From Actinomycetota bacterium (lineage in GTDB: Bacteria; Actinomycetota; UBA4738; JBBDHU01): a stretch of DNA of 64,000 nt. The stretch spans positions 315,573 to 379,572 of the forward strand of contig JBBDHU010000001.1 of the NCBI GenBank assembly GCA_040880705.1. Direction: 5' to 3'. Each line of letters starts with the position of its first letter. Positions within the stretch are counted from its first letter, which is position 1. Position numbers and translations under genes: made by a program. The notes beneath the pieces are model-generated. The model saw only the letters and a program-made list of their open reading frames with translations, did no database searches and was not told the origin of the DNA. Positions 1 to 64,000 of this stretch are shown here, piece after piece.

Positions 1-398
1 TTTCCCAGCAGGTCGGGTGTGGGGACGAAGATGTCGAAGTCGAGCTGCGCGCTCCTGATTTTCGCCAGCGCCTCGTCCGTGTTGTTGAAGGTGGATATCT
101 CCCAATTGATGTCGAAGTCCGCATATTTCTTCTTGAAGTCGTCCAGTACGGCCTTGTAGATGTACTGATCCCAGTTGTAGATCTTGAGGGTTGCCCCCTT
201 CTCGATCGGCAGATCGCTTGCGATCGGCTTGTTGTTGTCGTGAATCAGCCAACGAACCGGGCTGTCTCGCCGGGCGAGCGGGATGCTGGCGCCGGCGCCC
301 GAGGTGCCGGGCTTGCCGCAGGCCGCAAGGATCGCGCTGGCAAGCGGAACGCCTGCTGCAGTCGCCGCGGACCTACGGAGGAAATCACGGCGATTCAT
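1..398 (-). CDS. PotD/PotF-like polyamine-type ABC substrate-binding lipoprotein, 5' portion only (gene runs off the window start)
   Basis: Minus-strand ATG at 398..396 gives MNRRDFLRRSAATAAGVPLASAILAACGKP..., with a Tat RR motif and lipobox LAAC. Downstream DNA is roughly 75-80 percent identical to the 5' half of the complete paralog at 704..2044. Not in the ORF track because the window edge truncates it. Confidence 0.6.
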   Translation of the reverse strand, partial: MNRRDFLRRSAATAAGVPLASAILAACGKPGTSGAGASIPLARRDSPVRWLIHDNNKPIASDLPIEKGATLKIYNWDQYIYKAVLDDFKKKYADFDINWEISTFNNTDEALAKIRSAQLDFDIFVPTPDLLG

Positions 399-703
399 GC
401 GTCCGAAGCTCGGCTTCCAACGCGGGTGCGGTGCCATTCTCTCTCCCTTCAACCAGGACGGCCGGGTCATTGGTAGGCGGCCGTGAACGATTCCTAAGAA
501 TTCGCTGCTTCAATTATCACAAGCGACAAAGTACGCGCAACCCAACAAGGAGAGGCTCCGGACGAATCGCCTATCCCATGGGCTACCCACCCATGTTTCT
601 ACGGCAAGAGCCCTGTTTAGCCGTGGATTCCTCGATCGATGGTCGAGCACCGGACTAGGCAGGTCGAATTGGCCCGTGGCGGGTGGCTCCTGCCGCTCCG
701 ACT

Positions 704-2044
704 TCAGACCCCCGAGGCGAACCTCTCCCAGTTGTCGTGCCACATCGCGTCGACCTCGGGGCTGAGCCCGGTAAAGATCCACCCCTTGTCGAAGTCTTCT
801 GGAAGGACGATGGCGTTCTCGCCCAAGTGGGGCCAGTAGCAGACGATCCATCCCCATTTCCAGCCGCACTCGAGCAGCTCCTTCGGGTCGAGCTTCTGCT
901 GCGGCGGCTGGTAGCCCACCCAGCTGAAGTTCTTCATGGCGTGTTCGAACTCGAGTAAGTAGTCGAGGAATAGGTGTGCTAGGACGGGATTCCTCGCGTT
1001 CTTCAGGACGGCGACGAGGTCGTTTCCTATTAGCCCACGCTTGTCCTTCGGGTACCAGAACCCGAGGTCGGGGGCAGTGTGATAAGCGTTGGACTTCCCG
1101 TAGTAGGGAGCCGCGATGACGTCGCCCGACCAGGCTTGGTGCGCGGCGAAGACACCCCTCGGCAGCTGCTCGTAAGCGCCGTTGATCGTTAGTTGCACGT
1201 TGACCCTGTCGATCATTTCGATCAATGAGTCGGTTGCCCTCTCGACGACCGCCGGGTCGGTCGTGTTCAAGTCGACGCTGCCGGGGAACGTGCCGTCGTC
1301 GATCGCGTTCTTCATGATCCCGAAGTCGATGGCTTCGCTGTACACGTCGTACATACCTATCTTGCCCTTGTACTTGGGGTTCCAAAGAAGGTCATAGGGG
1401 TTCTTTCCCGCGTCCTCCAGCGCCGGTGGAGTGTCGCGCTCGTCGACGACGTCGCTCCTCCATTCGATCCCCGTTGTATAGACGGCATAGGGGACCGAGT
1501 ACCTCTGCCCCTGGTCGTAGTAAGGGTTCTCATCGCCCAGGAACTGCGGCCACAGCTCCTTGGTATGGGGCAGGTAGTCGTGATTCAGAGGCCGAATCAG
1601 CCTGAACTCGGTCAGTCGTCCGAGGAGGTCCGGGGTCGGGAAGAAGACGTCGAAGTCCACGTCGGTGCTACGGAGTTTCGCCTGAGCCTCGTCCAAGTTG
1701 TTGAACGTGGAGATCTCCCAGTCGACATCGTATTCCTCGTACTTCTTCGCGAAGTCGTCGAGGACCGCCTTGTAGATGTACTGGTCCCAGTTGTAGAGCT
1801 TCAGAGTCGCGCCCTTCTCGATGGGAAGGTCGCTCGGTATCGGCTTGTTGTCGTCGTAGATGGGCCATCTGACCGGCGAATCCTTCCTTGCGAGACGAAT
1901 GTTGGATCGTGGTCCGTTACCGGGCTTCCCGCATGCAGCGAGGATCGCGCTCGCCAGGGGGACGCCGGCCGCAGTTGCTGCCGATCGGCGGATGAAGTCG
2001 CGGCGATTGATCGGTTCCGGGCTCGGCTTCCAGCGGGGATGCAT
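704..2044 (-). CDS. Spermidine/putrescine-type ABC transporter substrate-binding lipoprotein (PotD/PotF family), Tat signal
   Basis: C-terminal 446 aa of the 867-aa minus ORF 704..3307. True start MHPRWKPSPEPINRRDFIRRSAATAAGVPLASAILAACGKP carries a twin-arginine motif plus lipobox. The body has PotD-like motifs (KLYNWDQYI, GYSVPY, WSGD). The N-terminal 421 aa of the tracked ORF is an antisense artefact over the crtI-like gene. Confidence 0.8.
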   Translation of the reverse strand: MHPRWKPSPEPINRRDFIRRSAATAAGVPLASAILAACGKPGNGPRSNIRLARKDSPVRWPIYDDNKPIPSDLPIEKGATLKLYNWDQYIYKAVLDDFAKKYEEYDVDWEISTFNNLDEAQAKLRSTDVDFDVFFPTPDLLGRLTEFRLIRPLNHDYLPHTKELWPQFLGDENPYYDQGQRYSVPYAVYTTGIEWRSDVVDERDTPPALEDAGKNPYDLLWNPKYKGKIGMYDVYSEAIDFGIMKNAIDDGTFPGSVDLNTTDPAVVERATDSLIEMIDRVNVQLTINGAYEQLPRGVFAAHQAWSGDVIAAPYYGKSNAYHTAPDLGFWYPKDKRGLIGNDLVAVLKNARNPVLAHLFLDYLLEFEHAMKNFSWVGYQPPQQKLDPKELLECGWKWGWIVCYWPHLGENAIVLPEDFDKGWIFTGLSPEVDAMWHDNWERFASGV

Positions 2045-2227
2045 ACGGGCTCCCTTCGCGCGTGCTCTGGCCGCTTTCTGGAACCAGCTAACAGAACGCG
2101 CCGCTCGGGCGCAACCCAGGGCACTTCCGCACGGGATCGCCGAAGGCTGCGTCGAGGGCGCGGCCGGTCGCGCGTTCGGCTTGTGGGGTATAACTTCTTC
2201 CTGTCCCGACCGAAGGATCATCCTTCC

Positions 2228-3850
2228 ATGCCGGCCAATATCTACGACGCCCTCATCGTCGGAGGAGGCCACAACGGCCTCATCTCGGGCGCCTACTTCG
2301 CACGCGCGGGCGCCAAGACCGTGGTCCTCGAGCGCCGGCACAAGACGGGCGGCGCCGCCGACACCAGTGCTCCGTTCGCCGATCATCCTGAGATCAACGT
2401 AACGACCTACTCGTACGTGATGAGCCTGATGCCCCCGACCATCATCAAGGAGCTCCAGCTCGAGAAGAACGGCTACGACGTGACCCCATTCGGGCCCTAC
2501 TACCAGGCCTACCCGGACGGGCGCTCGGTGAAGGTGTATCCCGACGACGCGAAGAAGAGCTACGACTCGATCGCGCAGTTTTCGAAGAAGGACGCCGAGA
2601 TCATGCCGAAGTGGGAGGAGTGGCTGGCCGGCGTGGCGGACGTCATGGGTCCTCTGCTTCTTCAGGTCCCTCCGAAGCTCGGCTCGATGAAGGTGGGAGA
2701 CCTGATCGAGAGCGCGAAGGTCGGATGGAAGATGCGCGGCCTGGGCGTGCGAGGCGTGGCCGACGTAACGCGGCTCTTCACGATGAGCGTCGCCGATCTC
2801 CTCGGCGATTGGTTCGAATCCGACCAGGTCAAGGGCATGCTCACGGTGAACGGCGTCATCGGAACCTGGGCAGGCCCCGAGGAGCCCGGCACGGCATACG
2901 TGATGCTGCATCACTCGATCGGAGACGTCGGCGACGGACACCTGGGAAGCTGGGGATTTCAGCAGGGCGGCATGGGCGGTGTCGCCGACGCATGCCGGAA
3001 GGCCGCGGAGTCGTTCGGCTGCGAGATCAGAACGAATTCCGGTGTCTCGAAGATCCTCACGGAGAACGGACGAGTCAAAGGAGTCGTTCTCGAGAATGGG
3101 GAGGAGCTTCGCGCGCCCACCATCGTGTCTACGATCCACCCTCAGATCGCTTTCCTCGATCTGATCGACAAGGAACAGCTGCCGGAGGAATTCGTCTGGG
3201 ACATCGAGCATTGGAAGACGCGAAGCGGCGTAGTGAAGGTGAACGTTGCCCTCTCCGAGCTGCCCGACTTCATCGCCGATCCCGGCAAGGAGATGCAGGA
3301 CATTCACACGGGTTCGGTCGAGCTCTGTTTCTCGCCCGAATACGCAGAGCGGGCGTTCCTGGACGCGAAAGAGGGACGTGCCGCCGAGCGGCCTTTCGTC
3401 GACGGGACCATCCCGACGACCCTCGACAAGAAGCTAGCTCCCGAGGGAGTGCATGTTTTCTCCATGTTCACGCAATGGGTTCCGCACTCGTGGGTCAAGG
3501 AGCCGCACCGCGACGAGCTGGAGGCATACGCCGACCGGATCATCGACATCTACTCGGAGCTGGCGCCGAACTTCAAGGGCGCGGTGATAGATCGGCAGGT
3601 GATCGGCCCCTACGACATGGAGCAAGACTTGGGGCTGATAGGCGGGAACATCTTCCAAGGGGAGTTGTCGGTCGATCAGCTTTTCCACATGCGTCCCTCA
3701 CCGGGCTACGCCGACTACCGAACACCGCTCAAAGGCCTCTATCACGGTTCGTCGGCGACACACGCCGGCGGCGGGGTCGTCGGCATCCCAGGCTGGCAGG
3801 CGTTTCGCCAGGCGAAGAAGGACCGGAAGGTGAAGAAGTCACGCGCCTGA
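2228..3850 (+). CDS. CrtI/phytoene-desaturase-family (COG1233, amine-oxidase fold) FAD-dependent oxidoreductase, paralog 1
   Basis: Start MPANIYDALIVGGGHNGLISGAYFARAGAKTVVLERRHKTGGAADT is a Rossmann FAD-binding GxGxxG motif. Conserved TYSYVMSLMPP, FSKKD and C-terminal LYHGSSATHAGGGV match the phytoene-dehydrogenase-related family. The 221-aa upstream extension in the ORF track overlaps potD and is not real. Confidence 0.8.
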   Translation: MPANIYDALIVGGGHNGLISGAYFARAGAKTVVLERRHKTGGAADTSAPFADHPEINVTTYSYVMSLMPPTIIKELQLEKNGYDVTPFGPYYQAYPDGRSVKVYPDDAKKSYDSIAQFSKKDAEIMPKWEEWLAGVADVMGPLLLQVPPKLGSMKVGDLIESAKVGWKMRGLGVRGVADVTRLFTMSVADLLGDWFESDQVKGMLTVNGVIGTWAGPEEPGTAYVMLHHSIGDVGDGHLGSWGFQQGGMGGVADACRKAAESFGCEIRTNSGVSKILTENGRVKGVVLENGEELRAPTIVSTIHPQIAFLDLIDKEQLPEEFVWDIEHWKTRSGVVKVNVALSELPDFIADPGKEMQDIHTGSVELCFSPEYAERAFLDAKEGRAAERPFVDGTIPTTLDKKLAPEGVHVFSMFTQWVPHSWVKEPHRDELEAYADRIIDIYSELAPNFKGAVIDRQVIGPYDMEQDLGLIGGNIFQGELSVDQLFHMRPSPGYADYRTPLKGLYHGSSATHAGGGVVGIPGWQAFRQAKKDRKVKKSRA

Positions 3851-3876
3851 CGCAAGGCAAGTCTTAGGAGCCCCCA

Positions 3877-5502
3877 TTGAGTGCTAATCAGTACGACGCG
3901 ATCGTGATCGGGGGCGGCCACAACGGTCTGTGCGCCGGCGCATACCTCGCGAAGAACGGCGCCAACGCCATAGTCCTGGAGAAGCGCCACAAAACCGGTG
4001 GCGCCGCCGACACCTCGGCCCCCTGGCCCGAGCACCCCGACTTCAAGGTCACGACCTATTCGTATGTCTCCGGGCTGATCCCTCCACGAGTCGTAAAGGC
4101 GCTTCAGCTGGAGAAGCACGGGTACAAGGTCCACCCTATGGGCCCCGTTTACCAAGCATGGCCCGACGGGCGTTCGATGATGTTTCAGTTGGGCAATGCC
4201 AAGGCAGGCAAGGACGAGATAGCGAAGTTCTCCAAGAAGGATTCCGAGGCGATCTTCGAATGGGAGGAATGGATCGGACGCATCGCCGACATCCTCGGGC
4301 CACTGCTCCTTTCCGTGCCGCCTAAGGTCGGCTCCAAGAGGCCCGGGGACGTTATCGACCAGGCGAAACTCGTGTGGCGGCTGCGAAAGGAGATCGACGT
4401 CCGCACGACTGCGCAGATCACCAAGCTAATGACGATGAGCCTCTCCGATCTCCTCGACGAGTGGTTCGAGTCGGATGAGATGAAGGGCGTGCTCGCGATC
4501 GACGGCGTGATTGGAACCTGGGCCGGGCCCGACGAGCCCGGAACGGCCTACGTCCTGGCACACCACGCGATCACCGATATTGGCGACGGCCTGCTCGGCA
4601 ACTGGGGATTCCCTGAAGGTGGCATGGGTGCCGTGGCCGATGCGTTCAGGCGTTCGGCCGAAGCGTTCGGATGCAGGATTCGAACCGAGGCCCCCGTAGA
4701 GAAGATCCTGATCGAGAACGGCAGGGCGAAGGGAGTCGTGCTTGCAGGCGGCGAGGAGCTTCGCGCGCCGGTCGTAGTTACGGCCTGCCACCCGCAAATC
4801 ACGTTCCTTCAGCAGATCGAACCCGAAGAGCTGCCGGACGATTTCGTTCGCGACATCGAGAAATGGAAATCGCGCAGCGGGACCGTGAAGATCAACCTGG
4901 CGCTTTCCGAACTGCCCAACTTCATAGCCGATCCCAACCCGCGCGACGGCAGCGTTCCGGAGCACCTGACGGGGTCGGTCGAGCTTTCGCTCTCTCCCAA
5001 GTACGTTGAACAGGCTTTCCAGGATGCGAAACAAGGGCGCGCGGCTACGGCGCCTTTCTCGGACGGGGTGATCCCGACGGTGATCGACAAGACGCTGGCA
5101 CCGGAAGGAGTTCACATCTTCTCGTTGTTCACACAGTGGTGTCCCCAGGAGTGGTCGACCGAGCCGCACACCGGCGAGCTGGAGGCCTACACCGACCGAA
5201 TCATCGACCTATACGACGGCCTGGCTCCCGGTTTCAAGGCCTCGGTCATCGCCCGTCAAACACTCGGCCCTCACGAGATGGAGGAGGAACTCGGCTTGAT
5301 CGGCGGCAACATATTCCACGGCGAACTCTCGGCCGATCAGCTCTTCCACATGCGCCCGGCGCCCGGTTTCGCGGACTTCCGTTCGCCGATCAAGGGTCTC
5401 TACCAAGCCCATTCCGGGACGCACGCCGGCGGAGGAGTGAATGGCATCCCCGCGTATCACGCGGTGCGCCAGATAAGAAAAGACAGAGCGCTAAAACGCT
5501 GA
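3877..5502 (+). CDS. CrtI/COG1233-family FAD-dependent oxidoreductase, paralog 2 (tandem to paralog 1)
   Basis: TTG start at 3877 preceded by AGGAG at 3866-3870. LSANQYDAIVIGGGHNGLCAGAYLAKNGANAIVLEKRHKTGGAADT. Colinear with paralog 1 over its full length. Confidence 0.8.
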   Translation: MSANQYDAIVIGGGHNGLCAGAYLAKNGANAIVLEKRHKTGGAADTSAPWPEHPDFKVTTYSYVSGLIPPRVVKALQLEKHGYKVHPMGPVYQAWPDGRSMMFQLGNAKAGKDEIAKFSKKDSEAIFEWEEWIGRIADILGPLLLSVPPKVGSKRPGDVIDQAKLVWRLRKEIDVRTTAQITKLMTMSLSDLLDEWFESDEMKGVLAIDGVIGTWAGPDEPGTAYVLAHHAITDIGDGLLGNWGFPEGGMGAVADAFRRSAEAFGCRIRTEAPVEKILIENGRAKGVVLAGGEELRAPVVVTACHPQITFLQQIEPEELPDDFVRDIEKWKSRSGTVKINLALSELPNFIADPNPRDGSVPEHLTGSVELSLSPKYVEQAFQDAKQGRAATAPFSDGVIPTVIDKTLAPEGVHIFSLFTQWCPQEWSTEPHTGELEAYTDRIIDLYDGLAPGFKASVIARQTLGPHEMEEELGLIGGNIFHGELSADQLFHMRPAPGFADFRSPIKGLYQAHSGTHAGGGVNGIPAYHAVRQIRKDRALKR

Positions 5503-5526
5503 GAACCGTTTGGTCTGCCTGAGAGA

Positions 5527-7623
5527 ATGACGACCGTGACCAGGGATGCCGTTGCAACGATGCTCGAGGCTCGCTCCGTCGCTGTAGTTGGGGCTAGCCC
5601 GCGCGAGGGCTCGTTCGGCGAGATGATGATGCTCGAACTCACCCGCGCCGGGTTCGACGGTGACATATACCCGGTCAACCCCAAGTACGAGGAGATCCTC
5701 GGTCACCGCGCCTATCCATCCGTTTCGGAGGTGCCTGTTTCCGTGGACATCGCGATCCTCGGCGTATCGAACTCGAGGATCGAGGGGGCGCTAACGGAGG
5801 CCGCCGATTCGGGGGCGCGATCGGCCGCGATATTCGCCAGTTGCTACGAGGATCCCAAGGACGGGGTTCCGCCTCTTACGGAGAGGCTGGCCAAGATCGC
5901 TCGTGATGCCGGCATGGCGGTTTGCGGGGGCAACTGCATGGGCTTTCTCAACATGGAGAACGGACTACGCGTGTGCGGTTACGTCGAGCCGGAACGTCCC
6001 GCCGGGAGCGTTGCATTCATTAGCCATTCCGGGTCGGCGTTTTCCGCAATGGCTTACAACAACCGCGATCTGGAGTTCAACCTGCTGGTGTCTGCAGGGC
6101 AGGAGCTGGTGACGACCGCGGCCGACTACATGACCTATGCGCTCGAGCGCGAAAGCACCAAGGCCGTTGGTTTGTTCATAGAGACGGTGCGCGACCCCGA
6201 CAAATTCCACCTCGCACTCGAGCGAGCGGCGGAGCGCGACATCCCGGTGGTTGCTTTGAAGGTCGGCCGCGAGGAAGGCGCTCGCGAGATGGTTCAGGCG
6301 CATTCCGGCGCTCTTGCCGGAGAGGACGGCGCGTACGAGGCGCTCTTCGACGCGTATGGGGTTCAGAGGGTCAACAGTCTCCACGAGATGTGTGACACCC
6401 TCGAGCTGTTCACGAGAAACGGCCGCCGTGCGGGTCCCGGCGCGTTCGCTTCGATCCACGACTCGGGCGGGGAGCGCGCACTGATGATCGATTCGGCGGC
6501 CGAAGTCGGCGTCCCTTTCGCGCAGATTTCCGATGAGACGAAAAAACGGCTGGAGGAGAGTTTGGAGGAAGGCCTCCCGGCGGTGAACCCTCTCGACGCA
6601 TGGGGGACCGTGGAGGAGGCCCGGCGAGTGTTCACGGAATGCATCGAGGTGCTGCTGGACGATCCCGACACCGCCGCGCTTGCCTTCGCGGTGGACATGA
6701 CGTCCGAGGACGACGAGGAATTCTCCAACGCGGCATTCGCCGAGCGCACACTCGTGGACCGGGACAAGCCGGTCGCCGTGCTGTCCAACCTCTCGAGCGC
6801 CATCCACGCTCCGGACGCGAAAAAGCTGCGGGAGATCGGGATCCCCGTTCTCGAGGACACATTGACCGGCCTGGCGGCGTTCAAGCATCTCTTCGACTAC
6901 CGGGACTTCCACGCGCGGCCGCCGGCCGGCAAGGCGGCTCTTCCGGGCGACGACACTCGATCGCGCTGGCGAGAGCGGCTCTCAACCGGCGAACCGCTAG
7001 CGGAGGTGGAGGGACTGTCTCTGCTTTCCGATTACGGGGTGCCCGTTGTCGGCGCCGAGCCCGCCGCTTCGGCCGAGGAGGCTAGAGCCGCAGCCGAAAA
7101 GGTTGGTTACCCCGTTGCCGTCAAGACGGCTGAGCCGGGAGTGCTGCACAAGTCGGACGCGGGGGGAGTGAAGCTGGGCCTTGAGACCGATGAAGATGTG
7201 TCAGCCGGGTATGAAGAGCTGGCGGCGAGTCTCGGCCCGAGGGTCGTGGTCGCGCCGATGGTGTCCCCCGGGGTTGAGTTCGCCCTCGGTGTCGTGCGCG
7301 ACCCGCAGTTCGGTCCGCTCGTGCTGGTGGCCGCCGGCGGGATATTCGTTGAACTCTTGAAGGATCGCCGGCTGGCGTTGCCCCCGGTCGACGAAGCGGG
7401 TGCGCGAAGGTTGTTGGATGGTTTGAAGACGCGCCCGCTGTTGGACGGGGTCAGGGGGGCGCCGTCCGCCGATATCGATTCGATCGCGCGTGCGATCGTC
7501 GCCGTTTCCTCACTCGCATCAGACTTGGGAGAGCATCTGGAGGCGCTCGACGCGAATCCGTTGATTGCGGGGCCGGACGGCTGCGTCGTGGTCGACGCGC
7601 TGGTCATCCCGCGGCGCGTCTAG
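5527..7623 (+). CDS. Acetate--CoA ligase (ADP-forming) / NDP-forming acyl-CoA synthetase family, CoA-binding plus ATP-grasp domains
   Basis: N-terminal CoA-binding domain (SVAVVGASPREGSFG...YPVNPKY...GGNCMG). C-terminal ATP-grasp (GYPVAVKTAEPGVLHKSDAGGVKLGL). 698 aa. Follows the two crtI-like genes with a 24-nt gap. Confidence 0.75.
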   Translation: MTTVTRDAVATMLEARSVAVVGASPREGSFGEMMMLELTRAGFDGDIYPVNPKYEEILGHRAYPSVSEVPVSVDIAILGVSNSRIEGALTEAADSGARSAAIFASCYEDPKDGVPPLTERLAKIARDAGMAVCGGNCMGFLNMENGLRVCGYVEPERPAGSVAFISHSGSAFSAMAYNNRDLEFNLLVSAGQELVTTAADYMTYALERESTKAVGLFIETVRDPDKFHLALERAAERDIPVVALKVGREEGAREMVQAHSGALAGEDGAYEALFDAYGVQRVNSLHEMCDTLELFTRNGRRAGPGAFASIHDSGGERALMIDSAAEVGVPFAQISDETKKRLEESLEEGLPAVNPLDAWGTVEEARRVFTECIEVLLDDPDTAALAFAVDMTSEDDEEFSNAAFAERTLVDRDKPVAVLSNLSSAIHAPDAKKLREIGIPVLEDTLTGLAAFKHLFDYRDFHARPPAGKAALPGDDTRSRWRERLSTGEPLAEVEGLSLLSDYGVPVVGAEPAASAEEARAAAEKVGYPVAVKTAEPGVLHKSDAGGVKLGLETDEDVSAGYEELAASLGPRVVVAPMVSPGVEFALGVVRDPQFGPLVLVAAGGIFVELLKDRRLALPPVDEAGARRLLDGLKTRPLLDGVRGAPSADIDSIARAIVAVSSLASDLGEHLEALDANPLIAGPDGCVVVDALVIPRRV

Positions 7624-8012
7624 GCTGGCTTCAAGCTCGAGATGACTCCGAGGACGTCGCCGACGTCTCCCAAGCTTTCCCGCTCGGGTTCCGCGATCGC
7701 CAGGGAGTCGGCGAGTTCCCGTAGCGGCGCGAGGATCGGCCTGTAAAAGGCCCATCGCCCTCTCTTCTCCCGTTCGAGAAGGCCGGCGTCCTGCAGCACC
7801 TTGAGGTGGTGGCTCACCGTGGGCTGCGACAGCCCGAGTGGCCCCGTGAGCTGGCAAACGCAGGCCTCACCGGCACGCGTAATAAGACTGAGGGCCCGAA
7901 GCCGGGCCGGGTCTGCGAGGACCTGCATGGCCGAGGCCATCTTCCCCGCCGCCTCGGCGCTCATCGGAGCTCCGAGCGGGGTGCAGCAGTCGATCATTGG
8001 CAGGGGCTTCAT
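7620..8012 (-). CDS. ArsR/SmtB-family metalloregulatory transcription factor
   Basis: HTH signature LSQPTVSHHLKVLQDAGLL. N-terminal Cys pair (MIDCCTPL) and CVCQL, typical of metal-sensing sites. Start taken at MKPLP (ATG 8012..8010); the tracked ORF extends 12 codons further upstream into an AT-rich stretch. 4-bp convergent overlap with the acyl-CoA synthetase gene. Confidence 0.75.
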   Translation of the reverse strand: MKPLPMIDCCTPLGAPMSAEAAGKMASAMQVLADPARLRALSLITRAGEACVCQLTGPLGLSQPTVSHHLKVLQDAGLLEREKRGRWAFYRPILAPLRELADSLAIAEPERESLGDVGDVLGVISSLKPA

Positions 8013-8060
8013 ATTGACATCTATCGATAGAATATCGTAGAAATACATCGATGTACGTCG
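8013..8060. promoter_or_regulatory. AT-rich operator/promoter region with two perfect palindromes sharing an ATCGAT core, immediately upstream of arsR
   Basis: CTATCGATAG (8021-8030) and TACATCGATGTA (8044-8055) are perfect inverted repeats in an unusually AT-rich patch containing TTGACA. Paired palindromes in the ArsR gene's own promoter are the standard autoregulatory arrangement for this family. Confidence 0.35.
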
Positions 8061-8148
8061 ATTTCCGGCAAGAAAAGGGAGGTGACCGCTGTGGAGCCGT
8101 GCTGCCCACCTGACAGCTGCCCGCCCGACTGCTGCTGAGGACGAGGCG

Positions 8149-9324
8149 CTAGGCCGGCCAGTCGGTATAGATCCCGGCCCCGCGTTTCTTCAGCTCGTTT
8201 CCTATGACGAGACGCTGGATCTCGGACGTGCCCTCCCAGATTCGGTCGACGCGGATCTCGCGCCATAGGCGCTCGACCGGCTGCTCGCGCATGTAGCCGC
8301 GGCCGCCGAAGATCTGCACGGCGTCGTCGGTGACCCTGCCTGCCGTCTCGGAGCAGACGAGCTTCACCGCGGATGCCAGGGCGTGGATCTCTTTGCGATC
8401 GGCCTCCGTCCGGGAAGCCTGCATCCCCGCGCGGTACAGGAGAGATTTCGCGGCCATGATTCCCGCGGCCATGTCAGCAAGCATGAACTCGATCCCCTGA
8501 AAATCGATTATCGGTTCGCCGAATTGCACGCGCGTCTTAGCGAACTCCAAAGAGAGATCGAGGGCACGCGTCGCCGCGCCCACCGTTCGCGCGCCGATCA
8601 TCAGTCGCTCCTCCACGAACCAGTCCTTCGTTAGCTCGTAGCCGCGGCCAATTCCACCAAGGACCTTGTCTTCTCCGACGCGGACGCCGTCGAACTCGAA
8701 GATCGGATGCTCGAAGTAAGCCGTGTGCGTGTACTTGGGCGTGCGAACCTCTCGGATTCCGGGCAGGTCCTTGTCGACCAGGAATATCGTCGCCTTGCCG
8801 GGATCGCCGTCAACATGTGCATGAACCAAGATGAAGTCGGCTATGTCGCCGGCGGTCACGTGCCACTTGGTCCCGGTGATGACCCAATAGTTCCCGTCCC
8901 TCGTCGCAGTGGTCTTGATCATCGTGGGATCCGAGCCTGCATCTTCTTCCGTGATCGCGTAGCAGTCCCGTCGATCACCTCGGCAGGCGGGTCGCAGATA
9001 TTCCTCTTTTTGTTTGTCAGTGCCCTCGGCAAGAACGTTCGAAGGGTGCCAGGGGATCGCCCATAGGCAGTTGGTTGCCTTCCCCAGCTCCTCCTCGATC
9101 AGGATCTGCTGGAAGGTGCTCAGTCCCTGCCCGCCCTCCTGTTTGGAATGGTTGATCGCGTTCAGTCCGTAGCCGGGGACGGCTCGCCGGATCGTCTGAA
9201 TGCTGGTTTCGGACAGCCCGCCGTTCTCCTCGCATTCCTGTTCGTACGGAAAGAGGTACTTCTCCGTGAACTCCCGGGCCCGCTTCTTGAGTTCCCGGTC
9301 GGCTTCACTCAGTTGCAGGTCCAC
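8149..9324 (-). CDS. Acyl-CoA dehydrogenase
   Basis: Full ACAD architecture, with the active-site region YMREQPVERLWREIRVDRIWEGTSEIQRLVIG. Start placed at GTG (VDLQLSEADRELKKRAREF), which is preceded by GAGGAGA. ACADs canonically begin MDFxLSEEQ. Confidence 0.8.
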   Translation of the reverse strand: MDLQLSEADRELKKRAREFTEKYLFPYEQECEENGGLSETSIQTIRRAVPGYGLNAINHSKQEGGQGLSTFQQILIEEELGKATNCLWAIPWHPSNVLAEGTDKQKEEYLRPACRGDRRDCYAITEEDAGSDPTMIKTTATRDGNYWVITGTKWHVTAGDIADFILVHAHVDGDPGKATIFLVDKDLPGIREVRTPKYTHTAYFEHPIFEFDGVRVGEDKVLGGIGRGYELTKDWFVEERLMIGARTVGAATRALDLSLEFAKTRVQFGEPIIDFQGIEFMLADMAAGIMAAKSLLYRAGMQASRTEADRKEIHALASAVKLVCSETAGRVTDDAVQIFGGRGYMREQPVERLWREIRVDRIWEGTSEIQRLVIGNELKKRGAGIYTDWPA

Positions 9325-9376
9325 TGCGGTTCTCCTCGCCTTGTGGTACTTGTGACGCATCCTAATTGGAGGCGTT

Positions 9377-9898
9377 GTGACGCTGCGGCGAGCCTTGATC
9401 GGCGGCGGGGTCCTTCTCGTCCTGACTGCGGGCGGGCTGTGGTTTCTCTTCGGACGCGGGGATTCGTCCTACGCGGCGCTTCGCCAGGCCGAGACCGAGC
9501 AGGTTCCCGGGACATGGGGGCTCGTTCTGGAGCCGCCGGGCGGGCTCGCTCCGAGGATCTCGCCCGAGCGTGCGTATGAGATCGCGGCCGGCAGCCGTCC
9601 GCCGAGCAAGATGTCGCGCTCACTGGCCCTGCTTACGAACCGGATCACTTATGTGGTCGACGGGGTGGAGTCCCCGATCCAACAGGTGCCGGCGTGGGTA
9701 GTCGTGGCCCACGACGTGTGCATCGCTTCGTTCAAGGGCGAGCTGGTTTCATCCGCCAGGCGTCCCGAGGCACCGGATCGGTGCACGGACAAGAACCTCT
9801 GGATCGCAGGGGTGAACGCGATAACCGGCGAGCGAATAATCGTTGCGAGGGGTTACGACGAGACCGGGGTTTGGAGACCCGATCGCGAAGGCTTCTAG
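9377..9898 (+). CDS. Hypothetical membrane-anchored/secreted protein
   Basis: GTG start after GGAGG. N-terminal hydrophobic helix (LIGGGVLLVLTAGGLWFLF). No recognisable domain. Confidence 0.4.
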   Translation: MTLRRALIGGGVLLVLTAGGLWFLFGRGDSSYAALRQAETEQVPGTWGLVLEPPGGLAPRISPERAYEIAAGSRPPSKMSRSLALLTNRITYVVDGVESPIQQVPAWVVVAHDVCIASFKGELVSSARRPEAPDRCTDKNLWIAGVNAITGERIIVARGYDETGVWRPDREGF

Positions 9899-11185
9899 CT
9901 AGGCTTTTTCCGCGTGCTGGAGGAACCGCTGCCACTCCGATTGCCAAAGAGCGTCGGTCTCGGGATCGAGCGGGAGCAGCATCTGCGACCGCTCGAACTG
10001 TTCGGGCGTGATCAACTCGGATCGCTCGAAGGGACCGTGCATCCTTACTTCATCACCGTTAAGGGTCGCGTGATAGGGGCACTCGACCCACGGTTGCTCG
10101 CACTTCAGGAGAGCGGGAGTCTCTCCGATCCCTTTCAGCGGAGGCTGGTACCCGTTCCACATGAAATTCTCAACGGCCACGTTTGAATCGAGCAGGTAGT
10201 TGACGAACGCGTGGGCCAGGACGGGATTGCTTCCTCCCGGGAGGATTGAGGTTAGGTCGTTGCCGACGATCCCATCCCCGTCGCTCGGCCAGAAAAAGTA
10301 AGGGGGGGAGTGGCTGCTTTTTCCCACGCGCGGCGACGAATAGACATCTCCCGACCATGACTGAGCCACGTCGATCCCTGCAGGGAGTCCATAGTATGCG
10401 GCTTCCGGGGTGACAAGTCTTGGGCCTAGCCGGATAAGGTCGTCGGTCGCCCGTCTGAGCGAGCCTACATCGTTTGTATTGATATCAGCTGCTCCGTTAC
10501 GCAGTAGTGCCATCCCGATGGCCTCCCGATATTCGTTCAGAACGGCGGCACCGTTCTTGTAGCGCCAAAACACGTCGTATGGGCCGTTCGCAAAGGGTTG
10601 CTCGGGAGGGATACTGGCCAGCTCGTCCCGGATCAAGATCCCGGTTCCGTAAACTGTGTAAGGAACCGAGTATCTCTGCCCCAAGTCGTAAAATGGCGCG
10701 CCTCGCCGCGTAAAAGACGTCCAGAGGTTCCCTAGGTTTGGCAAATATTCGTGATTTAGAGGCCGCAGCTCCTTCGACTGGACGAGCTCGCCCAATACTT
10801 CGACAGTGGGAAAGAACACGTCGAAGTCCCGCTGGGCTCCGCGGATTCCCGCAACCCCCTCTTGGATCGTCTCGTAGTTCTTGACCTCGTACGAGACGTC
10901 GAACTTCTTCGCAAAACTCTCCAGGACGTCCTCGTAGAGGTACTCCCGCCATTGATAGACCTTGAGCGTCGCGCCCTTCTCGATCTCGAGGCCGCTCGCG
11001 ATCGGAGGGTTGTCTCCGTAGATCGGCCAGGTGACGGGATTTTCCTTGCGAACCAGGGGGATCGAAGACGTCCTTGGTTTAGGCCTGGTCGGGGAGCACG
11101 CAGCGAGCAGCGACCCGCCCAGCGATAGGCCGGCGGCCGCCGCCGCCGATGACCTCAGGAACTCGCGCCGGGAAAGGGATCGCAT
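9899..11185 (-). CDS. PotD/PotF-like polyamine-type ABC substrate-binding lipoprotein (third paralog), Tat signal
   Basis: MRSLSRREFLRSSAAAAAGLSLGGSLLAACSPT (RR motif plus lipobox). Body colinear with the 704..2044 protein (KVYQWREYLYEDVLESFAKKFDVSYEV, GYSVPY, WSGDV). The 36-aa upstream extension in the track was ignored. Confidence 0.8.
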   Translation of the reverse strand: MRSLSRREFLRSSAAAAAGLSLGGSLLAACSPTRPKPRTSSIPLVRKENPVTWPIYGDNPPIASGLEIEKGATLKVYQWREYLYEDVLESFAKKFDVSYEVKNYETIQEGVAGIRGAQRDFDVFFPTVEVLGELVQSKELRPLNHEYLPNLGNLWTSFTRRGAPFYDLGQRYSVPYTVYGTGILIRDELASIPPEQPFANGPYDVFWRYKNGAAVLNEYREAIGMALLRNGAADINTNDVGSLRRATDDLIRLGPRLVTPEAAYYGLPAGIDVAQSWSGDVYSSPRVGKSSHSPPYFFWPSDGDGIVGNDLTSILPGGSNPVLAHAFVNYLLDSNVAVENFMWNGYQPPLKGIGETPALLKCEQPWVECPYHATLNGDEVRMHGPFERSELITPEQFERSQMLLPLDPETDALWQSEWQRFLQHAEKA

Positions 11186-11293
11186 TCGATGTCCATCTTG
11201 AGATGTGTGGGCCGGTTGGGCAACGGGTATCCCCCTGACCAGCGCACCTAAAGTTTTCGGCCTATTTCTGCCGATACCTAAAACTAGGTACAT

Positions 11294-12538
11294 ATGGTCT
11301 CGACCCTCGCACGTGCTCGGATAAGGCTCCCAGGCAAGCTGGCCGGCATGTTCTTGCTGGCCTCCGGGATCCTCACGATCGTCACCCTTCCGCTGGCCGC
11401 CGCGGACCTGAACGTCCCCGGAACGGCAGCCGTCGGCGTGGCGGCCGTCGCCCTCGGCGTCCTTGCCTGGGTTCTCCCCTGGGACCGCTGGCCGCGATCG
11501 GCAACGCTGGCCCTGGTTCCCCCGGCCTTCGTTCTGATTGCCCTAGGGAACCTGTTCGGAGGATCCGACGTGCACCTCTACGGCATCTTTTTCGTACTCG
11601 CGTTCGTTTGGCTCGGGGTTGCGCACCCGCCGCGCCGCTCGCTCATGGCCGCGCCGCTCGCTGCCATCGCGTACGTCGTCCCGCTCTTCTTCCTCCCGGG
11701 CGATATCGCATCCGGAGTGGGATCGGCAATCGTGACGGTCGGGGTGTGCGTCCTGGTAGGCGAAACGCTTGCCTGGTCGCGGCGCCGCGTTTCGGAGACC
11801 GAGCGCCTGTTGAAAGCGGAGCATTTGCAGACGGAGCACTTCAAGGAGCTGGATGAAATGAAACGAACGGTCCTTCACGCCGTGTCTCACGAGCTTCGCA
11901 CGCCCGTTTCCTCGATCCTGGGTTACTCGGTCACGCTCCAGCGCCAGGGCGAGGACTTGGGTTCTCCGCAAAGGCGGGAGATCGCCACCCGCATGGCGTT
12001 CCAATCGCGAAAGCTGCTTCAGATGCTCGAGGACTTGCTGGACCTCGACCGCATCGATCAGGGTCTCCTCGAGCCGAATCGCGAACCGGTCGACGTGGGC
12101 GCGCTGACCGCCCGGGTCGTTCGCGAGCTCGACGTCCTGCGAGGGCGAGACGTTCGAATGCAGATCCTTCCGATCGTGGAGTCCGTCGACGCGGTGAAGG
12201 TCGAGCGGATCGTGACGAACCTCCTTACCAACACGGCCAGGCACACGCCGCTGGATTCGGTTATCTGGGTGCGCGTTGTGCCGGCGGACGGCGGAGCCGA
12301 AGTCGCCGTCGAGGACAACGGTCCAGGAGTCCCTGCGGAGCTCCGCGAAGCGGTGTTCGAGCCATTCCGGCGAGCCGACTACGCGGAGGGCTCGAGCGGT
12401 TACGGAATCGGGCTGTCGATAGTCGCGCGCTTCGCCGAGCTTCACGGCGGCCGGGCTTGGGTCGAGGACCGGCCGGGCGGTGGCGCGTCCTTCAGGGTCG
12501 TCTTGCCGGGCCCGCCCGCTATGGCGCTGGGTGCCTGA
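11294..12538 (+). CDS. Membrane sensor histidine kinase (HisKA + HATPase_c), orphan
   Basis: About four N-terminal TM helices. H-box VSHELRTPVSS. C-terminal GYGIGLSIVARFAELHGGRAWVEDRPGGGASFRVVLP. No response regulator adjacent. Confidence 0.7.
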   Translation: MVSTLARARIRLPGKLAGMFLLASGILTIVTLPLAAADLNVPGTAAVGVAAVALGVLAWVLPWDRWPRSATLALVPPAFVLIALGNLFGGSDVHLYGIFFVLAFVWLGVAHPPRRSLMAAPLAAIAYVVPLFFLPGDIASGVGSAIVTVGVCVLVGETLAWSRRRVSETERLLKAEHLQTEHFKELDEMKRTVLHAVSHELRTPVSSILGYSVTLQRQGEDLGSPQRREIATRMAFQSRKLLQMLEDLLDLDRIDQGLLEPNREPVDVGALTARVVRELDVLRGRDVRMQILPIVESVDAVKVERIVTNLLTNTARHTPLDSVIWVRVVPADGGAEVAVEDNGPGVPAELREAVFEPFRRADYAEGSSGYGIGLSIVARFAELHGGRAWVEDRPGGGASFRVVLPGPPAMALGA

Positions 12539-12588
12539 GCAAGTACCTCTTTTGCTCCAACCGGTGATTCGCCTATAGATTCCGCTCG

Positions 12589-14211
12589 ATGCCGGACGAG
12601 CGAATCTACGACGTGATCGTCGTCGGCGGGGGTCACAACGGCCTGACCTGCGCCGCCTACCTGGCGCGCGCCGGGCTGAGCGTCCTGGTTCTGGAGCGCC
12701 GCGATGTCTTGGGCGGAGCGGCCGTAACCGAGGAGCCGTGGCCCGGATACCACGTGTCCAGCGCCTCGTATGTCGTGAGCCTCATGCCGAAAAGGATCGT
12801 CGACGAACTCTCGCTGAAGCGCTACGGCTACAGGGTTTCCCTTATCTCGCCCGACTACTTCGTTCCCTTCCCCGACGGATCCTCGATCACCTTCTGGGGC
12901 GATATGGAGCGAGACCAGGCCGAGATCGCCAAGTTCTCGAAGAAGGACGCCGAGGCATTCGCGGGGTTCGACGAGTATCTGGAACGGATAGGCCACCTCC
13001 TTCACGACCTGCAATTCGTGATTCCCCCGAACCTTCGCCTTCAGGATCTGCCGAAATGGGGATCGCTCGCCGGCAGGTTCCGGAACTGGACCGGGCGGGA
13101 CATCGCGGAAGTAATCCGGCTCTTCACGATCAGCGCATCCGACCTGCTCGACACCTGGTTCGAGGACGATCGCGTGAAGGGGGCGCTGGCCACCCAATGC
13201 GTGATCGGTTCATGGAACGGGCCGATGAGCCCGGGGTCCGCCTACGTTCTGCTTCACCATTGGGTCGGGGAAGTGGACGGGCAAGCCGGGGCGTGGGGAT
13301 GGGTCTACGGCGGCATGGGGGCGCTCAGCTGGTCGATCGCCCAGTCGGCGAAAGCGTCGGGGGCGCGGATAAGGACCGACGCTCCGGTCAAGCGCATCAT
13401 CGTTGCGGGCGGCCGGGCCACGGGTGTCGAACTGGAGAACGGCGAGGGCATTCGCGCGCGACGTGTCGTATCGAACGCCCATCCGGTGCTCACATACCTA
13501 GACATGGTCGGCGAGGAGCACCTCCCCGCCCAGGTCGTCGGCGACATCAAGAGGTATCGCACACGCTCGGGATCGGTGAAGGTCAATCTCGGCCTCTCGA
13601 AGCTGCCACTTCCTTCGGCGATGGGAGAGGATGCTGGCAACGTCCACAAAGGCCTCATGGCGATATCTCCATCGATCGAATACCTGGAAAAAGCGTGGGA
13701 CGACGCGAAATACGGCGGCATGTCGAAGCATCCTTACGTCGAGGCGGTGTTCCCGACCGCGCACGAGTCCGAGATCGCCCCCAAGGGCAAGCACATCGCC
13801 CTCGCGTTCTGCCAGTTCGCCGCCTACGACCTGAAACGAGGCAAGTGGGAAAAGGAACGCGAGAAGTTCGGCAAGAGAGTTATAGAAACGATCGGCGAGT
13901 ACTGTCCGGGATTCGAGGACACCGTCGAACACATCGAAGTTCTGGGGCCGCGAGATCTGGAAGAGCAGTTCGGGCTCGTCGGTGGAAGCATCTTCCACGG
14001 CGAACTCGCTCCAGACCAGCTGTTCATGCTCCGGCCGATCCCGGGATACGCCGACTACCGCACCCCGGTCGCCGGCCTTTACCTTTGCGGCAGCGGGACG
14101 CACCCGGGGGGCGGGGTAATGAGCGTCCCGGGATACAACGCCTCCAGGGTCGTATTGCGCGACTTCAAGCGAGGGCAACTCGTCGACAAGGTGCTCGACT
14201 TCGGGCGCTAG
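12589..14211 (+). CDS. CrtI/COG1233-family FAD-dependent oxidoreductase, paralog 3 (most divergent copy)
   Basis: MPDERIYDVIVVGGGHNGLTCAAYLARAGLSVLVLERRDVLGGAAVTEE. Has SYVVSLMP, FSKKDAEAF and C-terminal LYLCGSGTHPGGGV. Confidence 0.8.
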   Translation: MPDERIYDVIVVGGGHNGLTCAAYLARAGLSVLVLERRDVLGGAAVTEEPWPGYHVSSASYVVSLMPKRIVDELSLKRYGYRVSLISPDYFVPFPDGSSITFWGDMERDQAEIAKFSKKDAEAFAGFDEYLERIGHLLHDLQFVIPPNLRLQDLPKWGSLAGRFRNWTGRDIAEVIRLFTISASDLLDTWFEDDRVKGALATQCVIGSWNGPMSPGSAYVLLHHWVGEVDGQAGAWGWVYGGMGALSWSIAQSAKASGARIRTDAPVKRIIVAGGRATGVELENGEGIRARRVVSNAHPVLTYLDMVGEEHLPAQVVGDIKRYRTRSGSVKVNLGLSKLPLPSAMGEDAGNVHKGLMAISPSIEYLEKAWDDAKYGGMSKHPYVEAVFPTAHESEIAPKGKHIALAFCQFAAYDLKRGKWEKEREKFGKRVIETIGEYCPGFEDTVEHIEVLGPRDLEEQFGLVGGSIFHGELAPDQLFMLRPIPGYADYRTPVAGLYLCGSGTHPGGGVMSVPGYNASRVVLRDFKRGQLVDKVLDFGR

Positions 14212-14260
14212 GCGCCTTCCACCTGCTACTTTCTGAGCCCCAGACCGAGGGCTTTCATCC

Positions 14261-15394
14261 ATGGCCGTAGAACCCAGGGAAGTAACCGATCGTGCTCGCT
14301 CCGAATGGCGTCCCAAGGCGACGCTGCCCGGAGACGCCTACCACCGGCCTGAAGTGTGGGAGCGCGAGAAGGAGCTGATCTTCCAGGCAGCGTGGTACTG
14401 CGTCGGTCGCGAGGAGGAGATCGCCGAGCCGGGCGACTTCATGGTGCGAGACGTCGCCGGGGAGGGCGTGCTGCTTGCTCGCGCGAAGGGCGAGAAGCTC
14501 AGAGCCTTCTACAACGTGTGCCGCCATCGCGGAACGCGGCTCTGCGACGGTGAGGGGCACGCGAAATCCAACGTGTTCGTCTGTCCCTATCACGCGTGGA
14601 CTTACGACACCGCCGGGAACCTTCTCGGCACTCCGAACGTTCACGAGGACGAAGGGTTCGACAGATCGTCCAACTCTCTTTGGCAGATGGCGGTAGAAGT
14701 ACAGGACGGATTCATCTACGTGAACATGTCGAGCGACCCGGAAACTCTGGGCGACTTCCTCTCACGCAACCCCGAAGGCGATCCCGCGGAACACACCCGC
14801 TGGGGATTGGACGAACTTCGTCTCGGTCACCGCATCGACTACGAGGTCGCCGCGAACTGGAAGATCATTCTCGAGAACTACAACGAGTGCCTGCATTGCC
14901 CGAGCATCCATCCGGAACTCGTGAGCCTCGTTCCGCTGTTCAAGAAGGGCCTTGTCGAGGGCGAGCGCGGGGCTGAGCTGGTGCACGGCGCACAGACGCT
15001 GTCCATGGATGGGACGACCAACCGCCCGCCCTTTCCGAGCCTCGAGCCCGAGGACTGCCGTGTTTACTTCGGCATGACGGTGTTCCCGACCTTCATGATC
15101 AACTACCAGCCGGACTACGTGATGACCTACCGGCTCGAACCTAGGGATCCGCTCAACACCTTGGTCATAAGCGAGTTCCTATTTCGCCCCGAGGTCATCG
15201 AGTCGGCGGATTTCGATCCCTCGGGTGTCGTTGACTTCTGGGATCTGGTCAGCCGCCAGGATTGGTCGGTGTGCGAACGGGCGCAAAAGGGTGTTCGCTC
15301 GCGCGCGTTTTCCAAGGGCGGGGTCTTCCCCTTCAACGACCGGTGGGTGCACGAATTCAACCGGCGCTATCGGGAGTCGATGGACGAGGGCTAG
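14261..15394 (+). CDS. Rieske [2Fe-2S] non-heme-iron oxygenase alpha subunit (GbcA / CntA / stachydrine-demethylase-like)
   Basis: Rieske motif CRHRGTRLC...CPYHAW, followed by a mononuclear-iron catalytic domain (NYNECLHCPSIHPEL). 377 aa. Confidence 0.8.
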   Translation: MAVEPREVTDRARSEWRPKATLPGDAYHRPEVWEREKELIFQAAWYCVGREEEIAEPGDFMVRDVAGEGVLLARAKGEKLRAFYNVCRHRGTRLCDGEGHAKSNVFVCPYHAWTYDTAGNLLGTPNVHEDEGFDRSSNSLWQMAVEVQDGFIYVNMSSDPETLGDFLSRNPEGDPAEHTRWGLDELRLGHRIDYEVAANWKIILENYNECLHCPSIHPELVSLVPLFKKGLVEGERGAELVHGAQTLSMDGTTNRPPFPSLEPEDCRVYFGMTVFPTFMINYQPDYVMTYRLEPRDPLNTLVISEFLFRPEVIESADFDPSGVVDFWDLVSRQDWSVCERAQKGVRSRAFSKGGVFPFNDRWVHEFNRRYRESMDEG

Positions 15395-15416
15395 ACTCCC
15401 GCCACTGGGGGCTTGA

Positions 15417-16565
15417 GTGGATCCGATCTCGGCCGACACAATCACGAACGACATCTACGCCGGGCCATTTCACGAGCGACAGAAGGCAGCCGGCGGAACT
15501 TTCTATGAGGACATGGGCGGGCTGTGGACGCAAGCCTTCTCCGATCCGGTCGGCGAATACTGGGCGGTCCGTCGCGGAACGGCCATATGGGACGTTTCTT
15601 CGCTGGTCAAGTTTCGGCTTACCGGTTCCGATGCGCTTGCCGCACTCGACCGCCTGACAACCCGGCGTCTCTCCGGTGCGGATCCCGGAGTCATACGTTA
15701 CGGCATGATTCTCGATGAACGGGGCCGGATGCTCGACGAGGGGACCTCGCTGGCCGTTTCGCCGACCGAGGCTTACTTCTTCGGCAACGACGAACGCGAG
15801 CGGTTCGTCGAGCACTTGAACTCTCACACGCGGGACTTGGAAGTCACGATCGAGAACGTGACCACGAGGATTCCGAACATCGCCGTACAGGGGCCGGGGT
15901 CCTACGCTCTGCTTTCAGCGCTCTCGGATACGGAATTCGCCGGGCTGGGGTGGTTCCGGTTCATCCCGCAGCCCGTTCGGATCGCCGGAGTGCCGGGATT
16001 GCTATCGCGAACGGGGTTCACCGGCGAACTCGGATACGAATTCTTCCTGCTCGACGAAGGTGAGGGCGCGGGCCGGCTGTGGGACGCGATCGTCGAGGCC
16101 GGAGCCGCGCCGATCGGCCTCGATGCGATCGAAATGCTGCGTGTGGAAGCGGGTTTGGTTATCCAAGAGGAGGACTACTTTCCCGGCGAAACGGATCCGT
16201 ACGACCTCTCGCTCGATTCGTTCATCGACATCGACGGGCACGCTTTCGTCGGGCGAGAAGGGGCCGCGGAGACGGCTACCGCTCCTCTCCGGCGGTTCAA
16301 GACGCTCGTGTTCGAGGGCGACGGTGTCCCCGACCCTGGGGAGCCGGTTACCAAGAACGGCGTCGTCGTGGGCGACGTGAGGAGCGCCGAGCGCACGCCC
16401 CGCTACGGCGCGATTGCGCTTGCCGTTTTGCAAAGTCGTTCGGCTCGGGAGGGCGACACGGTCGAGGTCGGCGAACGAACGGCCACCGTGCGGGGCCTTC
16501 CCATCGACGACCCGAAGAAGGAACGCCCGCGAAGCGATCCGCTCAATCCCAAGATGGCCGGTTAA
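15417..16565 (+). CDS. GcvT-family aminomethyltransferase-like protein (folate-binding; DmdA/GcvT/DMGO C-domain-like), copy 1
   Basis: GTG start 6 nt after CTGGGGG. GCV_T-type fold signatures (IWDVSSLVKFRLTGSDA, IAVQGP, SRTGFTGELGYEF, EMLRVEAG). Stop is 3 nt from the start of the next crtI-like gene. Confidence 0.75.
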   Translation: MDPISADTITNDIYAGPFHERQKAAGGTFYEDMGGLWTQAFSDPVGEYWAVRRGTAIWDVSSLVKFRLTGSDALAALDRLTTRRLSGADPGVIRYGMILDERGRMLDEGTSLAVSPTEAYFFGNDERERFVEHLNSHTRDLEVTIENVTTRIPNIAVQGPGSYALLSALSDTEFAGLGWFRFIPQPVRIAGVPGLLSRTGFTGELGYEFFLLDEGEGAGRLWDAIVEAGAAPIGLDAIEMLRVEAGLVIQEEDYFPGETDPYDLSLDSFIDIDGHAFVGREGAAETATAPLRRFKTLVFEGDGVPDPGEPVTKNGVVVGDVRSAERTPRYGAIALAVLQSRSAREGDTVEVGERTATVRGLPIDDPKKERPRSDPLNPKMAG

Positions 16566-16567
16566 AA

Positions 16568-18184
16568 GTGGCTGCCAACACCTACGACGCGATCGTGGTG
16601 GGCGGGGGACACAATGGCCTCGTCGCGGCCGCGTACCTGGCCAAGGCGGGGGCGCAGACCTTGGTTCTGGAGGCGCGTGAACGAACCGGAGGGGCGGCGG
16701 ACACCAGCTCCCCGTTCCCCGATCTCCCCGATGTGAAGGTCACCACGCTCTCGTATGTGATGAGCCTCATGCCCCCGTCGATCATTCGCGACCTGCAATT
16801 GGAGAACTTCGGATACAAGGTCTTCCCGATGGGCCCGACCTACGCGCCGCAGCCGGGCTCCGGCACCCTTCGGGTGAGCGAAGACGAGGGTCTTCGCGAG
16901 CGCGTGGCGAAGTTTTCGAAGAAGGACGCCGATGCGATCGGCGGCTGGGGCGAGTGGATAGAAAGAAGCGCGAACCTCCTCGGCCCGATCCTGATGCAGA
17001 CGCCCCCGCCGGTGGGCTCAACTGCGATCGGTGACCTGATCGAGCAGGCCAAGTTCGCTCTGAAGCTTCGAAAGGGGATGACCGAACGCCAGGCGGCAGA
17101 CATAACGAAGCTCTTCACGATGTCGGCGGCCGACCTGCTATCCGAATGGTTCGAGTCCGACATTGTGAAGGGCGCGCTTTCGACCGACGGCGTCATCGGC
17201 ACCTGGGCCGGTCCCGAGGAGCCGGGAACCGCGTACGTCCTGATGCACCACCTGGTCGGCGACCTCGGTGACGGGCAGATCTCGGAGTGGGGTTATCCCG
17301 AAGGGGGGATGGGAGCGGTCTCGCGGGCGATTCGCGCGTCGGCGGAGAGCTTCGGTGCGGATGTTCGCGTGGGCTCTCCGGTCGAGAGGATTCTCGTCGA
17401 GGACGGCCGCGCGACCGGGGCCGTTATCGAAGGCGGGGAAGAGCTTCACGCACCGGTCGTCGTCACCGCTTGTCACCCGAAGATCACCTTCCTGAAGCAG
17501 CTCGATCGCGGCGATCTTCCCGGAGACTTCGTGCGGGACATCGAGAACTGGAAGACGCGAAGCGGCACCGTGAAGATCAACATGGCCCTGTCGAGGCTGC
17601 CGGAATTCCGTGACGACCCGGGCGCCGGACCGGAAATCCAAAGCGCCTCGATCATGATCGCGCCGAATCTCCGCTACCTGGAGCGGGCCTTCGAGGAGGC
17701 AAGAGGCGGCAAGCCGGCGACGGCTCCTTTCTCCGAGACATGTATCCCAACCGTGTTGGACCACACACTCGCTCCCGAGGGAACTCACGTCATGTCGATG
17801 TTCACCCAGTGGGTGCCCCACGAGTGGGCGAACGAACGCCACCAGGACGATCTGGAGGCATACGCCGACCGGTTGGTCGACATCCATGAGGACTTCATGC
17901 CGGGGTTGAAGGACTCCGTCCTGGGGCGCCAGGTGATCGGTCCCTGGCAGATGGAGAACGAATTCAACCTGATCGGCGGGAACATCTTTCACGGCGAGCT
18001 GGCGCCGAACCAGCTTTTTCACATGAGGCCGGCGCCCGGGTACGCGAACTACAGGACGCCGATCCGCGGGCTCTATCAGGCGTCGTCGGCAACTCACGCG
18101 GGCGGGGGCGTCACGGGCATGCCGGGACATCACGCGGTTAGGGAGATTGCCCGCGACCGCAAGCTTCGACGCAGCAAGGGTTAG
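16568..18184 (+). CDS. CrtI/COG1233-family FAD-dependent oxidoreductase, paralog 4
   Basis: GTG start (VAANTYDAIVVGGGHNGLVAAAYLAKAGAQTLVLEARERTGGAADT). TYSYVMSLMPPSI and FSKKD motifs. The tracked ORF carries a 163-aa spurious upstream extension. Confidence 0.75.
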   Translation: MAANTYDAIVVGGGHNGLVAAAYLAKAGAQTLVLEARERTGGAADTSSPFPDLPDVKVTTLSYVMSLMPPSIIRDLQLENFGYKVFPMGPTYAPQPGSGTLRVSEDEGLRERVAKFSKKDADAIGGWGEWIERSANLLGPILMQTPPPVGSTAIGDLIEQAKFALKLRKGMTERQAADITKLFTMSAADLLSEWFESDIVKGALSTDGVIGTWAGPEEPGTAYVLMHHLVGDLGDGQISEWGYPEGGMGAVSRAIRASAESFGADVRVGSPVERILVEDGRATGAVIEGGEELHAPVVVTACHPKITFLKQLDRGDLPGDFVRDIENWKTRSGTVKINMALSRLPEFRDDPGAGPEIQSASIMIAPNLRYLERAFEEARGGKPATAPFSETCIPTVLDHTLAPEGTHVMSMFTQWVPHEWANERHQDDLEAYADRLVDIHEDFMPGLKDSVLGRQVIGPWQMENEFNLIGGNIFHGELAPNQLFHMRPAPGYANYRTPIRGLYQASSATHAGGGVTGMPGHHAVREIARDRKLRRSKG

Positions 18185-18194
18185 GCTGGCCGCG

Positions 18195-19583
18195 ATGTCC
18201 GACGACGGACGGCACGAGGACCTCGCCAAAGCAGAGGCTTCCGGCGATGTGCCTCGCCTCGTTGCCGCGCCGCCGGGGCCTGAGTCCCGCGCGCTACACG
18301 AGAGACAGGAGAAAGTGGCTTGGTCGGGCGCGCTCGACACGATGCCGATCGGTGTCAAACGCAAACACAACGCGACGATCGAGGACGTCGACGGCAACCT
18401 GCTTATAGACATGCTCACCGGTTGGGGGGCGACCAACGTCGGCGCCACTCACCCGGAGGTGATGGCAGCGGCCATAGACGCGCTCCGCGACTACGGCCAG
18501 GAGATCCCCGACTACATATCCTCTCCGCTCGTCGTCGAGTTGGCCGAGAAGCTGGTCGGGATCGCCCCGGACCCGCTCGCACGCGTGACGTTCGAGATAA
18601 GCGGGACCGAAGCGGTCGAGTCGGCGATGAAGTTCATGCGCGCGAAGAGCGAACGGCCGTTCATCCTCACGTTCCTCGGCCAGTATCACGGGGAGAGCTA
18701 CGGGGCTCAGGCCGTCGGATCCCAGGCAAGCGGCTACTCGCGATTCATGCGCGAGTTGAACAACGGTTACGTACACGTTCCCTATCCGAACCCCTACCGT
18801 TGCCCGTTCCACGCGACGCCCGCCGAATGCGACGGCGTTTGTGTGATCGATTACTTGCGCGAACAGGTGCTGCCCTACCTGGTGGCGGCAGACCGGGTCG
18901 CCGGCGTAATGATCGAGCCGGTTGCGGGCGAGGCCGGCGTATGGATCCCGCCCGACCCCTTCTGGCCGGCCCTAATGGAACTGTGCGACGAGAACGGGTG
19001 GCTCTGGTGTGCCGACGAGGCGCAAACTCTCTTCGGCCGGTGCGGCCCGATGTTCGCGACGGAGCTTTGGGATCTGCACCCGGATTTGATGGTGCTGGCC
19101 AAGGCCCTGTCGGGCGGCGTGCTGCCGATTGCCGCATGCCTCGGATCCGAGGACGTGATGGGCGACTCGGAGGTGTACGCCGGCGGCACCTACTCGTGGT
19201 TTCCGCCCTCCTGTGCCGCAGCCCTCAAGGGGATCGAGGTCCTGGAGCGCGACGACATGCTCGAGAAGGGGCGGCGTCTCGAGCGGATCGCCCTCGAGCG
19301 TCTTGTTCCGCTCGCGGAGAAGTACGAGATCGTCGGCGAGGCTCGCGTCAAGGGCCTCTACATCGGCGTTGAATTCGTGAAGGACAAGGATTCGAAGGAA
19401 AAGGCAATCGAAGAGGCGCGCGCCGTTCACTTCAATTGCCTGGAACGCGGGATCGTCGACATATACGACCGTGGGATGAACGTGGTCCGGTGGCAACCGG
19501 CGCTCACGATGCCGGAGGACATGTTGATGAAGGCGTGCGACATCTTGGAGGAATCGATCGCCGCTGTGGACGGCGCTCGCTAG
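18195..19583 (+). CDS. Class-III (fold-type I) pyridoxal-phosphate aminotransferase (putrescine/GABA/omega-aminotransferase-like)
   Basis: Start placed at MSDDGRHED. Characteristic EPVAGEAGVWIPP and VLAKALSGGVLPIAA (PLP lysine region). 462 aa. Confidence 0.75.
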   Translation: MSDDGRHEDLAKAEASGDVPRLVAAPPGPESRALHERQEKVAWSGALDTMPIGVKRKHNATIEDVDGNLLIDMLTGWGATNVGATHPEVMAAAIDALRDYGQEIPDYISSPLVVELAEKLVGIAPDPLARVTFEISGTEAVESAMKFMRAKSERPFILTFLGQYHGESYGAQAVGSQASGYSRFMRELNNGYVHVPYPNPYRCPFHATPAECDGVCVIDYLREQVLPYLVAADRVAGVMIEPVAGEAGVWIPPDPFWPALMELCDENGWLWCADEAQTLFGRCGPMFATELWDLHPDLMVLAKALSGGVLPIAACLGSEDVMGDSEVYAGGTYSWFPPSCAAALKGIEVLERDDMLEKGRRLERIALERLVPLAEKYEIVGEARVKGLYIGVEFVKDKDSKEKAIEEARAVHFNCLERGIVDIYDRGMNVVRWQPALTMPEDMLMKACDILEESIAAVDGAR

Positions 19584-20554
19584 GTCTGCTGCAGCACTCG
19601 GTCCAGCACGTCCAAGGGAATCCGCGACCCGCTGATAACCAGAACCGTCCGTCGTCCCGAGAATTCCCCGCTCTCTTTGAGAAGGGCGGCAACTGACAGC
19701 ACTGCCGCGCCCTCGACCATCACCGAGTGCCGCCCAAGAACCAGTCGAAGAGCTTCGGCGATCTCGTCCTCGTCCGGAAGTATCCACTTGTCTACGTGGT
19801 CAATGCAGATGGGAAGGGTCAGCGTTCCCTGCTCCAGAGGGCCGACGGTCGCGTCGGACAAGGAGGACTCCCAAGGGACATCCACAAGCCCTCCCGCCTC
19901 GACCGACTTCGCCATTACCGGGGAAGCGGCGGCCTGGCACCCAATGACTTCTGTCTTCTTGGAGGCGAGGTACCCCGCGATCCCCGCGATCAAGCCGCCG
20001 CCGCCCACCGGGACGAAAATCGCGTCGAATCCGTCCAATTGCCTTTCCAGCTCGGACGCGACCGTTCCTTGGCCGGCGATAACCCGGCGGTCGTTGTAAG
20101 CCGAGACGAAAACCCTTCCGGTCTGCTCGGCAAGCCTTCTCGCGACGAGGTCCGTCTCGTTTGGATCGCCTTCGATCAGGCGAAGGTTCGCGCCGCGTGC
20201 CTCCAGGGCCTCGATTTTCGCCGGCGAAGCATTCAAGGGCAGGAGGATCTCGCCCTCGATCCCGAGCACCGACAGCGCGTGAGCCATCGCGTTCGCGTGG
20301 TTGCCGGTGGACGAGGTAACCACCCCGCCTTGCTTTTCCTCCTGCGTCAGCGAAAGGAGCGCGTTGAAAGCCCCGCGCGCCTTGAACGACCCGGTGACCT
20401 GGAAGTTCTCGAACTTGAGGTAAACGTCGGAACCCGTGGCCTTCGAGAGAAACGGCGAGCGCTCGACCGGCGTCTCGCGAATGTAGGGGGCGATGGCTTC
20501 GGATGCTCGTTCGACATCGGTTGCGATCTGCGCGGCACTTAGGTCCTCGCCCAT
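19580..20554 (-). CDS. PLP-dependent threonine/serine dehydratase-family enzyme (fold-type II), no ACT domain
   Basis: SFKARG PLP-lysine motif and GGGGL glycine loop. Start ATG 20554..20552 shares its A with the TGA stop of the upstream DAO gene (ATGA overlap). Confidence 0.7.
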   Translation of the reverse strand: MGEDLSAAQIATDVERASEAIAPYIRETPVERSPFLSKATGSDVYLKFENFQVTGSFKARGAFNALLSLTQEEKQGGVVTSSTGNHANAMAHALSVLGIEGEILLPLNASPAKIEALEARGANLRLIEGDPNETDLVARRLAEQTGRVFVSAYNDRRVIAGQGTVASELERQLDGFDAIFVPVGGGGLIAGIAGYLASKKTEVIGCQAAASPVMAKSVEAGGLVDVPWESSLSDATVGPLEQGTLTLPICIDHVDKWILPDEDEIAEALRLVLGRHSVMVEGAAVLSVAALLKESGEFSGRRTVLVISGSRIPLDVLDRVLQQT

Positions 20555-21966
20555 CAGCCCAGGTTGTAACCGAGCCTTCTCGGAAGCCGCGCCAGCCATC
20601 GCAGAAACCGGTTGGGTCGCCGCCCCGAGTCCTCGGCGTCATCCGTCCTGACGATCGCTTCGTGGGTGATGTACGCGCCGACCGAAAGGAACGGCTCCGG
20701 CGGGAAGAGCTTCGGCTTGTACCCGACCAGCGGGAGGCGCGTGTACTCGTTCTCGGTTCCTAGAGTCAGACCGGAAAGGATCTTTCCTGCCATATGGCAC
20801 GGCCCGACGCCGCCGCCGGTGAAACCGAGCCCGTAGTGAACGTTCGCCGACGGGAACGATCCGAAGAACGGGATGTGGTAGCCCGAGACGTCGATCGGTC
20901 CTCCCCAGGCCGCTTCGATCGGCACATTGGCGAAGTTCGGAAACATCCTGTGGAGGTCGGTCACAAGCTTGTGAACCGACTTCTCGTCGTAGTCGAGCCG
21001 CGGTCCCATGCCGGTGCCCATGCCGGCCCGGGAAGACGCGCCCCCGAATGCGATCCTTCCGTCGGGCGTCGTACGAAGGTAGTGAAGTGACGGCCTCAGG
21101 TCGTAGATGCCCTGTCTGCCCGTCCAGCCGATCTCCTCGAGTTTCTCCGGAGCCGGCGCCGTGAGAGCGATGTAGCTCGCGCGGGGGAGGATGGCTCGGC
21201 GAAACCTCTTCCATTGCCGGGCCCAAGCATTGATCGCGATGACCGCCCTTCCCGCGCGGGCCCGCCCGCCGCGAGTCTCCGCGAGGAGCGGAAGGCCGGC
21301 GTGGAACCTCGTCACCTGGGTCTTCTCGAAGATTCGAACTCCCTGCTCGAGCAGCACCCTTCTAAGGCCACGAGCCAGCCGCGCCGGCTGAACCATGGCC
21401 ACCTTTGAGAGCGCAACTCCGCCCCGGAACACCGGCGAGCGGCATACGCCGGCGACTTCCTCGGGTGAGAGTTCGCGGACCCGTCCGGCGGCGACCCCGA
21501 GCCGGCGCATCAGCGCCAGCCAGTCCTCGGCAGCATCGTCCTGGGCGGGTGAGGCCGAGACGCCCACGTGGTCGGCAGGTTCCCACCAGGCGTCGACTTC
21601 GTGTTCCTCGCACCAGGATCCCATCTCCTCGATGGAGCGGGCCGCCAGCTTTCCGATCCTCAGCGCCTTCCCCTCGCCGAAGACGTCCACCATCACCTCT
21701 AGGTCGTCCCACAGGTCGTTCACGAACCCGCCGTTCCTGCCGCTCGGGCCGCCGCCGCAGATGTCCTGCTCGAGCAAGACGACGTCTAAGGAGGGTTCGG
21801 CTTGCTTGAGGAAGTGGGCCGTCCACATGCCGGTGTAGCCGCCGCCGATGATGATCACGTCGGCCTCGGTGTCGTTTGCGAGGGGCGGGCAAGGCTCACC
21901 CGGATCGTCTGCGAGAGCTTCACGCAACCAGTAGCTGCGCTTTCCTGCTAGGTCGGTGCCGATCAT
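20554..21966 (-). CDS. FAD-dependent oxidoreductase, DAO family (gamma-glutamylputrescine oxidase / sarcosine-oxidase-beta-like)
   Basis: [18 protein letters not shown] dinucleotide-binding motif. DAO-type C-terminus (GYHIPFFG...GLGFTGGGV). 470 aa. Confidence 0.75.
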
Positions 21967-22010
21967 GGGAACATGGATTCCATCCGGGCAACGAGATTAC
22001 AGGAGGTTCC

Positions 22011-23687
22011 TTGGCCCCCGATGATCGACCCAGAAGCTGGGAAGTCACCGACGGTCCCGAACGCGCGCCCGCTCGGGCGATGCTCCGCGCCGTCGGGCTC
22101 TCCGACGAGGACATGTCCCGGCCCCAGGTCGGCGTCGCTTCATCCTGGAACGAGGTCACGCCCTGCAACTACCACCTGAACAAGCTGGCCGCGTTCTCGA
22201 AGGAAGGGGTTCGCGCGGCGCAGGGCGTCCCTCTTGAGTTCACGACGATCGCGGTTTCGGACGGCATCGCGATGGGCCACGAAGGCATGCGCGCGTCCCT
22301 GATCAGCCGTGAGGTGATCGCGGACTCGGTCCAGCTTGTCATGCACGCGGAGCGGATGGACGCGCTGGTCGGAATCGCGGGCTGCGACAAGAGCGAGCCC
22401 GGGATGCTGATGGCGATGGCCCGGCTGAACCTCCCGTCGGTTTACCTCTACGGGGGAACGATCCTTCCCGGTACCTATCAGGGGCGGGACGTGACGATCC
22501 AGGACGTCTTCGAGGCCGTCGGGGCGCACGCCCGCGGAACCATGACGGACGAGGAACTGTCGGGCATCGAGCACGCCGCATGTCCGGGCGCCGGCTCGTG
22601 TGCCGGCATGTACACGGCGAACACGATGGCTGCGATCGGCGAAGCCATAGGGATGTCGCTCCCCGGCAGCGCTTCGCCACCGGCCGTCGACTACCGTCGG
22701 GAAGTCGCGGCCCGCGAATCGGGGGAGGCGGTCATGGCCCTCCTGGAGAAGAACATCCGGCCGCGAGACATCATGACGAGGCCGGCATTCGAGAACGCGA
22801 TCGCCGTGACGATGGCGGTTGCGGGTTCGACGAACGCCGTCCTGCACTTGCTCGCGCTCGCACGCGAGGCGGAAGTCGAGCTCGAGCTCGACGATTTCGA
22901 CCGGATCGCGCGCAAGGTTCCCCATCTCGTGGACGTTCGCCCCGCGGGCCGCTTCGTCATGTCGGATGTCGACCGCGTCGGAGGAGTTCAGGTCGTCATG
23001 AAGGAACTCTTGGACGCCGGGCTTTTGGACGGCGACGCGCTAACCGTGTCGGGTAAGTCGATCGGTGAGAATCTCGACGAACTGCATCCGGCGAAGCCGG
23101 ACGGCGACGTCGTGCGCCCGATCTCGAACCCGATCCATCCGTGGGGCGGAACCGTCATACTTCGCGGCTCGCTCGCGCCGGACGGCGCGGTTTGCAAGGC
23201 GGCCGGGATGGAGGGAACGGTGTTCCGCGGCCGCGCGCGCCCGTTCGAATCGGAGGAAGACGCTTTCAAGGCCGTCCTGAACAACCAGATCGAGAAGGGC
23301 GATGTGATCGTCATCAGGAACGAGGGCCCGGTCGGGGCGCCGGGGATGCCGGAAATGCTTGCGACCACAGCCGCGGTCGCCGGTGCGGGGCTCGGCAAGG
23401 AAGTCGCGTTGGTCACAGACGGGCGTTTCAGCGGAGCGACGAAAGGATTCTCGGTGGGGCACATCGCGCCGGAGTCGGTCGTCGGGGGACCGATCGGACT
23501 GGTTGAGGAGGGCGACACCGTCGTGCTCGACGTCGACAATCGCCTCATCGACCTGGAGGTGGACGACGCCGAGTTGGCCCGCAGGCGCGAAGGGTGGACG
23601 CCGAGGCCGCCGCGGTACGAGACCGGAGCCTTGGCCAAGTACGCGCGGCTCGTCTCCCAGGCGAACGAGGGGGCCGTTACCGGATGA
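22011..23687 (+). CDS. ilvD: Dihydroxy-acid dehydratase
   Basis: Conserved [16 protein letters not shown] and [17 protein letters not shown] (Fe-S cysteines) and full-length colinearity with IlvD. Start assigned to TTG 22011 (AGGAGG 4 nt upstream), because the tracked ATG 21876 would overlap the divergent gene. Start uncertain. Confidence 0.85.
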
Positions 23688-24916
23688 CGGATCTGCTCAA
23701 CCCACAGGCTCTCGAGTGTCGCGAATGCCACAAGCGATACCCGGTTGAGCCTCGGTCGATCTGCGAAGAGTGCTTCGGCCCGCTCGAGCCTCACTACGAC
23801 ATCGAGTCGATGTCCCCGGACGACTTCAGAAAGCAGGTGGAGACGGGGCCGCCGACGCTTTGGAGATACCAGGGCCTGCTGCCGGGCGGGAACGTGGACC
23901 GCGTCGATCTCGGCGGCGGCTTCACGCCCCTTCGAAGGGCGGACAGGCTCGGGCAAGCCATCGGCATCAGGAACCTGTGGATCAAGGACGACACGGTGAA
24001 TCCCACCAACTCGTTCAAGGACAGGGTCGTCTCCGTGGCCTTGACGATGTCGCGGGCATTCGGCTTCGAAGCGGTCGCTTGCGCTTCCACGGGAAACCTG
24101 GCGAACGCGACCGCAGCCCACGCCGCGCACGCGGGGATCCCGGCGTACATCTTCATCCCGGCCGATCTCGAGCGCGCCAAGGTACTCGCCACCGCGGCCT
24201 ACGGCGCGAACGTCGTCGAGGTGCAGGGGAACTACGACGACGTTAACCGCCTTTGCTCCGAGGTCGCCGAGACACTTCCGTGGGCATTCGTGAACGTGAA
24301 CATGCGTCCCTTCTACGCGGAGGGTTCCAAGACCCTCGGGTTCGAAACCGTCGAGCAGCTCGGGTGGCAGATTCCCGACCATGTAGTGGTGCCGGTAGCG
24401 TCGGGCGCGTTGCTGACGAAGGTGCACCGCGCATTCAGGGAGCTAATAGAACTCGGGGTCGTGAAGGACTACCCGGCGAGGATCAGCGGAGCGCAGGCGG
24501 CGGGCTGCGCTCCGGTCGCCAATGCCTTCAAGTCCGGCGCCGACGAGATCCAGCCGGTCAAGCCCGACACGATCGCGCGGTCACTCGCGATCGGCAACCC
24601 GGCCGACGGGTTCTACGCGCTGCAGACTGCGCGAAGCACAGGCGGCGGCATCGAGGCATGCACCGAAGAAGAGGTCATTCAGGGGATCCAGTTACTGGCC
24701 GAAACCGAGGGAGTGTTCGCCGAAACCGCCGGGGGCGTGACCGTCGCGTGCATGAAGAGGCTTCGCGAGACCGGAGTCATTCGCCGCGACGAGGAGACCG
24801 TCGCCTACATCACGGGTTCTGGCTACAAGACCGTCGAGGCCTTGGAGGGGAAGGTTCAGCCCACGATGTCGGTTGAACCCAAGCTGAAGGACTTCATGGA
24901 CAAGCTGGAGAAGTAG
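23684..24916 (+). CDS. thrC: Threonine synthase-family PLP enzyme with N-terminal zinc-ribbon
   Basis: [23 protein letters not shown] Zn-ribbon. NSFKDR PLP-lysine motif. Start ATG 23684 overlaps the ilvD stop (ATGA). Confidence 0.75.
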
Positions 24917-24930
24917 CACCCGGGCGAGGT

Positions 24931-26148
24931 TCAGCCGCTGGGAGTTCGCTCCTCGATCTTCCAGGGTGCGCCGTATTCGTTCAACAGATCCAGGAACGGC
25001 AAGCTGTCGAACGCCTCCGGCCCGAGAACCCCGGCACCTTTCCAGGTTCCCGAAGCGATCAACTCTAGAGCCGCGGCCGGGTTGATGGCCGTTTGCCAAA
25101 CGACTGCCTGCACGCCGTCATTGGCCATCGTCTCTTCGTTGTCCGCTACTTGGTACAGGTACACCTCGCGCGGTTTTCCGTCCTTATCCGTTCCGCGAAC
25201 CCAGGTCCCGGCGCATGTCTTTCCGGTCATCTTGTCGCCGAGCGTGGCCGGATCGGGAAGCGTCGCCGCGACTACGTCGCGGGGGGAGACTTCCACATTG
25301 CCCACCTTGACGGCATCGGTCTTGTCCAAGCCGAGCTTGTGGAGCGTCTGGAGGACTTCGACGAACTCGTCGCCGAGCCCGTATTTGAACGTCACGCGGC
25401 CGGCGTCGACCCAGCGAGGGATCAACATGACTTCCTCGTGTTCGACCATGACGCACTTGATGGTTCCGATTCCTTCGGGGAACGAGAATTCCTCGGGCTC
25501 GGAGAAAGGTTCCGTCGTGAACCACCCTCGGTCCTTCTCCCACACGATCGGTGGGTTGAGGCATTCCTCGATCGTGGTCCAGATCGAGAAGGTAGGCGCG
25601 AAGTCGAAGCCTTCGACCTCGAGGTTCGCTCCGTCGCGCACCCCTATCTCTTCGATCGAGTCGAATAGATGGTCCGCCGCATAGCGAGCGAACACGTCCG
25701 ACATCCCCGGCTCGACCCCCATTCCGACGAGCGCAAGTTGTCCTCGCTGCTCCCACACGTCCGCGAGGTCCCATTGGTACTGGCCGAGCGGCCGGCCCAG
25801 CTCCTCGTAAGGCCTCTCGGCGTGCGGTTGCGAAAGCGACATCGCCATGTCGACGTAGGTCGCCCCGGCCTCCAGCGACGCGTCGAATATTGCCGGCACG
25901 AACCGGGGGTCTGCGGCATTGAGGACCGCGTCACAGCCGTGTTCCTTCGCGAAGTGAGCGATTGCCGGCGCGTCCGATGCGTCCAGGCGAGCCGCCGAGA
26001 AGCGGCCGTCGTCCAAACTCTCGGCCACCGAGCGCGCGCGAGCCTCGTTCAGGTCGGTCAGGATGGCCGATTCGAAGAAATCCCTGTGCCTGACGACAGC
26101 AGCGAACGCGGAGCCCACCCCTCCGGACCCGACCACGAGGATTCGCAT
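24931..26148 (-). CDS. Saccharopine-dehydrogenase-family NAD(P)-binding enzyme (carboxynorspermidine dehydrogenase / homospermidine-synthase-like)
   Basis: Start MRILVVGSGGVGSAFAAV (Rossmann). Sacchrp_dh-type body. The tracked 64-aa upstream extension was ignored. Confidence 0.7.
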   Translation of the reverse strand: MRILVVGSGGVGSAFAAVVRHRDFFESAILTDLNEARARSVAESLDDGRFSAARLDASDAPAIAHFAKEHGCDAVLNAADPRFVPAIFDASLEAGATYVDMAMSLSQPHAERPYEELGRPLGQYQWDLADVWEQRGQLALVGMGVEPGMSDVFARYAADHLFDSIEEIGVRDGANLEVEGFDFAPTFSIWTTIEECLNPPIVWEKDRGWFTTEPFSEPEEFSFPEGIGTIKCVMVEHEEVMLIPRWVDAGRVTFKYGLGDEFVEVLQTLHKLGLDKTDAVKVGNVEVSPRDVVAATLPDPATLGDKMTGKTCAGTWVRGTDKDGKPREVYLYQVADNEETMANDGVQAVVWQTAINPAAALELIASGTWKGAGVLGPEAFDSLPFLDLLNEYGAPWKIEERTPSG

Positions 26149-26177
26149 GACGGGGGAGTCTACGGGGCCCCGGCCGG

Positions 26178-26206
26178 TTGACCGGGGCCGGGGAGCCGCG
26201 TAAACT
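26178..26206 (+). promoter_or_regulatory. Putative sigma70-type promoter of the ilvB leader (TTGACC, 17-nt spacer, TAAACT)
   Basis: TTGACC 26178-26183, 17-nt spacer, TAAACT 26201-26206. The same geometry and -10 box occur upstream of the leuA leader. Confidence 0.4.
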
Positions 26207-26217
26207 TGCTGGTTACG

Positions 26218-26277
26218 ATGCAGAATTCGGGCATGTCTCGCACAGCAACGCGGCCGGCCCTGGTACTTATTCCGTAG
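26218..26277 (+). CDS. Putative ilvB leader peptide MQNSGMSRTATRPALVLIP (branched-chain codon run L-V-L-I before stop)
   Basis: 19-codon ORF starting about 12 nt after the -10 box. Ends with four consecutive Leu/Val/Ile codons. Lies between the promoter and an intrinsic terminator, upstream of ilvB. Confidence 0.45.
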   Translation: MQNSGMSRTATRPALVLIP

Positions 26278-26308
26278 GCGCGACGGGCTGCATCGGCCTG
26301 CGCGCCAA

Positions 26309-26332
26309 CCCCTCGATCCGAGGGGTTTTTTT
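26309..26332 (+). terminator. Intrinsic terminator / attenuator hairpin upstream of ilvB
   Basis: CCCCTCG atc CGAGGGG stem-loop followed by TTTTTTT (26326-26332), 50 nt before the ilvB RBS. Confidence 0.55.
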
Positions 26333-26385
26333 GTACCCAAGCGCGAGCACCGGTGAAACCGTCAAATGAGAGGAGGAGGCGCGTC

Positions 26386-28137
26386 ATGAAGCTCAGCGGA
26401 GCACAATCGTTGATCAAGTCGCTCGAGGAGCAGGGAGTCGACGTCGTATTCGGCGTGCCCGGAGGAGCCATCCTTCCCGCTTACGATCCGATACTGGACT
26501 CCTCGGTTCGCCACATCCTCTGCCGGCACGAGCAAGGCGCCGGCCACGCCGCTTCCGGCTATGCGTGGGCGACCGGAAAGGCCGGCGTTTGCATGGCCAC
26601 CTCCGGCCCCGGTGGTTGCAACCTGGTGACCGCGCTTACCGACGCCAAGATGGACTCGGTCCCGATGGTCGCGATCACCGGCCAGGTCCCGACGCCGGTC
26701 GTGGGCAACGACGCGTTCCAGGAAGCCGACATCACCGGCATCACGATGCCCGTGACCAAGCACAACATGCTCGTGACCGAAGTCGACGCCATTCCGAGCG
26801 CCATCAAGGAGGCGTTCTACATAGCCGAGACCGGCCGTCCCGGCCCGGTTCTCGTCGACATTCCGAAGGACGTTTTGCAGATGGAGGCCGAATTCCACTG
26901 GCCCGACTCCGTTGATCTGCCCGGCTACAAGCCGGTGACGAAGGGCAATCCCCGTCAGGTGAGGGAAGCCGTGAAGCTCATCTTGCAATCGGAGCGCCCG
27001 GTCCTTTACGTGGGCGGCGGGATCATCAAGTCCGACGGCTCGGAGGAGCTCTTCCGCCTGGCCACAGAGGGCCGGCTGCCCGTCGTCACTACGTTGATGG
27101 CCCGCGGCGCGTTCCCCGACTCGCACGAGTTGTGCGCCGGCATGCCCGGAATGCACGGCGGCTACACCGGCGTGACTTCCATGCAGAAAGCGGATCTACT
27201 GGTTTCGCTCGGCGCGCGCTTCGACGACCGGGTGACCGGCAAGCTCACCGAGTTCGCTCCCAACGCGAAGATCATCCACGTCGATGTCGATCCCGCCGAG
27301 ATCGGAAAGAACCGCAAGGCAGACGTCCCGATCGTCGGCGACGCGAAGATCGTCACCGGACAACTGGCCGACGAGCTTGCGAAGCAGCAGGCCGAGGCAG
27401 GCGGTCCGCCGGACCGTTCGCAGTGGCTCAATCTGCTCCAAGAGTGGAAGACGAAGTTCCCGTACACCTACGACCAGCCGGAGGACGGCCCGATCAAGCC
27501 GCAGTTCGTTACCGAGAAGCTGTACGAGGCGACGAAGGGCGACGGGATACTGGTCGCCGGCGTCGGCCAGCACCAGATGTGGGCGTCTCAGTACTGGAAG
27601 TTCGAGCGCCCGCGAACCTGGATCAACTCCGGCGGGCTGGGGACGATGGGTTATGCGGTTCCGGCCGCGATGGGCGCCAAGGTCGCGCGTCCCGATGAGC
27701 TGGTGGTGGCCATCGACGGCGACGGCTGCTTCCAGATGACCAACCAGGAACTGGCCACGATGACCACGGAGAACATCCCGGTGGTCATCGCGATCATGAA
27801 CAACGCCTACCTCGGGATGGTTCGCCAGTGGCAGGAGCTGTTCTACAACGAGCGCTATTCCCAGGTTTATCTGACCCACGACGTGCCCGACTACGTGCAG
27901 CTGGCCGAGGCATACGGATGCGTCGGCCTCAGAGCGGAAGCCCCCGAGGAGGTCGAGCCCGTGATCGACAAAGCGCTGTCCGTCGGCGACCGCACTGTCG
28001 TCATCGACTTCCGCTGTGACCAGGTGGAGATGGTCTTCCCGATGGTTCCGGCGGGAGCTTCGAACGACGACATCATCCTTGGCCCGGGCCAGGAAGCTCC
28101 CGAACCCGAGGATCCGAAGGCGGCTCCGCTCGCATGA
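26386..28137 (+). CDS. ilvB: Acetolactate synthase large (catalytic) subunit
   Basis: TPP enzyme signatures ([36 protein letters not shown]). Strong RBS GAGAGGAGGAGG. Start [19 protein letters not shown]. Confidence 0.9.
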
Positions 28138-28655
28138 GCCTTCACACGTTGTCCGTTCTCGTCGAGAACAGGCCCGGCGTGCTCGCGCGCGTGGCCGGGC
28201 TGTTCGCCGCGCGCGGGTTCAACATCCATTCGCTCGCCGTCGGCACGACCGAAACGCCCGACCTGTCGAGGATGACTATCGTCGTTGACGTGAAGACGAA
28301 GCCGCTCGAGCAGGTGGTCAAGCAGCTCAACAAGCTGATCAACGTGATCAAGGTGCTCGAGCTGGCCGCCGGCGAAGCGGTGGAGCGCGAACTCTCGATG
28401 ATCAAGGTGCGAACCGAAGGCGACGATCGCGCTCGCGTGATCGAGATCGTCGACATCTTCCGCGGGAGGATCGTCGGCGTGACGCATTCGACGATCACCG
28501 TCGAAGCGACCGGCACGCCGGAGAAGGTCGAGGCGCTGCTCGAACTCCTTTCGTCGTTCGGCGTCGTGGAGCTCGCGCGAACCGGGCGCGTCGCGCTTTC
28601 GCGGGAGGAGCGGGGGATCAACGAACGGGTGCTCAAAGCGGCACCGGACGACTGA
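28134..28655 (+). CDS. ilvN: Acetolactate synthase small (regulatory, ACT-domain) subunit
   Basis: [41 protein letters not shown] overlap with the ilvB stop. Confidence 0.9.
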
Positions 28656-28669
28656 GAGGGGAGTTCGGG

Positions 28670-29680
28670 ATGGCGACGATCTACTACGACAAGGATGTGG
28701 ACGGCTCGGCGCTGGACGGACAGAAGATCGCGGTGCTCGGTTACGGAAGCCAGGGGCACGCGCACGCCCTGAACCTTCAGGATTCCGGGCACGACGTCCG
28801 GGTCGGGCTCCGAAAGGACTCGAAGTCTTGGCCCGTCGCGGAAAAGGACGGGGTGAAGGTCCTCGAGACGCCGGATGCGGTGGCCGAGGCCGACGTCACC
28901 ATGGTTCTGCTTCCCGACACAGCGCAGTCCGCCGCTTACGACCGCGACATCGCGCCCAACCTTCAGGGCGGCAACATGCTGATGTTCGCGCACGGCTTCA
29001 ACATCCATTTCGAACAAGTGAAGCCGCCGGCGGAAATCGACGTCACGATGATCGCGCCGAAGGGACCCGGTCACTTGGTTCGCCGAACTTACACCGAGGG
29101 AATCGGCACGCCGGCTTTGCTTGCGGTGCACCAGGATTCGACTGGAAGCGGGAAGACGCGTGCCCTTGCGTACGCGCAGGGCATCGGCGCGACGCGGGCC
29201 GGCTTGATCGAGACGACTTTCAAGGAGGAGACCGAGACGGATCTCTTCGGCGAACAGTCTGTGCTTTGCGGAGGGCTTTCCTCACTGGTGCAGGCCGGGT
29301 TCGAAACGCTCGTCGCGGCCGGGTACCAGCCTGAGGTCGCGTACTTCGAGTGCCTTCACGAGGTGAAGCTGATCGTCGACCTGTTCTACGAGGGCGGGTT
29401 GAGCTACATGCGCTACTCGGTCTCGGACACCGCGGAGTACGGTGACTACACGCGCGGCCCGCGCGTCATCAACGACGAGACGCGTGCCGAGATGCGCCGG
29501 ATCCTCGACGAGATCCAGTCCGGTGAGTTCGCGAAGGAATGGGTCGGCGAGGCCAAGGACGGCTTCCCGCGCTTCCTGAAGATGCGTGCGGAGGCTCGGG
29601 AGACCCAGATCGAGGACGTGGGGGCGAAGCTGCGGGACATGATGCCTTGGCTCGGCGCGAAGAAGGCTCCGGACGCATAG
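28670..29680 (+). CDS. ilvC: Ketol-acid reductoisomerase
   Basis: [21 protein letters not shown], and conserved FAHGFNIHF and EQSVLCGG motifs. Confidence 0.9.
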
Positions 29681-29703
29681 GCCTCGTAGGTTCCGTCGAG
29701 GCC
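29680..29703. terminator. GC-rich hairpin between convergent ilvC and the ATPase gene (possible bidirectional terminator, no T-run)
   Basis: GGCCTCG (29680-29686) pairs with CGAGGCC (29697-29703) around a 10-nt loop. Confidence 0.3.
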
Positions 29704-29722
29704 CTCCCGCGTGCCCCCGCCG

Positions 29723-30859
29723 TTACGTGAGGGACTGCACAACTCCGGTTAGGTCTGTGTAGCGAACTCTTGCCTTGCCGGCCAGGCCGCGATCAAAGGA
29801 GGGCTCGACTACGGGAGCGACGACGAAGCTCGCTCCCTCCCGGTAGGCCCGTCGGAAGGCATTCAGCCCGCCAAGCGACTCGCGCCCGTCGACGCGCCAT
29901 TTGCACTCGATCGCGATCGGCGGGCGGCCGCGCCGGTCGAGGACGAAGTCGACCTCGGCTCCTTTGGTTGTGCGCCAGTACTGGATCTTCCCGACGCCGG
30001 GCGTGGACTGCAGCTCGTTCAGGACGTAGTGCTCCCACAGGACGCCCGCGTCATCGGGACGCGAGGCCGTCCAGCCGTTCAGCACGCAAACGAAGCCGGT
30101 GTCGAACCCGTAGACCTTTGGGGCGCGAGTGAGTTCGTTCGACCGGTTGCGCGAGTACGGCGTGATCACGTGCGCGACTTTCGTGAGTTCCAGTACGGAC
30201 AGGTAGTTGGACACCGTTGGGCGGCTAGCCTCGATCGGACCGGCGAACGCGGTTGCCTCGAAGATCCCGCCGCTGCGCGCGAGGACCATCTCCACCAGAC
30301 GCTGGAACGAGCTGCGACGTTCCAGGCGAAAGAGTTCCTGGATGTCGCGGGACCAGTACGCGTCCAGCCATTCCTGGACGTCGGACTCGGGCAGGCCTGC
30401 GAGATAGGAGGCGGGGAGCCCTCCTCGCTCAAGACGCTGCTCCAACGAGCCGCCCGCCGCTGCGCGGTCGGCCTCGTTCATGGGCGTGAGCCACAGCTCC
30501 TCCTTTCGCCCGGCGAGGGAGTCCCGGAACCGGTCGGCCGCTTGGAGCGTCGATGAGCCCGTGGCCACTATGTGGGTGTCGGGGAAGTGGTCTGTCGCGA
30601 TCTTCAGCAACTCGGCCGGATCCGGGAGGCGGTGCACTTCGTCGAGCGCCAGCCGCTGGCCTCGGGTCGCGGCCAGGAACGACTCCGGATCGGCGAGAGC
30701 GCGCCGGACGCTGGGAAGTTCGCAGTCCAAATAGCGCACGTCCGGGAGGGACTTCACCAGTACCGTCTTGCCTGCTCGCCGGACTCCGGTGAGCCAGACG
30801 AGCGATCGGCGCTCCCAGGCATGCTCGATGCTATCGGCCCAGTGCTCCCTGCGGAACAT
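29723..30859 (-). CDS. AAA+ ATP-binding protein of the PF13173/DUF4143 family
   Basis: Walker A GVRRAGKT. Walker B-like hydrophobic stretch plus DE. C-terminal DUF4143-like region. 378 aa. Opposite strand to the flanking ilv/leu genes. Confidence 0.75.
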   Translation of the reverse strand: MFRREHWADSIEHAWERRSLVWLTGVRRAGKTVLVKSLPDVRYLDCELPSVRRALADPESFLAATRGQRLALDEVHRLPDPAELLKIATDHFPDTHIVATGSSTLQAADRFRDSLAGRKEELWLTPMNEADRAAAGGSLEQRLERGGLPASYLAGLPESDVQEWLDAYWSRDIQELFRLERRSSFQRLVEMVLARSGGIFEATAFAGPIEASRPTVSNYLSVLELTKVAHVITPYSRNRSNELTRAPKVYGFDTGFVCVLNGWTASRPDDAGVLWEHYVLNELQSTPGVGKIQYWRTTKGAEVDFVLDRRGRPPIAIECKWRVDGRESLGGLNAFRRAYREGASFVVAPVVEPSFDRGLAGKARVRYTDLTGVVQSLT

Positions 30860-30868
30860 GCAGGTAGT

Positions 30869-30914
30869 CTTGCATATTCTGCCCGGAATTGCAATCTGAG
30901 TTGCATATTATGCC
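30869..30914. repeat. AT-rich direct repeats CTTGCATATTCTGCC / GTTGCATATTATGCC flanking ATTGCAATCT, immediately upstream of the ATPase gene
   Basis: Two 14/15-nt near-identical direct repeats plus a related TTGCAAT core in a locally AT-rich patch. Confidence 0.3.
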
Positions 30915-31386
30915 AGGCCTTGCGGGCGGGCTTGGGGCTGATTAGCTTTGCCCGCGTGAGACTCCGTACGGTGGTCCGAAAAGTTGGACTGATGAGCAGG
31001 CCGGCGCTCTCGGTCCGGCTCGCCCCGGATTCGACTTGGGCCATTCGCTGGTGGCGTCGGCCACGAGCGGGGCGGTCGCAGCAACGCTCCTATTCATCGT
31101 CGTGTTGCGCGCGCGAGGGCTTGTGCGCACCGGCCCGGCCGTAGTCGCCGGCCTTTTCACACTCTTGCCCCTGCTCGCCCCGGGAATCGGTCCCCTCGCC
31201 GTCGCCGGGCTGCTCATCCTCGCCGTGGACGTGTGCATCCCGCGACCGCCTCTCCTGAGGCCGCCCCGGTCGGGAAGTGAGCGTGAGCGGCGGTACGGCG
31301 CTCCCTTAGTGACCTCGGAACGGTTTGCGGATACCCTGAGCGGCGGGTGGTTCCCGCCCGACCGACGAGCTTGGGGAGGGGAGCGG

Positions 31387-31881
31387 ATGTCCATCCCGCA
31401 GGAAGGGTATGCCCTCGGTCCGGACGACGGGGAGGCATTGTGGTTCAACGGTGGACTAGCCGTGCTGAAGGCGACGGCGGAGAGCACCGGTGGCCGCTTC
31501 GCGGCTGTGGACTTTCGCGTGCCGAAAGACTTCGCGTCACCCCTGCACATCCACCGCGCCGAGGACGAGTTCTTCGTCGTGCTCTCGGGCGAGGTGCGGG
31601 TGCGTCACGGCGACGAGGTCATCGAGGCGGAGGCCGGCTCCATCGTCTACGGCCCTCGCGATGTTCCGCACGGGTTCCGGGTCGACTCACCGGAGGCCCG
31701 CCTGCTGTTGTTCTTCGGTCCCTCCGGGGTCGAGGGGTTCTTCCGGGACGGCGGGAAGCCGGCCGGAGGCGTTCACCTGCCCCCGCCCGACGAACAGTTC
31801 GTGGACAAGGAGGTGCTCACGGAGATCGCCACGGGGTTCCAACAGGAGTTCATAGGACCACCCCTCCCCCCGAAGGAGTGA
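31387..31881 (+). CDS. Cupin-domain protein (cupin_2 / quercetin-dioxygenase-like)
   Basis: Start MSIPQEG after GGGAGGGGAG. Cupin motifs PLHIHRAEDEFFVVLSGEV and VYGPRDVPHGF. The tracked ORF (31036..) adds a 117-aa hydrophobic N-terminal extension that may or may not be real. Confidence 0.6.
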   Translation: MSIPQEGYALGPDDGEALWFNGGLAVLKATAESTGGRFAAVDFRVPKDFASPLHIHRAEDEFFVVLSGEVRVRHGDEVIEAEAGSIVYGPRDVPHGFRVDSPEARLLLFFGPSGVEGFFRDGGKPAGGVHLPPPDEQFVDKEVLTEIATGFQQEFIGPPLPPKE

Positions 31882-31888
31882 AACCGGG

Positions 31889-31916
31889 TTGACACATCGC
31901 CTGACCTGCGTAAACT
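31889..31916 (+). promoter_or_regulatory. Putative sigma70-type promoter of the leuA leader (TTGACA, 16-nt spacer, TAAACT)
   Basis: TTGACA 31889-31894, 16-nt spacer, TAAACT 31911-31916. Leader ATG follows 10 nt after the -10 box. Confidence 0.45.
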
Positions 31917-31926
31917 GACTTTTACC

Positions 31927-31980
31927 ATGCAGACCAAGGGCGACCAGACGCACGCGCACGGCCTGCTGCTTATCCGATAG
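31927..31980 (+). CDS. Putative leuA leader peptide MQTKGDQTHAHGLLLIR (three consecutive Leu codons then Ile)
   Basis: 17-codon ORF between the promoter and a terminator hairpin upstream of leuA. The control codons are Leu-rich. Confidence 0.5.
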   Translation: MQTKGDQTHAHGLLLIR

Positions 31981-32011
31981 GCGCACGCGGGCCTTGCCCT
32001 GCGCGCGCCGA

Positions 32012-32034
32012 CCCCTCCACGCGAGGGGTTTTTT
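32012..32034 (+). terminator. Intrinsic terminator / attenuator hairpin upstream of leuA
   Basis: CCCCTC cacgc GAGGGG followed by TTTTTT, 20 nt before the leuA GTG start. Confidence 0.55.
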
Positions 32035-32055
32035 CATGTCCGGAGGTGACAAGAG

Positions 32056-33615
32056 GTGAGCGAGAACCAAGTGCGGTTCTTCGACACGACGCTGCGCGAC
32101 GGCGAACAGGCGCCGGGCATCGCGCTGACGCGTTCCGAGAAGGTCGAGATCGCGGAGCAGCTCGCGCGCCTCAACGTCGACATCATCGAGGCCGGCTTTG
32201 CCATATCGGGCGAGGGCGAGTTCGAGGCCATCCGCGAGATCGCGTCAAGTGTGCGAGGCCCCGTGATTTGCTCGCTCGCCCGCGTGACGCCGGGCGACAT
32301 CGACCGCGCTGCGGAGGCGCTGAAGGGCGCCGAGCGCTGGCGGATCCACACCTTCATATCCACGAGCGACATACACATGCAGGACATGTTGCGAATGTCG
32401 AACAACCAGGTGCTGGATTCGATCCGCGACGGCGTCAAGCACGCTGTCTCCTACACCGACGACGTCGAGTTCTCGGCTCAGGACGCCACGCGAACCGAGC
32501 TGGACTTCTTGCTGGAGTGCTTCAAGGTCGCCGTGGACGCGGGCGCGACAACGATCAACGTTCCCGACACGGTCGGCTATGCGATGCCGCACGAGTTCGG
32601 CGAGCTCGTTCGAGTAGTTCGTGAACAGACTCCCGACAACGTGATCATCTCGACTCATTGCCACAACGATCTCGGCCTGGCCGTGGCAAACGCGCTGGCC
32701 GGCGTCGTGAACGGTGCACGGCAGGTGGAGGTCGCCGTCAATGGGATCGGCGAGCGGGCCGGGAACTGCTCTTTGGAAGAGGTCGCGATGATCGTTCGGA
32801 CGCGCGGCAAGACGCTCGGCGTACGCCACAACCTCAAAACCAAGGAGATCATGCGAACCTCACGTCTTGTATCGATGACCACCGGCTACACGGTGCAGCA
32901 GAACAAGGCCGTGGTCGGCTCGTCGGCGTTCGCGCACGAATCGGGAATCCATCAGCACGGCGTGCTCTCCAACCGCGCCACCTACGAGATCATGGATCCG
33001 CTCGAGATCGGGTTGGAAGGCAACCGCATCGTTCTGGGCAAGCACTCGGGGCGCCACGCGTTCGACGACGCGCTTCACAAGATGGGCTACGACCTGGACA
33101 AGGACTCCTTGAACCACGTGTTCGGGCGGTTCAAGGAGCTGGCCGATCGCAAGATCGAGCTGACCGACCAGGACCTCGAGGCGATCGTGTCCGAGGAGGC
33201 CGGGAAGCGAAAGCGGGTTGCGGCAGCCGACGAATGGGTCATCGAGGAACTCGAGTTCACCGGCGGAACGGACCTGTCTCCCAAGGCGAAGGTTCGAATG
33301 CGCCGCGGCGAAGAAGTGATCGAGGACTCCGCGAAGGGCAACGGGCCGATCGATGCCGTGTGCACGGCGGTTCAAAGGGCCACGGGGGTCTTCGCGAAGC
33401 TCATCACGTTCAACGTTGCGGCCATCACCGGGGGCACCGACGCTCTCGGCGACGTGGTGGTGCAAGTCGAGATCGACGGCCGGCGGGTGACCGGCCGCGG
33501 AGTCTCGGTGGACACTGTGGAGGCATCCGCGCTCGCCTACCTGGCCGCGATCAACCGCTCGATTCAGGTCGCGGCGGCGGAGGACGACACCTCCTCTGCG
33601 GAAAAGACGCCGTGA
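32056..33615 (+). CDS. leuA: 2-isopropylmalate synthase
   Basis: GTG start after GGAGG. FDTTLRDGEQAPG HMGL-like TIM-barrel signature. HCHNDLGLAVAN. C-terminal LeuA dimerisation/regulatory domain. Confidence 0.9.
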   Translation: MSENQVRFFDTTLRDGEQAPGIALTRSEKVEIAEQLARLNVDIIEAGFAISGEGEFEAIREIASSVRGPVICSLARVTPGDIDRAAEALKGAERWRIHTFISTSDIHMQDMLRMSNNQVLDSIRDGVKHAVSYTDDVEFSAQDATRTELDFLLECFKVAVDAGATTINVPDTVGYAMPHEFGELVRVVREQTPDNVIISTHCHNDLGLAVANALAGVVNGARQVEVAVNGIGERAGNCSLEEVAMIVRTRGKTLGVRHNLKTKEIMRTSRLVSMTTGYTVQQNKAVVGSSAFAHESGIHQHGVLSNRATYEIMDPLEIGLEGNRIVLGKHSGRHAFDDALHKMGYDLDKDSLNHVFGRFKELADRKIELTDQDLEAIVSEEAGKRKRVAAADEWVIEELEFTGGTDLSPKAKVRMRRGEEVIEDSAKGNGPIDAVCTAVQRATGVFAKLITFNVAAITGGTDALGDVVVQVEIDGRRVTGRGVSVDTVEASALAYLAAINRSIQVAAAEDDTSSAEKTP

Positions 33616-34664
33616 ATTCCTATCGCATCGCCGTCATCCCCGGCGACGGCACCGGCCCGGAAGTCATCCGCGAGGGCTGCAAGGTTCTAGACGCCGTCTC
33701 GGGCGGTTCCAAGCTGGATTGGGTGGACTACGACCTCTCGGGTGAGCGTTACCTTCGCGACGGTACCGTCCTCCCCGACGAGACGCTCCAGGAACTTCGG
33801 GCGATGGATGCGATCTATCTGGGCGCGGTCGGACATCCCGACGTCCCGCCCGGCGTGATAGAGCGGGGACTGTTGCTGAGATTGCGCTTCGGGCTGGACC
33901 AGTACGTGAACCTTCGCCCGGTCGTTCGCTATCCGGGCGTGCAGACACTCATTCCGTCACACGGCGACGACGACGTCGACTTCGTCGTGGTGCGCGAGAA
34001 CACCGAGGGACTGTACGTCGGCGCCGGCGGATTGTTCCGCAAGGGCGCGCCGCAGGAAACGGCAATCCAGGCCAGCGTGAACAGCCGGTTCGGCGTCGAG
34101 CGAATCATTCGCTACGCGTTCGAATACTCGAAGCGCCCCGACAGGCGCAAGCACGTCACGATGGTTCACAAGACCAACGTGTTGAACTTCGCCGGCGATC
34201 TCTGGTCGCGAGTGTTCGCGGAGGTCGCATTGGAATACCCGGACGTGGACACGGCTTACGTCCACGTCGACGCTGCGTGCATCTACTTCCTGGATTCTCC
34301 GCAACGATTCGACCTGATCGTCACGGACAACATGTTCGGCGACATCATCACCGACCTCGGAGCGATGATCCAGGGCGGCATGGGCGTAGCTGCGGGCGGC
34401 AACATCAATCCCGAGGGCGTCTCGATGTTCGAGCCGATCGGCGGAACGGCGCCGTCCGAGGTGGGGAAGGGCACTATCAACCCGATAGCGGCGATCGCCG
34501 CCGGGGGGATGATGCTCGACCAGCTCGGCGAAGCCGGCGCGGCGGCGCGGGTAGACCGCGGGGTGCGGTTCGCGGTATCGAAGATGGCCTCGATGGCTGC
34601 CGGCCAGATGGGCTACTCGACGAGCGAAGTAGGCGACCTGGTGGTGGAGGGGGCGTCGCGATGA
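33612..34664 (+). CDS. leuB: 3-isopropylmalate dehydrogenase
   Basis: GTG start overlapping the leuA stop (GTGA). IAVIPGDGTGPEV, NMFGDIITDLGA, GGTAPSEVGKG. The track shows a 318-aa spurious upstream extension. Confidence 0.9.
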   Translation: MNSYRIAVIPGDGTGPEVIREGCKVLDAVSGGSKLDWVDYDLSGERYLRDGTVLPDETLQELRAMDAIYLGAVGHPDVPPGVIERGLLLRLRFGLDQYVNLRPVVRYPGVQTLIPSHGDDDVDFVVVRENTEGLYVGAGGLFRKGAPQETAIQASVNSRFGVERIIRYAFEYSKRPDRRKHVTMVHKTNVLNFAGDLWSRVFAEVALEYPDVDTAYVHVDAACIYFLDSPQRFDLIVTDNMFGDIITDLGAMIQGGMGVAAGGNINPEGVSMFEPIGGTAPSEVGKGTINPIAAIAAGGMMLDQLGEAGAAARVDRGVRFAVSKMASMAAGQMGYSTSEVGDLVVEGASR

Positions 34665-36226
34665 ACGTCGAGCTTTACGACACCACGCTTCGCGACGGGG
34701 CGCAGCGCGCCGGTCTCTCGTATTCCATCGAGGACAGGATGCGGATCCTGCATAAGCTAGACGAGCTTGGGTTTCCGTATGTCGAGGGCGGATGGCCCGG
34801 CGCGAACCCCCGCGACACGGAGTTCTTCCGGCTCGCGACCAAGGAGAAGCTCAAGAACGCGCAACTCACCGCGTTCGGAATGACTCGAAAGGCCGGGGAG
34901 AAGGCTGCCGACAGCCCTGTGCTCCGGGATCTCATCGATGCCGGAACAGAGACCGTGTGTCTCGTCGGGAAGTCCTGGGACCTGCACGTCACCGAGGCGC
35001 TCCGAACCGACCTGAAGGAAGGCGTCCAGATGGTCGCCGATTCGATCGCCTTTCTCGCAAACGAAGGCCGGCGTGTTTTCTTCGATGCCGAACACTTCTT
35101 CGACGGCTATCGAAACAACCTCGAATACGCGATGGAGGTGCTTCGAGCCGCGGAGGATGCAGGCGCCGAGCGCCTCGTCCTTTGTGACACCAACGGAGGG
35201 TCGCTCCCCGCGGGCATCTCACACGTGGTTGCCGCGGTGCGCGATACCGTCGAAGCACCGCTGGGAGTTCACGTTCACAACGACACGGGGTGCGCCGTTG
35301 CCGGATCGCTGGTCGCCGTCGAGGCCGGGGCGCTTCAGGTTCAGGGGACCATCAACGGCTACGGCGAGCGCTGCGGCAATGCCGACTTGGTCCCGATCGT
35401 CGCCGACCTGCAGCTGAAGATGGGCGTCGAGTGCTTGCCGCAGGAATCCATCGGACGCCTGACCGAGCTTTCCCACTTCGTCGCCGAGGTCGCCAACGTC
35501 ATCCCCGAGGCGCACCAGCCTTACGTCGGCCGCTACTCGTTCACTCACAAGGCGGGGTTGCACACGGCGGGGGTGGCACGCCTGACGGAGGCTTACGAGC
35601 ATGTTCCGCCGGAATCCGTTGGGAACCATCGCGGAGTCGCCGCGTCGGATCTCGGGGGGAAGGCGACGCTTCTCATGAAGGCGACGGAGCTGGCGATCGA
35701 CCTGGATGAGAAGTCGATCCCTTCGATCCTGACCAGGTTGAAGGAGCTGGAAGCGAAGGGCTACACGTTCGAGGCGGCCGACGCGTCGCTCGAGTTGCTG
35801 ATGCGCCGCGACATGGGATGGGAACAGGACTGGTTCAGCATCGAGAGCTTCCGGGTGACCGTCGACGAATGGGAAGGGGCCGGAGTTCAGGCGGAGGCCA
35901 CCGTGAAGGTCCACGCGGCCGATGAGCGCCACCTCGCGACGGCCGAAGGAGCCGGCCCGGTCGGCGCCCTCGACAACGCGTTTCGAAAGGCCGTCGGGCA
36001 GATCTATCCGGAGTTGGAGTACATAGAGCTGACCGACTACCGAGTGCGCGTCCTGGACACGAAATCGGGGACCGGGGCGGTCGTTCGCGTGCTGATCGAT
36101 TCGTCTAACGGCGAGCGGGAGTGGACCACGATCGGCGTCTCGGAGAACATTATCGAGGCATCGTGGGAGGCGCTCCAAGATTCGATCGTCTTCGGGCTCC
36201 TGCATCCGCGTGAGCACGCGGCCTAG
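34661..36226 (+). CDS. cimA: LeuA-family paralog, citramalate synthase-like (CimA/LeuA_rel)
   Basis: ATG overlapping the leuB stop (ATGA). YDTTLRDGAQRAG, HVHNDTGCAVAGS. C-terminal LeuA_dimer-like domain. 521 aa. Confidence 0.8.
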   Translation: MNVELYDTTLRDGAQRAGLSYSIEDRMRILHKLDELGFPYVEGGWPGANPRDTEFFRLATKEKLKNAQLTAFGMTRKAGEKAADSPVLRDLIDAGTETVCLVGKSWDLHVTEALRTDLKEGVQMVADSIAFLANEGRRVFFDAEHFFDGYRNNLEYAMEVLRAAEDAGAERLVLCDTNGGSLPAGISHVVAAVRDTVEAPLGVHVHNDTGCAVAGSLVAVEAGALQVQGTINGYGERCGNADLVPIVADLQLKMGVECLPQESIGRLTELSHFVAEVANVIPEAHQPYVGRYSFTHKAGLHTAGVARLTEAYEHVPPESVGNHRGVAASDLGGKATLLMKATELAIDLDEKSIPSILTRLKELEAKGYTFEAADASLELLMRRDMGWEQDWFSIESFRVTVDEWEGAGVQAEATVKVHAADERHLATAEGAGPVGALDNAFRKAVGQIYPELEYIELTDYRVRVLDTKSGTGAVVRVLIDSSNGEREWTTIGVSENIIEASWEALQDSIVFGLLHPREHAA

Positions 36227-36649
36227 CTACTCGCCGAAAAGCACGAACACCTTGAACTTGTTGCTCTCTCCGTGACCGCCGATCTTCCACTGGAACTTGT
36301 AGGGATGGTTTTGGACGGCGTGCCGACGGTGAGTTTGCCAGGCGACGCGCATGATCCCCCCATCGGTTATGTCGGCCGTGGCGAAACGGTTCCACTCGTC
36401 GCTTCCGGGCCGCTTGCGGAGCAGGCGCCCTTCCAGATGGGGGTGCGGCGGATCGACGATGCCACGGATGTGCACCTTGTCCCCGAAGTGGAAGCTCTTG
36501 TTTCGCCCACAGGGCGGCCCTCTTCTCTCTTTCGACGAACAGCCGGTGAACGACTCCGGTGGATCTGCGGCCAAAGGAATCGCGGGCAGGAGAAGCGCAG
36601 AGGAGACCAGGAGAACGGCACTAACAGCCTTAGGGACGACTCGAGCCAT
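36227..36649 (-). CDS. Hypothetical secreted protein (signal peptide)
   Basis: MARVVPKAVSAVLLVSSALLLPAIPLAADP signal. No recognised domain. The 53-aa upstream extension in the track was ignored. Confidence 0.45.
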   Translation of the reverse strand: MARVVPKAVSAVLLVSSALLLPAIPLAADPPESFTGCSSKERRGPPCGRNKSFHFGDKVHIRGIVDPPHPHLEGRLLRKRPGSDEWNRFATADITDGGIMRVAWQTHRRHAVQNHPYKFQWKIGGHGESNKFKVFVLFGE

Positions 36650-36680
36650 GGCCCTTCCTCCTTGCATCGATGTGGGGACG

Positions 36681-37352
36681 CTAGGCCCGGTCCTTTCTGC
36701 TGTCAAACCTGCGCTCCGGCGCCTTTCGGTCCGTCCAGCCCGGCCAGAGGATTTCCGCGAGCCGGACCGGGACTTCGCCGTTGCCGTGCATCGCTCGCCA
36801 AACGCCACGGTAAGCCGGCAGGAGGCCGGTTGCCACGACCAGATGTCCGATCACCGACAGGAGAAGGACAACCGTCGCGATCTGATGCAGGCGGATATTA
36901 AATGCGTATACGCCCGGGGCGAACTGCCGGGGGAACGCCATGAAGAGGCCGGTCACCGAGAGAACGAGCAGCGAGATGACGACGACGATGTTGAAGACGC
37001 GCTGTCCCGGATCGAAGTGGTTGTTGTGATTCGGGAGTGTGTTCCGGGTCGGGTGCAAGACGAATCCCGGGTAGCTTCGAAACCACCAAACGTCCGACCT
37101 TCGAAAATGGAAGGAGTCGCGAAGGAATCGTCGCGCCGACCTGGGGTTGGCCACCACGATGACTCCGGCTGCGGCGATCAAGAGAAATCCCACCCATCGG
37201 TGCGAGACGGCCGCTCCGACGTGGCCACCGAAAACTGCGGCGATCCAGTGCTGACCCTCAGCGAAGACCGCCACTCCGGAAAGGAACAGAAATCCGGTGG
37301 TCAGGTAGAGGGTCGCGTGGATCCGGCGGGCCTGCCGCGCGTTTCGCGGCAA
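36681..37352 (-). CDS. Cytochrome b-family (PF01292-like) integral membrane protein
   Basis: Four predicted TM helices with conserved His in helices (HWIAAVFGGHVG, HQIATVVLLLSVIGHLV). 223 aa. Confidence 0.5.
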   Translation of the reverse strand: MPRNARQARRIHATLYLTTGFLFLSGVAVFAEGQHWIAAVFGGHVGAAVSHRWVGFLLIAAAGVIVVANPRSARRFLRDSFHFRRSDVWWFRSYPGFVLHPTRNTLPNHNNHFDPGQRVFNIVVVISLLVLSVTGLFMAFPRQFAPGVYAFNIRLHQIATVVLLLSVIGHLVVATGLLPAYRGVWRAMHGNGEVPVRLAEILWPGWTDRKAPERRFDSRKDRA

Positions 37353-37374
37353 CCTGTCGAGGTCGGATGCGGGG

Positions 37375-37836
37375 TTAGTACCCCCGGTCGTAGCCGCCGT
37401 CGTCGGCCCCGGTCGTGTCGGGCGGTTGCTCTTCCGGCGCCCCGCCTGTCCCCGCGACGCTCACGCGAACGGAGGTGGACACGTCGGTCTCGTTGTGGTT
37501 GGCGTCGGCCAGCACGACGCGGATCTGCTTCGTGCCGGCTGGAACCTTGAGGTCTGCGGCGGTGCTTTCCACGACTTCGTACTCGGAGCTGTCGTCGTAG
37601 TAGACGTGAATGTGCATCTTTCCGGTGTCCGTTGGGCCGATCTCGGCGCCGTTGACCACCATGACCAGATGGACCGGGTTGGAGACCTCCTGGCCCTCGG
37701 TCGGGCTGGTGATGATCAGCTGTGACTGCCCGCCCGCACCCGAGCCCTGGCCGGCCGTGCCGCCTTGCGAGGCGTTCCGGCACGCGGCCGTCGCCAGCAG
37801 GCTTGCCGCGAGCAGTATCCAGACTCGGCTTCTCAT
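37375..37836 (-). CDS. Small secreted lipoprotein (DUF4399-like)
   Basis: Signal plus lipobox (LLAASLLATAAC). GKMHIHVYYDD motif. 153 aa. Directly upstream of the cytochrome b gene on the same strand. Confidence 0.5.
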   Translation of the reverse strand: MRSRVWILLAASLLATAACRNASQGGTAGQGSGAGGQSQLIITSPTEGQEVSNPVHLVMVVNGAEIGPTDTGKMHIHVYYDDSSEYEVVESTAADLKVPAGTKQIRVVLADANHNETDVSTSVRVSVAGTGGAPEEQPPDTTGADDGGYDRGY

Positions 37837-37896
37837 CTCTTCGCACGAGTCTATCCCGTCTCCCCGTTTGGGTGGCCTCCCCTAGACTTGGGCGCG

Positions 37897-38376
37897 ATGG
37901 CACATGAACACGGCGGCCTGCGGCAGATCGAGTTCTTGCTGGGGACATGGCGCGGCGGGGGAGAAGGTGACTGGCCGGGGGCCGATCACTTCGTCTACGA
38001 GGAAGAGATTCGTTTCGAGGACGGAGGCGCAGGTGCGGACTTCCCGTTCTTCTCGTACCTCGAGCGATCGTGGGATCCGCAGACGGGGGAGACCCTTCAC
38101 AAGGAGGCCGGCTTCTGGCGATGTCATGAGGGCGGAGCCGTCGACGCAGTGCTGTCGCACCCGGTCGCGGTCACCGAGGTCACCGAGGGACGGCTGGAGG
38201 GCTCGAGCATCGTGCTTTCGTCCAAGGCGATTGCCCGCGCGAGTGAGAGCGACCCGGTGACACGGCTCGAGCGGCGATACGCCATCAACCGCGACACGCT
38301 GACGTACGAACTGGAGATGGCGACCGAGGATGTGGTGCTCACGCATCACCTCAGCGGCAGGCTCGAACGAGCCTAG
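37897..38376 (+). CDS. FABP-family / nitrobindin-like (THAP4-type beta-barrel, DUF1794) protein
   Basis: Start MAHEHGGLRQIEFLLGTWRGGGEG, the hallmark of this family. 159 aa. Confidence 0.65.
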   Translation: MAHEHGGLRQIEFLLGTWRGGGEGDWPGADHFVYEEEIRFEDGGAGADFPFFSYLERSWDPQTGETLHKEAGFWRCHEGGAVDAVLSHPVAVTEVTEGRLEGSSIVLSSKAIARASESDPVTRLERRYAINRDTLTYELEMATEDVVLTHHLSGRLERA

Positions 38377-39071
38377 ATCTCCACCTTGCCGAGGTTCTCT
38401 CCCTTGTAACGATCCTTGTCGACGCATCCGTCGATGCCGTTGACGGATCCGCAATCCGTCCATTGCCAAAATGTCCAGCCGTGTCGCGACCAATTTCGTG
38501 CCGGCACGTCCGGGTTGCGTGTGAACCAGTGCGCGATCCACAGCCGGTATCCGTTCTTGGCGAACCTTCGTGTGTTGTCGAGCGCTCCCCTCCAGAAACT
38601 GGGGCTCGTGTAGATCATCGGCTTGACGCCGATGCGATTTTGCACTCGGTTCAGCCAGATCGCCGCCCATTGGGCCATGCGCCGGGGGCTCAGCCCCCCG
38701 GTCTGCTCGAGATCCAATGCGGGAATCATGTTCCCCGAGTGCAGATCCGCGTTGTCCACGAAATGGTTCGCCTCTTCGAGTGCGTCCGGCTTGCCGCCGT
38801 TCGGCTTCGCGTAGTGGTATGCGGTGAAATGGATTCCCTCTCCTTCGGCGCCGTCCTTGTTGAAGTCGTACATCGGATCGGCGTAGTTGTTCCCGCGCGT
38901 CGCGCGCGCGATAACGAAACGAATCGAGGTGTTTCCGACGGCCGGCCAATTGATGACGTCCTGGTATTGCGAGACGTCTATTCCTTTTGCGCGCCCTGCA
39001 GAAGCGGGCTCTGCCTGCAGGACCATCGACAGGGAGACGACGAGCACCAGAGTAGAGAGCATTTTTCGCAT
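38373..39071 (-). CDS. Glycoside hydrolase family 25 lysozyme (secreted)
   Basis: Signal peptide. KGIDVSQYQ catalytic signature. C-terminal DxxD motifs. Confidence 0.8.
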   Translation of the reverse strand: MRKMLSTLVLVVSLSMVLQAEPASAGRAKGIDVSQYQDVINWPAVGNTSIRFVIARATRGNNYADPMYDFNKDGAEGEGIHFTAYHYAKPNGGKPDALEEANHFVDNADLHSGNMIPALDLEQTGGLSPRRMAQWAAIWLNRVQNRIGVKPMIYTSPSFWRGALDNTRRFAKNGYRLWIAHWFTRNPDVPARNWSRHGWTFWQWTDCGSVNGIDGCVDKDRYKGENLGKVEI

Positions 39072-39108
39072 CGGTAAATACCCTAGCAACACGAGCGGCA
39101 AACGAAGC

Positions 39109-39423
39109 TCAGTCCCTTAGTTTCTTACGCTCCGCGATCATTTCAACGGCACTCGTGATGCGGCGGGCCCGCGTCTCTTCCCTTTTGGCTTCCTCGATCC
39201 ATTGCACGTACTCGCGTTGATGCGAATAGGAGAAGGAACTCCACGCCTCGAGAAGCCCCTTCCGGCGTGAGAGTGCTTTTCTGAGGTCGTTCGGCAACTC
39301 GACGACGCGGGGTTGTTCATCCAGCTCCACAACTACCTCGACCTTGTCGCCCGCCTCGGCCCCGGCTTCCGCCATCACGGCCGTCGGCACGCCGATCATC
39401 GTTACGCCTCGCATCTTCATCAC
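39109..39423 (-). CDS. DUF1905 / YdeI-OmpD-associated-family small protein
   Basis: LPNDLRKALSRRKGLLEAWSSFSYSHQREYVQWIEEAKREETRARRI resembles the YdeI C-terminal region. 104 aa. Start ambiguous (several Met). Confidence 0.4.
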   Translation of the reverse strand: MMKMRGVTMIGVPTAVMAEAGAEAGDKVEVVVELDEQPRVVELPNDLRKALSRRKGLLEAWSSFSYSHQREYVQWIEEAKREETRARRITSAVEMIAERKKLRD

Positions 39424-39565
39424 GGAGCCGCGATACGGCGCGCCGTTGAACCGGGCAACACCGGCGTGCGGCCTTTGCCGCCGAGCGCAGCGACGACCTT
39501 CGCAGGGACCTTTACGAAGTGCCCGCTGCCCCCGGCGGACTTGAGCGGTGCGGTGAACCGCTCCC

Positions 39566-40354
39566 TCATCTACCCTCCAGTTCTTGTACTGCCCCTAGAT
39601 CCTTCTCGGATATCCCCGGCCGCTCGGCCTCGGCCCCGGGCGGCAGCTCGACCTGAAGCACGGTCGCGCGCATCACTCGGATCCGCACATCCGTCGCTTG
39701 GTAGTCGAGCATGTGCCCGCCTCTCGTTCGATCCTCCGTGACGAAATGCAGGTGGTATCCGGGAATCTCGATCCCCCGGGCTTCGTCGGGAAACCGATAG
39801 CCGAAGAACGACCCCGTAGCTTGCTCGAACTTGAATTTCCGCTGATTCGCTGCCAGCGCCTCGGCGAACAGGCGGTACTGCTTGCGCTCCGGAACGGCGC
39901 TTCTGGCATCGACCCGCGGGAAGTGGCCGTCGAGCCGGATGCAGAGCGACGCCTCCGGCGAGTCGGCCAGCCGGCCGATCTCCGCCTCGATCTCCGAGCG
40001 GTCGTGGGTTCCCTCGAATATCTCGTCGGCGTCGGGTCGCATGAAAGTGACCATGGCGAACGGCGTCAGCCTCTCGGGGGGAACGGGATGCGAAACCCCG
40101 TCCGCCGTCATCTGGAACACCTCGCCGTCGAGAACCAGCAACTCGCCGTCGAGAGAGTTCAGTGTTCCGATCCCGTGATCCCCGTGAGCGAGCAACTCGC
40201 CGATCGTGACGTCACCGTCGTATCGCCCGGCCATGAGCCCGTCCAGGGTCGCAACCTGCAGGATGTGCCGCTCGCCCGGGCGATCGGGTTGAACCTGGGC
40301 GCGCGGAACCTCGACTATCCGAAGTCCGGGGATTCGGATTTCGTTCTCACTCAC
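39566..40354 (-). CDS. alsD: Alpha-acetolactate decarboxylase
   Basis: Full-length AlsD/BudA architecture with conserved His/Glu metal ligands (GTLNSLDGE, IPGYHLHFVTEDRTRGGHMLD). Confidence 0.85.
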   Translation of the reverse strand: MSENEIRIPGLRIVEVPRAQVQPDRPGERHILQVATLDGLMAGRYDGDVTIGELLAHGDHGIGTLNSLDGELLVLDGEVFQMTADGVSHPVPPERLTPFAMVTFMRPDADEIFEGTHDRSEIEAEIGRLADSPEASLCIRLDGHFPRVDARSAVPERKQYRLFAEALAANQRKFKFEQATGSFFGYRFPDEARGIEIPGYHLHFVTEDRTRGGHMLDYQATDVRIRVMRATVLQVELPPGAEAERPGISEKDLGAVQELEGR

Positions 40355-40392
40355 GGCTTCGACCCTAACCGAGTGCCGGCGGGCCGGGCCCC

Positions 40393-41511
40393 CTAGTCGA
40401 AGAGCTGAATGCTCCCCGCTTTCACGAATCGAACGAACGGCGGGTACTCGGCCTCCCGCTCGTCGGAGAAACTGACCAGTCCGAGGATCGTTTCGTCGGC
40501 GACGAATTCGCGGAGCCCCTGCTCGATGCCGGAGGATCCCTTCCCTCCCAAGACGACGGCCCGGGTCAGGATTTCAACTGCGGCGTATCCCTGCGCCGCG
40601 AAGGTGTCCGGGGCCCTACCGATCGCCTGCTCGTAGCCCTTCACGAACTGCTTGCTGAGTGCGTTGGGGCGTCTGGGGTCCCAGGACGAAGCCACGATTA
40701 GGCCCCCACCCGTTCGGCCGGCCGCCCTCAGGACAGATGGAGTGTTGAAACCGTTTCCCCCGACGACGAGCTGCCGTCGCCGCTGGTCCTTCATCACTCT
40801 CATTAACATCAGCGCGTCGGCCGCGTAGGACGGAATGAAGAACGCCTCCGGGCCCGGTGCGGCCGCGTTCTCGACGGCCTCGGCGTGGTCTCGCCCGTTG
40901 GTCGTGAAATGAGCTTGGCGAATGATCGTGATCCCGTATGCTTTCGCGGATTCACGGAACCATCCGGCTGCGGCACTCGAATATTCCTCGTTCGGATCGA
41001 AGATGATTGCCGCGGTGGTGAGGCCGGTTCTTTCCGCCGCCGACTCTACTCCGGCGTCTATGATCGCCCGCTCACTCAACGACACCCTCCACACCGTGTC
41101 GCCGAACTTGGTTATGTCGAGGGCCGAGTTCGTTGCTGCCAGGACGGGCACTCCCGCCTGCTGCGCTATCTGGTCGGTCTCGGCCGCCACGACCGAGAGC
41201 ATCGGCCCGATTATCACGTTGACCTTCTCCGCTATGAGTTCGCGAAAAGCCTGCTGGGCACCGGCTACGGTCGACTTGTCATCGCGAGAGACCAGTTCCA
41301 CGTGGGTGTCCCCGAGATCTCCGGACTGGTTCAGGCGTTCGACCGCATACCTGACGCCGGCAAGCGCGCTCCTTCCGTAGACGGCCGCGTCGCCGGTCGT
41401 TGACATCACGACGCCCACCTTGAGGTTGTCCGTTGGGGTCGGCGCAGGCTTGCCGCCGCAGGACGCCGCGAGCAGAGCCAAGGCGCATAGAAGGGAGGGC
41501 ACGCGTTTCAT
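40393..41511 (-). CDS. LivJ/Peripla_BP_6-type ABC substrate-binding lipoprotein
   Basis: Signal plus lipobox (ALALLAASCGG). Type-I periplasmic binding fold. Confidence 0.75.
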   Translation of the reverse strand: MKRVPSLLCALALLAASCGGKPAPTPTDNLKVGVVMSTTGDAAVYGRSALAGVRYAVERLNQSGDLGDTHVELVSRDDKSTVAGAQQAFRELIAEKVNVIIGPMLSVVAAETDQIAQQAGVPVLAATNSALDITKFGDTVWRVSLSERAIIDAGVESAAERTGLTTAAIIFDPNEEYSSAAAGWFRESAKAYGITIIRQAHFTTNGRDHAEAVENAAAPGPEAFFIPSYAADALMLMRVMKDQRRRQLVVGGNGFNTPSVLRAAGRTGGGLIVASSWDPRRPNALSKQFVKGYEQAIGRAPDTFAAQGYAAVEILTRAVVLGGKGSSGIEQGLREFVADETILGLVSFSDEREAEYPPFVRFVKAGSIQLFD

Positions 41512-41582
41512 GGGCAGACATCCTAGCCGTGCCTAGCATTCTCCAGCCGTTATCGTCTGCGCTTCCGGCCAAGGGACAAATA

Positions 41583-42755
41583 ATGATGAGAGCAACTCGC
41601 CGTCTGGTTGTCGGGACGGTTGCGGCCGTCCTCGCCGCGGGATGCACGAGCACCGGGAGCACGACCTCCGGCACCACCGGCGGCGGAGGCGGCGACGCGA
41701 TCAAGATCGTTCTGGAGGGCCCGATCACGGGCGATCAAGGTGCAACCGGAACCGACATGCTGTATGCGGCTCAGCTCGCCGTCGAGCAGGCCAATGCGGA
41801 TGGAGGCGTGCTGGACCAGCAGGTCGAACTGATCGAGGCCGACGATCAGGCGCTAACCGGCAAAGGAGTCCAGCTGGCGAAAGAGCTTGCCACCGACGAT
41901 GTGTTCGCCGTAGTCGGCCCGTACAACTCCTCTGTGGGGGTCAAGAATCTGCCAATCTGGATCGACGGGGGAGTGATCCCCATCCACCTCACGAGCAACG
42001 CCGACACGGACGGGATGGGCTACACCGTCCAACCGAAGGACTATCAGGTGGCTCCCGTCGAGGTCCCCGCGCTGTCGGACTGGCTCGAGGCGGGGAGCGT
42101 CGCGATCGTGTACGACACCTCCACATACACGGCGGACATCGCGAAGCAGGTCAAAGACGATCTGGAGAAGGCGGGCGTGGAGGTTCCCCTCTTCGAAGGA
42201 TTCAAGACCGACAGGCTCGACGCAGGCAAGGTAGTGGATGCGATCGCCGCAACCGACGCGGATTACTTCTACTCCAGCACCTACTTTCCCGAGGGCGGCC
42301 AGATTGCGAAGGCGGCGCACCGAGTACTCGATCAAGACTGTTTCATGGGGCTCGCGAACCAGGATGCGGGTTTCGTCAAAGAGGCCGGCTCGGCGGCGGC
42401 CCAGGAGTGCTACGTAAGCGGCGTCCCTTCGGCCGAGCAGTTTCCGGAGGCCAAGCAGTACGTCGCCGACTACAGGGAGGAGTTCGGACGGGATCCGGGG
42501 ACTTGGGGCACCTTTACCTACGATTCGGTGAACCTTCTCTTCGATGCGGTCCGGCGCGCCGGCGCGTGGGATAAGCAGAAGTTGATGGACGAGCTCTCCG
42601 CCACGAAGGGCTACGAGGGCCTGACGGGGCCGATCACCATCGACCCGAAGACGGGGAATCGGGTGGTCCTTCCGATAGTCATTCTGAAGGTCGACGCCAA
42701 GGGGGACTTCGTCGTCGATCGAAGCTGGGCGAAGTTCGCCGGGTTCGAAATCTAG
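41583..42755 (+). CDS. LivJ/Peripla_BP_6-type ABC substrate-binding lipoprotein, second divergent copy
   Basis: MMRATRRLVVGTVAAVLAAGCTS signal plus lipobox. Type-I PBP fold. Divergently transcribed from the previous SBP. Confidence 0.7.
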   Translation: MMRATRRLVVGTVAAVLAAGCTSTGSTTSGTTGGGGGDAIKIVLEGPITGDQGATGTDMLYAAQLAVEQANADGGVLDQQVELIEADDQALTGKGVQLAKELATDDVFAVVGPYNSSVGVKNLPIWIDGGVIPIHLTSNADTDGMGYTVQPKDYQVAPVEVPALSDWLEAGSVAIVYDTSTYTADIAKQVKDDLEKAGVEVPLFEGFKTDRLDAGKVVDAIAATDADYFYSSTYFPEGGQIAKAAHRVLDQDCFMGLANQDAGFVKEAGSAAAQECYVSGVPSAEQFPEAKQYVADYREEFGRDPGTWGTFTYDSVNLLFDAVRRAGAWDKQKLMDELSATKGYEGLTGPITIDPKTGNRVVLPIVILKVDAKGDFVVDRSWAKFAGFEI

Positions 42756-42897
42756 CGCTCCCCAGGCACGACACCCCCGGGCACCGCTTGTAGTCGGGCG
42801 CGAAATCCCGGTAGATTTCGCCTTCCACGCTGGGATGCCGGGAGCGAACCCCCGCCCGGAATCGGGCTCCGCTTTTCGGTGAAGGAGAGGTGCAAGT

Positions 42898-43659
42898 ATG
42901 GAGAGGCTCGCGTCCGACGTAGGTGCGCCGGTCGAGAACGGACACGGAAAAATGCCGAAGGAGATAGCGGAGCGGCTCGAGGAGCAGCTCGAGTACTACC
43001 GCACGCGGGCACCCGAGTACGACCTGTGGGCGGAGCGCCAAGGTCCCTGGGCGCGCGATCCCGGGATCAGGAAGCAGTGGTTCGACGAGATAACGCTGCT
43101 GGAGGCTGCCCTCGACGTATTCGAGCCACGGGGCCGCATCCTCGAGATCGCATGCGGGACGGGGGCCTGGACCGAGCGGCTGGCCCGCCACACGAACGAA
43201 CTGACCGCCATGGACGCGGCGCCCGAAGTCCTCGACATCAACAGGGCCCGCCCGCACGGAGAAAACGTGGAATTCATCCACGCCGACATCTTCAGCTGGA
43301 CTCCTACCGAAAAGTTCGACGTGATCTTCTTCTCGTTCTGGCTCTCGCACGTGCCCCCGGCTTTGTTCGATCGCTTCTGGGAGGTCGTCGGACAGGCCCT
43401 CGTTCCCGGCGGCCGCGTGTTCGTGATCGACAACGTGCCAAGCGAGGACGCCGACAAGGTGGACCCGGAACTTCCAGGGCCGGACGCGAACTCGGTCGTT
43501 CGAAAGGTGACGGCCGGGGATGCGTTCAGGGTATTCAAGGTGCTCTACACCCCCGACGAGCTCGAGGAGCGCGTAGAGCCGCCGGGCTGGGATCTGCACG
43601 CCAAGTCGACCGGCTCGTTTTTCCTCTACGCGTCAGGGCAGCAGAACATCCCCGACTAG
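42898..43659 (+). CDS. Class I SAM-dependent methyltransferase
   Basis: ILEIACGTGAWT motif I. DVIFFSFWLSHV. GGAGAGG before the ATG. Confidence 0.75.
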   Translation: MERLASDVGAPVENGHGKMPKEIAERLEEQLEYYRTRAPEYDLWAERQGPWARDPGIRKQWFDEITLLEAALDVFEPRGRILEIACGTGAWTERLARHTNELTAMDAAPEVLDINRARPHGENVEFIHADIFSWTPTEKFDVIFFSFWLSHVPPALFDRFWEVVGQALVPGGRVFVIDNVPSEDADKVDPELPGPDANSVVRKVTAGDAFRVFKVLYTPDELEERVEPPGWDLHAKSTGSFFLYASGQQNIPD

Positions 43660-43678
43660 GCCGGCGCGCGAGGTCTCG

Positions 43679-43837
43679 CTAGCTCCTCAGATCTCTGAGC
43701 ACGGTCGTGGCCAGCTTCAGGACCACCACCAGCAGGAACGCGACGAGCAGGAGCAAGCCTGCGAATCTCGCCGTCCGCGACACTACGAAGACGAAAGCCG
43801 ACGAAACAAGCACCAGGAACGACACCGTGGAGGGCAT
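43679..43837 (-). CDS. Possible small hydrophobic membrane protein (52 aa), below ORF-track size cutoff
   Basis: Minus-strand ATG 43837..43835, MPSTVSFLVLVSSAFVFVVSRTARFAGLLLLVAFLLVVVLKLATTVLRDLRS. Two predicted TM segments. Confidence 0.25.
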   Translation of the reverse strand: MPSTVSFLVLVSSAFVFVVSRTARFAGLLLLVAFLLVVVLKLATTVLRDLRS

Positions 43838-44110
43838 GCGCCCACCCTAGTTCTACCCAACGACAGGTACGCCCGGCGCTGTTTTCGCAGCTCGACGAAG
43901 CCGCCGAGAGCGTTTGATATCCTGGACTCGGCATCAAGAGCACCCGGGAAAAGGCCGGGTGCGGCAACCTGGGACGGACACCCAAGGTGCCCTCCCGCGA
44001 CGGCGGGGATGCGGTCGCCGAAACGGCGGCAAGGAAGTGTCCTGAAGGCGAGGCCCGTTCTCCAAGGAGAGCGGGCTCATCGCATTACGGAACCGGCGCG
44101 GGTTGGTGGT

Positions 44111-45361
44111 CTAGCGGCGCCGTGGCCGTCCGGTCGGACGGCGCCTCCCCTTCTTGCTCGAGAAGACGACCCGCGGGGGCTCGATCTTCATTCCGGCCTC
44201 GACGAACTCGGCCTGCAACTTTAGACGCTTCGCGATCCGGCTGACGTCGGCCCGCTGCATCGGAGTGACGAAGGTGATCCCCGTTCCGGCGCGTCCGGCG
44301 CGGGCTGTTCGCCCGACCCTGTGCACGTAGCCCTTCTCGTCCTCCGGGGGATCGAAGTTAACGACGTGGGTGATGTGCTCCAGGTCGAGCCCGCGGGCGG
44401 CTACGTCCGTGGCGACCAACACGTCGTTCTTGCCGGCCGCGAAACGCCCCAGTGCCCGCTCCCTCGACGGCTGCGTCATATCGCCGTGCAATTCCTGCGC
44501 GTGGAATCCCTCCCGCCTGAGCGTTCTCGCAAGCTTGTCGGCTCCGCGTTTGGTGCGAACGAAGATCAGGGTCAAGCCGCGATCGGCCGCCAGCTCTCTT
44601 ACAAGAGCTGAGACTTTTCCCTCCGGTTCGACCGCGACGAAACGGTGGGCGGCCTCGGGGACGAGTTGAGCCTCGTCCACCACCTCGTGGCGGATGGGAT
44701 CCCTCGTGTAACGCGAAGCCAGCCTGCCGACCTCGCCGCTAAGCGTGGCGGAGAAGAGCATGGTCTGGCGATCGGACCCTAGAAAGGACAGGATCATGCT
44801 CACGTCGGGCAGGAACCCCATGTCGAGCATCCGGTCCGCCTCGTCGAGAACGCAGATGCGAACCGCGTGCAGCTTCAGGAGCTTTCTCCTGACCAGGTCG
44901 AGGAGTCTGCCGGGGGTGGCGATCACGATGTCCGCGCGTCTCGCTCGCTTTCCCTGGTCGGTCAGGCCGACACCGCCGTAGACGGCGGAGACCGAAAGGT
45001 GCTTCACGTCGGCGATCGCTCGGAAGTCCTCCGCCACCTGGCTCGCGAGTTCCCTGGTCGGGACGAGGATGAGTGCGGCCGGCGGGCCCTGGTCGTGAGC
45101 GATTCGCTCGACGATGGGGACGGCGAAAGCCAGGGTCTTTCCCGAACCCGTCCGCGATCGTGCCAGGACGTCGCGTCCGGCGATCGCGTCCTTGAGGACC
45201 AGCGACTGGATGGCGAAGGTGCCGTTGATGTTGCTGAGCGCCAGAGCCTCGACCACCTCGCCGGAGACGCCGAACTCGGCAAACCCCTGCGGCGTGGCCG
45301 GGACCTCCACGGGGGTCTCGACCACGGCTTCGACTTTTTCCTGCCCGGGCTCGGTACTCAT
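44111..45361 (-). CDS. DEAD-box ATP-dependent RNA helicase
   Basis: Q-motif, TGSGKT, PTRELA, DEAD, SAT, HRVGRTARAG motifs all present. Arg-rich C-tail. Confidence 0.85.
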   Translation of the reverse strand: MSTEPGQEKVEAVVETPVEVPATPQGFAEFGVSGEVVEALALSNINGTFAIQSLVLKDAIAGRDVLARSRTGSGKTLAFAVPIVERIAHDQGPPAALILVPTRELASQVAEDFRAIADVKHLSVSAVYGGVGLTDQGKRARRADIVIATPGRLLDLVRRKLLKLHAVRICVLDEADRMLDMGFLPDVSMILSFLGSDRQTMLFSATLSGEVGRLASRYTRDPIRHEVVDEAQLVPEAAHRFVAVEPEGKVSALVRELAADRGLTLIFVRTKRGADKLARTLRREGFHAQELHGDMTQPSRERALGRFAAGKNDVLVATDVAARGLDLEHITHVVNFDPPEDEKGYVHRVGRTARAGRAGTGITFVTPMQRADVSRIAKRLKLQAEFVEAGMKIEPPRVVFSSKKGRRRPTGRPRRR

Positions 45362-45429
45362 GCCCCCGAGGCTACCGCCCCTGCCATGCCACCGGTCGCC
45401 AAAAAAGGGATCATGGTCTCTAGCGCCAG

Positions 45430-47121
45430 ATGGGGGACCCAGGCTCGACCCACGCTGCAGGGACCAGGGCTGAGGACACTTCGGTCCTGCTTAGACGCGA
45501 CGCCATCCTCGACGCCGTCGGGTTTGCAGCCGAGCGTTTCCTGAGAAGCGAGTCCTGGGAAGACACGATCGACGAGGTCCTGGAACGCCTTGGGGAGGCC
45601 ACCGACTCCAGCCGGGTTTACGTCTTCCGGAACCGCCTGGGTGGAGACGGGGAGCTCGTCTCGGACCAGATATACGAATGGTGCGCTCCCGGGGTATCCC
45701 CGGGCATAACGTTGGATTGGAATCACAACTGGCCGTACCTGCCCGACTATGCGCACCATGTCGAAGCGCTCTCAACCGGCGAGACGCTCGTCTTCCGGCT
45801 GAGTGATGCACCCCCCATCGATCGCCAGGATCTGGTGGACGAATCGACGCTCTCCACCGCCTGCGCGCCGATCTTCACGGTTGATGAATGGTGGGGTTAC
45901 CTCGGCTTCGACGATTGCGTCGTCGAACGCGAATGGGCGAAGTCGGAGCTGGATGCCTTGCGCGCGGCGACGGCGACGCTCGGTGCGGCCATCGAACGCG
46001 AGCGCGCCGACAGGGAACGGCAGGAGGCGGAAGAGAGGTACAGGGCGATCGTGGAGCAGATGCCGGCCGTCAGCTACATCGAGGAGGTCGAGGACCCAGC
46101 CGACTTCCCTTACCCGACGGTTTTCATCAGCCCTCAGATCGAGGAGCTCATCGGATATTCACCCGAAGAGCTGATGGCGGATCCGGGGATCTGGGAGCGG
46201 ATCGTGGTCCCCGAGGATCGCGACATCCTCGTCACGTCCGACATGGAGGCGACGAGAGCCAACAAGCGCTACGAGTCCGAGTACAGGTTGATTTCGAGGG
46301 ACGGCCGGACCGTCTGGGTGCATGACGAAGCGGTTGTCCTCAGCGCTCGGCCGCACGGCCACCAGATCTGGCACGGGGTCATGTACGACATCACTGCCTT
46401 GCGGGAAGCGCTTGAATCAGAACAGGAGGTCGCGCGGCGTCTGCGCGTGCTCGACGAGATGAAGGATACGTTCCTGAACGCGGTCTCTCACGACCTTCGC
46501 ACACCCGTCTCGGCGATCCTCGGGCTGTCCCTCACGCTTCAGCGCGGGGAGGGGCTCAAAGAGGAGGAGAAGAGCGAGTTCGCCTCGCGGATCGCCACGA
46601 ATGCGCTGAAGCTGCAGAGGCTTGTCGACGATCTTCTGAACCTGGACCGGCTGACGAGGGGAGTTATTGAACTCGACCGGGAAAAGACCGAGCTATCAAC
46701 CTTGGTGGGGCGGGTTCTGGAGGAAACGGATCTTGCCTCGAAACGTCCCGTTGAATACGAGGCCGAGCCGACCTACGCGGATGTGGATCCCGCGAAGGTC
46801 GAACGGATAGTCGAGAACCTCGTGCTCAATGCTCTGCGTCACACGCCCGACGGGACACGGATCCACATCTCCGTGCGTCCGGGCGAGTCGGGGGCCCTGA
46901 TCAAAATCGAGGACGAGGGGCCCGGGGTCTCCCCCGATCTCAGGGAGGAGATCTTCGAGCCGTTCAGACAGACCGGGCAGAGCGCGTCCCCCGGGGCCGG
47001 GATCGGGCTTTCGCTGGTCGCCAGGTTTGCCGAGCTTCACGGCGGAAAGGCCTGGGTAGAGGAGCGCGAGGGCGGCGGTGCCTCGTTCCGTGTGTTCCTG
47101 CCGATCAAGAAGCCGGCGTAG
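45430..47121 (+). CDS. Cytoplasmic sensor histidine kinase (GAF-like + PAS + HisKA + HATPase_c), orphan
   Basis: H-box VSHDLRTPVSA. C-terminal GAGIGLSLVARFAELHGGKAWVEEREGGGASFRVFLP is near-identical to the C-terminus of the 11294..12538 kinase. No TM segments. No response regulator nearby. Confidence 0.75.
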   Translation: MGDPGSTHAAGTRAEDTSVLLRRDAILDAVGFAAERFLRSESWEDTIDEVLERLGEATDSSRVYVFRNRLGGDGELVSDQIYEWCAPGVSPGITLDWNHNWPYLPDYAHHVEALSTGETLVFRLSDAPPIDRQDLVDESTLSTACAPIFTVDEWWGYLGFDDCVVEREWAKSELDALRAATATLGAAIERERADRERQEAEERYRAIVEQMPAVSYIEEVEDPADFPYPTVFISPQIEELIGYSPEELMADPGIWERIVVPEDRDILVTSDMEATRANKRYESEYRLISRDGRTVWVHDEAVVLSARPHGHQIWHGVMYDITALREALESEQEVARRLRVLDEMKDTFLNAVSHDLRTPVSAILGLSLTLQRGEGLKEEEKSEFASRIATNALKLQRLVDDLLNLDRLTRGVIELDREKTELSTLVGRVLEETDLASKRPVEYEAEPTYADVDPAKVERIVENLVLNALRHTPDGTRIHISVRPGESGALIKIEDEGPGVSPDLREEIFEPFRQTGQSASPGAGIGLSLVARFAELHGGKAWVEEREGGGASFRVFLPIKKPA

Positions 47122-47189
47122 ATCTCCCGAAGAGCTTGCATCGCCCTTCTTCCCTCGCTAGCTTGGCCTAGCTCCCCTCCACTATTCCC

Positions 47190-47615
47190 ATGAACCCAAC
47201 CACTCATTTGCGTGCGTGCATGCGTGCCGTTCTGGCCGCCTTCCTCGTGCTGGCCGTGCTCGCCGGAACCTTCGGCGGAGTGACTCCGGCGTCTGCATCC
47301 TCGGCGTCGAAGATGCTTCATCTGACCAACGGCGCGCGAAAAGACCGAGGGTTAAAGCCGCTCAACAGGAGCCGGAAGCTCTCCCGCCTGGCGCGGGAGA
47401 ACGCGCGGAGCAACTCGGAGAGTGAGACGCTCGTCCACAGCGGTTCGGGAAAAGCTGAGAACGCGGGGTACGGCCCGTCGGTACGCGCGGTGTACAAGGC
47501 GTTCATGAACAGCGGTGTTCACAGAAAGAACATCCTCAACGGCTCGTTCCGTCGCGCGGGGGTCGGCGTGATCTCAGAGGACGGTTACAAGTGGGTGACT
47601 CTGATCTTCGCCTGA
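47190..47615 (+). CDS. Secreted CAP/SCP/PR1-like domain protein
   Basis: Signal peptide. HLTNGARKDRGLKPL...HSGSG...NILNGSFRRAGVGV resembles PF00188. Confidence 0.65.
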   Translation: MNPTTHLRACMRAVLAAFLVLAVLAGTFGGVTPASASSASKMLHLTNGARKDRGLKPLNRSRKLSRLARENARSNSESETLVHSGSGKAENAGYGPSVRAVYKAFMNSGVHRKNILNGSFRRAGVGVISEDGYKWVTLIFA

Positions 47616-47655
47616 TTCGGTGTGATAGTTTTCCTCGTCCGGAACACCGGAAGCC

Positions 47656-49989
47656 ATGCCAGAGTTCACCGACGAGTTCACAGCTGCCGCTCCGAACCTT
47701 TCGCCGGACGAGGCTCGAGAGGTCGCCGAGCGTTACTTCGGCGTTAGCGGGCCGGCCCAAGCGCTCGACAGCGAACGCGATCAGAACTTCCGCATAACGA
47801 ACGAAAACGGCGAGTCGTTCGTCCTGAAGATTGCCAATCCGGCTGAGGACCCGGCGGTGGCCGAGATGCAGGTCGATGCCCTCCGGCATGTCGAGGGAAC
47901 CGATCCCGGTCTTCCGGTTCCGCGTGTGGTACCAACGACAGAGGGTGTGCCGATAGCCGTCGTGGAAACTCCTACGGGAGAGAAGTGCACGGCGCGAATG
48001 GTGACCTTCCTCGAAGGAGTCAACAATGACGAACCCGCCCTCGACCTTGCCGCCATCCGGGATATCGGAGTCCTCGGTGCGCGGCTGTCGCGTGCCCTGC
48101 GCGGGTTCTTTCATCCCGCGGCCGGCCGGCCCCTGGTGTGGGACATTCGCCGCGCCGGAGAGCTGGCGCCGAAGCTCGAAGAGATCGCGGATTCGAGGTG
48201 GCGGGAGCTCGTCGCCGGCGAATTGGATCGATTCGAGGAGGTCCGCCCTTCGATAGGTGGGTTGCGCGCGCAAGTAGTTCACAACGATCTTTACGCCGAC
48301 AACGTGCTGGTCGATGCCGACGACGAGCGCCGGGTCACCGGGATCATCGACTTCGGGGATCTGCTGCACGCGCCTCTCGTGTGCGATCTGGCCGTAACCG
48401 TGTCGGCCATGATGTGGGCCCGGCCCGATCCGTTCGCCGCTGCCGAAGCTGCGATCGGCGGCTTTGTCTCGCTCACTCCCTTGGAGCCCGACGAGGTCGA
48501 GCTGCTGCCCGACCTCATGGCGGCCAGGCTGGCCGCAACCGTGCTGATCGGTGCGTGGAGATCAAAGCTGCATCCCGAGAACGTCGACTACATCTCGGTC
48601 GGGGACGCGCGTGCCGCCGATCTCCTCACGCTGTTCGAGGAGATCGGCAGGCCCGAGCTTCGTCGGCGGATCGCGGAGATGGCCACGCGCCCCCCCGCGA
48701 AGCCTGCCGTCGTGCCCGACGAGGAACTGATCGAGCGCCGCAGGCGAGTACTCGGCCCGATGCTTCCGCTCTCGTACGACGAGCCGGTCCATCCGGTACG
48801 CGGCGAGGGGGTTTGGATCTACGACGCCTCGGGCCGTGCTTTCCTCGACGCGTACAACAACGTGCCGCAGGTCGGGCACGCGCATCCGCGCGTAGTCGAG
48901 GCTCTGACGAATCAGGCCCGCCTTATCAACACGAACACCCGTTATCTGCACGAGTCGATCGTCGAGCTGTCGGAGCGGCTCATAGCCACGATGCCCGAAG
49001 GGCTGGACACCTGCCTTTATTTGAATTCGGGAAGTGAGGCGAACGACATCGCGTGGCGGATGTCGGTGGACTTCACAGGAAACGAGGGTGCGATCGTGAC
49101 GGAGTTCGCGTATCACGGCGTGACGGTCGCCTCTGCGGGGCTTTCCCCGGAGGAGTGGCCTGAGGGAAAACCGGTGAACGTCTCAACGGTTCCTCCTCCG
49201 GACGGTTTCCGCGGAGAGCACAGATCGGGTGAATCCGGCTGGGCCGGGCGGTTCGCCGAGTATCTCGACGATGCGGTCGCGTCGTTGCACTCGGCACGAA
49301 TCGAGCCGGCCATGTGCCTGATGGACTCGTCGTTCGCGAGCGACGGGATCTTCTTCCCGCCCGGCGAATATCTCCAAGGCGTCGTTCAAAAGACCCACGA
49401 GGCGGGGGGGCTGTTCGTTGCGGACGAGGTGCAGGCGGGCTTCGGACGCACCGGCGAGATGTGGAGCTTCGCCGCATCGGGAATTTCGCCCGATTTCGTT
49501 GCGCTGGGCAAGCCCATGGGCGACGGTCATCCCGTCGCCGCTATCGTGACGCGGCGACAGATCGCGGAACGCTTCTCAGAGTCCTATCCGGAGTTCTTCA
49601 GCACCTTCGGCGGGAACACCGTTTCCTGCGCCGTCGCCCTGGCCGTCCTGGACGTACTGGAAGAAGAAGGCCTCATGGCGAACGCCGCAGAGGTCGGGTC
49701 CTATCTGATGGACGGACTCGAGGGCCTCAGTCACGGGCTGATCGGAGACATCCGGGGTTCGGGACTGATGATCGGGGTAGAACTCGTGCGAGATGCGGAC
49801 ACGCGTGAAGCGGCAACCGAGGAGACCGATGCCGTCGTGAACGCGATGCGAGCGAGGGGTGTCCTCATCGGAAGCACCGGCCCGGCGGGCAATGTACTCA
49901 AGATCCGTCCGCCGCTCCCGTTCTCACGCGCGAACTCCGACCAGCTGCTCGAGACTCTCGATTCGGTTCTCCAGACGGCCGCCGGCTGA
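47656..49989 (+). CDS. Fusion protein: N-terminal APH/hydroxylysine-kinase-like phosphotransferase domain plus C-terminal class-III aminotransferase-fold (phospho-lyase-like) domain
   Basis: N-half has the kinase catalytic motif VVHNDLYADNVLVD and IIDFGD. C-half has class-III aminotransferase signatures (GRAFLDAYNNVPQVGHAHP, ADEVQAGFGRTGEMW, LGKPMGDGHPVAA). 777 aa, single uninterrupted frame. Confidence 0.8.
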   Translation: MPEFTDEFTAAAPNLSPDEAREVAERYFGVSGPAQALDSERDQNFRITNENGESFVLKIANPAEDPAVAEMQVDALRHVEGTDPGLPVPRVVPTTEGVPIAVVETPTGEKCTARMVTFLEGVNNDEPALDLAAIRDIGVLGARLSRALRGFFHPAAGRPLVWDIRRAGELAPKLEEIADSRWRELVAGELDRFEEVRPSIGGLRAQVVHNDLYADNVLVDADDERRVTGIIDFGDLLHAPLVCDLAVTVSAMMWARPDPFAAAEAAIGGFVSLTPLEPDEVELLPDLMAARLAATVLIGAWRSKLHPENVDYISVGDARAADLLTLFEEIGRPELRRRIAEMATRPPAKPAVVPDEELIERRRRVLGPMLPLSYDEPVHPVRGEGVWIYDASGRAFLDAYNNVPQVGHAHPRVVEALTNQARLINTNTRYLHESIVELSERLIATMPEGLDTCLYLNSGSEANDIAWRMSVDFTGNEGAIVTEFAYHGVTVASAGLSPEEWPEGKPVNVSTVPPPDGFRGEHRSGESGWAGRFAEYLDDAVASLHSARIEPAMCLMDSSFASDGIFFPPGEYLQGVVQKTHEAGGLFVADEVQAGFGRTGEMWSFAASGISPDFVALGKPMGDGHPVAAIVTRRQIAERFSESYPEFFSTFGGNTVSCAVALAVLDVLEEEGLMANAAEVGSYLMDGLEGLSHGLIGDIRGSGLMIGVELVRDADTREAATEETDAVVNAMRARGVLIGSTGPAGNVLKIRPPLPFSRANSDQLLETLDSVLQTAAG

Positions 49990-49990
49990 G

Positions 49991-51181
49991 GTGAGGCGGT
50001 CCGCCGCCATTGCCGCGGCGCTGGTGATCCTCGCCCTTCAAGCATGCACCAGTGCTGTCGAGCCGTCCGGGACGGGTGAGCCGACGGTTCCCGTGGAACC
50101 GGAGCGAACCACGACTGAGGTCACAACGGGCCTGTCGCTCACGGAGATCACCGATCCTGCAGGCCCCTACAAGATCTTCGTATTGACTATGACTCCCTCA
50201 TCGGTGCTGACGCTCGACGTGGGGCTTCCCCGCAAGTCGCTCGGTGGACAAGGTCCGCTTACTCGGATCGCCGCCCGGCACGACGCGATCGCGGCGGTGA
50301 ACGGGGACTACGGGACGTCTTCCGGTCGCCCGCTTCATCTGTTCGCCATGGACGGCGAGCTGTACCAAACGACGCTGATCAACCGCTCCGGGAGGAACTT
50401 CGCCATGTCCTCGGACGAGCGCCGCGCGTATTTCGGCAAGCCCGATGCGTCGATCGTGATCGAACGCCCCTTGGCCGGGCGGACGATCGATGTTCAGCGC
50501 TGGAACGATGGGGCGCCCGCGCCGGCGCAGGTCGCCGGCTACACGGACCGGGCGGCGGGTCTCGAACACCCGCCGGAGAACGCATGCTCGGCGCGACTGA
50601 TGCCTGACGGTGGGCCGGACTGGGAATCCGGTGAACAAGGGGTGCGCCGTGCATTCACCGTGGTGAAGGTCCGCTGTGGGGAAGACCCGGTGGATGTTGA
50701 ACCCGACACGGTCGTTGTTTCGGCGTCGATCAATGGGAGGCGAGCCGCCGAGGTCGGGGATCTTCGGATGGGGGAGCGCGTCGTTTTGACCTGGTCGATC
50801 GGCTGGCCGGGGGTGCTCGATGCCATCGGCGGCAGCGCGCTGTTGATCGAGGACGGCGAGATCGTCGCCGAGAAATGCCACGGCCACTACGAGTGCTGGC
50901 GGCATCCCCGGACGGGGGTCGGTATCACCGCCGACGATCGGATCCTTTTGGTCGTGGTCGACGGCCGCCAGGAGGACTACTCGATCGGGATGCGGCGGGA
51001 GGAATTCGCCGAGCTTATGCAGGAACTGGGCGCGGTTGATGCGCTCGCTCTCGACGGCGGCGGATCGAGCACGATGGTTATCGAGGACGGGCTCGTGAAC
51101 CATCCCCCGGATGGAGAGGAACGCCCGATCATGTCCGCACTGATGATCCTGGCCGGCCCCGATCCGGACGAGAAGCTCTAG
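49991..51181 (+). CDS. Phosphodiester glycosidase-family (NAGPA/DUF2233) lipoprotein
   Basis: GTG start right after the previous stop. Lipobox LALQAC. AAVNGDY and ALDGGGSSTM motifs. Confidence 0.6.
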   Translation: MRRSAAIAAALVILALQACTSAVEPSGTGEPTVPVEPERTTTEVTTGLSLTEITDPAGPYKIFVLTMTPSSVLTLDVGLPRKSLGGQGPLTRIAARHDAIAAVNGDYGTSSGRPLHLFAMDGELYQTTLINRSGRNFAMSSDERRAYFGKPDASIVIERPLAGRTIDVQRWNDGAPAPAQVAGYTDRAAGLEHPPENACSARLMPDGGPDWESGEQGVRRAFTVVKVRCGEDPVDVEPDTVVVSASINGRRAAEVGDLRMGERVVLTWSIGWPGVLDAIGGSALLIEDGEIVAEKCHGHYECWRHPRTGVGITADDRILLVVVDGRQEDYSIGMRREEFAELMQELGAVDALALDGGGSSTMVIEDGLVNHPPDGEERPIMSALMILAGPDPDEKL

Positions 51182-51675
51182 CTCCTTGCGTCCGTCGTCC
51201 GGCGACGCTCACTCGATCGCTGAGCGAGTGCCGCGTATCGCCAGGTGTCCTTTCGGATCTTGAGGACGGTCAGTGTCTCGACGCGGGCAATACCGGGCAC
51301 TCGGCGAATCTCGCGCAGAACCCTCAAAAGGTCGTCGTTGTCTCGGCAGATCAGCTCGCAGAGGATGTCGAAAACTCCGCTGCATTCCGCGGCGTACGGG
51401 ATCTCCGGGATGTCCGCGATCGCCTCGATCACGCGATCGAGCGCCGGTCCTTGTACTTGCAGGCCCAGGTAGACCTCGATCAACCCTAAGTTCGCGGCGT
51501 CAACGTCGATGACGAACTTCACGAGTCTGCCGCGCTCCATGCGGTTCACCCTGGCGCGGACCGTCGCGTCTGATACTCCTAGCTCCTCGGCGATCCTCGA
51601 AAACGGCATCCGCCCGTCGACCTGGAGCTGCTCGAGGATCCCGGTGTCCAGCTCGTCGAGGCGTGGATCGGCCAT
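51178..51675 (-). CDS. Lrp/AsnC-family transcriptional regulator
   Basis: LDELDTGILEQLQVDGRMPFSRIAEELGVSDATVRARVNRM HTH, followed by a RAM/ACT-like domain. Confidence 0.85.
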   Translation of the reverse strand: MADPRLDELDTGILEQLQVDGRMPFSRIAEELGVSDATVRARVNRMERGRLVKFVIDVDAANLGLIEVYLGLQVQGPALDRVIEAIADIPEIPYAAECSGVFDILCELICRDNDDLLRVLREIRRVPGIARVETLTVLKIRKDTWRYAALAQRSSERRRTTDARS

Positions 51676-51737
51676 GGCCTCGAATCTAGCAAAACTCCAG
51701 TCCGGTCACTGATGTTATTCGAGGTATCAGCCCGGAT

Positions 51738-52835
51738 TTGCCTCTGGAAAGGCCGCTATCATTGGCGATGATGGATCGAAAGGCCTTGCGATTCGGCATT
51801 TTGTTCGGCTCGCTCTTCGTCGCGATCACTCTGACCTCAACTCTGTTTCCCCAGGCGGGCGCGCAGGAGGGCGAAGGCACGCGGATCGCGGCCGTGGGGG
51901 ACCTCGTCTGCGCCTTCGGTGCCCGCACGGAACGCCACGTCGCGGGCGCGGCGAAGGTCCACGGCAAGTGCGAACCCGGGAGGGTCGCGCGTTTGGTGAC
52001 GGAAGGTGGATACGACGCCTTCCTGCCGCTCGGCGACCTTCAGTACTCGTACGGCGGCTACTGGCGTTATGTCACTTACTGGGACAAGTTCTACGGTTCG
52101 GTGAAGGACATCACCCGGCCGGCGGCCGGAAACCACGAGGCCTACAACGATTTCTCCGGCTACGTCCGCTACTTAGGTTCGAAGCGAACGCACTTCCCCG
52201 ACAACTACGAGACATACCGGCCGGGCGACGAGCCCAGGCGCGTCACCGGCTACTACTCCTACAACATGGGAGGGTGGCACCTCATCTCGATCAACTCCCA
52301 GCTTTGCATCAACAAGATGTGGAATCTCAAGACCCGCTGGACGACGCCGATCCCCGGCGGCGGATGCGAGCCGGGTGACCCTCAATACGAGTGGCTGAAG
52401 CGCGACCTATCGCGGCATTCGAACGACGAATATCCGTGCACGATCGCGTACTTCCATCACCCGATGTTCAAGGTGACTAAGTACAAGCTCCCCGGGAACA
52501 ACGTCCAAGGCCCGCTCTACGAGTTACTTCACGGGGCGAATGCCGACGTCTTGCTCACCGGCCACCAGCACAACTACCAGCGTTGGGGCCCGATCGATCC
52601 CGAGGGGAATGCCGATCCGAACGGCATGATGCAGTTCATCGTGGGAACGGGCGGCGACTCGTACCAGCCCCTGCCGGACGAGAGCGAGTGGCCCGAGGAA
52701 GTGGCCACAGCCAACACGCAGACCTACGGCATCCTCGAGATGACTCTTCGTGAAGGGGCCTACGACTTCGAGTTCATCGCGGCCCCCGGCCAGCCGGTCG
52801 ACTTCGAGGACTCTGGCAGCGCGGACTGTCACTAG
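51738..52835 (+). CDS. Calcineurin-like metallophosphoesterase (purple-acid-phosphatase-like), secreted
   Basis: GDLQYSYGG, GNHE, FHHPMF, GHQHNYQRW metal-ligand motifs. The more likely start is the internal MMDRKAL about 30 nt downstream. Coordinates follow the ORF-track frame; my manual count disagreed by 1 nt. Confidence 0.7.
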   Translation: MPLERPLSLAMMDRKALRFGILFGSLFVAITLTSTLFPQAGAQEGEGTRIAAVGDLVCAFGARTERHVAGAAKVHGKCEPGRVARLVTEGGYDAFLPLGDLQYSYGGYWRYVTYWDKFYGSVKDITRPAAGNHEAYNDFSGYVRYLGSKRTHFPDNYETYRPGDEPRRVTGYYSYNMGGWHLISINSQLCINKMWNLKTRWTTPIPGGGCEPGDPQYEWLKRDLSRHSNDEYPCTIAYFHHPMFKVTKYKLPGNNVQGPLYELLHGANADVLLTGHQHNYQRWGPIDPEGNADPNGMMQFIVGTGGDSYQPLPDESEWPEEVATANTQTYGILEMTLREGAYDFEFIAAPGQPVDFEDSGSADCH

Positions 52836-52851
52836 GGTCGGAAGCGAACCA

Positions 52852-54456
52852 ATGGCGGCGAATCAATACGACGCGGTAGTCATCGGCGGAGGCCATAACG
52901 GCCTGGTTGCGGCCGCGTACCTCGCCAAGTTCGGCAAAAGGGTCGTCGTGCTGGAAGCCCGGCACAAGACAGGGGGCGCGACGGACACGTCGCAACCCTG
53001 GCCGGAGGCTCCGGAGTTCAAGGTGACGACCCTTTCGTACACGATCAGCCTTATGCCTCCCTACATCATCAACGACCTGAGGCTCCCCGAGTTCGGCTAC
53101 AAGGTGCTGCCGCTGTCGATGGGCTATCTCCCGCTTCCCGGCGGAGGTTCGATAAAGGAGGGTGGGGACGAGCGCCAAGTATGGGAGACCTACGCCAAGT
53201 TCTCGAAGGCGGACGCCGACAACCTCGGCCCGTATTTCGAGTGGATCGACCGAATCGGCAAGATGCTCAAGCCCCTCCTCGACCGGACGCCGCCCCATGT
53301 CGGTTCGAAACGCTTGAAGGACGTGCGCGATCAAGCGCAACTACTGTGGATGCTCCGAAAAGACGTCGACGAAAGCACCGCCGCCGACATCACGCGACTC
53401 TTCACGATGAGCGTGTCCGATCTCCTGGACCGCTGGTTCGAGAACGACACGATCAAGGGTTTCATGGCGGTGAACGGGATCATCGGAACTTGGGCCGGGC
53501 CGATGGAGCCGGGCACGGCGTATGTCCTGATGCACCATTCGATCGGCGAGGAAACCGAGGGGCAGGTGGCATCTTGGGGCCAGCCCGAGGGCGGAATGGG
53601 CGCGATTGCCGACGCCATGCGCCGTTCGGCGGAGGCGAGCGGGGCCGAGGTCCGCGTCAACTCGCCCGTCGAGAAGGTCTTGATTCAAAACGGGAGGGCG
53701 ACCGGCGTCGTGATCAAGGGGGGCGAGGAAGTGTCGGCGAAGGTTGTAATCACCGCCTGCCACCCGCAGATCACCTTCCTCGATCAGATCGATCGGGCCG
53801 ACCTGCCGGCGGAGTTCGTCAACGACATCGAGCACTGGCGGACCCGTTCGGGAACCGTGAAGATCAACCTGGCGCTCGCCGAGCTGCCCGAGTTCACGGC
53901 CGACCCGGGATTCGATCCGGACGTGCACGGATCGGCGATACAGATCCTCGACGACATGGAGTATCTCGAGCGCGCTTTCCAGGAGGCGCGAAGCGGCAAG
54001 GGAGCTGAGCTGCCGTTCTCGGACTGCGAGATCCCGTCGGTCTGGGACAAGACGCTCGCCCCCGAGGGCAAGCACGTCATGTCCTTGTTCTCCCAATGGG
54101 TTCCGAAGGAATGGGCCGACGAGGATCACACCGAGGATCTCGAGAGGTACGCGGACCGGCTGATCGACCGGTTCAACGCGGTCGCGCCCAACTTCAAGGG
54201 TTCGATCCTTCACCGGCAGATCATCGGTCCGAGGGAGATGCAGGAGGAATACAACCTGATCGGCGGCAACATCTTCCACGGTGAGCTGGCGGTCGATCAA
54301 CTGTTCCACATGCGCCCGGCGCCGAAATTCGGCGACTACCGAACGCCGATCAAGGGCCTGTATCAGGCATCGAGCGGAACGCACGCGGGGGGCGGCGTAA
54401 GCGGCCTGCCGGGGCACCACGCGGTGCGTGAGATTCGAAAAGACCGAGCACTCTAA
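52852..54456 (+). CDS. CrtI/COG1233-family FAD-dependent oxidoreductase, paralog 5
   Basis: MAANQYDAVVIGGGHNGLVAAAYLAKFGKRVVVLEARHKTGGATDT. TLSYTISLMPP, FSKAD. C-terminal LYQASSGTHAGGGV. Confidence 0.8.
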   Translation: MAANQYDAVVIGGGHNGLVAAAYLAKFGKRVVVLEARHKTGGATDTSQPWPEAPEFKVTTLSYTISLMPPYIINDLRLPEFGYKVLPLSMGYLPLPGGGSIKEGGDERQVWETYAKFSKADADNLGPYFEWIDRIGKMLKPLLDRTPPHVGSKRLKDVRDQAQLLWMLRKDVDESTAADITRLFTMSVSDLLDRWFENDTIKGFMAVNGIIGTWAGPMEPGTAYVLMHHSIGEETEGQVASWGQPEGGMGAIADAMRRSAEASGAEVRVNSPVEKVLIQNGRATGVVIKGGEEVSAKVVITACHPQITFLDQIDRADLPAEFVNDIEHWRTRSGTVKINLALAELPEFTADPGFDPDVHGSAIQILDDMEYLERAFQEARSGKGAELPFSDCEIPSVWDKTLAPEGKHVMSLFSQWVPKEWADEDHTEDLERYADRLIDRFNAVAPNFKGSILHRQIIGPREMQEEYNLIGGNIFHGELAVDQLFHMRPAPKFGDYRTPIKGLYQASSGTHAGGGVSGLPGHHAVREIRKDRAL

Positions 54457-54466
54457 GGAGGACGAA

Positions 54467-55648
54467 TTGTCAGCACAGGAAGACGTCTGGCCGAGCACCG
54501 ACCTCTACTTCGGGCCGTGGTACCGGCGTTCGCCATATTTCGAGGCGACACTGCGCGCCGGAGCCAAGGCCTACGACATCTACAACCACATGCTCTTGCC
54601 CGGCTACTACGACGACCCGAACGTCGAGTACGAAGCGATGATCAACGACGTCGTCGTCTGGGATGTCGCGGTTGAGCAGACCGTGGAAATCGCCGGCCCC
54701 GACGCCGATCGTTTGATCGACAGGATCACCTGCCGCGATTTGACGAAGTGCGCGGTCAAGCAGGGCAAGTACATGCTCGTTACCGCGCCGGACGGCGGCA
54801 TCGTCAACGACCCCGTTCTTCTGCATGTCGGCGAGAACCGCTGGTGGATGCAGCTCGCGGATTCCGACGCCGGACTGTACGCGCTCGGCGTCGGACAGGC
54901 AGGGGGATACGATGCGCAGGTCTCGTTTCCTCACGCGTACCCGATGCAGGTGCAAGGTGCGAAGTCCGCGAAGACGCTCGAGAAGCTGGTCGGGCCAGCC
55001 ATCTACGACCTCAAGTACTACTGGTGCGACTTCTTCGAGATCGAAGGCATTCCCGTTCTCATAAGCCGGACCGGCTACACGGCCCTGCCGGGCTTCGAAG
55101 TGAACATCCTCGAAATGGAACGCGGAACTCAGCTCTGGGACGCGGTGTTCGCGGCCGGGGAGGAGTTCAACATCCGCGCCGCCGCGCCGAACATGGCCAG
55201 GCGCATCGAGGCCGGGATCATGAACTACGGCTCCGACATGGACATCGAGAACAATCCCTTCGAGATCATGGGCTTCGAGCGTCTCGTCGAGGAACAGAGT
55301 CAGGACTACATCGGCAAGGAGGCTCTCGAACGGATTCGCCGCGAGGGTGTTAGCCGCAGGCTGGTCGGAATCGGGATCGACGGCGACGAGATCGAGGCGG
55401 ATCCCGAGGACTTCTGGCCGGTTCGCTCCGGAGGAAAGGAAGTCGGCAAGGTGACGGACGCCGTCTGGTCCCCGCGCCTGAAGAAGAACATCGGTTACGT
55501 ATGGGTGCCCGTTGAATTGTCCGAGCCGGGAAACAGGCTGGAGATCGAGTCAGAGAACGGTTCGCTCACGGGGACGACGGCGGCGATCCCGTTCGTCGAC
55601 CCGAAGAAGGAAGTCCCGGCCGGCTCGCTCGCTTCGCAGAAAACCTGA
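54467..55648 (+). CDS. GcvT-family aminomethyltransferase-like protein, copy 2
   Basis: TTG start 6 nt after AAGGAGG. LYFGPWYRRSPYFEAT... GCV_T fold (ISRTGYTALPGFE). 393 aa. Confidence 0.75.
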   Translation: MSAQEDVWPSTDLYFGPWYRRSPYFEATLRAGAKAYDIYNHMLLPGYYDDPNVEYEAMINDVVVWDVAVEQTVEIAGPDADRLIDRITCRDLTKCAVKQGKYMLVTAPDGGIVNDPVLLHVGENRWWMQLADSDAGLYALGVGQAGGYDAQVSFPHAYPMQVQGAKSAKTLEKLVGPAIYDLKYYWCDFFEIEGIPVLISRTGYTALPGFEVNILEMERGTQLWDAVFAAGEEFNIRAAAPNMARRIEAGIMNYGSDMDIENNPFEIMGFERLVEEQSQDYIGKEALERIRREGVSRRLVGIGIDGDEIEADPEDFWPVRSGGKEVGKVTDAVWSPRLKKNIGYVWVPVELSEPGNRLEIESENGSLTGTTAAIPFVDPKKEVPAGSLASQKT

Positions 55649-55658
55649 GGAGGTTTTG

Positions 55659-56834
55659 TTGACAGAAATAGGAGGACCCGCGAAGGCGCCGCCTGCGGCC
55701 GGCCGCACGAGGCTGTACTTCGGTCCGTGGTATCAGAAGTCGCCCTTCTTCGAGGCGACGAGGCGCGCCGGATGCTCCGCTTACGACATCTACAACCACA
55801 TGTATCACCCGAACTCTTACGGCGATCCCGAGGAGGAGTACCAGGCCCTGATCAACGACGTGACGCTCTGGGACGTGGCGGTCGAGCGAATCGTCGAGAT
55901 CTCCGGACCGGACGCGACGGAGCTCACCAACATGCTGACCTGTCGCGACCTCACCAAGTGCGATGTCAAACAGTGCAAGTACATGCTTGTGACTGCGCCC
56001 GACGGCGGGATCGTCAACGATCCGGTCTTGCTTCGGATCGAAGAGAACAAGTGGTGGATGGCGCTGTCGGATTCCGACGCAGGTCTCTATGCGCTCGGCG
56101 TGGCGGCCGAATCGGGTCTGAACGCCGAGGTCACACACCCCGAGGTCTATCCGGTTCAGGTCCAGGGGCCGAAATCGAAGGAAACGATGCGCGACCTGTT
56201 CGGAGACTGGGTCCTCGACATGAAGTACTACTGGTGCGAGGAGACGGACCTCGATGGCATACCGGTCGTGATCAGCCGTACCGGCTGGACGGCAGTCGTC
56301 GGTTACGAGATCTACCTGAGGGACCCGTCTAGAGGCGACGACCTCTGGGAGAAGATCCTCGAGGCCGGGAAGCCACACAATATACGAGTTACGCCGTCAT
56401 CCGACATCCGCCGCATCGAGGCGGGTATTTACGACTACGGATCCGATTTGTCGATCGACACAAACCCCTTCGAGGCGATGGGACTGGAACGCTTGGTCGA
56501 AGAGCAGGAGGCCGACTACATCGGCAAGGACGCCCTGGAAAGGATTCGCCGGGAGGGCGTGACGCGCAAGATAGTCGGGATCGAGATCGAGGGCGACCCG
56601 CAGGGGCAGCCGCCCGACCACCTGCCGGCGTTCAGCGGCGGCGAACGGGTCGGCTACGTGACCGACATCGCCTACTCGCCCCGGCTCGAGAAGAACATCG
56701 GGTACGTCTGGGTTCCGATCGATCTGGCCGAACCGGGCAACGAGCTCGCGGTTGAATCACCGCAAGGAACGCTCAAGGGCAAGACCGCCTCCGTTCCGTT
56801 CATCGACCCGAAGAAGAAGGTTCCGGCCCAGTAG
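55659..56834 (+). CDS. GcvT-family aminomethyltransferase-like protein, copy 3 (tandem paralog of copy 2)
   Basis: TTG start 5 nt after GAGGAGG. LYFGPWYQKSPFFEAT... Colinear with copy 2 throughout. Confidence 0.75.
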   Translation: MTEIGGPAKAPPAAGRTRLYFGPWYQKSPFFEATRRAGCSAYDIYNHMYHPNSYGDPEEEYQALINDVTLWDVAVERIVEISGPDATELTNMLTCRDLTKCDVKQCKYMLVTAPDGGIVNDPVLLRIEENKWWMALSDSDAGLYALGVAAESGLNAEVTHPEVYPVQVQGPKSKETMRDLFGDWVLDMKYYWCEETDLDGIPVVISRTGWTAVVGYEIYLRDPSRGDDLWEKILEAGKPHNIRVTPSSDIRRIEAGIYDYGSDLSIDTNPFEAMGLERLVEEQEADYIGKDALERIRREGVTRKIVGIEIEGDPQGQPPDHLPAFSGGERVGYVTDIAYSPRLEKNIGYVWVPIDLAEPGNELAVESPQGTLKGKTASVPFIDPKKKVPAQ

Positions 56835-56897
56835 GGAACTCCTGCCCCCGAGACGGTGTAGTAGTTACGTACTCATATCTCGGTGGGGGGCTGACCA

Positions 56898-57443
56898 CTG
56901 GAGGATGCGGAGCTCGTCGACCGGGCAAAGCGAGGTGACGTCGTTGCCTACGAGCAGCTCGTGCGGCGCTACCAGGACGACGCGATCCGGCTGGCGACGC
57001 TATTGACCGGATCCAGGCAGGACGCCGAGGACGCGGCACAGGAGGCGTTCGTCAAAGCCTATTTCGCGCTGGACCGCGTGCGCAAGGATACCTCGTTCCG
57101 GCCTTGGATCCTTCGCATCGCTGCGAACGAGGCGCACAACCGCCGGCGTTGGAATCGCAGCCGCGAATCCGTCGCGCTGACCGGCGATCACCCCTCGGGG
57201 GATGCAGCCCCGTCTCCCGAGGAGGTGGTCGTCGATCGCGAAAGCGCGGACGCCGTCCTCGCTTTGGTGTCCGGCCTCAGAGAGCAGGAACGGCTTGTCG
57301 TGGGTTGCCGTTATCTGCTCGGTCTCACCGAAAATGAGACGGCGGAGGCGCTCGGCATCCGGAATGGAACCGTGAAGTCCAGATTGTCGCGAGCGTTGGC
57401 ACGTCTGCGCGAGGCTGCTGAAGAGGAGGGAGGGCTTGCTTGA
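56898..57443 (+). CDS. ECF-type RNA polymerase sigma-70 factor; start codon unresolved
   Basis: Region 2 and region 4 signatures (DAEDAAQEAFVKAYFAL, LGLTENETAEALGIRNGTVKSRLSRA). The conserved N-terminal ELVDRAKRGDVVAYEQLVRRY is encoded in frame upstream of the first canonical start (GTG 56961). The only start-like codon after the in-frame TGA at 56892 is CTG 56898. Confidence 0.6.
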   Translation: MEDAELVDRAKRGDVVAYEQLVRRYQDDAIRLATLLTGSRQDAEDAAQEAFVKAYFALDRVRKDTSFRPWILRIAANEAHNRRRWNRSRESVALTGDHPSGDAAPSPEEVVVDRESADAVLALVSGLREQERLVVGCRYLLGLTENETAEALGIRNGTVKSRLSRALARLREAAEEEGGLA

Positions 57444-58159
57444 GCGAAGTTCCGGGACGTGAATTGATCGAGAAGCTGGAGGCCGCCGGGCGCATCCTGC
57501 CCGGCGCGCACCCGGACTTCGCGCGATCCGTCGCCGATGCCGTCCGCGAGCGGCGCCGGCCGAGGCTTCCCGCATTGGCCGCCTGGTCGAGGCGCCGGCG
57601 TGTGCTGGCGTTTGCTGCGGCGGTGTTGGCCCTGGCTGCCATCGCCGCGGCCGCGAAAATCACCGTCGGCGTCGTGACCATCCGGGAGGTGCCGGAACAA
57701 GGGCCGGCAGTTCCCGAGTTGGACCGGCGTCTCGGAAGGCCGGCGTCGCTTAGCGAGGCCCGTGTTGCTGTGCCCGGTCTAGCCGTTCCGGTCGAGACGG
57801 AACTCGGGCCGCCGGATTCGGTGTTCCTCGACCGCGACGAGGGACGGGCGACGCTGGCGTGGACGCCTCGAGAGGGCCTGCCATCCATCCGCGGACTCGG
57901 ATGGGGCCTTGTGCTAATGGAGTTCCGAGGGGACGCGCCCCTGGTTACGAAGGAAGTGTCGGCGCCGGTGGAGGAGGTTCTCGTCGAAGGCGAGTTCGGG
58001 TTCTGGATAGAGGGTCCGCACGCGCTCCTGCTTCCCGACGGAACCAGCCTTCGCATATCGGGGAACGTCCTCGTGTGGCAGCGGGGCGAGCTGACGGTGC
58101 GGCTTGAGTCGGAGCTCGGCAAGGCCGAGTCCTTGGATTTCGCGAAAACGCTCGCCTAA
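57440..58159 (+). CDS. Putative anti-sigma factor / single-pass membrane protein
   Basis: TTG start overlapping the sigma stop. Cytoplasmic N-terminus, one TM (VLAFAAAVLALAAIAAAA), extracytoplasmic C-domain. This gene order is typical of ECF anti-sigma factors. Confidence 0.5.
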   Translation: MSEVPGRELIEKLEAAGRILPGAHPDFARSVADAVRERRRPRLPALAAWSRRRRVLAFAAAVLALAAIAAAAKITVGVVTIREVPEQGPAVPELDRRLGRPASLSEARVAVPGLAVPVETELGPPDSVFLDRDEGRATLAWTPREGLPSIRGLGWGLVLMEFRGDAPLVTKEVSAPVEEVLVEGEFGFWIEGPHALLLPDGTSLRISGNVLVWQRGELTVRLESELGKAESLDFAKTLA

Positions 58160-58196
58160 GGGGAACCCGGAGGTCTCGGCGCGTGTAGTTCGGTTG

Positions 58197-58730
58197 ATGA
58201 GACGGATATTTCTGCTCACCTCTTTCGTGATCGCGGTTCTTCCCGCAACCGCGCTCGCGGGCGGCGCCTGCAGGGGAGTACCGGTCACGGAGGGCGCCGA
58301 CCCCGTAGTCGAGCTGCGCGATGCTTGTTTCACGCCGACTATCGTGAGGGTTGACCTCGGCCAGGAAGTGACTTGGATAAACCGCGATGGATTCATCCAC
58401 GCCGTCACCGGCGCGAACTCCAGCTGGGGCAACTACGACGAGCTACACCAGGGCGATCGAACGACCCACCAGTTCGTTGAGCCGGGTGTGTACCCGTACT
58501 TCTGCTTTTACCACCCGGGGATGACCGGCGCCGTCGTGGTGGGAGAGGGGCAGGCTTCCTCATCAAACGCCAAAGCGGCCGTGTCCGCGGGAGGATCCAC
58601 GGCGAACCCCGGCGCCGGTGCCGCGGCACTGGTCCTGTCCATCGGCCTCATGATCGGGGCTGCCGGGGCGGGCACGGGAGTCTGGGTGCTAAGAAAGCGC
58701 AAGGACCGGAAAGCCATTCCCCAGTTATAG
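58197..58730 (+). CDS. Cupredoxin (type-1 blue copper, plastocyanin/pseudoazurin-like) with signal peptide and C-terminal membrane anchor
   Basis: Cu ligand pattern H (FIHAV) ... C-x2-H-x2-M (YFCFYHPGM). N-terminal signal, and C-terminal hydrophobic segment followed by KRKDRK. Confidence 0.6.
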   Translation: MRRIFLLTSFVIAVLPATALAGGACRGVPVTEGADPVVELRDACFTPTIVRVDLGQEVTWINRDGFIHAVTGANSSWGNYDELHQGDRTTHQFVEPGVYPYFCFYHPGMTGAVVVGEGQASSSNAKAAVSAGGSTANPGAGAAALVLSIGLMIGAAGAGTGVWVLRKRKDRKAIPQL

Positions 58731-58777
58731 GCGCACTATTCGGCGACTGCGACATGCCCTTCGCCGCTCGGGGATAA

Positions 58778-58987
58778 TCGACGCAGTATGGACGGCGAGC
58801 GAGATATCACTCGCGCGCACCTGGTGCGCCGCTTCGCAATCGGGATCCTGCTCATGGGGGGACGGGGTTAGGGCTTCATCTGGTCAAGGTCCTGCTCGAC
58901 GACCTCGGCGGGACCGTCTCCGTCTCGGGCAACCTTGGCGAGGGGAGCACCTTCACCGTCCGGCTGCCCCGCGCGCGGCCCAGTTAG
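58778..58987 (+). pseudogene. Remnant of a histidine-kinase HATPase_c C-terminus (about 70 codons, no HisKA/sensor part)
   Basis: Frame reads ...[44 protein letters not shown]-stop, which is the G2 box and C-terminal tail of the HATPase_c domain. It is preceded by in-frame stops and overlaps the 3' end of betA on the other strand. Confidence 0.45.
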
Positions 58988-60642
58988 TCGCGCGCATACC
59001 GGTAGAAGCCGACTCCCTCCGCAGGCAGCGGCGTGTTTCCGAGGATCAGGTCGGCAGCTTTTTCCGCCACCATCATCACCGGTGCGTAGATATTGCCGTT
59101 CGTCACATAGGGCATCACCGATGCATCCACGACGCGAAGTCCCTCCAGGCCTTGCACCTTCATGGCGAGGGGGTTCACCACCGACATGTCGTCCACTCCC
59201 ATCCGCGCGGTGCACGAGGGGTGCAAAGCGGTTTCGGCGTCACTCGCGACCCACTCGAGGATCTGCTCGGGTGTCGAGACGCCCGGCCCGGGTGAAAGCT
59301 CCCCATCGTTGAACGGATCGAACGCCGGCTGCGTGAGGATCTTGCGGGCGACGTGGACGGCTTCCACCCACTCCCTGCGGTCCTGTTCCGTCGATAGGTA
59401 GTTGAAGACCAGTGCGGGGTGTTCCCTCGGGTCTGCACTCTTGATCTTTATCGAACCGCGAGCGTCCGAGTACATCGGCCCCACGTGCACCTGGTACCCG
59501 TGAGCGCTTGCGGGGGCCGATCCGTCGTATCGCACCGCGATCGGCAGGAAATGGAACATCAGGTTCGGGTATGCGACCTCGTCGTTGCTTCGAACGAACC
59601 CTCCCGCCTCGAAATGGTTCGTCGCGCCCGGTCCCTTCCGGAAGAACAGCCACTGGAAGCCGACCCAGGGGCGCCATCTCCATTTCATGTAAGGCGCGAC
59701 CGAGACGGGCTGCTTGCACGCGTATTGAACGTAGACCTCCAAGTGATCCTGAAGGTGTTCGCCGACGCCCGGCAGATCGTGGACGACCTCGACTCCCAAT
59801 CCTTCGAGTTCGTGGGCGTTCCCGACCCCCGAGACCTGCAGAACCTGAGGTGAGTTGATCGCCCCACCGCAAAGAACGACTTCCCCGGCCTCCACCGTCT
59901 GGGCCGAACCCCTGCGCCGTTCGTACTCGACGCCTACGGCGCGCGTGCCGTTGAAGAGGATTCTCGAGACGAAGGCCCGCGTCTCGACTTCCAGGTTTTT
60001 CCGCTCCATCACGGGATGCAGGTACGCCCTTGCGGCGGACAGTCGCCGGCCGTTGTGGATGTTGCGGTCGAAGGCCGCGAAGCCCTCCTGCTGGTAGCCG
60101 TTGACGTCTTCCGTGATCGGGTATCCCGCTTGCTGAACCGCCTCGAAGAACGCCCCGAACAATGGAGTGGTGGCCGGACCTCGCTCGAGAACCAACGGCC
60201 CGGCGTGCCCGCGGAACTCGTCGTCGCGTGCGGCCGCGAGGCAGCTCTCCATTCGCTTGAAGTAGGGGAGACAGTGCGCGTAGTCCCAGGTCTCCATGCC
60301 GGGGTCAGATGCCCACCGCTCGTAATCCATCGGGTTCCCGCGCTGGAAGATCATGCCGTTGATGCTGCTGGAGCCGCCGAGCACCTTGCCCCTCGCGTGA
60401 TAGATGCGCCTGCCGTTCATGTGGGGCTCGGGCTCGGACTCGTATTTCCAGTCGTAGAACTTGCTTCCTATCGGAAACGGCAAGGCCGCCGGCATGTGTA
60501 TGAAGACGTCCCAGATGTAGTCCGGGCGCCCGGCCTCCAGAACCAGAACGCTGTTCGAGGAATCCGCACTAAGGCGGTTCGCCAGCGCGCATCCGGCCGA
60601 ACCTCCGCCGATGATCACGAAGTCGTAACTCTTCGGCGCCAT
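58984..60642 (-). CDS. betA: GMC-family choline dehydrogenase
   Basis: [23 protein letters not shown] motif. GMC signatures ([15 protein letters not shown]-terminal HPSCTARMG...VVDASVMP). Confidence 0.85.
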
Positions 60643-60827
60643 TCGCTCTCCAGCCGGTCCGGTCTCTGCTGACCCCCGTCGGATGCTAGCCGGATTCCAC
60701 CGGTTGCGCGCTGGCTTGAATTCCGCCTCTGCCTTGCGCCGTCGCGGCGGGAGGACCAGTATGGGCCGAGCCGCCGGCCCGTTCGGCGGTCCATCCGATT
60801 ACGACGGGAAGGGAGGCGCTCCGCGGG

Positions 60828-61871
60828 GTGCGGGCGGTGGAGGAAGCGTCGTCGCCTGATGTGACGGTCTCGTGCCGGAACGCCTGGAAGGTCTACGGCC
60901 CCGATCCGGAGCGCATCGTGGGCTCCTCGGACGCCGACTTGCCGAGAGGCGAACTTCTCGAAAAGACCGGCTGCGTCGTCGCCGTTCGCGACGTCTCCTT
61001 CGAAGTTGCAACCGGGGAGGTCTTCGTCGTGATGGGCTTGTCGGGATCCGGCAAGTCCACGTTGGTACGCATGATCAACCGTATCCACGAGCCCACCGAG
61101 GGCGAAGTCCTGATAGACGGCGAAGACCTGCTCGAGGCCGGCAAGGAGAGGCTGCGCGACATCCGCCGCCAGAAGATAAGCATGGTGTTCCAGCACTTCG
61201 GGCTTCTGCCGCACCGCCGGATCGTCGAGAACGTCGCCTTCGGCCTGGAGATACAAGGAATGGACAAAGACGAGCGGACCGTCTCGGCAGGGGCGGTCCT
61301 GAACAAGGTCGGTCTCGAGGGGTGGGGCCAGTCCTTCCCGGACGAGCTTTCCGGCGGAATGCAACAGCGGGTTGGCCTTGCCCGCGCTCTTGCCAACGAT
61401 CCCGAGATCCTGCTGTTCGACGAGCCGTTCAGCGCCCTCGATCCGCTGATCCGGCGCGACATGCAAGACGAGGTGCTGAAACTCCAGCGGGAAGTCCGAA
61501 AGACGATGATCTTCATCACCCACGACCTGGCAGAGGCGCTCAAGCTCGGTGACCGGATCGCGATCATGAAGGACGGACGGTTCGTCCAGGTGGACACGCC
61601 CGAGCGCGTGGTCAGCCACCCGGCGAACGACTACGTCGCGGATTTCATCCGAGATGTGCCGCGGGCGCACGTTCTGACCGCGCAGTCGATCATGCGGCCG
61701 GCGGACGGGTTGCAGGGCGACGGTCCGACTGTTTCCCCGGAGACGGTCGTCCAGGACCTGATCCCCATGGTCGCGCAGGCGGACCTGACGATTCGTGTCG
61801 TGGACAACGGCAACGTACTGGGCGTCGTGGACCGGGGCGCGGTCATGTCGGCACTCGTCGAGGAGCGCTAG
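60828..61871 (+). CDS. proV: Glycine betaine/proline-type ABC transporter ATP-binding protein (ProV/OpuAA-like)
   Basis: Walker A GLSGSGKST. LSGGMQQRVGLARAL signature. Walker B ILLFDEPFSALD. C-terminal CBS-like tail. GTG start. Confidence 0.85.
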   Translation: MRAVEEASSPDVTVSCRNAWKVYGPDPERIVGSSDADLPRGELLEKTGCVVAVRDVSFEVATGEVFVVMGLSGSGKSTLVRMINRIHEPTEGEVLIDGEDLLEAGKERLRDIRRQKISMVFQHFGLLPHRRIVENVAFGLEIQGMDKDERTVSAGAVLNKVGLEGWGQSFPDELSGGMQQRVGLARALANDPEILLFDEPFSALDPLIRRDMQDEVLKLQREVRKTMIFITHDLAEALKLGDRIAIMKDGRFVQVDTPERVVSHPANDYVADFIRDVPRAHVLTAQSIMRPADGLQGDGPTVSPETVVQDLIPMVAQADLTIRVVDNGNVLGVVDRGAVMSALVEER

Positions 61872-63914
61872 GTGGCGGTAGCACCTCCCCGCGCCCGGCT
61901 GCCGGTGGCAACGGGCGAAGTCCCGTTGCTGCGGGCCGAACCGAGTCCTTGGCGTCGCAGGGCCGTATGGGCGGTGGCCGTCGTGGCCGTCATCTGGGCG
62001 GGACGGGCGATGTTCGCGCCCGGGTTCCCGCAACGATGGGTGGTCGACGTAACGGGATGGTTCGACGCGTTTCGGGATTGGGCGATCCTGAATCGCACTA
62101 CGAGCCCGCTCTTCGTGTACTTCCTCACACCGATCGAGGACGCCGCAACCGCGGTGGTGACGTCGACGGTCACCCTTCTGGAACGAATGACCTGGACCGG
62201 CCTGGTCGTGACCGCCTCGGCGATCGCAGGATTGGTCGCGGGATGGCGCATGGCCGTTCTCACCTTCGCGGGAGTGCTGGCCTTCGGCGTGCTGGGCGTC
62301 TGGGAGGAGAGCCTAATCACGCTGGCCCTGGTGCTCGTCGCGGTGATAATCGCCCTCATCATCGGCATTCCGGTCGGCATCTGGGCCGGGCGCAGGCCCC
62401 GAGTCGAGAGAACTCTTCGGCCGATCCTCGACGCGTTGCAGACGATACCGGCCTACTCGTATCTTCTCCCCGCGGTGCTGCTGTTCGGCATCGGCGAGGC
62501 CCCCGCTTTGATCGCAACGATGGCGTTCGCGTTGCCCCCGGCAATCAGGCTGACGGCGCTCGGGATCCGAAACGTCCCGAAGACATCCTTGGAAGTCGCC
62601 GATGCATTCGGCTCCACGCCGAGGCAGTCCCTTCGCCTGGTTCAGGTGCCGCTGGCAAAGCACTCGATCATGCTGGGCGTCAACCAGACGATCATGATGG
62701 CTCTCGGGCTGGTCGTGATCGCGGCGTTCGTCGGCGCGGGCGGGCTCGGGCAATCCGTGCTCGACGGGTTGCAGCGGTTGAACGTCGGAGAGGCGTTGAA
62801 CGGCGGCATCGCGATCGTCGTGATGGCCATCGTGCTCGATCGGGTGACGACCGCGTGGAGCCGTCGCGATCGCAAGCGGCTGCGGCCTCTGGTCGTGGCC
62901 GGGCGCACCCTGACGAGGCGGCGGGTGCTCATTGCTGCGGTGCTCGTGTCGGTCGCCGCGGTCGTCGTGGGGCGCCAGGTCCTGCAGCAGCAGGATTTCC
63001 CGGAGGGCTTGGAGGTGTCCGTGGCCACCCCCGCGAACGCCGTGGTCGAGTGGTCCCAGACGACCCTGGGCGGCGTCACCAGCGCAACCAGCGACTTCAT
63101 GCTGATCTACCTATTGGACCCGCTCGAGCGCCTGGCCGTCGATCTGCCGTGGTGGGTAATCGGCGGAGGCGTCGCGCTCGCGGCCCTGCGGATGTCCGGC
63201 GGCCGGCTCGCGGTGGGGCTGTTCGCCTGCGTCGCCGCGCTCGGGTCGCTCGGCATGTGGAACTTCGCCATGGCGACTGTGAGCCAGGTCCTTGTGGCCG
63301 TCGCCATCACGATCGTCGTGGCGATCCCCCTGGGAATACTCGCCGCGAAGAGCGATGCATTCGAACGGGTATCGAAACCGATCCTCGACGCCATGCAGAC
63401 GATGCCGGCGTTCGTGTACATCGTTCCGGTGTTGTTTCTGGTCGAGCCCGGCCGCGTTCCGGCGATCATCGCATCGTTCGTCTACGCGCTTCCGGTCGGA
63501 ATCCGGCTGACGAACCTGGGGATCCGTCAGGTCCCGAATGAGATCGTGGAGGCGGCGAAGGCGTTCGGCGCGACCTCCTGGCAGGTGCTGCGCAAGGTGG
63601 AGCTGCCTTTGGCCAAGCCGTCGATTCTGCTCGGAATCAACCAGACGATTATGATGGTGCTCTCAGTCGTGATCATCGCGGGTTTGATAGGCGCTGCCGG
63701 ACTCGGCCAGGAGGTCGTGTTCGCCCTGGGCAAGCAGCAGATCGGCCGGGGCGTGGTCGCCGGTGTCAGCATCCTGCTCCTCGCCATTGTCCTCGACCGG
63801 CTCACGCAGGCCATGGGCGCGGCGGCACGCACGATGCGGGGCCCCGTGGGGATCGGCATTGGGTGGTGGACCCGCGTAAAGGCGATCACAGTAGGAGCAC
63901 CGGATAACGGTTAG
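61872..63914 (+). CDS. proW: Glycine betaine-type ABC permease, tandemly duplicated/fused (two ProW-like BPD_transp_1 domains in one 680-aa protein)
   Basis: Two internal repeats each containing the EAA-like loop ([32 protein letters not shown] and [32 protein letters not shown]). GTG start 1 nt after the proV stop. Confidence 0.8.
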
Positions 63915-63930
63915 GGAGAGAGGAGGAGGC

Positions 63931-63999
63931 ATGAGAGCAGGAAAGTTGACGGGAGTTCTCGCGGTCCTCGCGACGCTCTCGGTGCTTGCCGCGGCATGC
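63931..63999 (+). CDS. Start of a lipoprotein gene, probably the cognate ProX/OpuAC-type substrate-binding protein (truncated by window end)
   Basis: GGAGAGAGGAGGAGG RBS, then MRAGKLTGVLAVLATLSVLAAAC (signal plus lipobox) directly downstream of proVW. Confidence 0.45.
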   Translation, partial: MRAGKLTGVLAVLATLSVLAAAC

Positions 64000-64000
64000 A

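Follow-up and report, generated by a model that had tools for sequence, protein, structure and literature searches.

The DNA analysed here (the window, a stretch of 64,000 nt from an Actinomycetota bacterium) carries a putative control module immediately ahead of its ilvBNC operon. Comparison with related loci confirms, at the level of sequence, that this module, a leader-peptide attenuator of ilvBNC, is real and conserved; the kind to which it belongs was known before. Its small ORF, its run of Ile, Leu or Val codons (ILV run), its terminator and its promoter, from which a first, sequence-only reading had proposed an attenuator, are conserved in about 70 related loci. It is probably a ribosome-mediated transcription attenuator that would set ilvBNC by the supply of charged Leu, Val and Ile tRNA. 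Since leader-peptide attenuators of ilvB are already known in Actinobacteria, the assignment of this type of gene regulation is in itself ordinary. What the analysis adds is the reach of the family and its design rules, a conserved hairpin between the leader ORF and the terminator, the absence from our folding models of an antiterminator that competes with the terminator, and a tentative proposal for how the two hairpins are coupled.

A leader-peptide module upstream of ilvBNC

The elements of the module and the operon that it precedes are as follows.

26178 to 26183, forward strand: -35 box TTGACC (direct reading and promoter scan)
26201 to 26206, forward strand: -10 box TAAACT, 17 nt past the -35 box and 11 nt ahead of the ATG
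26218 to 26277, forward strand: leader small ORF MQNSGMSRTATRPALVLIP-stop, 19 codons and TAG (ATG at 26218, TAG at 26275-26277; by translation)
26260 to 26271, forward strand: regulatory codons CTG GTA CTT ATT (Leu-Val-Leu-Ile), codons 15-18 of 19
26277 to 26306, forward strand: hairpin A, 30 nt, 13 bp, GC-rich, GGCGCGACGGGCUG CAU CGGCCUGCGCGCC (folding, conservation and covariation)
26307 to 26332, forward strand: intrinsic terminator AACCCCTCG-atc-CGAGGGGTT, a 9-bp stem-loop at 26307-26327 with T7 at 26326-26332 (terminator scan and folding)
26370 to 26379, forward strand: ilvB ribosome-binding site GAGGAGGAGG (direct reading; ilvB ATG at 26386)
26386 to 29680, forward strand: operon ilvBNC (ilvB 26386-28137, ilvN 28134-28655, ilvC 28670-29680)

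The promoter TTGACC-17-TAAACT and the leader ORF lie where the sequence-only reading had placed them, and its estimate of about 12 nt between the -10 box and the ATG comes to 11 nt when measured. The same is true of the terminator core (CCCCTCG at 26309-26315, loop ATC, CGAGGGG at 26319-26325) with its T7 tract, which was also found by the terminator scan, and of the ribosome-binding site for ilvB that had been described after it. The four consecutive branched-chain codons (LVLI) reported right before the leader stop are likewise present, with one sense codon between the run and the TAG. In a consensus scan, TTGACC-17-TAAACT was the sole sigma-70-like site within 5.5 kb, where 0.5 would be expected. 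The products of ilvB, ilvN and ilvC scored 934, 219 and 549 bits against their NCBIfam models, all above the curated cut-offs. The gene upstream (24931-26148, minus strand) is divergent from ilvB, so that the terminator ends no other gene. The MRYEFE small protein gave no match in Pfam.

The apparatus had been called complete on first reading, but one part of it was overlooked: the conserved hairpin A fills the stretch of about 30 nt that leads from the stop codon to the terminator. This hairpin spans from the last base of the stop codon (the G of TAG) to the edge of the terminator stem and starts 5 nt past the last sensor codon; in the window its 13-bp stem has a folding energy of -23 kcal/mol. 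The hairpin and the terminator adjoin each other, with no nucleotide in common. Together they fold to -38.9 kcal/mol (z = -6.5), and none of 200 shuffled sequences folded as well; we nevertheless regard the module as more than chance because it is conserved across loci, and not because of this single sequence.

Conservation of the module in related loci

A single IlvB scan of species-representative genomes yielded 80 related loci, the best of them 85% identical. All 80 come from metagenome-assembled genomes, nearly all labelled Actinomycetota, Actinomycetes or Acidimicrobiia and a few otherwise. In these loci we searched for a simple version of the module, defined as a short ORF ending in at least three Ile, Leu or Val codons together with a GC hairpin and a T-run. 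Besides the window, 67 of the 80 loci had it, giving 68 leaders with small ORFs of 9-28 codons. A covariance model with the 23 closest sequences as its seed picked up most of the loci that the simple search had missed, and nearly all 80 carry the module; matches outside the seed reached E-values down to 5e-12. An extra gene of about 107 codons lies between the attenuator and ilvB in 23 relatives (L002-L023 and L048).

The frame of the small ORF, the ILV run near its stop, GTA and the spacing from promoter to ATG are kept in the 68 leaders, and the rest of the peptide varies. An ILV run of 3-6 codons was present in every one of them (68/68), followed in 55 by one codon and the stop. Hairpin A was also present in 68/68 leaders, always with a gap of 0-5 nt to the terminator stem; it was 24-42 nt long, and its stability ranged from -11.6 to -32.8 kcal/mol with folding begun where the ILV run ends. 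The distance from the ILV run to hairpin A had a mode of 5 nt (34/68) and was 4-6 nt in 52/68. Three leaders (L030, L035 and L039) have a longer, four-codon tail after the run, and in these too hairpin A begins 4-6 nt from the run. Since its position remains constant despite the longer tail, hairpin A tracks the sensor codons rather than the stop.

Of 55 distinct sequences, 53 have the third base of the stop codon paired, and the partner switches with that base: UAG is matched by C, and UGA or UAA by U. The stop codon and its pairing partner thus covary, as in an RNA structure that depends on the position of the ribosome, and hairpin A would be the ribosome-sensitive element of the leader. Over 56 sequences aligned with the model, standard pairs occupied 97.9% of the cells, compared with 80.5% after shuffling and no more than 66.6% when the partners were slid; the alignment was fitted to the model and so favours pairing, and the slid controls were nonetheless far lower. 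Compensatory changes were observed in 15 of the 16 pairs, with both helices covarying, and the terminator showed them in all 7 of its 7 modelled pairs.

A search of Rfam 15 gave no match at E-values up to 10 in positions 25000-27500 of the window, and none at permissive E-values on the leaders of two relatives (L004 and L028) or of M. tuberculosis (L081). The only Rfam match elsewhere in the window is a SAM-I/IV riboswitch. The module reaches deep, uncultured lineages of Actinomycetota and Acidimicrobiia without an Rfam family, and the 56-sequence structural alignment could seed one.

Support for a near-leaderless leader mRNA

No Shine-Dalgarno sequence was observed in the window ahead of the leader ATG, in the 11-nt gap to the -10 box, and in the 65 loci compared none would fit inside the gap between the -10 box and the ATG. 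In view of this, translation of the mini-gene would have to be of the leaderless type. The upstream region of the close relatives reads TTGACA, 16-17 nt, TA[CG]ACT, exactly 9 nt, ATG; TTGACA stands at the equivalent position in 22 close relatives, and TTGnnn in most of the distant ones. The gap from the -10 box to the ATG was exactly 9 nt in 45 of the 65 loci and in 22 of the 23 close ones, and an A at the third base upstream of the ATG is common among the ilvB leaders.

The constant 9-nt gap and the lack of a Shine-Dalgarno sequence lend comparative support to the earlier suggestion that the leader is leaderless or near-leaderless. It is well supported by this comparison that translation would begin at or near the 5' end of the ilvB mRNA, with a predicted 5' UTR of a few nt ahead of the small ORF. 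The window is one of two loci with a gap of 11 nt, and given 11 nt in place of 9 it may have a slightly longer 5' UTR than its relatives.

Rare codons in the ILV run

Codon usage was determined from 15,050 codons in 32 long ORFs of the window. GTA accounts for 6.2% of Val codons, CTT for 13% of Leu codons and ATT for 7.8% of Ile codons; all three are rare, and they make up three of the four sensor codons. Within the close set, the stretch GTACTTAT, which includes the GTA and the CTT, is invariant in 23 sequences. In IlvB itself, by comparison, Leu or Val is invariant in 44 columns (24 sequences), and in every one of these the codon varies. The 45 distant leaders each have at least one GTA in the ILV run; of the 94 Val codons in these leaders 64 are GTA, as against about 6% in the genes of the window. 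The conservation of GTA and CTT and the excess of GTA, set against the codon drift in IlvB, argue for selection on codon identity, and the simplest reading of this is sensing via a scarce tRNA. The leaders of the comparative set follow common design rules, namely a leaderless-type start at a set distance between promoter and ATG, a rare GTA in every member, and a hairpin at what would be the edge of the stalled ribosome.

A second copy before leuA

The covariance model also identified a paralogous copy of the attenuator further downstream in the window.

31889 to 32034, forward strand: paralogous attenuator before leuA (covariance-model match, 40 bits, E = 3e-9, outside the seed)

Its promoter reads TTGACA-16-TAAACT-10-ATG, and its small ORF, MQTKGDQTHAHGLLLIR-stop (31927-31980), has the sensor codons CTG CTG CTT ATC (LLLI). 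The hairpin (31980-32009) again begins at the G of TAG and is followed by a terminator at 32010-32034, the gap being given as 2 nt. This leader can be aligned with the ilvB leader over its whole length. The ORF downstream of the LLLI copy (32056-33615) encodes 2-isopropylmalate synthase, the product of leuA. Two unrelated genes (29723-30859 on the minus strand, and 31036-31881) separate ilvC from leuA in the window; in the metagenomic relatives leuA directly follows ilvC. None of the metagenomic relatives compared has a leuA leader of its own, and the LLLI copy was found in the window only. With Leu in place of Val, the leuA copy is an apparent natural example of codon-set specificity. A third match to the model, of 16 bits at 48019-48116, was rejected as spurious, as it lacks a U-run and falls within what looks like coding sequence.

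Folding models and the search for an antiterminator

Antiterminator tests were performed on the 68 leaders, with the E. coli trp leader, its sequence confirmed at 100% identity, as positive control. Equilibrium folding with the ribosome masked at four positions revealed no switch, the terminator pair probability being at least 0.88 in every state in 68/68 leaders. Co-transcriptional folding of the 5' part, with the 3' arm of the terminator not yet made, gave no sequestration of the 5' arm. With the whole 5' part included, this test did not show the trp antiterminator clearly either, because of a spurious long-range helix, and it was replaced by one in which only the RNA downstream of the ribosome is folded. 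In the replacement test the 5' arm of the trp terminator was paired at 0.71 with the ribosome stalled at Trp and at 0.05 with the ribosome at the stop codon. In the 68 ilvB leaders the corresponding values were 0.15-0.22 in the stalled states and 0.36 at the stop, and only 2 of the 68 exceeded 0.5 in any stalled state. In the leaders of M. tuberculosis and M. kansasii no competing helix appeared when the ribosome was placed at the stop or over the sensor codons, and the M. tuberculosis leader retained its terminator under ordinary folding.

Taken together, the four folding tests, which include a working trp control, lead us to conclude that a classical (trp-type), mutually exclusive antiterminator that shares a strand with the terminator is absent from the modelled ilvB leaders. 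The sequence-only reading had called for a fold of this region in search of alternative antiterminator and terminator helices and had named the lack of such a pairing as grounds for refuting it; no helix competing with the terminator emerged in any modelled state of the ribosome. Four candidate pairings were discarded as well. The pairing of leader CCUCG with the 3' arm of the terminator was dropped by eye, the CTC being CTG in the window and in L001; leader GUAC with the GUACCC past the U-run, and the 3' strand of hairpin A with the 3' arm of the terminator, were dropped by eye as unconserved or wrong in sign; and the AUG of an AGAUG spacer was dropped as missing from the window.

A classical attenuator would need hairpin A to antiterminate either through a small overlap, in which 2-3 further bp join the last codon or the stop to the first bases of the terminator stem, or through a pairing that is invisible to nearest-neighbour folding. 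With the ribosome at the first sensor codon, hairpin A of the window does gain a G-C and a U-A pair onto the AAC of the terminator. The free M. kansasii leader, an exception among the foldings, pairs its LVVL sensor codons with the 5' arm of the terminator. In addition, the authors of the M. tuberculosis study state that antiterminator and terminator are mutually exclusive (Nat Microbiol 2026, PMC13236596), which folding of their leader sequence did not reproduce. The extension in the window, however, amounts to 2 bp across an A-A mismatch and, judged by eye, is unconserved in the close relatives. The terminator probabilities in all 68 leaders and the weak pairing of their 5' arm next to the trp control also stand against it, and we consider a classical attenuator unlikely. 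The absence of an antiterminator from the models bears on work that ties rifampicin-resistant polymerase to ilvB1 attenuation.

Proposed mechanism

We propose that transcription would start a few nt before the ATG and that the 19-codon mini-gene would be read in leaderless fashion. A ribosome waiting on any of the four sensor codons would halt just short of hairpin A, and an unstarved ribosome would proceed to the last sense codon and the stop, unwinding the base of hairpin A. Under starvation, hairpin A would thus stay intact and transcription would read through; with sufficient supply, hairpin A would be melted and transcription would terminate at CCCCUCG/CGAGGGG-U7. We infer this direction of the response, in which a stall on the sensor codons would lead to read-through, from M. 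tuberculosis and from the logic of the pathway. The 2005 work of Takyar and colleagues on the ribosomal helicase is said to indicate that a helix can persist from about +11/+12 relative to the first base of the P site. With the last sensor codon in the A site, the start of hairpin A falls at about +11/+12, so that a stall would spare the hairpin and the next translocation would start to melt it.

Since hairpin A does no more than adjoin the terminator (0-5 nt), without overlap, we propose, tentatively and as an uncertain part of the scheme, that the two are coupled by adjacency and that hairpin A blocks termination by its position. The folded hairpin, probably with a ribosome stalled at its base, would deprive the lowest pairs of the terminator of the space they need in the RNA exit channel of the polymerase. 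Folding brings the two ends of a hairpin next to each other, so that a ribosome stalled there would in effect stand 0-5 nt from the foot of the terminator stem. After the ribosome has moved on and hairpin A is open, at least 20 flexible nt would lie between ribosome and polymerase, and the terminator could form. We know of no citable precedent for such adjacency (steric) coupling. In the usual drawings of classical attenuators, the his leader among them, hairpins stand side by side and termination still occurs, which counts against hairpin A alone being inhibitory. It is a doubtful conjecture that Actinomycetota ilvB attenuators at large, that of M. tuberculosis included, work without a strand-sharing antiterminator and with a ribosome-gated hairpin that blocks by position until the ribosome, advancing by one or two codons, melts it. 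If this is true, attenuation by positional blocking would differ in kind from the textbook model of alternative helices.

Hairpin A might instead be mainly a pause hairpin for the polymerase, with read-through decided elsewhere, by the stalled ribosome or by a protein factor. It is a stable hairpin formed immediately ahead of the terminator, a ribosome at the stop codon must melt it, and the 1:2 pause hairpin of the trp leader, which is released by the arriving ribosome, speaks for such a role. Pausing alone, however, would mean termination in both conditions and leave induction unexplained. Known pause hairpins are also much shorter than the stem of hairpin A, and the constant gap of 0-5 nt to the terminator would be unnecessary for pausing; it appears quite improbable that this is its main role. 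A leader that senses no ribosome at all (a riboswitch, a T-box, a protein-binding leader, or a chance small ORF with a constitutive terminator) can be dismissed almost entirely, for although ppGpp riboswitches control ilvB in some Firmicutes (Narunsky et al. 2023, PMC10272879) and the terminator count in the 5.5-kb scan did not exceed chance, Rfam 15 matches none of the leaders of the window, its relatives and M. tuberculosis, the frame, ILV run, GTA and promoter-ATG spacing are conserved over 68 leaders, and with a divergent upstream gene the terminator serves no other gene.

Comparison with known systems

The ribosome-mediated attenuator proposed here for ilvBNC shares with the enterobacterial trp, ilvBN, ilvGMEDA and his attenuators the late position of the regulatory codons, a readout of the position of the ribosome, and a terminator before the first gene. 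In the enterobacterial systems the antiterminator shares a strand with the terminator, as was reproduced for trp, whereas the family of the window appears to have no such antiterminator. Enterobacterial attenuator leaders also have Shine-Dalgarno sequences, unlike the leader of the window.

The leaderless polycysteine small ORFs of mycobacteria (Shell 2015, PMC4633059; Canestrari 2020) are likewise ORFs at the 5' end that are rich in the amino acid their operon produces. As described by Seliverstov et al. 2005 (PMC1262725), these are without obvious terminators, whereas the element in the window has a canonical one. The same paper predicts, for Corynebacterium, Mycobacterium and Streptomyces, leader peptides of ilvB that are accompanied by terminators. 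It calls the mode of regulation unclear and mentions codon substitutions in the S. coelicolor ilvB leader that were without effect, a result counted against the attenuator explanation. The candidates it describes have a short ORF with an Ile, Val and Leu run and then a hairpin with a U-run before ilvB, as in the window; their ORFs overlap the terminator hairpin, whereas the ORF of the window ends 30 nt before it, with a separate hairpin between. The sequence-only reading had referred to attenuation of ilvBNC as established in Corynebacterium and Streptomyces. For Streptomyces this is inaccurate, and for Corynebacterium it agrees with PMC10272879.

The ilvB-II motif of Corynebacterium (PMC10272879) consists of two stem-loops, P1 and P2, of which P2 is the terminator, and in this it is like the pair of hairpins in the window. 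It has a BCAA-rich upstream ORF (about 15-17 codons) before ilvB and was regulated in reporter assays. In ilvB-II most of P1 lies within the upstream ORF, and the P1 loop and the 3' shoulder of P2 pair as the antiterminator. In the window, by contrast, the ORF reaches only to the base of hairpin A, and the loop of this hairpin is not predicted to pair with the terminator, so that the element is not of the ilvB-II type.

The ilvB1NC attenuator of M. tuberculosis (PMC13236596) responds to branched-chain amino acids, is induced by inhibition of acetolactate synthase, and gives a terminated transcript of about 120 nt. Its published coordinates place the U-tract's end at +126 and the gene start at +168, with a leader of 166 nt. 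We obtained the sequence of a leader from the M. tuberculosis complex (L081) by a protein search and contig look-up. It reads TTGACT-18-TACCGT-8-ATG and encodes LVVI as CTC GTA GTA ATT, with a hairpin 6 nt past the run and a terminator 1 nt past the hairpin. From the published numbers and this sequence, we infer that the mapped transcription start lies 0-1 nt before the ATG of the mini-gene. Covariance model R1 matched L081 at 1041-1159, over its full length and in the right place, as a weak match (15.1 bits, E = 0.23).

The M. tuberculosis mini-gene continues for 6 codons past the sensor codons and has its stop inside the hairpin, whereas that of the window continues for one codon and its hairpin begins from the stop; the M. 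tuberculosis terminator also has an extra inner stem compared with that of the window. The M. tuberculosis element has been tested experimentally, and that of the window is known from its sequence alone. The two share a promoter beside the mini-gene, four sensor codons that include GTA, the GC-rich hairpin 5-6 nt past the run, the terminator 0-1 nt past the hairpin, the U-run and the gene order ilvB-ilvN-ilvC, and the window has the M. tuberculosis-type order and spacing, for which the M. kansasii leader was also compared, with its ATG within about 10 nt of the -10 box. The layout that was first read as an ilvBNC attenuator is thus that of M. tuberculosis ilvB1, where replacement of LVVI by AAAA abolished induction (PMC13236596).

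A second attenuator, upstream of leuA

Using the covariance model of the two-hairpin ilvB leader module, a paralogous second attenuator was identified upstream of leuA (40 bits, E = 3e-9). In metagenomic relatives (loci L083-L162), leuA directly follows ilvC and forms with it a single ilvBNC-leuA operon; in the window the two are separated by two unrelated genes (29723-31881). The features of this region are:

Between ilvC and leuA, minus strand: AAA_14/DUF4143 ATPase gene
Between ilvC and leuA: cupin-domain protein gene
31889-32034: second attenuator
32056-33615: leuA

The promoter is of the same type as that of the ilvB attenuator, and the small ORF, MQTKGDQTHAHGLLLIR, ends in the codons LLLI, as against LVLI at ilvB. 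The first base of the hairpin lies within the stop codon, and the terminator begins 2 nt beyond the hairpin. At this split ilvC/leuA arrangement, leuA has acquired its own copy of the attenuator.

Other elements in the window

A weak third match to the same model (48019-48116, plus strand; 16 bits, E = 0.01-0.1) lacks a U-run and sits within an apparent coding sequence; it is probably spurious. The window also carries:

43926-44046, plus strand: SAM-I/IV riboswitch aptamer (49.1 bits; Rfam gathering threshold 41.1)

TAG was the most frequent stop codon, closing half of the 32 long ORFs (16 TAG, 12 TGA, 4 TAA). G+C content of the genome is 64%; at about this value TGA usually prevails.

An additional gene before ilvB in relatives

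In 23 relatives (L002-L023 and L048) the attenuator is separated from ilvB by an additional gene of about 107 codons, whose 3' end overlaps the start of ilvB. Its product gave no Pfam match, and the gene is missing in the window and in the related locus L001. One example is:

L009 2181-2504: product MRYEFERDG...RRRDWTPWEFERA

Comparison with the ilvB1 leader

Combining the published ilvB1 leader coordinates of M. tuberculosis (166-nt leader, +126, +168) with the sequence of the M. tuberculosis complex locus L081 (1021-1037), the mapped start was placed 0-1 nt upstream of the ATG of the upstream ORF. Judged by position, this upstream ORF is leaderless; a 2023 preprint classes it among 'isolated', not leaderless, upstream ORFs.

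Follow-up and report, generated by a model that had tools for sequence, protein, structure and literature searches.

The question raised by this locus is how leuA, leuB, and the citramalate synthase gene cimA are controlled in the stretch of 64,000 nucleotides that we analyzed (hereafter the window), where leuA has an upstream region of its own. NCBIfam matches bore out the gene set that the original prediction had placed there, with ilvB/N/C upstream of the leuA leader and leuA (NF002086, 1.8e-213), leuB (NF002898, 3.4e-148), and cimA (TIGR00977, 3.1e-203) downstream of it.

Anatomy of the region upstream of leuA

Reading of the sequence delimits a single unit at 31889-32034, made up of a TTGACA-16-TAAACT promoter, a 17-codon near-leaderless ORF, and a GC hairpin followed by T6 (Table 1). 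The stem-loop of this hairpin, GACCCCTC-CACGC-GAGGGGTT, occupies 32010-32030 and its run of 6 T residues 32029-32034. These are the parts that had been predicted, and all of them were found where they had been placed, except that the GTG start codon of leuA lies 21 nt after the T-run and not 20 nt as claimed. Although the promoter, the ORF, and the terminator of the earlier anatomy thus stood, it left out a second hairpin, P2, and named no antiterminator. P2 begins at the G of the leader stop codon and adjoins the terminator without a spacer.

Table 1. Features of the leuA leader, its downstream genes, and the ilvB leader of the same window.
Feature	Positions	Strand	Basis
Sigma-70-type promoter: -35 TTGACA (31889-31894), 16-nt spacer, -10 TAAACT (31911-31916)	31889..31916	+	Sequence
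Putative very short 5' UTR (ACC)	31924..31926	+	-10-to-ATG spacing in the family; C. glutamicum analogy
Leader ORF, 17 codons and TAG, peptide MQTKGDQTHAHGLLLIR then stop	31927..31980	+	Sequence, family alignment
Candidate control codons CTG CTG CTT ATC (Leu-Leu-Leu-Ile), then one free codon and TAG	31963..31974	+	Family comparison
Hairpin P2, GGCGCACGCGGGC-CUU-GCCCUGCGCGCGCC, about -22 kcal/mol, 30 nt, GC-rich	31980..32009	+	Folding
Intrinsic terminator, GACCCCUC-CACGC-GAGGGGUU, 8-bp GC-rich stem, U-run 32029-32034	32010..32034	+	Scan, folding
leuA Shine-Dalgarno GGAGGTGA (32042-32049) and GTG start codon (32056-32058)	32042..32058	+	Sequence
Genes proposed to be regulated: leuA (32056-33615), leuB (~33615-34664), cimA (~34667-36226)	32056..36226	+	NCBIfam
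Paralogous ilvB leader: TTGACC-17-TAAACT; ORF 26218-26277, MQNSGMSRTATRPALVLIP then stop; P2 26277-26306; terminator 26307-26327 and T7	26178..26334	+	Scan, folding, covariance model

A consensus scan of both strands between 25.5 and 38.5 kb returned 2 promoter-like sites, which are exactly those of the leuA and ilvB leaders (shuffle mean 1.1). The two best terminator-like sites in the same interval were likewise the terminators of these two leaders, whereas terminator-like sites as a class were not enriched there (6 found, 7.6 expected). The promoter pattern TTGAC(A/G/C)-N16-18-TAnnnT was present at a constant distance from the leader ATG in nearly all members of the leader family, the exceptions being the -35 sequences TTGCAG in the L087 group and TTTACA in L083. 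The leader ATG lies 9 to 11 nt after the end of the -10 hexamer in every member (10 nt in the leuA leader of the window), and many members have an A located 7 to 8 nt past the -10. Together with the analogy to Corynebacterium glutamicum, where the IlvL leader MTIIRLVVVTARRLP has no ribosome-binding site and is translated from a transcript beginning 1 nt upstream of the start codon (PMC11857589), this spacing suggests that transcription probably starts at A31924, giving a near-leaderless mRNA with no Shine-Dalgarno sequence ahead of the leader ORF. The ORF itself reads atg cag acc aag ggc gac cag acg cac gcg cac ggc ctg ctg ctt atc cga tag. Further downstream, the AGGAGGTGA motif and the GTG start of leuA are kept in the four related contigs described below.

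A leader family shared by ilvB and leuA

The window contains a second unit of the same build upstream of ilvB, whose start codon is probably ATG 26386; the leuA leader lies 5.7 kb downstream of this copy. The ilvB leaders of the clade end in LVLIx or LVVIx before the stop codon, and they carry the TAG-GGCGCG...CGCGCC hairpin and the terminator as in the leuA leader. We built a covariance model, R1, on both leader types (ilvB and leuA) and searched 653 kb with it. This search gave 22 strong matches (E < 1e-12), exactly 2 of which were in the window, where R1 scored both leaders at 72-73 bits (72.8 bits for the ilvB copy, matched at 26257-26333). All 22 were located directly upstream of ilvB (or of a small ORF preceding ilvB) or of leuA in the sense orientation, and none elsewhere. 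As judged from their sequences, the leuA leader and the ilvB leader are paralogous copies of one module. The architecture that the original prediction described as shared is real, with a genuine ilvB twin that has the TAAACT -10 hexamer, the ORF, and a hairpin with T7, but the two leaders are not independent inventions. The leuA element has the hairpin and terminator architecture of the ilvB-leader family and is not located directly upstream of ilvB; because it is sited upstream of leuA, we regard it as a paralogue with a new target and not as an ilvB leader. An Rfam scan of the whole window at gathering threshold detected only a SAM-I/IV riboswitch, elsewhere, and no leader, T-box, or riboswitch at the locus. 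In a permissive scan of 31700-32200 (E <= 10), the sole match was to anti-hemB, a chance terminator-like one at 14.7 bits (gathering score, 49.5).

The promoter and terminator delimit a discrete short transcript, and there are accounts of attenuator-derived sRNAs and leader peptides with functions in trans in Sinorhizobium, so the unit might mainly encode a trans-acting product, either a small RNA of ~110 nt or a 17-residue peptide, its place before leuA being incidental or secondary. The confinement of the strong R1 matches to the upstream regions of ilvB and leuA argues against this, as do the lack of conservation of the peptide outside the control codons and the fact that leuA would be left without another promoter. 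Among the explanations that we weighed, we consider this one the least likely.

The same leader stands before leuA in 5 independent contigs, the window and 4 contigs from related uncultured Actinomycetota (L002, L086, L105, and L106). Their peptides (MQTKGDQTHAHGLLLIR, MQANGSATRTSAASLLLIV, MQTKGSFSGFAAFGLLLIV, MQTKGIRINHAASGLLLIR, and MQTNGSRTSTPAAGLLLIA, respectively, each followed by a stop codon) are all encoded by an in-frame ORF ending in (G/S)-L-L-L-I-x-stop, after which the same hairpin and terminator follow, whereas the 5 contigs have unrelated genes upstream of the promoter. A small ORF with Leu codons was thus found in 5 of the 5 genomes in which leuA has its own upstream region, leaving the original prediction unrefuted, and both the Leu codon run and the terminator, the conservation of which it had left to a covariance-model or alignment comparison of leuA upstream regions, are conserved. 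About 70 relatives have a leuA that overlaps or adjoins ilvC and lacks its own leader; the leuA leader was seen only where insertions part leuA from ilvBNC. The split-off leuA genes would otherwise be without a promoter and without branched-chain amino acid (BCAA) control. In the Solirubrobacterales relatives L079 and L080, the leuA leader has the look of a LEU element (see below).

The peptides of the family differ in the N-terminal part of the ORF, which is variable, and the ORF lengths are 54, 57, or 60 nt, always in frame and differing by multiples of 3, whereas the end of the ORF, CUU-AUY-NNN-UAG-GCGC, is invariant with a free NNN codon. The three Leu codons followed by Ile that had been predicted at the C-terminus of the peptide read as CTG CTG CTT ATC and are kept in the five genomes. 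All 5 leuA-type leaders have LLLI, while the ilvB-type leaders of the clade use the rare Val codon GUA in LVLI, LVVI, or LVLLI. The replacement of this Val codon by Leu occurs only in the leuA copies, and L086 has both leader types, with LVVI before ilvB and LLLI before leuA. This lends support to the predicted division between Leu-specific and Ile/Val/Leu sensing. In six genes of the window, CTT makes up 14% of the Leu codons, GTA 3.3% of the Val codons, and ATT 5.5% of the Ile codons, and the rare GTA and ATT codons are both used in the ilvB leader of the window. Counting against such sensing by the leuA leader, its CUG and AUC codons are common ones and CUU alone is a minor codon, and the Ile codon, which is still present, is a poor fit to purely Leu-specific control.

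The leuA element has a promoter-proximal ORF with a cluster of codons for the end product and an intrinsic terminator before leuA, as expected of the attenuator class. From these comparisons and from the analogy with tested attenuators, we estimate a probability of roughly 0.8 that it is a Leu(/Ile)-sensing leader-peptide transcription attenuator for leuA-leuB-cimA, copied from the ilvB attenuator of the lineage with a change of the Val control codon to Leu. Alternatively, the region could be a constitutive promoter with a leaky terminator or insulator, for instance against read-through from inserted upstream genes, with a small ORF that is incidental and no sensing of amino acids. A short stop-free stretch is not rare in DNA of 64% GC, and the folding results given below, in which the terminator forms in every state and no overlapping antiterminator was found, would suit such an arrangement. 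However, the L-L-L-I-x-TAG end stays invariant across the 5 leuA leaders against an otherwise drifting ORF whose length changes by threes, and the Val-to-Leu change follows the regulated gene even inside one genome. Moreover, the genes upstream of the leuA leader in L086 are on the opposite strand, leaving no read-through to stop, and the putatively homologous Mycobacterium tuberculosis element is codon-dependent by mutagenesis. We therefore consider the insulator explanation very improbable.

Hairpin P2, the terminator, and a proposed switch

P2 and the terminator fold in every member of the family. On a model-based alignment of 18 sequences, 98.2% of the cells were paired, compared with 33-58% in slid controls; a MAFFT-based alignment placed the P2 apex poorly. 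The terminator stem covaries in relatives (CCCUCCGC/GCGGGGGG in L097 and GCCCCUCGC/GCGAGGGGC in L099), but covariation is modest overall, with changes on both sides in 3 of 19 pairs, because the leader family is young. P2 has an invariant base (GGCGCG/CGCGCC), present also in the ilvB leaders of Nocardia, Tsukamurella, and Nonomuraea, and an apical half and loop that vary freely, with no conserved unpaired nucleotides. The position of P2 fits the footprint of a ribosome, such that the hairpin is intact with the ribosome stalled at the first or second control codon (L1/L2) and its 5' arm is covered when the ribosome is at the stop codon. P2 is thus presumed, on this modelling, to be a ribosome-sensed hairpin in the position of an antiterminator.

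Attenuation would then proceed as follows. Transcription would start a few nt before the leader ATG, and a ribosome would load on the near-leaderless mRNA and translate the 17-codon ORF as RNA polymerase moves on through P2 and the terminator. At low levels of Leu-tRNA (or Ile-tRNA), the ribosome would stall with its A site on CUG-CUG-CUU-AUC, and its front edge, ~12 nt past the A site, would halt at or just within the foot of P2. P2 would then fold and more polymerases would read through into leuA. When charged tRNA is plentiful, the ribosome would reach UAG and cover ~11 nt of the 5' arm of P2, preventing its formation, and without P2 the terminator hairpin and U-run would release the transcript 21 nt before leuA. 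Both translation of the leader ORF and ribosome stalling are presupposed here. The direction of the switch is borrowed from the attenuators of ilvB1 in M. tuberculosis and ilvBNC in C. glutamicum, which have been tested, and by the same analogy read-through should rise on starvation for the cognate amino acid.

We analyzed this switch by folding every leader with a ribosome at the stop codon and at each of the control codons, and also as transcripts truncated ahead of the terminator 3' arm. RNAfold gave no structure that excludes the terminator, which always formed with the simulated ribosome on L1, on the fourth control codon (I4), or on the stop codon. Forbidding the terminator 3' arm cost 10-20 kcal/mol in all ribosome states, and the terminator 5' arm was free in the L1/V2 states. 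P2 and the terminator have no nucleotide in common, as is also the case in the ilvB leaders of Nocardia, Tsukamurella, and Nonomuraea, and for this reason ordinary base-pair exclusion fails to account for antitermination. A duplex between the 5' arms of P2 and the terminator was rejected as a general mechanism, being short and unconserved; alternative pairings of the P2 5' arm (e.g., GAGCGGG:CCCCUC in L081) appeared in some sequences only and in the I4/x states only. Inspection by eye likewise led us to reject, for want of conservation between the leuA and ilvB copies, a duplex of the two 3' arms (P2 and terminator), a P2 that extends into the terminator, and pairing of the terminator with the control codons or with the mRNA 5' end.

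The conserved RNA, chiefly P2, might instead be bound by a small ligand or a regulatory protein, a role suggested at one time for the actinobacterial LEU element, with the ORF being secondary. The invariant base of P2, common to the ilvB leaders of distant actinomycetes, could be seen in this light, as could the failure of base-pair exclusion to account for antitermination, and so could codon mutants of the Streptomyces coelicolor ilvB and leuA leaders, which are ambiguous in that, as cited in PMC1262725, they behaved otherwise than classical attenuation predicts. A binding pocket is, however, difficult to place in a hairpin whose apex and loop vary freely and that has no conserved unpaired nucleotides, no Rfam family matches the element, and the change from Val to Leu codons before leuA would be left unexplained. 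We regard binding at P2 as even less probable than an insulator.

Within the attenuation model, our best guess for how an intact P2 lowers termination is steric. P2 may act as a non-overlapping antiterminator, a rigid helix of 12-14 bp at 0-1 nt from the foot of the terminator that blocks completion of the terminator stem inside RNA polymerase (exit channel), although we hold this to be a tentative and rather doubtful proposal. A ribosome on the stop codon would melt P2 into a flexible single strand and thereby restore termination. Alternatively, P2 may mainly be a pause hairpin that synchronises ribosome and polymerase. The layout in which P2 abuts the terminator is kept from the deep uncultured lineage to Nocardia, Tsukamurella, and Nonomuraea. 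If true, steric antitermination would explain why, since 2005, actinobacterial ilvB leaders have appeared to lack antiterminators, and it would constitute a second physical way to couple translation to termination.

Relation to known leaders and significance

In the enterobacterial leuL leader, a short ORF with consecutive Leu codons precedes an intrinsic terminator ahead of leuA, and the element described here shares both the logic and the target of that leader. The Escherichia coli leu leader has a Shine-Dalgarno sequence, four Leu codons in the middle of the peptide, and overlapping protector, pre-emptor, and terminator stems. There was no Rfam match of the leuA element to Leu_leader (RF00512) at gathering threshold or at E <= 10, and no similarity in sequence or structure.

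A further likeness is to the M. tuberculosis ilvB1NC leader, which we compared by its published description only. Both have a short upstream ORF (uORF) ending in a Leu/Val/Ile block (including the rare GUA in the ilvB copies), a hairpin whose 5' arm a ribosome at the stop codon would cover, a Rho-independent terminator ahead of the first gene, and a leader of ~110-126 nt to the end of the U-run. By that description, the M. tuberculosis element is essentially the ilvB twin of the window (LVLI) and the leaders of L086 and L098 (LVVI), while the element under study lies before leuA and has LLLI in place of LVVI. The regulatory codons of the M. tuberculosis uORF are LVVI (GUA), and changing LVVI to AAAA abolishes induction (PMC13236596). 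The ribosome at the stop codon is proposed to mask an anti-terminator described as mutually exclusive with the terminator (PMC13236596), whereas P2 and the terminator here are adjacent and non-overlapping.

As stand-ins for M. tuberculosis, we took the leaders of Nocardia, Tsukamurella, and Nonomuraea from chromosome-sized "plasmid" records. Exact-protein look-ups supplied the ilvB leaders at the loci of the genome-collection scan, which its 3-kb flank did not reach. In Rhodococcus (L102) and Streptomyces (L103), the matches are to secondary copies on plasmids, with no recognisable leader. The three stand-in leaders have the same order of control codons, GGCGCG...CGCGCC hairpin, and abutting terminator, but their ORF is 5-6 codons longer and runs through the hairpin arm, whereas the stop codon here is at the very start of the arm. 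The best R1 match in the Nonomuraea locus was its ilvB leader, a weak match of 12.5 bits (E ~0.12).

The C. glutamicum ilvBNC leader shares a near-leaderless leader peptide, BCAA control codons, and a terminator with upstream hairpins, and, according to PMC11857589 citing Morbach et al. 2000, ilvBNC expression goes up when any BCAA is limiting. It differs in its length (292 nt), in a three-hairpin model whose antiterminator overlaps the terminator, in control codons located in the middle of the peptide, and in having ilvBNC as its sole target. The usual actinobacterial leuA leader is the LEU element, which has a Leu codon run in a small ORF (Seliverstov et al. 2005, PMC1262725) and is defined by pairing of this run with the leuA Shine-Dalgarno sequence, a pseudoknot, and the lack of a terminator (PMC1262725). 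The leuA leader described here differs from it in having a terminator, and pairing of its Leu codons with the Shine-Dalgarno sequence (-13.2 kcal/mol) was rejected because shuffled sequences gave -11.7 +/- 2.7 kcal/mol and 132 of 500 shuffles were as good.

Altogether, the leuA leader would be a regulator of an ordinary, if neat, kind: the ilvB control unit of the same genome, copied and re-tuned. Most relatives have one LVLI-type leader for the whole ilvBNC-leuA string; where mobile cargo has split leuA off, the whole module reappears before leuA with Val changed to Leu, which makes this leader a clean natural example of attenuator duplication with what would be a re-specified sensing. The tested mycobacterial and corynebacterial type of ilvB attenuator would thereby extend to an uncultured deep branch of the Actinomycetota, and leuA in this phylum would not always be under a LEU element. 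For annotation, two unannotated small ORFs and two conditional terminators would explain the expression of the ilv and leu operons.

Anatomy of the leuA leader and its kinship with the ilvB leader

The leuA leader lies within the gene order ilvB-ilvN-ilvC ... leuA-leuB-citramalate synthase (NCBIfam). Direct reading of the sequence showed that the promoter, leader ORF, GC hairpin, and T6 run of the original prediction are all present, with the T-run close to the leuA GTG but at 21 rather than 20 nt. The prediction overlooked a second GC-rich hairpin, P2, whose first base is the G of the leader TAG and whose last base touches the terminator stem. The leader ATG has no preceding Shine-Dalgarno sequence, and its spacing from the -10 element implies a putative 5' UTR of about 3 nt. 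[quoted passage not shown]

Features of the leuA leader (window coordinates; asterisk, stop codon)
Feature	Position	Strand	Remarks
-35 TTGACA	31889-31894	+	read from sequence
-10 TAAACT	31911-31916	+	16 nt beyond -35, read from sequence
Leader ORF MQTKGDQTHAHGLLLIR*	31927-31980	+	ATG 31927, 10 nt past -10
Hairpin P2	31980-32009	+	30 nt, GC-rich, about -22 kcal/mol, from folding
Terminator hairpin GACCCCTC-CACGC-GAGGGGTT	32010-32030	+	read from sequence
T6 run	32029-32034	+	read from sequence
leuA GTG start	32056	+	preceded by GGAGGTGA; 21 nt after T-run

In a consensus scan covering both strands of 13 kb, only two promoter-like sites emerged, before leuA and before ilvB. The two leader terminators were its top two terminator-like sites; as a class, such sites were not enriched. 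Upstream regions of ilvB in relatives, recovered by exact-protein look-up and a pattern scan, have the promoter TTGACA-N16-18-TAnnnT (with a few -35 variants), an ATG 9 to 11 nt further on, and leader ORFs of 54 to 60 nt ending in L-V-L-I-x, L-V-V-I-x, or L-V-L-L-I-x. The G of TAG opens a GGCGCG...CGCGCC hairpin and the terminator follows immediately 3'. Many relatives (L084, 1205-1504; L095, 893-1204; L096, 899-1204; L097, 887-1204; L099, 881-1204; also L087-L094) have a conserved ORF of about 99 to 107 aa (MRYEFDKQDRKVGWAQWEGPGQVALEM...) between this terminator and ilvB, with a 4-nt overlap at the start of ilvB. No Pfam match was found for the single copy scanned (L084), and the ORF is not present in the window.

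A covariance-model search was run with a model trained on both leader types. It returned 22 matches with E < 1e-12 in 653 kb, each an ilvB- or leuA-type leader, and exactly two in the window: 26257-26333 (72.8 bits) and 31960-32036 (71.8 bits). In the model-based alignment, standard pairs occupied 98.2% of cells versus 33-58% when partners were slid by 1 to 3 columns. Changes on both sides occurred in 3 of 19 pairs. Such modest covariation is expected, given that the family is young and its stem bases are invariant. Individual folds showed P2 apical helices that differ yet remain complementary (CGGGCC/GGCCUG, CAGACC/GGUCUG, GGGGCG/CGCCCU, and GGCGGA/UCCGCU). This free variation of the apex and the absence of conserved unpaired bases argue against an RNA that binds a protein or ligand. 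The placement of the copies contradicts a gene for an sRNA or peptide acting in trans, because every strong one is sense-oriented and directly precedes ilvB (or its preceding small ORF) or leuA. The leuA element is most likely an actinobacterial ilvB-type leader-peptide attenuator that was copied to leuA after an operon split.

Control codons of the leader peptides

Leader ORFs differ in length by whole codons only. The N-terminal two thirds of the peptide drifts freely, but CUU-AUY-NNN-UAG is invariant, with NNN free at all three positions. The Val codon of ilvB-type leaders is always GUA; in six window genes, GUA makes up 3.3% of Val, AUU 5.5% of Ile, and CUU 14% of Leu codons. The sole systematic difference between the leader types is a change from Val to Leu, found in 5/5 leuA copies, and one contig (L086) carries both types (...FLVVIR* before ilvB and ...GLLLIV* before leuA). 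This change is in line with the suggested Leu-specific sensing at leuA versus Ile/Val/Leu-specific sensing at ilvB; it fits a switch from Leu/Val/Ile to Leu(/Ile) sensing and would be unlikely to arise from an incidental ORF. Conservation at the level of codons and a Val-to-Leu change specific to the gene both contradict a constitutive promoter followed by a leaky terminator, with the ORF incidental, and a binding RNA would leave the codon switch unexplained. Jointly, the leaky terminator, the binding RNA, and the trans-acting gene appear improbable.

A pairing is predicted in each of the five leuA-type leaders between AUGCAG(A/G)CC, at the 5' end, and (G/A)GCCUGC, at the first Leu codon (31927-31971 in the window; the same region in L002, L086, L105, and L106). 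The conserved 'MQT/MQA' start may be due to this predicted pairing, which is reminiscent of H1, a hairpin in the C. glutamicum model.

Distribution of leuA leaders among relatives

A LeuA scan with one genome per species produced 80 loci, all from uncultured Actinomycetota. At approximately 70 of these, leuA either overlaps ilvC or comes immediately after it (e.g. ...ATGCCTGA...), so that ilvBNC-leuA forms a single string and leuA lacks a separate upstream region. P0235, an 870-aa protein on a 163,878-bp contig of one MAG, is a gene call fusing IlvC and LeuA domains, which probably results from the overlapping junction, or may be a real fusion. At the ilvC 3' end of L038 (~2880-2990), gagcgggtgggtggggac(gag) is repeated three times in tandem, giving a repeated (E)RVGGD C-terminal extension before leuA; shorter forms occur in L024, L029, L033, and L046.

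Among the 80 loci, L002 alone has a window-like leuA upstream region: its promoter spacing and terminator are those of the window, it has a P2 hairpin, and its ORF is MQANGSATRTSAASLLLIV*. Three further leuA leaders, L086 (MQTKGSFSGFAAFGLLLIV*), L105 (MQTKGIRINHAASGLLLIR*), and L106 (MQTNGSRTSTPAAGLLLIA*), were obtained by scanning metagenome contigs for the pattern and by looking up the LeuA homologues nearest to the window's. Orthologous regions lacking a small ORF with Leu codons had been named as evidence against the attenuator; these relatives keep the ORF. The genes upstream of the L002 leader (a MazG-like protein and a 628-aa DUF2075-like protein) are unrelated to those of the window. 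Because upstream genes are unrelated among the leuA-leader loci, conservation spans exactly from the -35 element to leuA, whatever lies upstream.

The cargo at the ilvC-leuA junction differs between the window, L002, and L086. In the window (29723-31881), an AAA_14/DUF4143 ATPase (minus strand) and a cupin separate ilvC from the leader; in L086 (7928-8667), a PIN/VapC and AbrB-type toxin-antitoxin pair on the opposite strand lies between them. The L002 cargo is at 546-2798, with ilvC outside the 3 kb covered and its position unconfirmed. The junction looks like an insertion hot spot, tolerable thanks to the independent leuA promoter and leader.

A neighbor-joining tree built on the N-terminal 195 residues of LeuA places the leuA-leader genomes that it covers (the window, L002, and L086) in one clade. 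L001 falls inside this clade yet shows the ancestral overlap of ilvC and leuA, which makes the trait patchy there. L001 LeuA (N-terminus MPDP) is nearest to that of L002, the two being 95% identical across these 195 aa; given this closeness and the ancestral overlap, the leader was gained, lost, or exchanged by recombination in a very shallow clade.

Proposed mechanism and comparison with known leaders

The relatives' leaders, the paralogy with the ilvB leader, and the codon switch support the original attenuator reading, and we consider ribosome-mediated attenuation the probable function of the leuA leader (about 0.8). Assuming that a ribosome covers ~12 nt of mRNA past the leading base of its A-site codon, stalling at control codon 1 or 2 would leave P2 intact, a ribosome at codon 3 or 4 would fray 2 to 5 P2 base pairs, and one on UAG would cover 11 nt of the P2 5' arm. 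By analogy with the logic of tested relatives, intact P2 would allow read-through and melted P2 would lead to termination.

P2 and the terminator share zero nucleotides. In RNAfold, all simulated ribosome states retained both hairpins, and loss of the terminator costs 10-20 kcal/mol whatever the ribosome position. Only short alternative pairings of the terminator 5' arm were found, none conserved, and the ilvB leaders of Nocardia, Tsukamurella, and Nonomuraea likewise have no conserved pairing competing with the terminator. The conserved trait is instead that the two hairpins abut: in 23 distinct leaders, the P2-terminator spacer is 0-1 nt (22 leaders) or 4 nt (one), and in every case P2 exceeds the terminator in stability (-20 to -32 vs -13 to -21 kcal/mol). 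We infer that P2 is coupled to the terminator. Our preferred guess is steric, in that a rigid helix tethered to the base of the terminator stem would impede full formation of that stem inside the RNA exit channel; alternatively, P2 could act as a pause hairpin. That a non-overlapping steric antiterminator is common to actinobacterial ilvB-type leaders seems doubtful.

No Rfam family matched the leuA leader; the sole Rfam match in the window is a SAM-I/IV riboswitch aptamer (RF01725, 43926-44046, plus strand, 49.1 bits vs a gathering score of 41.1). Seliverstov et al. [quoted passage not shown] The leuA leader was rejected as a LEU element because it fails this pairing definition. Two Solirubrobacterales loci, L079 (~2840-2960) and L080 (~225-345), have different Leu-rich leaders upstream of leuA (VRLSLELLRLLLPPRGE* and MSFGLSLSLLLLLPPRGE*), with a CCCCCCUCGGGGGG hairpin within the ORF, that resemble the LEU element and not the ilvB-type module.

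In M. tuberculosis, the ilvB1 leader gives a terminated transcript of ~120 nt, its uORF has the regulatory codons LVVI (GUA), changing LVVI to AAAA abolished induction, and a stop-codon ribosome was proposed to mask an anti-terminator (2026, PMC13236596). Chromosome-sized records of three classical actinomycetes provided the ilvB leaders of Nocardia farcinica (MNRNELLVIGRRVQR*), Tsukamurella (MKHSNQLLVIGRRVNA*), and Nonomuraea (MLRSEILVVLRRRAGR*). The best covariance-model match in the Nonomuraea locus was the ilvB leader, weakly (12.5 bits). All three have a GGCGCG...CGCGCC hairpin just past the control codons that ends 0-1 nt before the terminator, and this shared layout indicates that the architecture is phylum-wide. 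Compared with them, the leader ORF of the window clade is shortened, with its stop codon at the hairpin foot. Judged from its codons, the leuA copy has probably been re-tuned from Leu/Val/Ile to Leu(/Ile) sensing.

Follow-up and report, generated by a model that had tools for sequence, protein, structure and literature searches.

A putative two-step amino-alcohol catabolic enzyme in Actinomycetota: fusion of a hydroxylysine-kinase-like domain to a class-III PLP domain of the phospho-lyase clade

One gene in the window (the whole 64,000-nucleotide stretch of actinobacterial DNA analysed here) encodes a single polypeptide in which an N-terminal kinase domain of the animal hydroxylysine kinase (HYKK) family is joined to a C-terminal class-III PLP domain of the phospho-lyase clade; the catalytic residues of both domains are intact, and the substrate-binding residues of transaminases are lost. 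Judging from the relatives of its two domains, the protein is very probably a cytoplasmic two-step catabolic enzyme, an amino-alcohol kinase followed by a PLP phospho-lyase. The N-terminal domain would transfer phosphate from a nucleoside triphosphate to an amino alcohol, at a hydroxyl on the carbon next to the one bearing the primary amine. The PLP of the C-terminal domain would form an aldimine with the amine of the phosphorylated product, phosphate would be lost by 1,2-elimination, and ammonia and a carbonyl compound would be released; a terminal amine would yield an aldehyde, as it does for phosphoethanolamine and 5-phosphohydroxylysine.

A kinase feeding a phospho-lyase in one polypeptide had been proposed in the first-pass annotation of this DNA, and the HYKK relationship of the kinase, together with the grouping of the PLP domain with the lyase clade in sequence and in predicted structure, favours that proposal. 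Because the kinase is a HYKK relative, and because the PLP domain groups with lyases and has its transaminase residues replaced, homology supports a kinase-then-phospho-lyase mechanism; we infer that the two reactions would be sequential, that the second would be a lyase step, and that the substrate would be of the general amino-alcohol type. Across the family the kinase and lyase are genetically coupled, occurring as fusions, as adjacent genes, and within three-part proteins. Human HYKK, PHYKPL, and ETNPPL reportedly perform exactly such chemistry (work of Veiga-da-Cunha et al. in 2012), while we know of no bacterial fusion of this family for which there is biochemical evidence. Since the two domains are only moderately identical to the characterised enzymes (kinase, 29%; lyase, 39–44%), the substrate and even the reaction specificity could differ.

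The open reading frame (Table 1) opens with ATG, a start backed by an 88% homologue with the same N-terminal beginning, and closes after 777 aa with TGA at 49987-49989. Its earlier description as one 777-codon frame combining an APH-fold kinase with a class-III PLP domain is confirmed by the frame itself and by an HMM domain check, in which both Pfam matches exceed their curated cut-offs: PF01636 (APH) covers residues 39-266 with E 1.5e-30 and 107.2 bits vs a cut-off of 23.2, and PF00202 (Aminotran_3) covers residues 378-772 with E 7.2e-72 and 242.7 bits vs 30.5. The two kinase motifs quoted in that description, HNDLYADNVLVD and IIDFGD, are both present.

Table 1. Features of the fusion gene and its immediate neighbours, in window coordinates.
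Feature	Position	Strand	Basis
Bifunctional 777-aa gene, stop codon included	47656..49989	+	ORF; two Pfam domains; identical MAG protein; homologue architecture
HYKK-like, predicted small-molecule kinase domain, APH fold, residues 1-345	47656..48690	+	PF01636; AF2 model; BLASTP; hhalign
K58 codon, presumed nucleotide-binding lysine of VLKI motif	47827..47829	+	Invariant in 30/30; aligns with HYKK VLKI lysine
Kinase catalytic loop HNDLYADNVLVD, residues 209-220 (H209, D211, N216)	48280..48315	+	Invariant in 30/30; aligns with HYKK HGDLNDHNIL
Metal-binding IIDFGD motif, residues 230-235 (D232, D235)	48343..48360	+	Invariant in 30/30; aligns with HYKK ILDF(G/D)D
Short inter-domain linker, residues ~346-356	48691..48723	+	pLDDT; PRK06148 profile gap
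Class-III (fold-type I) PLP domain, assigned to phospho-lyase clade, residues ~357-777	48724..49986	+	PF00202; PDB matches; Foldseek; PHYKPL identity
K619 codon, Schiff-base lysine (LGKPMG)	49510..49512	+	Aligns with GabT K268, OAT K292, PHYKPL K278; invariant in 30/30
K749 codon, replaces transaminase Arg (GabT R398 / OAT R413)	49900..49902	+	Alignment; DNA AAG ATC CGT CCG CCG = K-I-R-P-P
Secreted CAP/YkwD-family protein gene, context only	47190..47615	+	PF00188; signal peptide; 40 nt upstream
NAGPA-family (PF09992) lipoprotein gene, context only	49991..51181	+	Pfam; lipoprotein signal

A sequencing or assembly frameshift that joined two genes had been raised as a possible source of error, and we found nothing in its favour. 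An exact copy of the 777-aa protein is on record from two independent assemblies, one of them represented by a 604-kb NCBI contig of an Actinomycetota MAG, and the 88% relative is unbroken across the junction. Both domains occur in all of the 120 best homologues (726-847 aa, with query coverage of 95-100% in nearly all), and at the 80 best genome loci, which come from several phyla, the match spans residues ~1-777 of the fusion. As the identical records, the best homologues, and the genome loci are all continuous, the join is genuine; homologue and locus continuity refute a frameshift, leaving it a negligible chance, and the fusion is a real gene architecture.

On sequence comparison, the N-terminal domain belongs to the HYKK family. 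A BLASTP alignment with Papio hydroxylysine kinase shows 29% identity over 328 aa (E 1e-41). When the fusion N-domains are set against HYKK orthologues in hhalign, the probability is 100 with E 1.5e-45 over 327 columns, and within NCBIfam the named HYKK has its best score on the N-terminal region of PRK06148 (2.7e-56 vs 2.2e-12 for homoserine kinase). The HYKK bait, a human sequence, is 100% identical to a database entry in the cluster that includes HYKK_HUMAN, and the evidence is drawn from database sequences only. The AF2 model of the domain (pLDDT 91.6) superposes on APH-family kinases, with homoserine kinase 2PPQ, amicoumacin kinase, and aminopropanol kinase 6EF6 as its nearest solved folds, although the best solved kinases are at most 22% identical (6EF6, 20%). 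Given these identities and the hhalign E-value, the kinase domain lies nearer to HYKK than to other characterised APH-fold kinases, in line with the animal counterpart (AGPHD1, i.e., HYKK) named in the earlier annotation.

The catalytic apparatus of APH-fold phosphotransferases (Lys, HxDxxxxN loop, DFG-like Asp) is intact, and K58, H209, D211, N216, D232, and D235 are each invariant in 30/30 fusion-family members; the role of K58 is presumed by analogy with other APH and protein-kinase folds. According to the 2012 work of Veiga-da-Cunha, HYKK is said to act on 5-hydroxy-L-lysine and to prefer GTP; at 29% identity, neither property can be transferred to the window protein. We know of no substrate-determining residues for the HYKK family.

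The C-terminal domain keeps the core of fold-type I PLP enzymes. Residues G459, S460, D590, Q593, K619, and T650 align with GabT G111-S112, D239, Q242, K268, and T297, and each is invariant in 30/30 fusion-family members. Three transaminase positions are swapped: V489 stands at GabT R141/OAT R180, S562 (29/30 family members) at GabT E211/OAT E235, and K749 at R398/R413, with R751 as an added basic residue. Lysine occupies position 749 in 3/3 known lyases and 30/30 fusions, vs arginine in GabT, OAT, and ArgD. We take GabT R398/OAT R413 to be the alpha-carboxylate-binding Arg and GabT E211/OAT E235 to be its partner "switch" Glu; the title of PDB 1SZK, "GabT mutant E211S", corroborates E211 as a studied active-site residue. 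The C-domain therefore lacks the signature of true class-III aminotransferases (the GabT/OAT/ArgD-type Arg plus switch Glu), the retention of which had been named as the observation that would speak against a lyase.

Similarity searches place the domain in the same clade. In the PDB sequence search it matches 6TOR (ETNPPL, 4e-108) and 5G4I (A1RDF1, 7e-97) best, with 5e-53 for the next entry, and the bit scores are 366 for ETNPPL and 329 for A1RDF1 vs at most 184 for any racemase, decarboxylase, or transaminase. Identity is 43.5% to ETNPPL, 39.2% to PHYKPL, and 39.8% to A1RDF1 vs 26-30% to GabT, OAT, ArgD, and Cv-TA, so that the alignment to AGXT2L1/2 proposed in the first-pass annotation groups the C-domain with these animal lyases; a pairwise search against human PHYKPL gives about 40% identity and E 5e-112. 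The PHYKPL, GabT, OAT, ArgD, and Cv-TA references were database sequences found with bait sequences, and dialkylglycine decarboxylase was left out, its bait being inexact. Foldseek with the PLP-domain model returns 5G4I and 6TOR first (E 1e-39 to 1e-36, target TM 0.92-0.93), with all others at 1e-29 or weaker. K749, the basic residue at position 751 (R751), N402, and R429 are common to the window protein and all three lyases, and the domain has the lyase-clade shortening of the YNNVPxVGH loop by two residues. The comparisons of sequence and of predicted structure thus support placing the PLP domain within the characterised phospho-lyase clade and not with the transaminases.

The PLP superfamily to which the C-domain belongs also includes racemases, a decarboxylase, and the ammonia-lyase PbfA. 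On one alternative view the domain would be a true aminotransferase, or a racemase, whose substrate is a phosphorylated or an unrelated amine, with the kinase fused to it but no elimination chemistry, as its PLP core is that of transaminases, Pfam and NCBIfam label it an aminotransferase, and racemases and a decarboxylase form the second tier of its PDB matches. We consider this improbable: the residues that bind acid substrates are missing (K749, S562, V489), three enzymes with demonstrated lyase but no transaminase activity have exactly this residue pattern, and the gap of 366 vs 184 bits puts the domain inside the lyase clade.

Between the two domains, residues 348-351 are the sole internal segment with pLDDT below 50 in the full-length AF2 model. 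That model (pTM 0.56) gives no confident inter-domain arrangement, so channelling between the two active sites is unsupported.

Candidate substrates of the kinase–phospho-lyase pair are 5-hydroxylysine, ethanolamine, 1-aminopropan-2-ol, and an amino alcohol not so far recognised as a substrate, none of which the evidence singles out. The first-pass suggestion of ethanolamine or choline-derived amino alcohols gained no support of its own in the analysis. An ethanolamine (or 1-aminopropan-2-ol) kinase joined to an O-phospho-amino-alcohol phospho-lyase, forming acetaldehyde (or propionaldehyde), would resemble the classical amino-alcohol route of Erwinia and Pseudomonas as well as the mycobacterial RMM microcompartment pair, and can be put forward tentatively. 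Both solved lyase relatives, 6TOR and 5G4I, act on phosphoethanolamine, the KPMG that follows the catalytic lysine is shared with ETNPPL and A1RDF1 whereas PHYKPL has KSIG, and the solved structures nearest to the kinase domain include aminopropanol kinase 6EF6, albeit at 20% identity and far under HYKK. SDR and GntR genes recur beside fusions in other lineages, and the RMM1 locus has both (PMC4207490); however, the adjoining SDR is generic and FabG-like, none of its top 60 PDB hits being an aminopropanol dehydrogenase, and neither a microcompartment shell gene nor an aldehyde dehydrogenase is found among the 16 neighbouring ORFs scanned.

A bacterial counterpart of HYKK plus PHYKPL, converting 5-hydroxy-L-lysine via 5-phosphohydroxylysine to 2-aminoadipate semialdehyde, ammonia, and phosphate and so leading into lysine catabolism, is a rather doubtful assignment. 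HYKK is the sole characterised enzyme of the kinase family and acts on hydroxylysine, an AsnC/Lrp regulator lies 1.2 kb downstream of the fusion within the window, and the split pair L090-L092, in which kinase and lyase are separate genes, is flanked by two SBP_bac_3 polar-amino-acid ABC transporters and by GntR and AsnC regulators. On the other hand, the C-domain is slightly nearer to ETNPPL than to PHYKPL (43.5% vs 39.2%), and at the sites that distinguish the two human paralogues it agrees with ETNPPL in 36 cases and with PHYKPL in 23, a weak signal from paralogues that are 67% identical. The fusion also has no linked lysine-catabolic gene, and in the window it does not lie next to an amino-acid transporter.

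The identities of the genes flanking the fusion, given earlier as a secreted CAP-domain protein and a phosphodiester-glycosidase lipoprotein, are borne out by the signal peptide and PF00188 match of the former and the PF09992 match and lipoprotein signal of the latter. NAGPA most likely starts at a GTG at 49991, 1 nt after the fusion stop, with a lipoprotein signal ending LALQA|C, and is probably co-transcribed with the fusion. A shared role is conceivable, in which the kinase–lyase and the co-transcribed NAGPA lipoprotein, perhaps with CAP, salvage an amino-alcohol head group from an extracellular phosphodiester-linked glycan or envelope polymer. Besides the 1-nt spacing, this draws on the recurrence of kinase–NAGPA adjacency in three arrangements: in the window and its 88% relative (L085); in L087, where a stand-alone kinase (47% identity) lies beside a NAGPA that is 56% identical and also a lipoprotein; and, in divergent orientation, in L131 and L133. 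A wider survey tells against it. By tblastn, none of the other 85 fusion loci has NAGPA, the locus of a 63% relative (L086) included, and among NAGPA loci from an alignment-based metagenome scan the kinase is found in 3/77 (a metagenome scan with a single NAGPA sequence gave no matches). CAP occurs near the fusion in L085, L086, and L050 only and is absent from 80/80 NAGPA loci.

Two further loci, L135 and L136, keep NAGPA, a metallophosphoesterase, and a histidine kinase without the fusion, and these genes therefore appear to form a syntenic backbone within one Actinomycetota lineage. CAP and NAGPA beside the fusion thus look like synteny inherited in one lineage, and NAGPA is probably not functionally tied to the fusion. 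We give little credence to head-group salvage by these proteins; equally slim is the chance that the recurring adjacency marks a functional link, and we regard as just as improbable the more elaborate combination of a novel amino alcohol, outside the three known phospho-lyase substrates, with a translationally coupled NAGPA that salvages an envelope or extracellular glycan head group.

No universal partner gene emerged across the fusion family (84 loci; repeated by tblastn without ORF calling), and the neighbourhood comparison found no aldehyde dehydrogenase, transporter, or regulator consistently linked to the fusion. Several candidates were considered and set aside. A pair encoding an Orn/DAP-decarboxylase and a metallo-beta-lactamase is present in 2 loci only; a choline or methylamine link might be read from GcvT, FAD-oxidase, and MttB neighbours, but these are confined to 3-4 loci of related genomes; and the SDR beside some fusions has no detectable match to an aminopropanol dehydrogenase.

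The kinase–lyase fusion is a large, common, and previously recognised architecture, to which the window protein is an ordinary addition. The kinase domain alone forms 1,264 clusters at 50% identity (E <= 1e-30), and the fusion is present in cultured Kribbella and Mesorhizobium. Databases name the protein "aminotransferase class III-fold enzyme" or "Ser/Thr protein kinase RdoA". To our knowledge, no bacterial member of the kinase–lyase family has an assigned substrate. The first-pass annotation was correct that bacterial fusions of the two had already been noted; indeed, such fusions reportedly prompted the identification of the animal enzymes in 2012. Two later papers cite this work of Veiga-da-Cunha as a gene-fusion and comparative-genomics discovery (PMC12138971; PMC5714238). 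The value of the present analysis lies chiefly in annotation, as the sequence evidence points to a kinase plus a phospho-lyase and not to a transaminase; knowing the substrate would supply a missing piece of bacterial amine or amino-acid catabolism, a modest and tractable question.

Among known systems, the mycobacterial RMM pair, an (S)-1-amino-2-propanol kinase (6EF6) and a class-III "aminotransferase", follows the same logic of an APH kinase and a PLP enzyme but is unfused, and its kinase is 20% identical to that of the window. The content of the RMM locus has been described (PMC4207490); of the shell proteins, SDR aminopropanol dehydrogenase, and GntR, none occurs in the 16 ORFs scanned here (39.5-58 kb, small ORFs covered in part). 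In the split pairs (for example L089, L090-L092) the kinase and the lyase are encoded side by side, with a gene overlap of 4 nt or a gap of 12 nt. Their kinases are 43-49% identical to the window kinase and the L091 lyase is 47% identical, but they form two polypeptides and their flanks differ (amino-acid ABC transporters, GntR).

Three-part proteins of the PRK06148/PRK06149 type (APH, Peptidase_M23, and class-III PLP; about 1000 aa) have N- and C-domains homologous to those of the fusion. PRK06148 is the best NCBIfam match; its positions 5-329 are covered by the N-domain and 584-1011 by the C-domain, with positions 330-583 (~250) unmatched. Pfam finds no M23 domain in the window protein, whereas it is found in P0334 and P0362, and the window protein falls under the NCBIfam cut-offs (775.5 vs 1128 for PRK06148, 591 vs 973 for PRK06149).

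A1RDF1 of Arthrobacter aurescens TC1 (5G4I/5G4J) is a bacterial member of the lyase clade (top Foldseek hit, E 4.5e-39, target TM 0.92) and, according to Cuetos et al. in 2016, is said to be active on phosphoethanolamine. Like the window protein it has counterparts of K749 and R751 (NVLKMRPPL) and the KPMG motif, but it is stand-alone and without the R519 and R523 of the PDxYRGxxR insertion. Animal HYKK/AGPHD1 shares with the fusion N-domain the motifs S-x-x-DQNF, VLKI-x-N, HxDLxxxN, DFGD, and YPENxxY, yet it is a stand-alone protein of ~373 aa, whereas the kinase domain here is fused to a lyase. The animal lyases ETNPPL/AGXT2L1 (6TOR) and PHYKPL/AGXT2L2 are likewise stand-alone and carry H, C or V, and K where the window protein has V489, S562, and R751. 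They nevertheless have the same PLP core, the same replacement of Arg/Glu/Arg, and the same PxPDxYRGxxR insertion as the window protein, and 6TOR superposes on the predicted model of its PLP domain with a target TM of 0.93 and an rmsd of 1.9 A.

The fusion is confirmed. The uninterrupted 777-codon frame claimed by the first-pass annotation is present (Table), and Pfam assigns its product both claimed domains, the APH kinase fold (PF01636; residues 39-266, E 1.5e-30) and the class-III aminotransferase fold of PLP enzymes (PF00202; residues 378-772, E 7.2e-72), each far over the curated cut-off. The quoted motifs HNDLYADNVLVD and IIDFGD lie at residues 209-220 and 230-235. The protein should be cytoplasmic, as its N-terminus has neither signal peptide nor membrane segment. 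That a frameshift had artefactually joined two genes is refuted: the identical 777-aa sequence is recorded from two assemblies, one an NCBI MAG of an Actinomycetota bacterium (604-kb contig); both domains occur in an 88% relative and in 120/120 best homologues (726-847 aa, nearly all at 95-100% query coverage); and when one genome per species was scanned, 597 relatives came up, of which each of the best 80 matches in one frame over residues ~1-777, continuous across the join. These 80 belong to Actinomycetota, Chloroflexota, Alpha- and Gammaproteobacteria, Acidobacteriota, and Desulfobacterales, with Kribbella spp., Mesorhizobium huakuii, and Mycoplana as cultured carriers.

For the PLP domain the question was lyase or TRANSAMINASE. 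Its top PDB sequence match is human O-phosphoethanolamine phospho-lyase, ETNPPL (6TOR; E 4e-108, 366 bits), followed by the Arthrobacter phospholyase A1RDF1 (5G4I; 7e-97, 329 bits); a second group, starting at 5e-53 (184 bits), comprises isoleucine 2-epimerase, dialkylglycine decarboxylase, racemases, and transaminases. Human PHYKPL, whose sequence was confirmed as an exact database entry, shares 40% identity (E 5e-112). Within a single MAFFT alignment, identity of the C-domain to ETNPPL, PHYKPL, and A1RDF1 comes to 43.5%, 39.2%, and 39.8%, respectively, against 26-30% for verified sequences of GabT, OAT, ArgD, and the Chromobacterium omega-transaminase. With the full-length model as query, 5G4I and 6TOR likewise rank first (target TM 0.92-0.93, rmsd 1.9-2.5 Å, E 1e-39 to 1e-36), all others being at 1e-29 or weaker.

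Nothing is missing from the PLP core: G459-S460, D590, Q593, K619, and T650 correspond to GabT G111-S112, D239, Q242, K268, and T297, and are invariant in 30/30 family members. Three acid-substrate positions of true class-III transaminases, which in GabT and OAT we take to be the distal-carboxylate arginine and the alpha-carboxylate arginine with its "switch" glutamate, are replaced in the manner of the three characterised lyases. GabT R141/OAT R180/ArgD R144 is V489 (H, H, and N in the lyases), GabT E211/OAT E235/ArgD E198 is S562 (C, V, and T), and GabT R398/OAT R413/ArgD R377 is K749 (K in 3/3 lyases and 30/30 fusions), with an additional basic residue at 751. The C-domain thus does not keep all the residues of a true transaminase. 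The alignment-derived numbering agrees with that of the literature; PDB 1SZK bears the title "GabT mutant E211S". N402, R429, and a YNNVPxVGH loop shortened by two residues are common to the lyase clade and the window protein. Homology therefore supports the proposed reading of a kinase followed by a phospho-lyase.

The kinase domain model (residues 1-345) is confident (pLDDT 91.6, pTM 0.89), and the nearest solved folds, all at ≤22% identity, are small-molecule hydroxyl kinases: homoserine kinase 2PPQ, amicoumacin kinase AmiN, the "microcompartment-associated aminopropanol kinase" 6EF6, and N-acetylhexosamine kinase. Sequences of the animal hydroxylysine kinase HYKK were gathered with a human sequence as bait, which matched a 100% identical entry in a cluster including HYKK_HUMAN, as well as >100 orthologues named hydroxylysine kinase. 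Papio HYKK is 29% identical to the window kinase domain over 328 residues (E 1e-41), and profile-profile comparison of 15 fusion N-domains with 12 HYKK orthologues gives a probability of 100% (E 1.5e-45, 327 columns). Among NCBI bacterial family models, HYKK best matches the N-terminal region of PRK06148 (2.7e-56; homoserine kinase, 2.2e-12), also the best-matching model for the window protein. The catalytic residues K58, H209, D211, N216, D232, and D235 are invariant in 30/30 family members. As a statement about family, the label "hydroxylysine-kinase-like" therefore holds.

When the kinase domain by itself served as query in an exhaustive search, 1,264 clusters at the 50% identity level were retrieved (E ≤ 1e-30); the best 150 include ~110 stand-alone kinases (~330-420 aa), 27 two-part proteins (~680-870 aa), and four three-part proteins (~1000 aa) with a mid-protein Peptidase_M23 domain. 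Some stand-alone kinase genes lie directly 5' of a stand-alone lyase gene, overlapping it by 4 nt in locus L089 and separated by 12 nt in loci L090-L092, whose lyase shares 47% identity with the window C-domain. Given these adjacent pairs and the two- and three-part proteins, kinase-lyase coupling is a property of the family, and fusion is one form of it. This fits the account of Veiga-da-Cunha et al. in 2012, who reportedly described bacterial "bi- or tri-functional" proteins combining an APH-type kinase with AGXT2L homologues, which are said to have led to AGPHD1 as hydroxylysine kinase and AGXT2L1/2 as ammoniophospholyases; the earlier statement that bacterial fusions had been noted agrees with it. 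Two later papers cite that work as an example of gene fusion (PMC12138971) and of comparative genomics (PMC5714238). In two of the ~1000-aa relatives (P0334, P0362), the M23 domain places a peptidoglycan-hydrolase-type module between kinase and lyase of a presumably cytoplasmic catabolic enzyme.

In order, the local genes encode a DEAD-box helicase (-), a GAF-PAS histidine kinase, a secreted CAP/YkwD protein, the fusion, a NAGPA-family lipoprotein, an AsnC/Lrp regulator (-), a metallophosphoesterase, a CrtO-like FAD oxidoreductase, and two GcvT-family proteins. Because the NAGPA gene, whose product has the lipoprotein signal VRRSAAIAAALVILALQA followed by C, most likely starts one base past the fusion stop, the two are likely co-transcribed. 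The order is fully kept in L085, the locus of the 88% relative, partly kept in L086 (63% identity; CAP and metallophosphoesterase present, NAGPA and AsnC missing), and lost in relatives at ≤60% identity. Across 86 fusion loci there is no universal neighbour family: NAGPA occurs in L085 only, CAP in three, and an SDR gene in 14 (directly upstream in six), while Alphaproteobacteria have a Pot-type ABC transporter in nine loci and an agmatinase-like ureohydrolase in 11. An Orn/DAP/Arg-decarboxylase gene adjoining a metallo-beta-lactamase-fold gene <8 kb from the fusion in L002 and L004 is absent from other loci and was set aside.

Genes for a HYKK-like kinase and a NAGPA lipoprotein lie next to each other in three ways: NAGPA after the fusion; NAGPA after a stand-alone kinase (L087; kinase 47% and NAGPA lipoprotein 56% identical to their window counterparts, no adjoining lyase); and fusion divergent from NAGPA (L131, L133). 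Despite this, NAGPA is absent from 85/86 fusion loci, and in the converse test only three of 77 NAGPA-relative loci had a kinase (L131, L133, and L093, on the same contig as L087); L135 and L136 have NAGPA, metallophosphoesterase, and histidine kinase without the fusion. Our reading of the adjacency is that a single lineage of Actinomycetota has inherited it as synteny; a functional link has low probability.

As to substrate, nothing in the window is decisive. Kinship of the kinase domain with HYKK would point to 5-hydroxylysine, and the two solved lyases and the KPMG motif to phosphoethanolamine. The 6EF6 fold and SDR/GntR neighbours recall the aminopropanol route, whose RMM1 locus includes SDR and GntR genes (PMC4207490), but the SDR beside some fusions is a generic FabG-like enzyme. 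The split pair of L090-L092 has two sets of polar-amino-acid (SBP_bac_3) ABC transporter genes on its flanks, together with GntR/FCD and AsnC-type regulators; among the loci examined, these flanks suggest most clearly an amino-acid-like substrate. In Alphaproteobacteria, PotB/PotC-type permeases directly follow the fusion (~50-950 nt 3' of it in L042, L052, L054, L073; also L063, L080), with a PotD-type binding protein and the ureohydrolase close by, suggesting that in this lineage the substrate is an amine or guanidino compound taken up from outside. Although each domain is modelled with confidence, the full-length model reaches a pTM of just 0.56 and its linker is disordered (residues 348-351), so we claim no channelling geometry between domains.

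Elsewhere in the window, a SAM-I/IV riboswitch has no convincing ORF 3' of it on the + strand; read-through would be antisense to the 3' end of the convergent helicase gene, which ends 65 nt past it. The FAD-oxidoreductase/GcvT block may be a methylated-amine catabolic region, and a related block lies close to the fusion in L002, with an MttB-family methyltransferase directly 5' of that fusion. The maximal ORFs of two divergent Peripla_BP_6 genes overlap by ~80 nt, which makes it probable that one start or both lie further in.

Table. Positions of features in the window and in loci with relatives
Feature	Position	Strand	Remark
Alpha-acetolactate decarboxylase gene	39566-40354	-	Upstream within window
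Peripla_BP_6 solute-binding gene	40393-41511	-	Maximal ORF
Peripla_BP_6 solute-binding gene	41433-42755	+	Maximal ORF
SAM-dependent methyltransferase gene	42898-43659	+	Just 5' of riboswitch
SAM-I/IV riboswitch (RF01725)	43926-44046	+	49.1 bits; gathering score 41.1
DEAD-box helicase gene	44111-45361	-	Convergent with riboswitch
Fusion ORF	47656-49989	+	ATG start, 777 codons; TGA 49987-49989
Fusion and NAGPA genes	47656-51181		NAGPA start most likely GTG 49991
FAD oxidoreductase (CrtO-like/amine-oxidase-type), two tandem GcvT-family paralogues	52750-56834	+
GcvT-family (aminomethyltransferase-like) genes	54428-55648, 55512-56834	+	Maximal ORFs overlap
L002, decarboxylase and metallo-beta-lactamase-fold genes	1024-3178	-
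L004, decarboxylase and metallo-beta-lactamase-fold genes	11595-13648	-
L087, stand-alone kinase and NAGPA genes	150-2553
L090-L092, split kinase and lyase with flanks	2109-11086

There is nothing remarkable about the fusion protein within its large, already recognised kinase/phospho-lyase family; public records misname it an aminotransferase or protein kinase. Compared with the three-part proteins modelled by PRK06148, it is missing their M23 segment (profile positions 330-583). ETNPPL and PHYKPL carry the PxPDxYRGxxR insertion common to the lyase clade except A1RDF1. By sequence and profile comparison, animal HYKK belongs to the same kinase family as the window N-domain.
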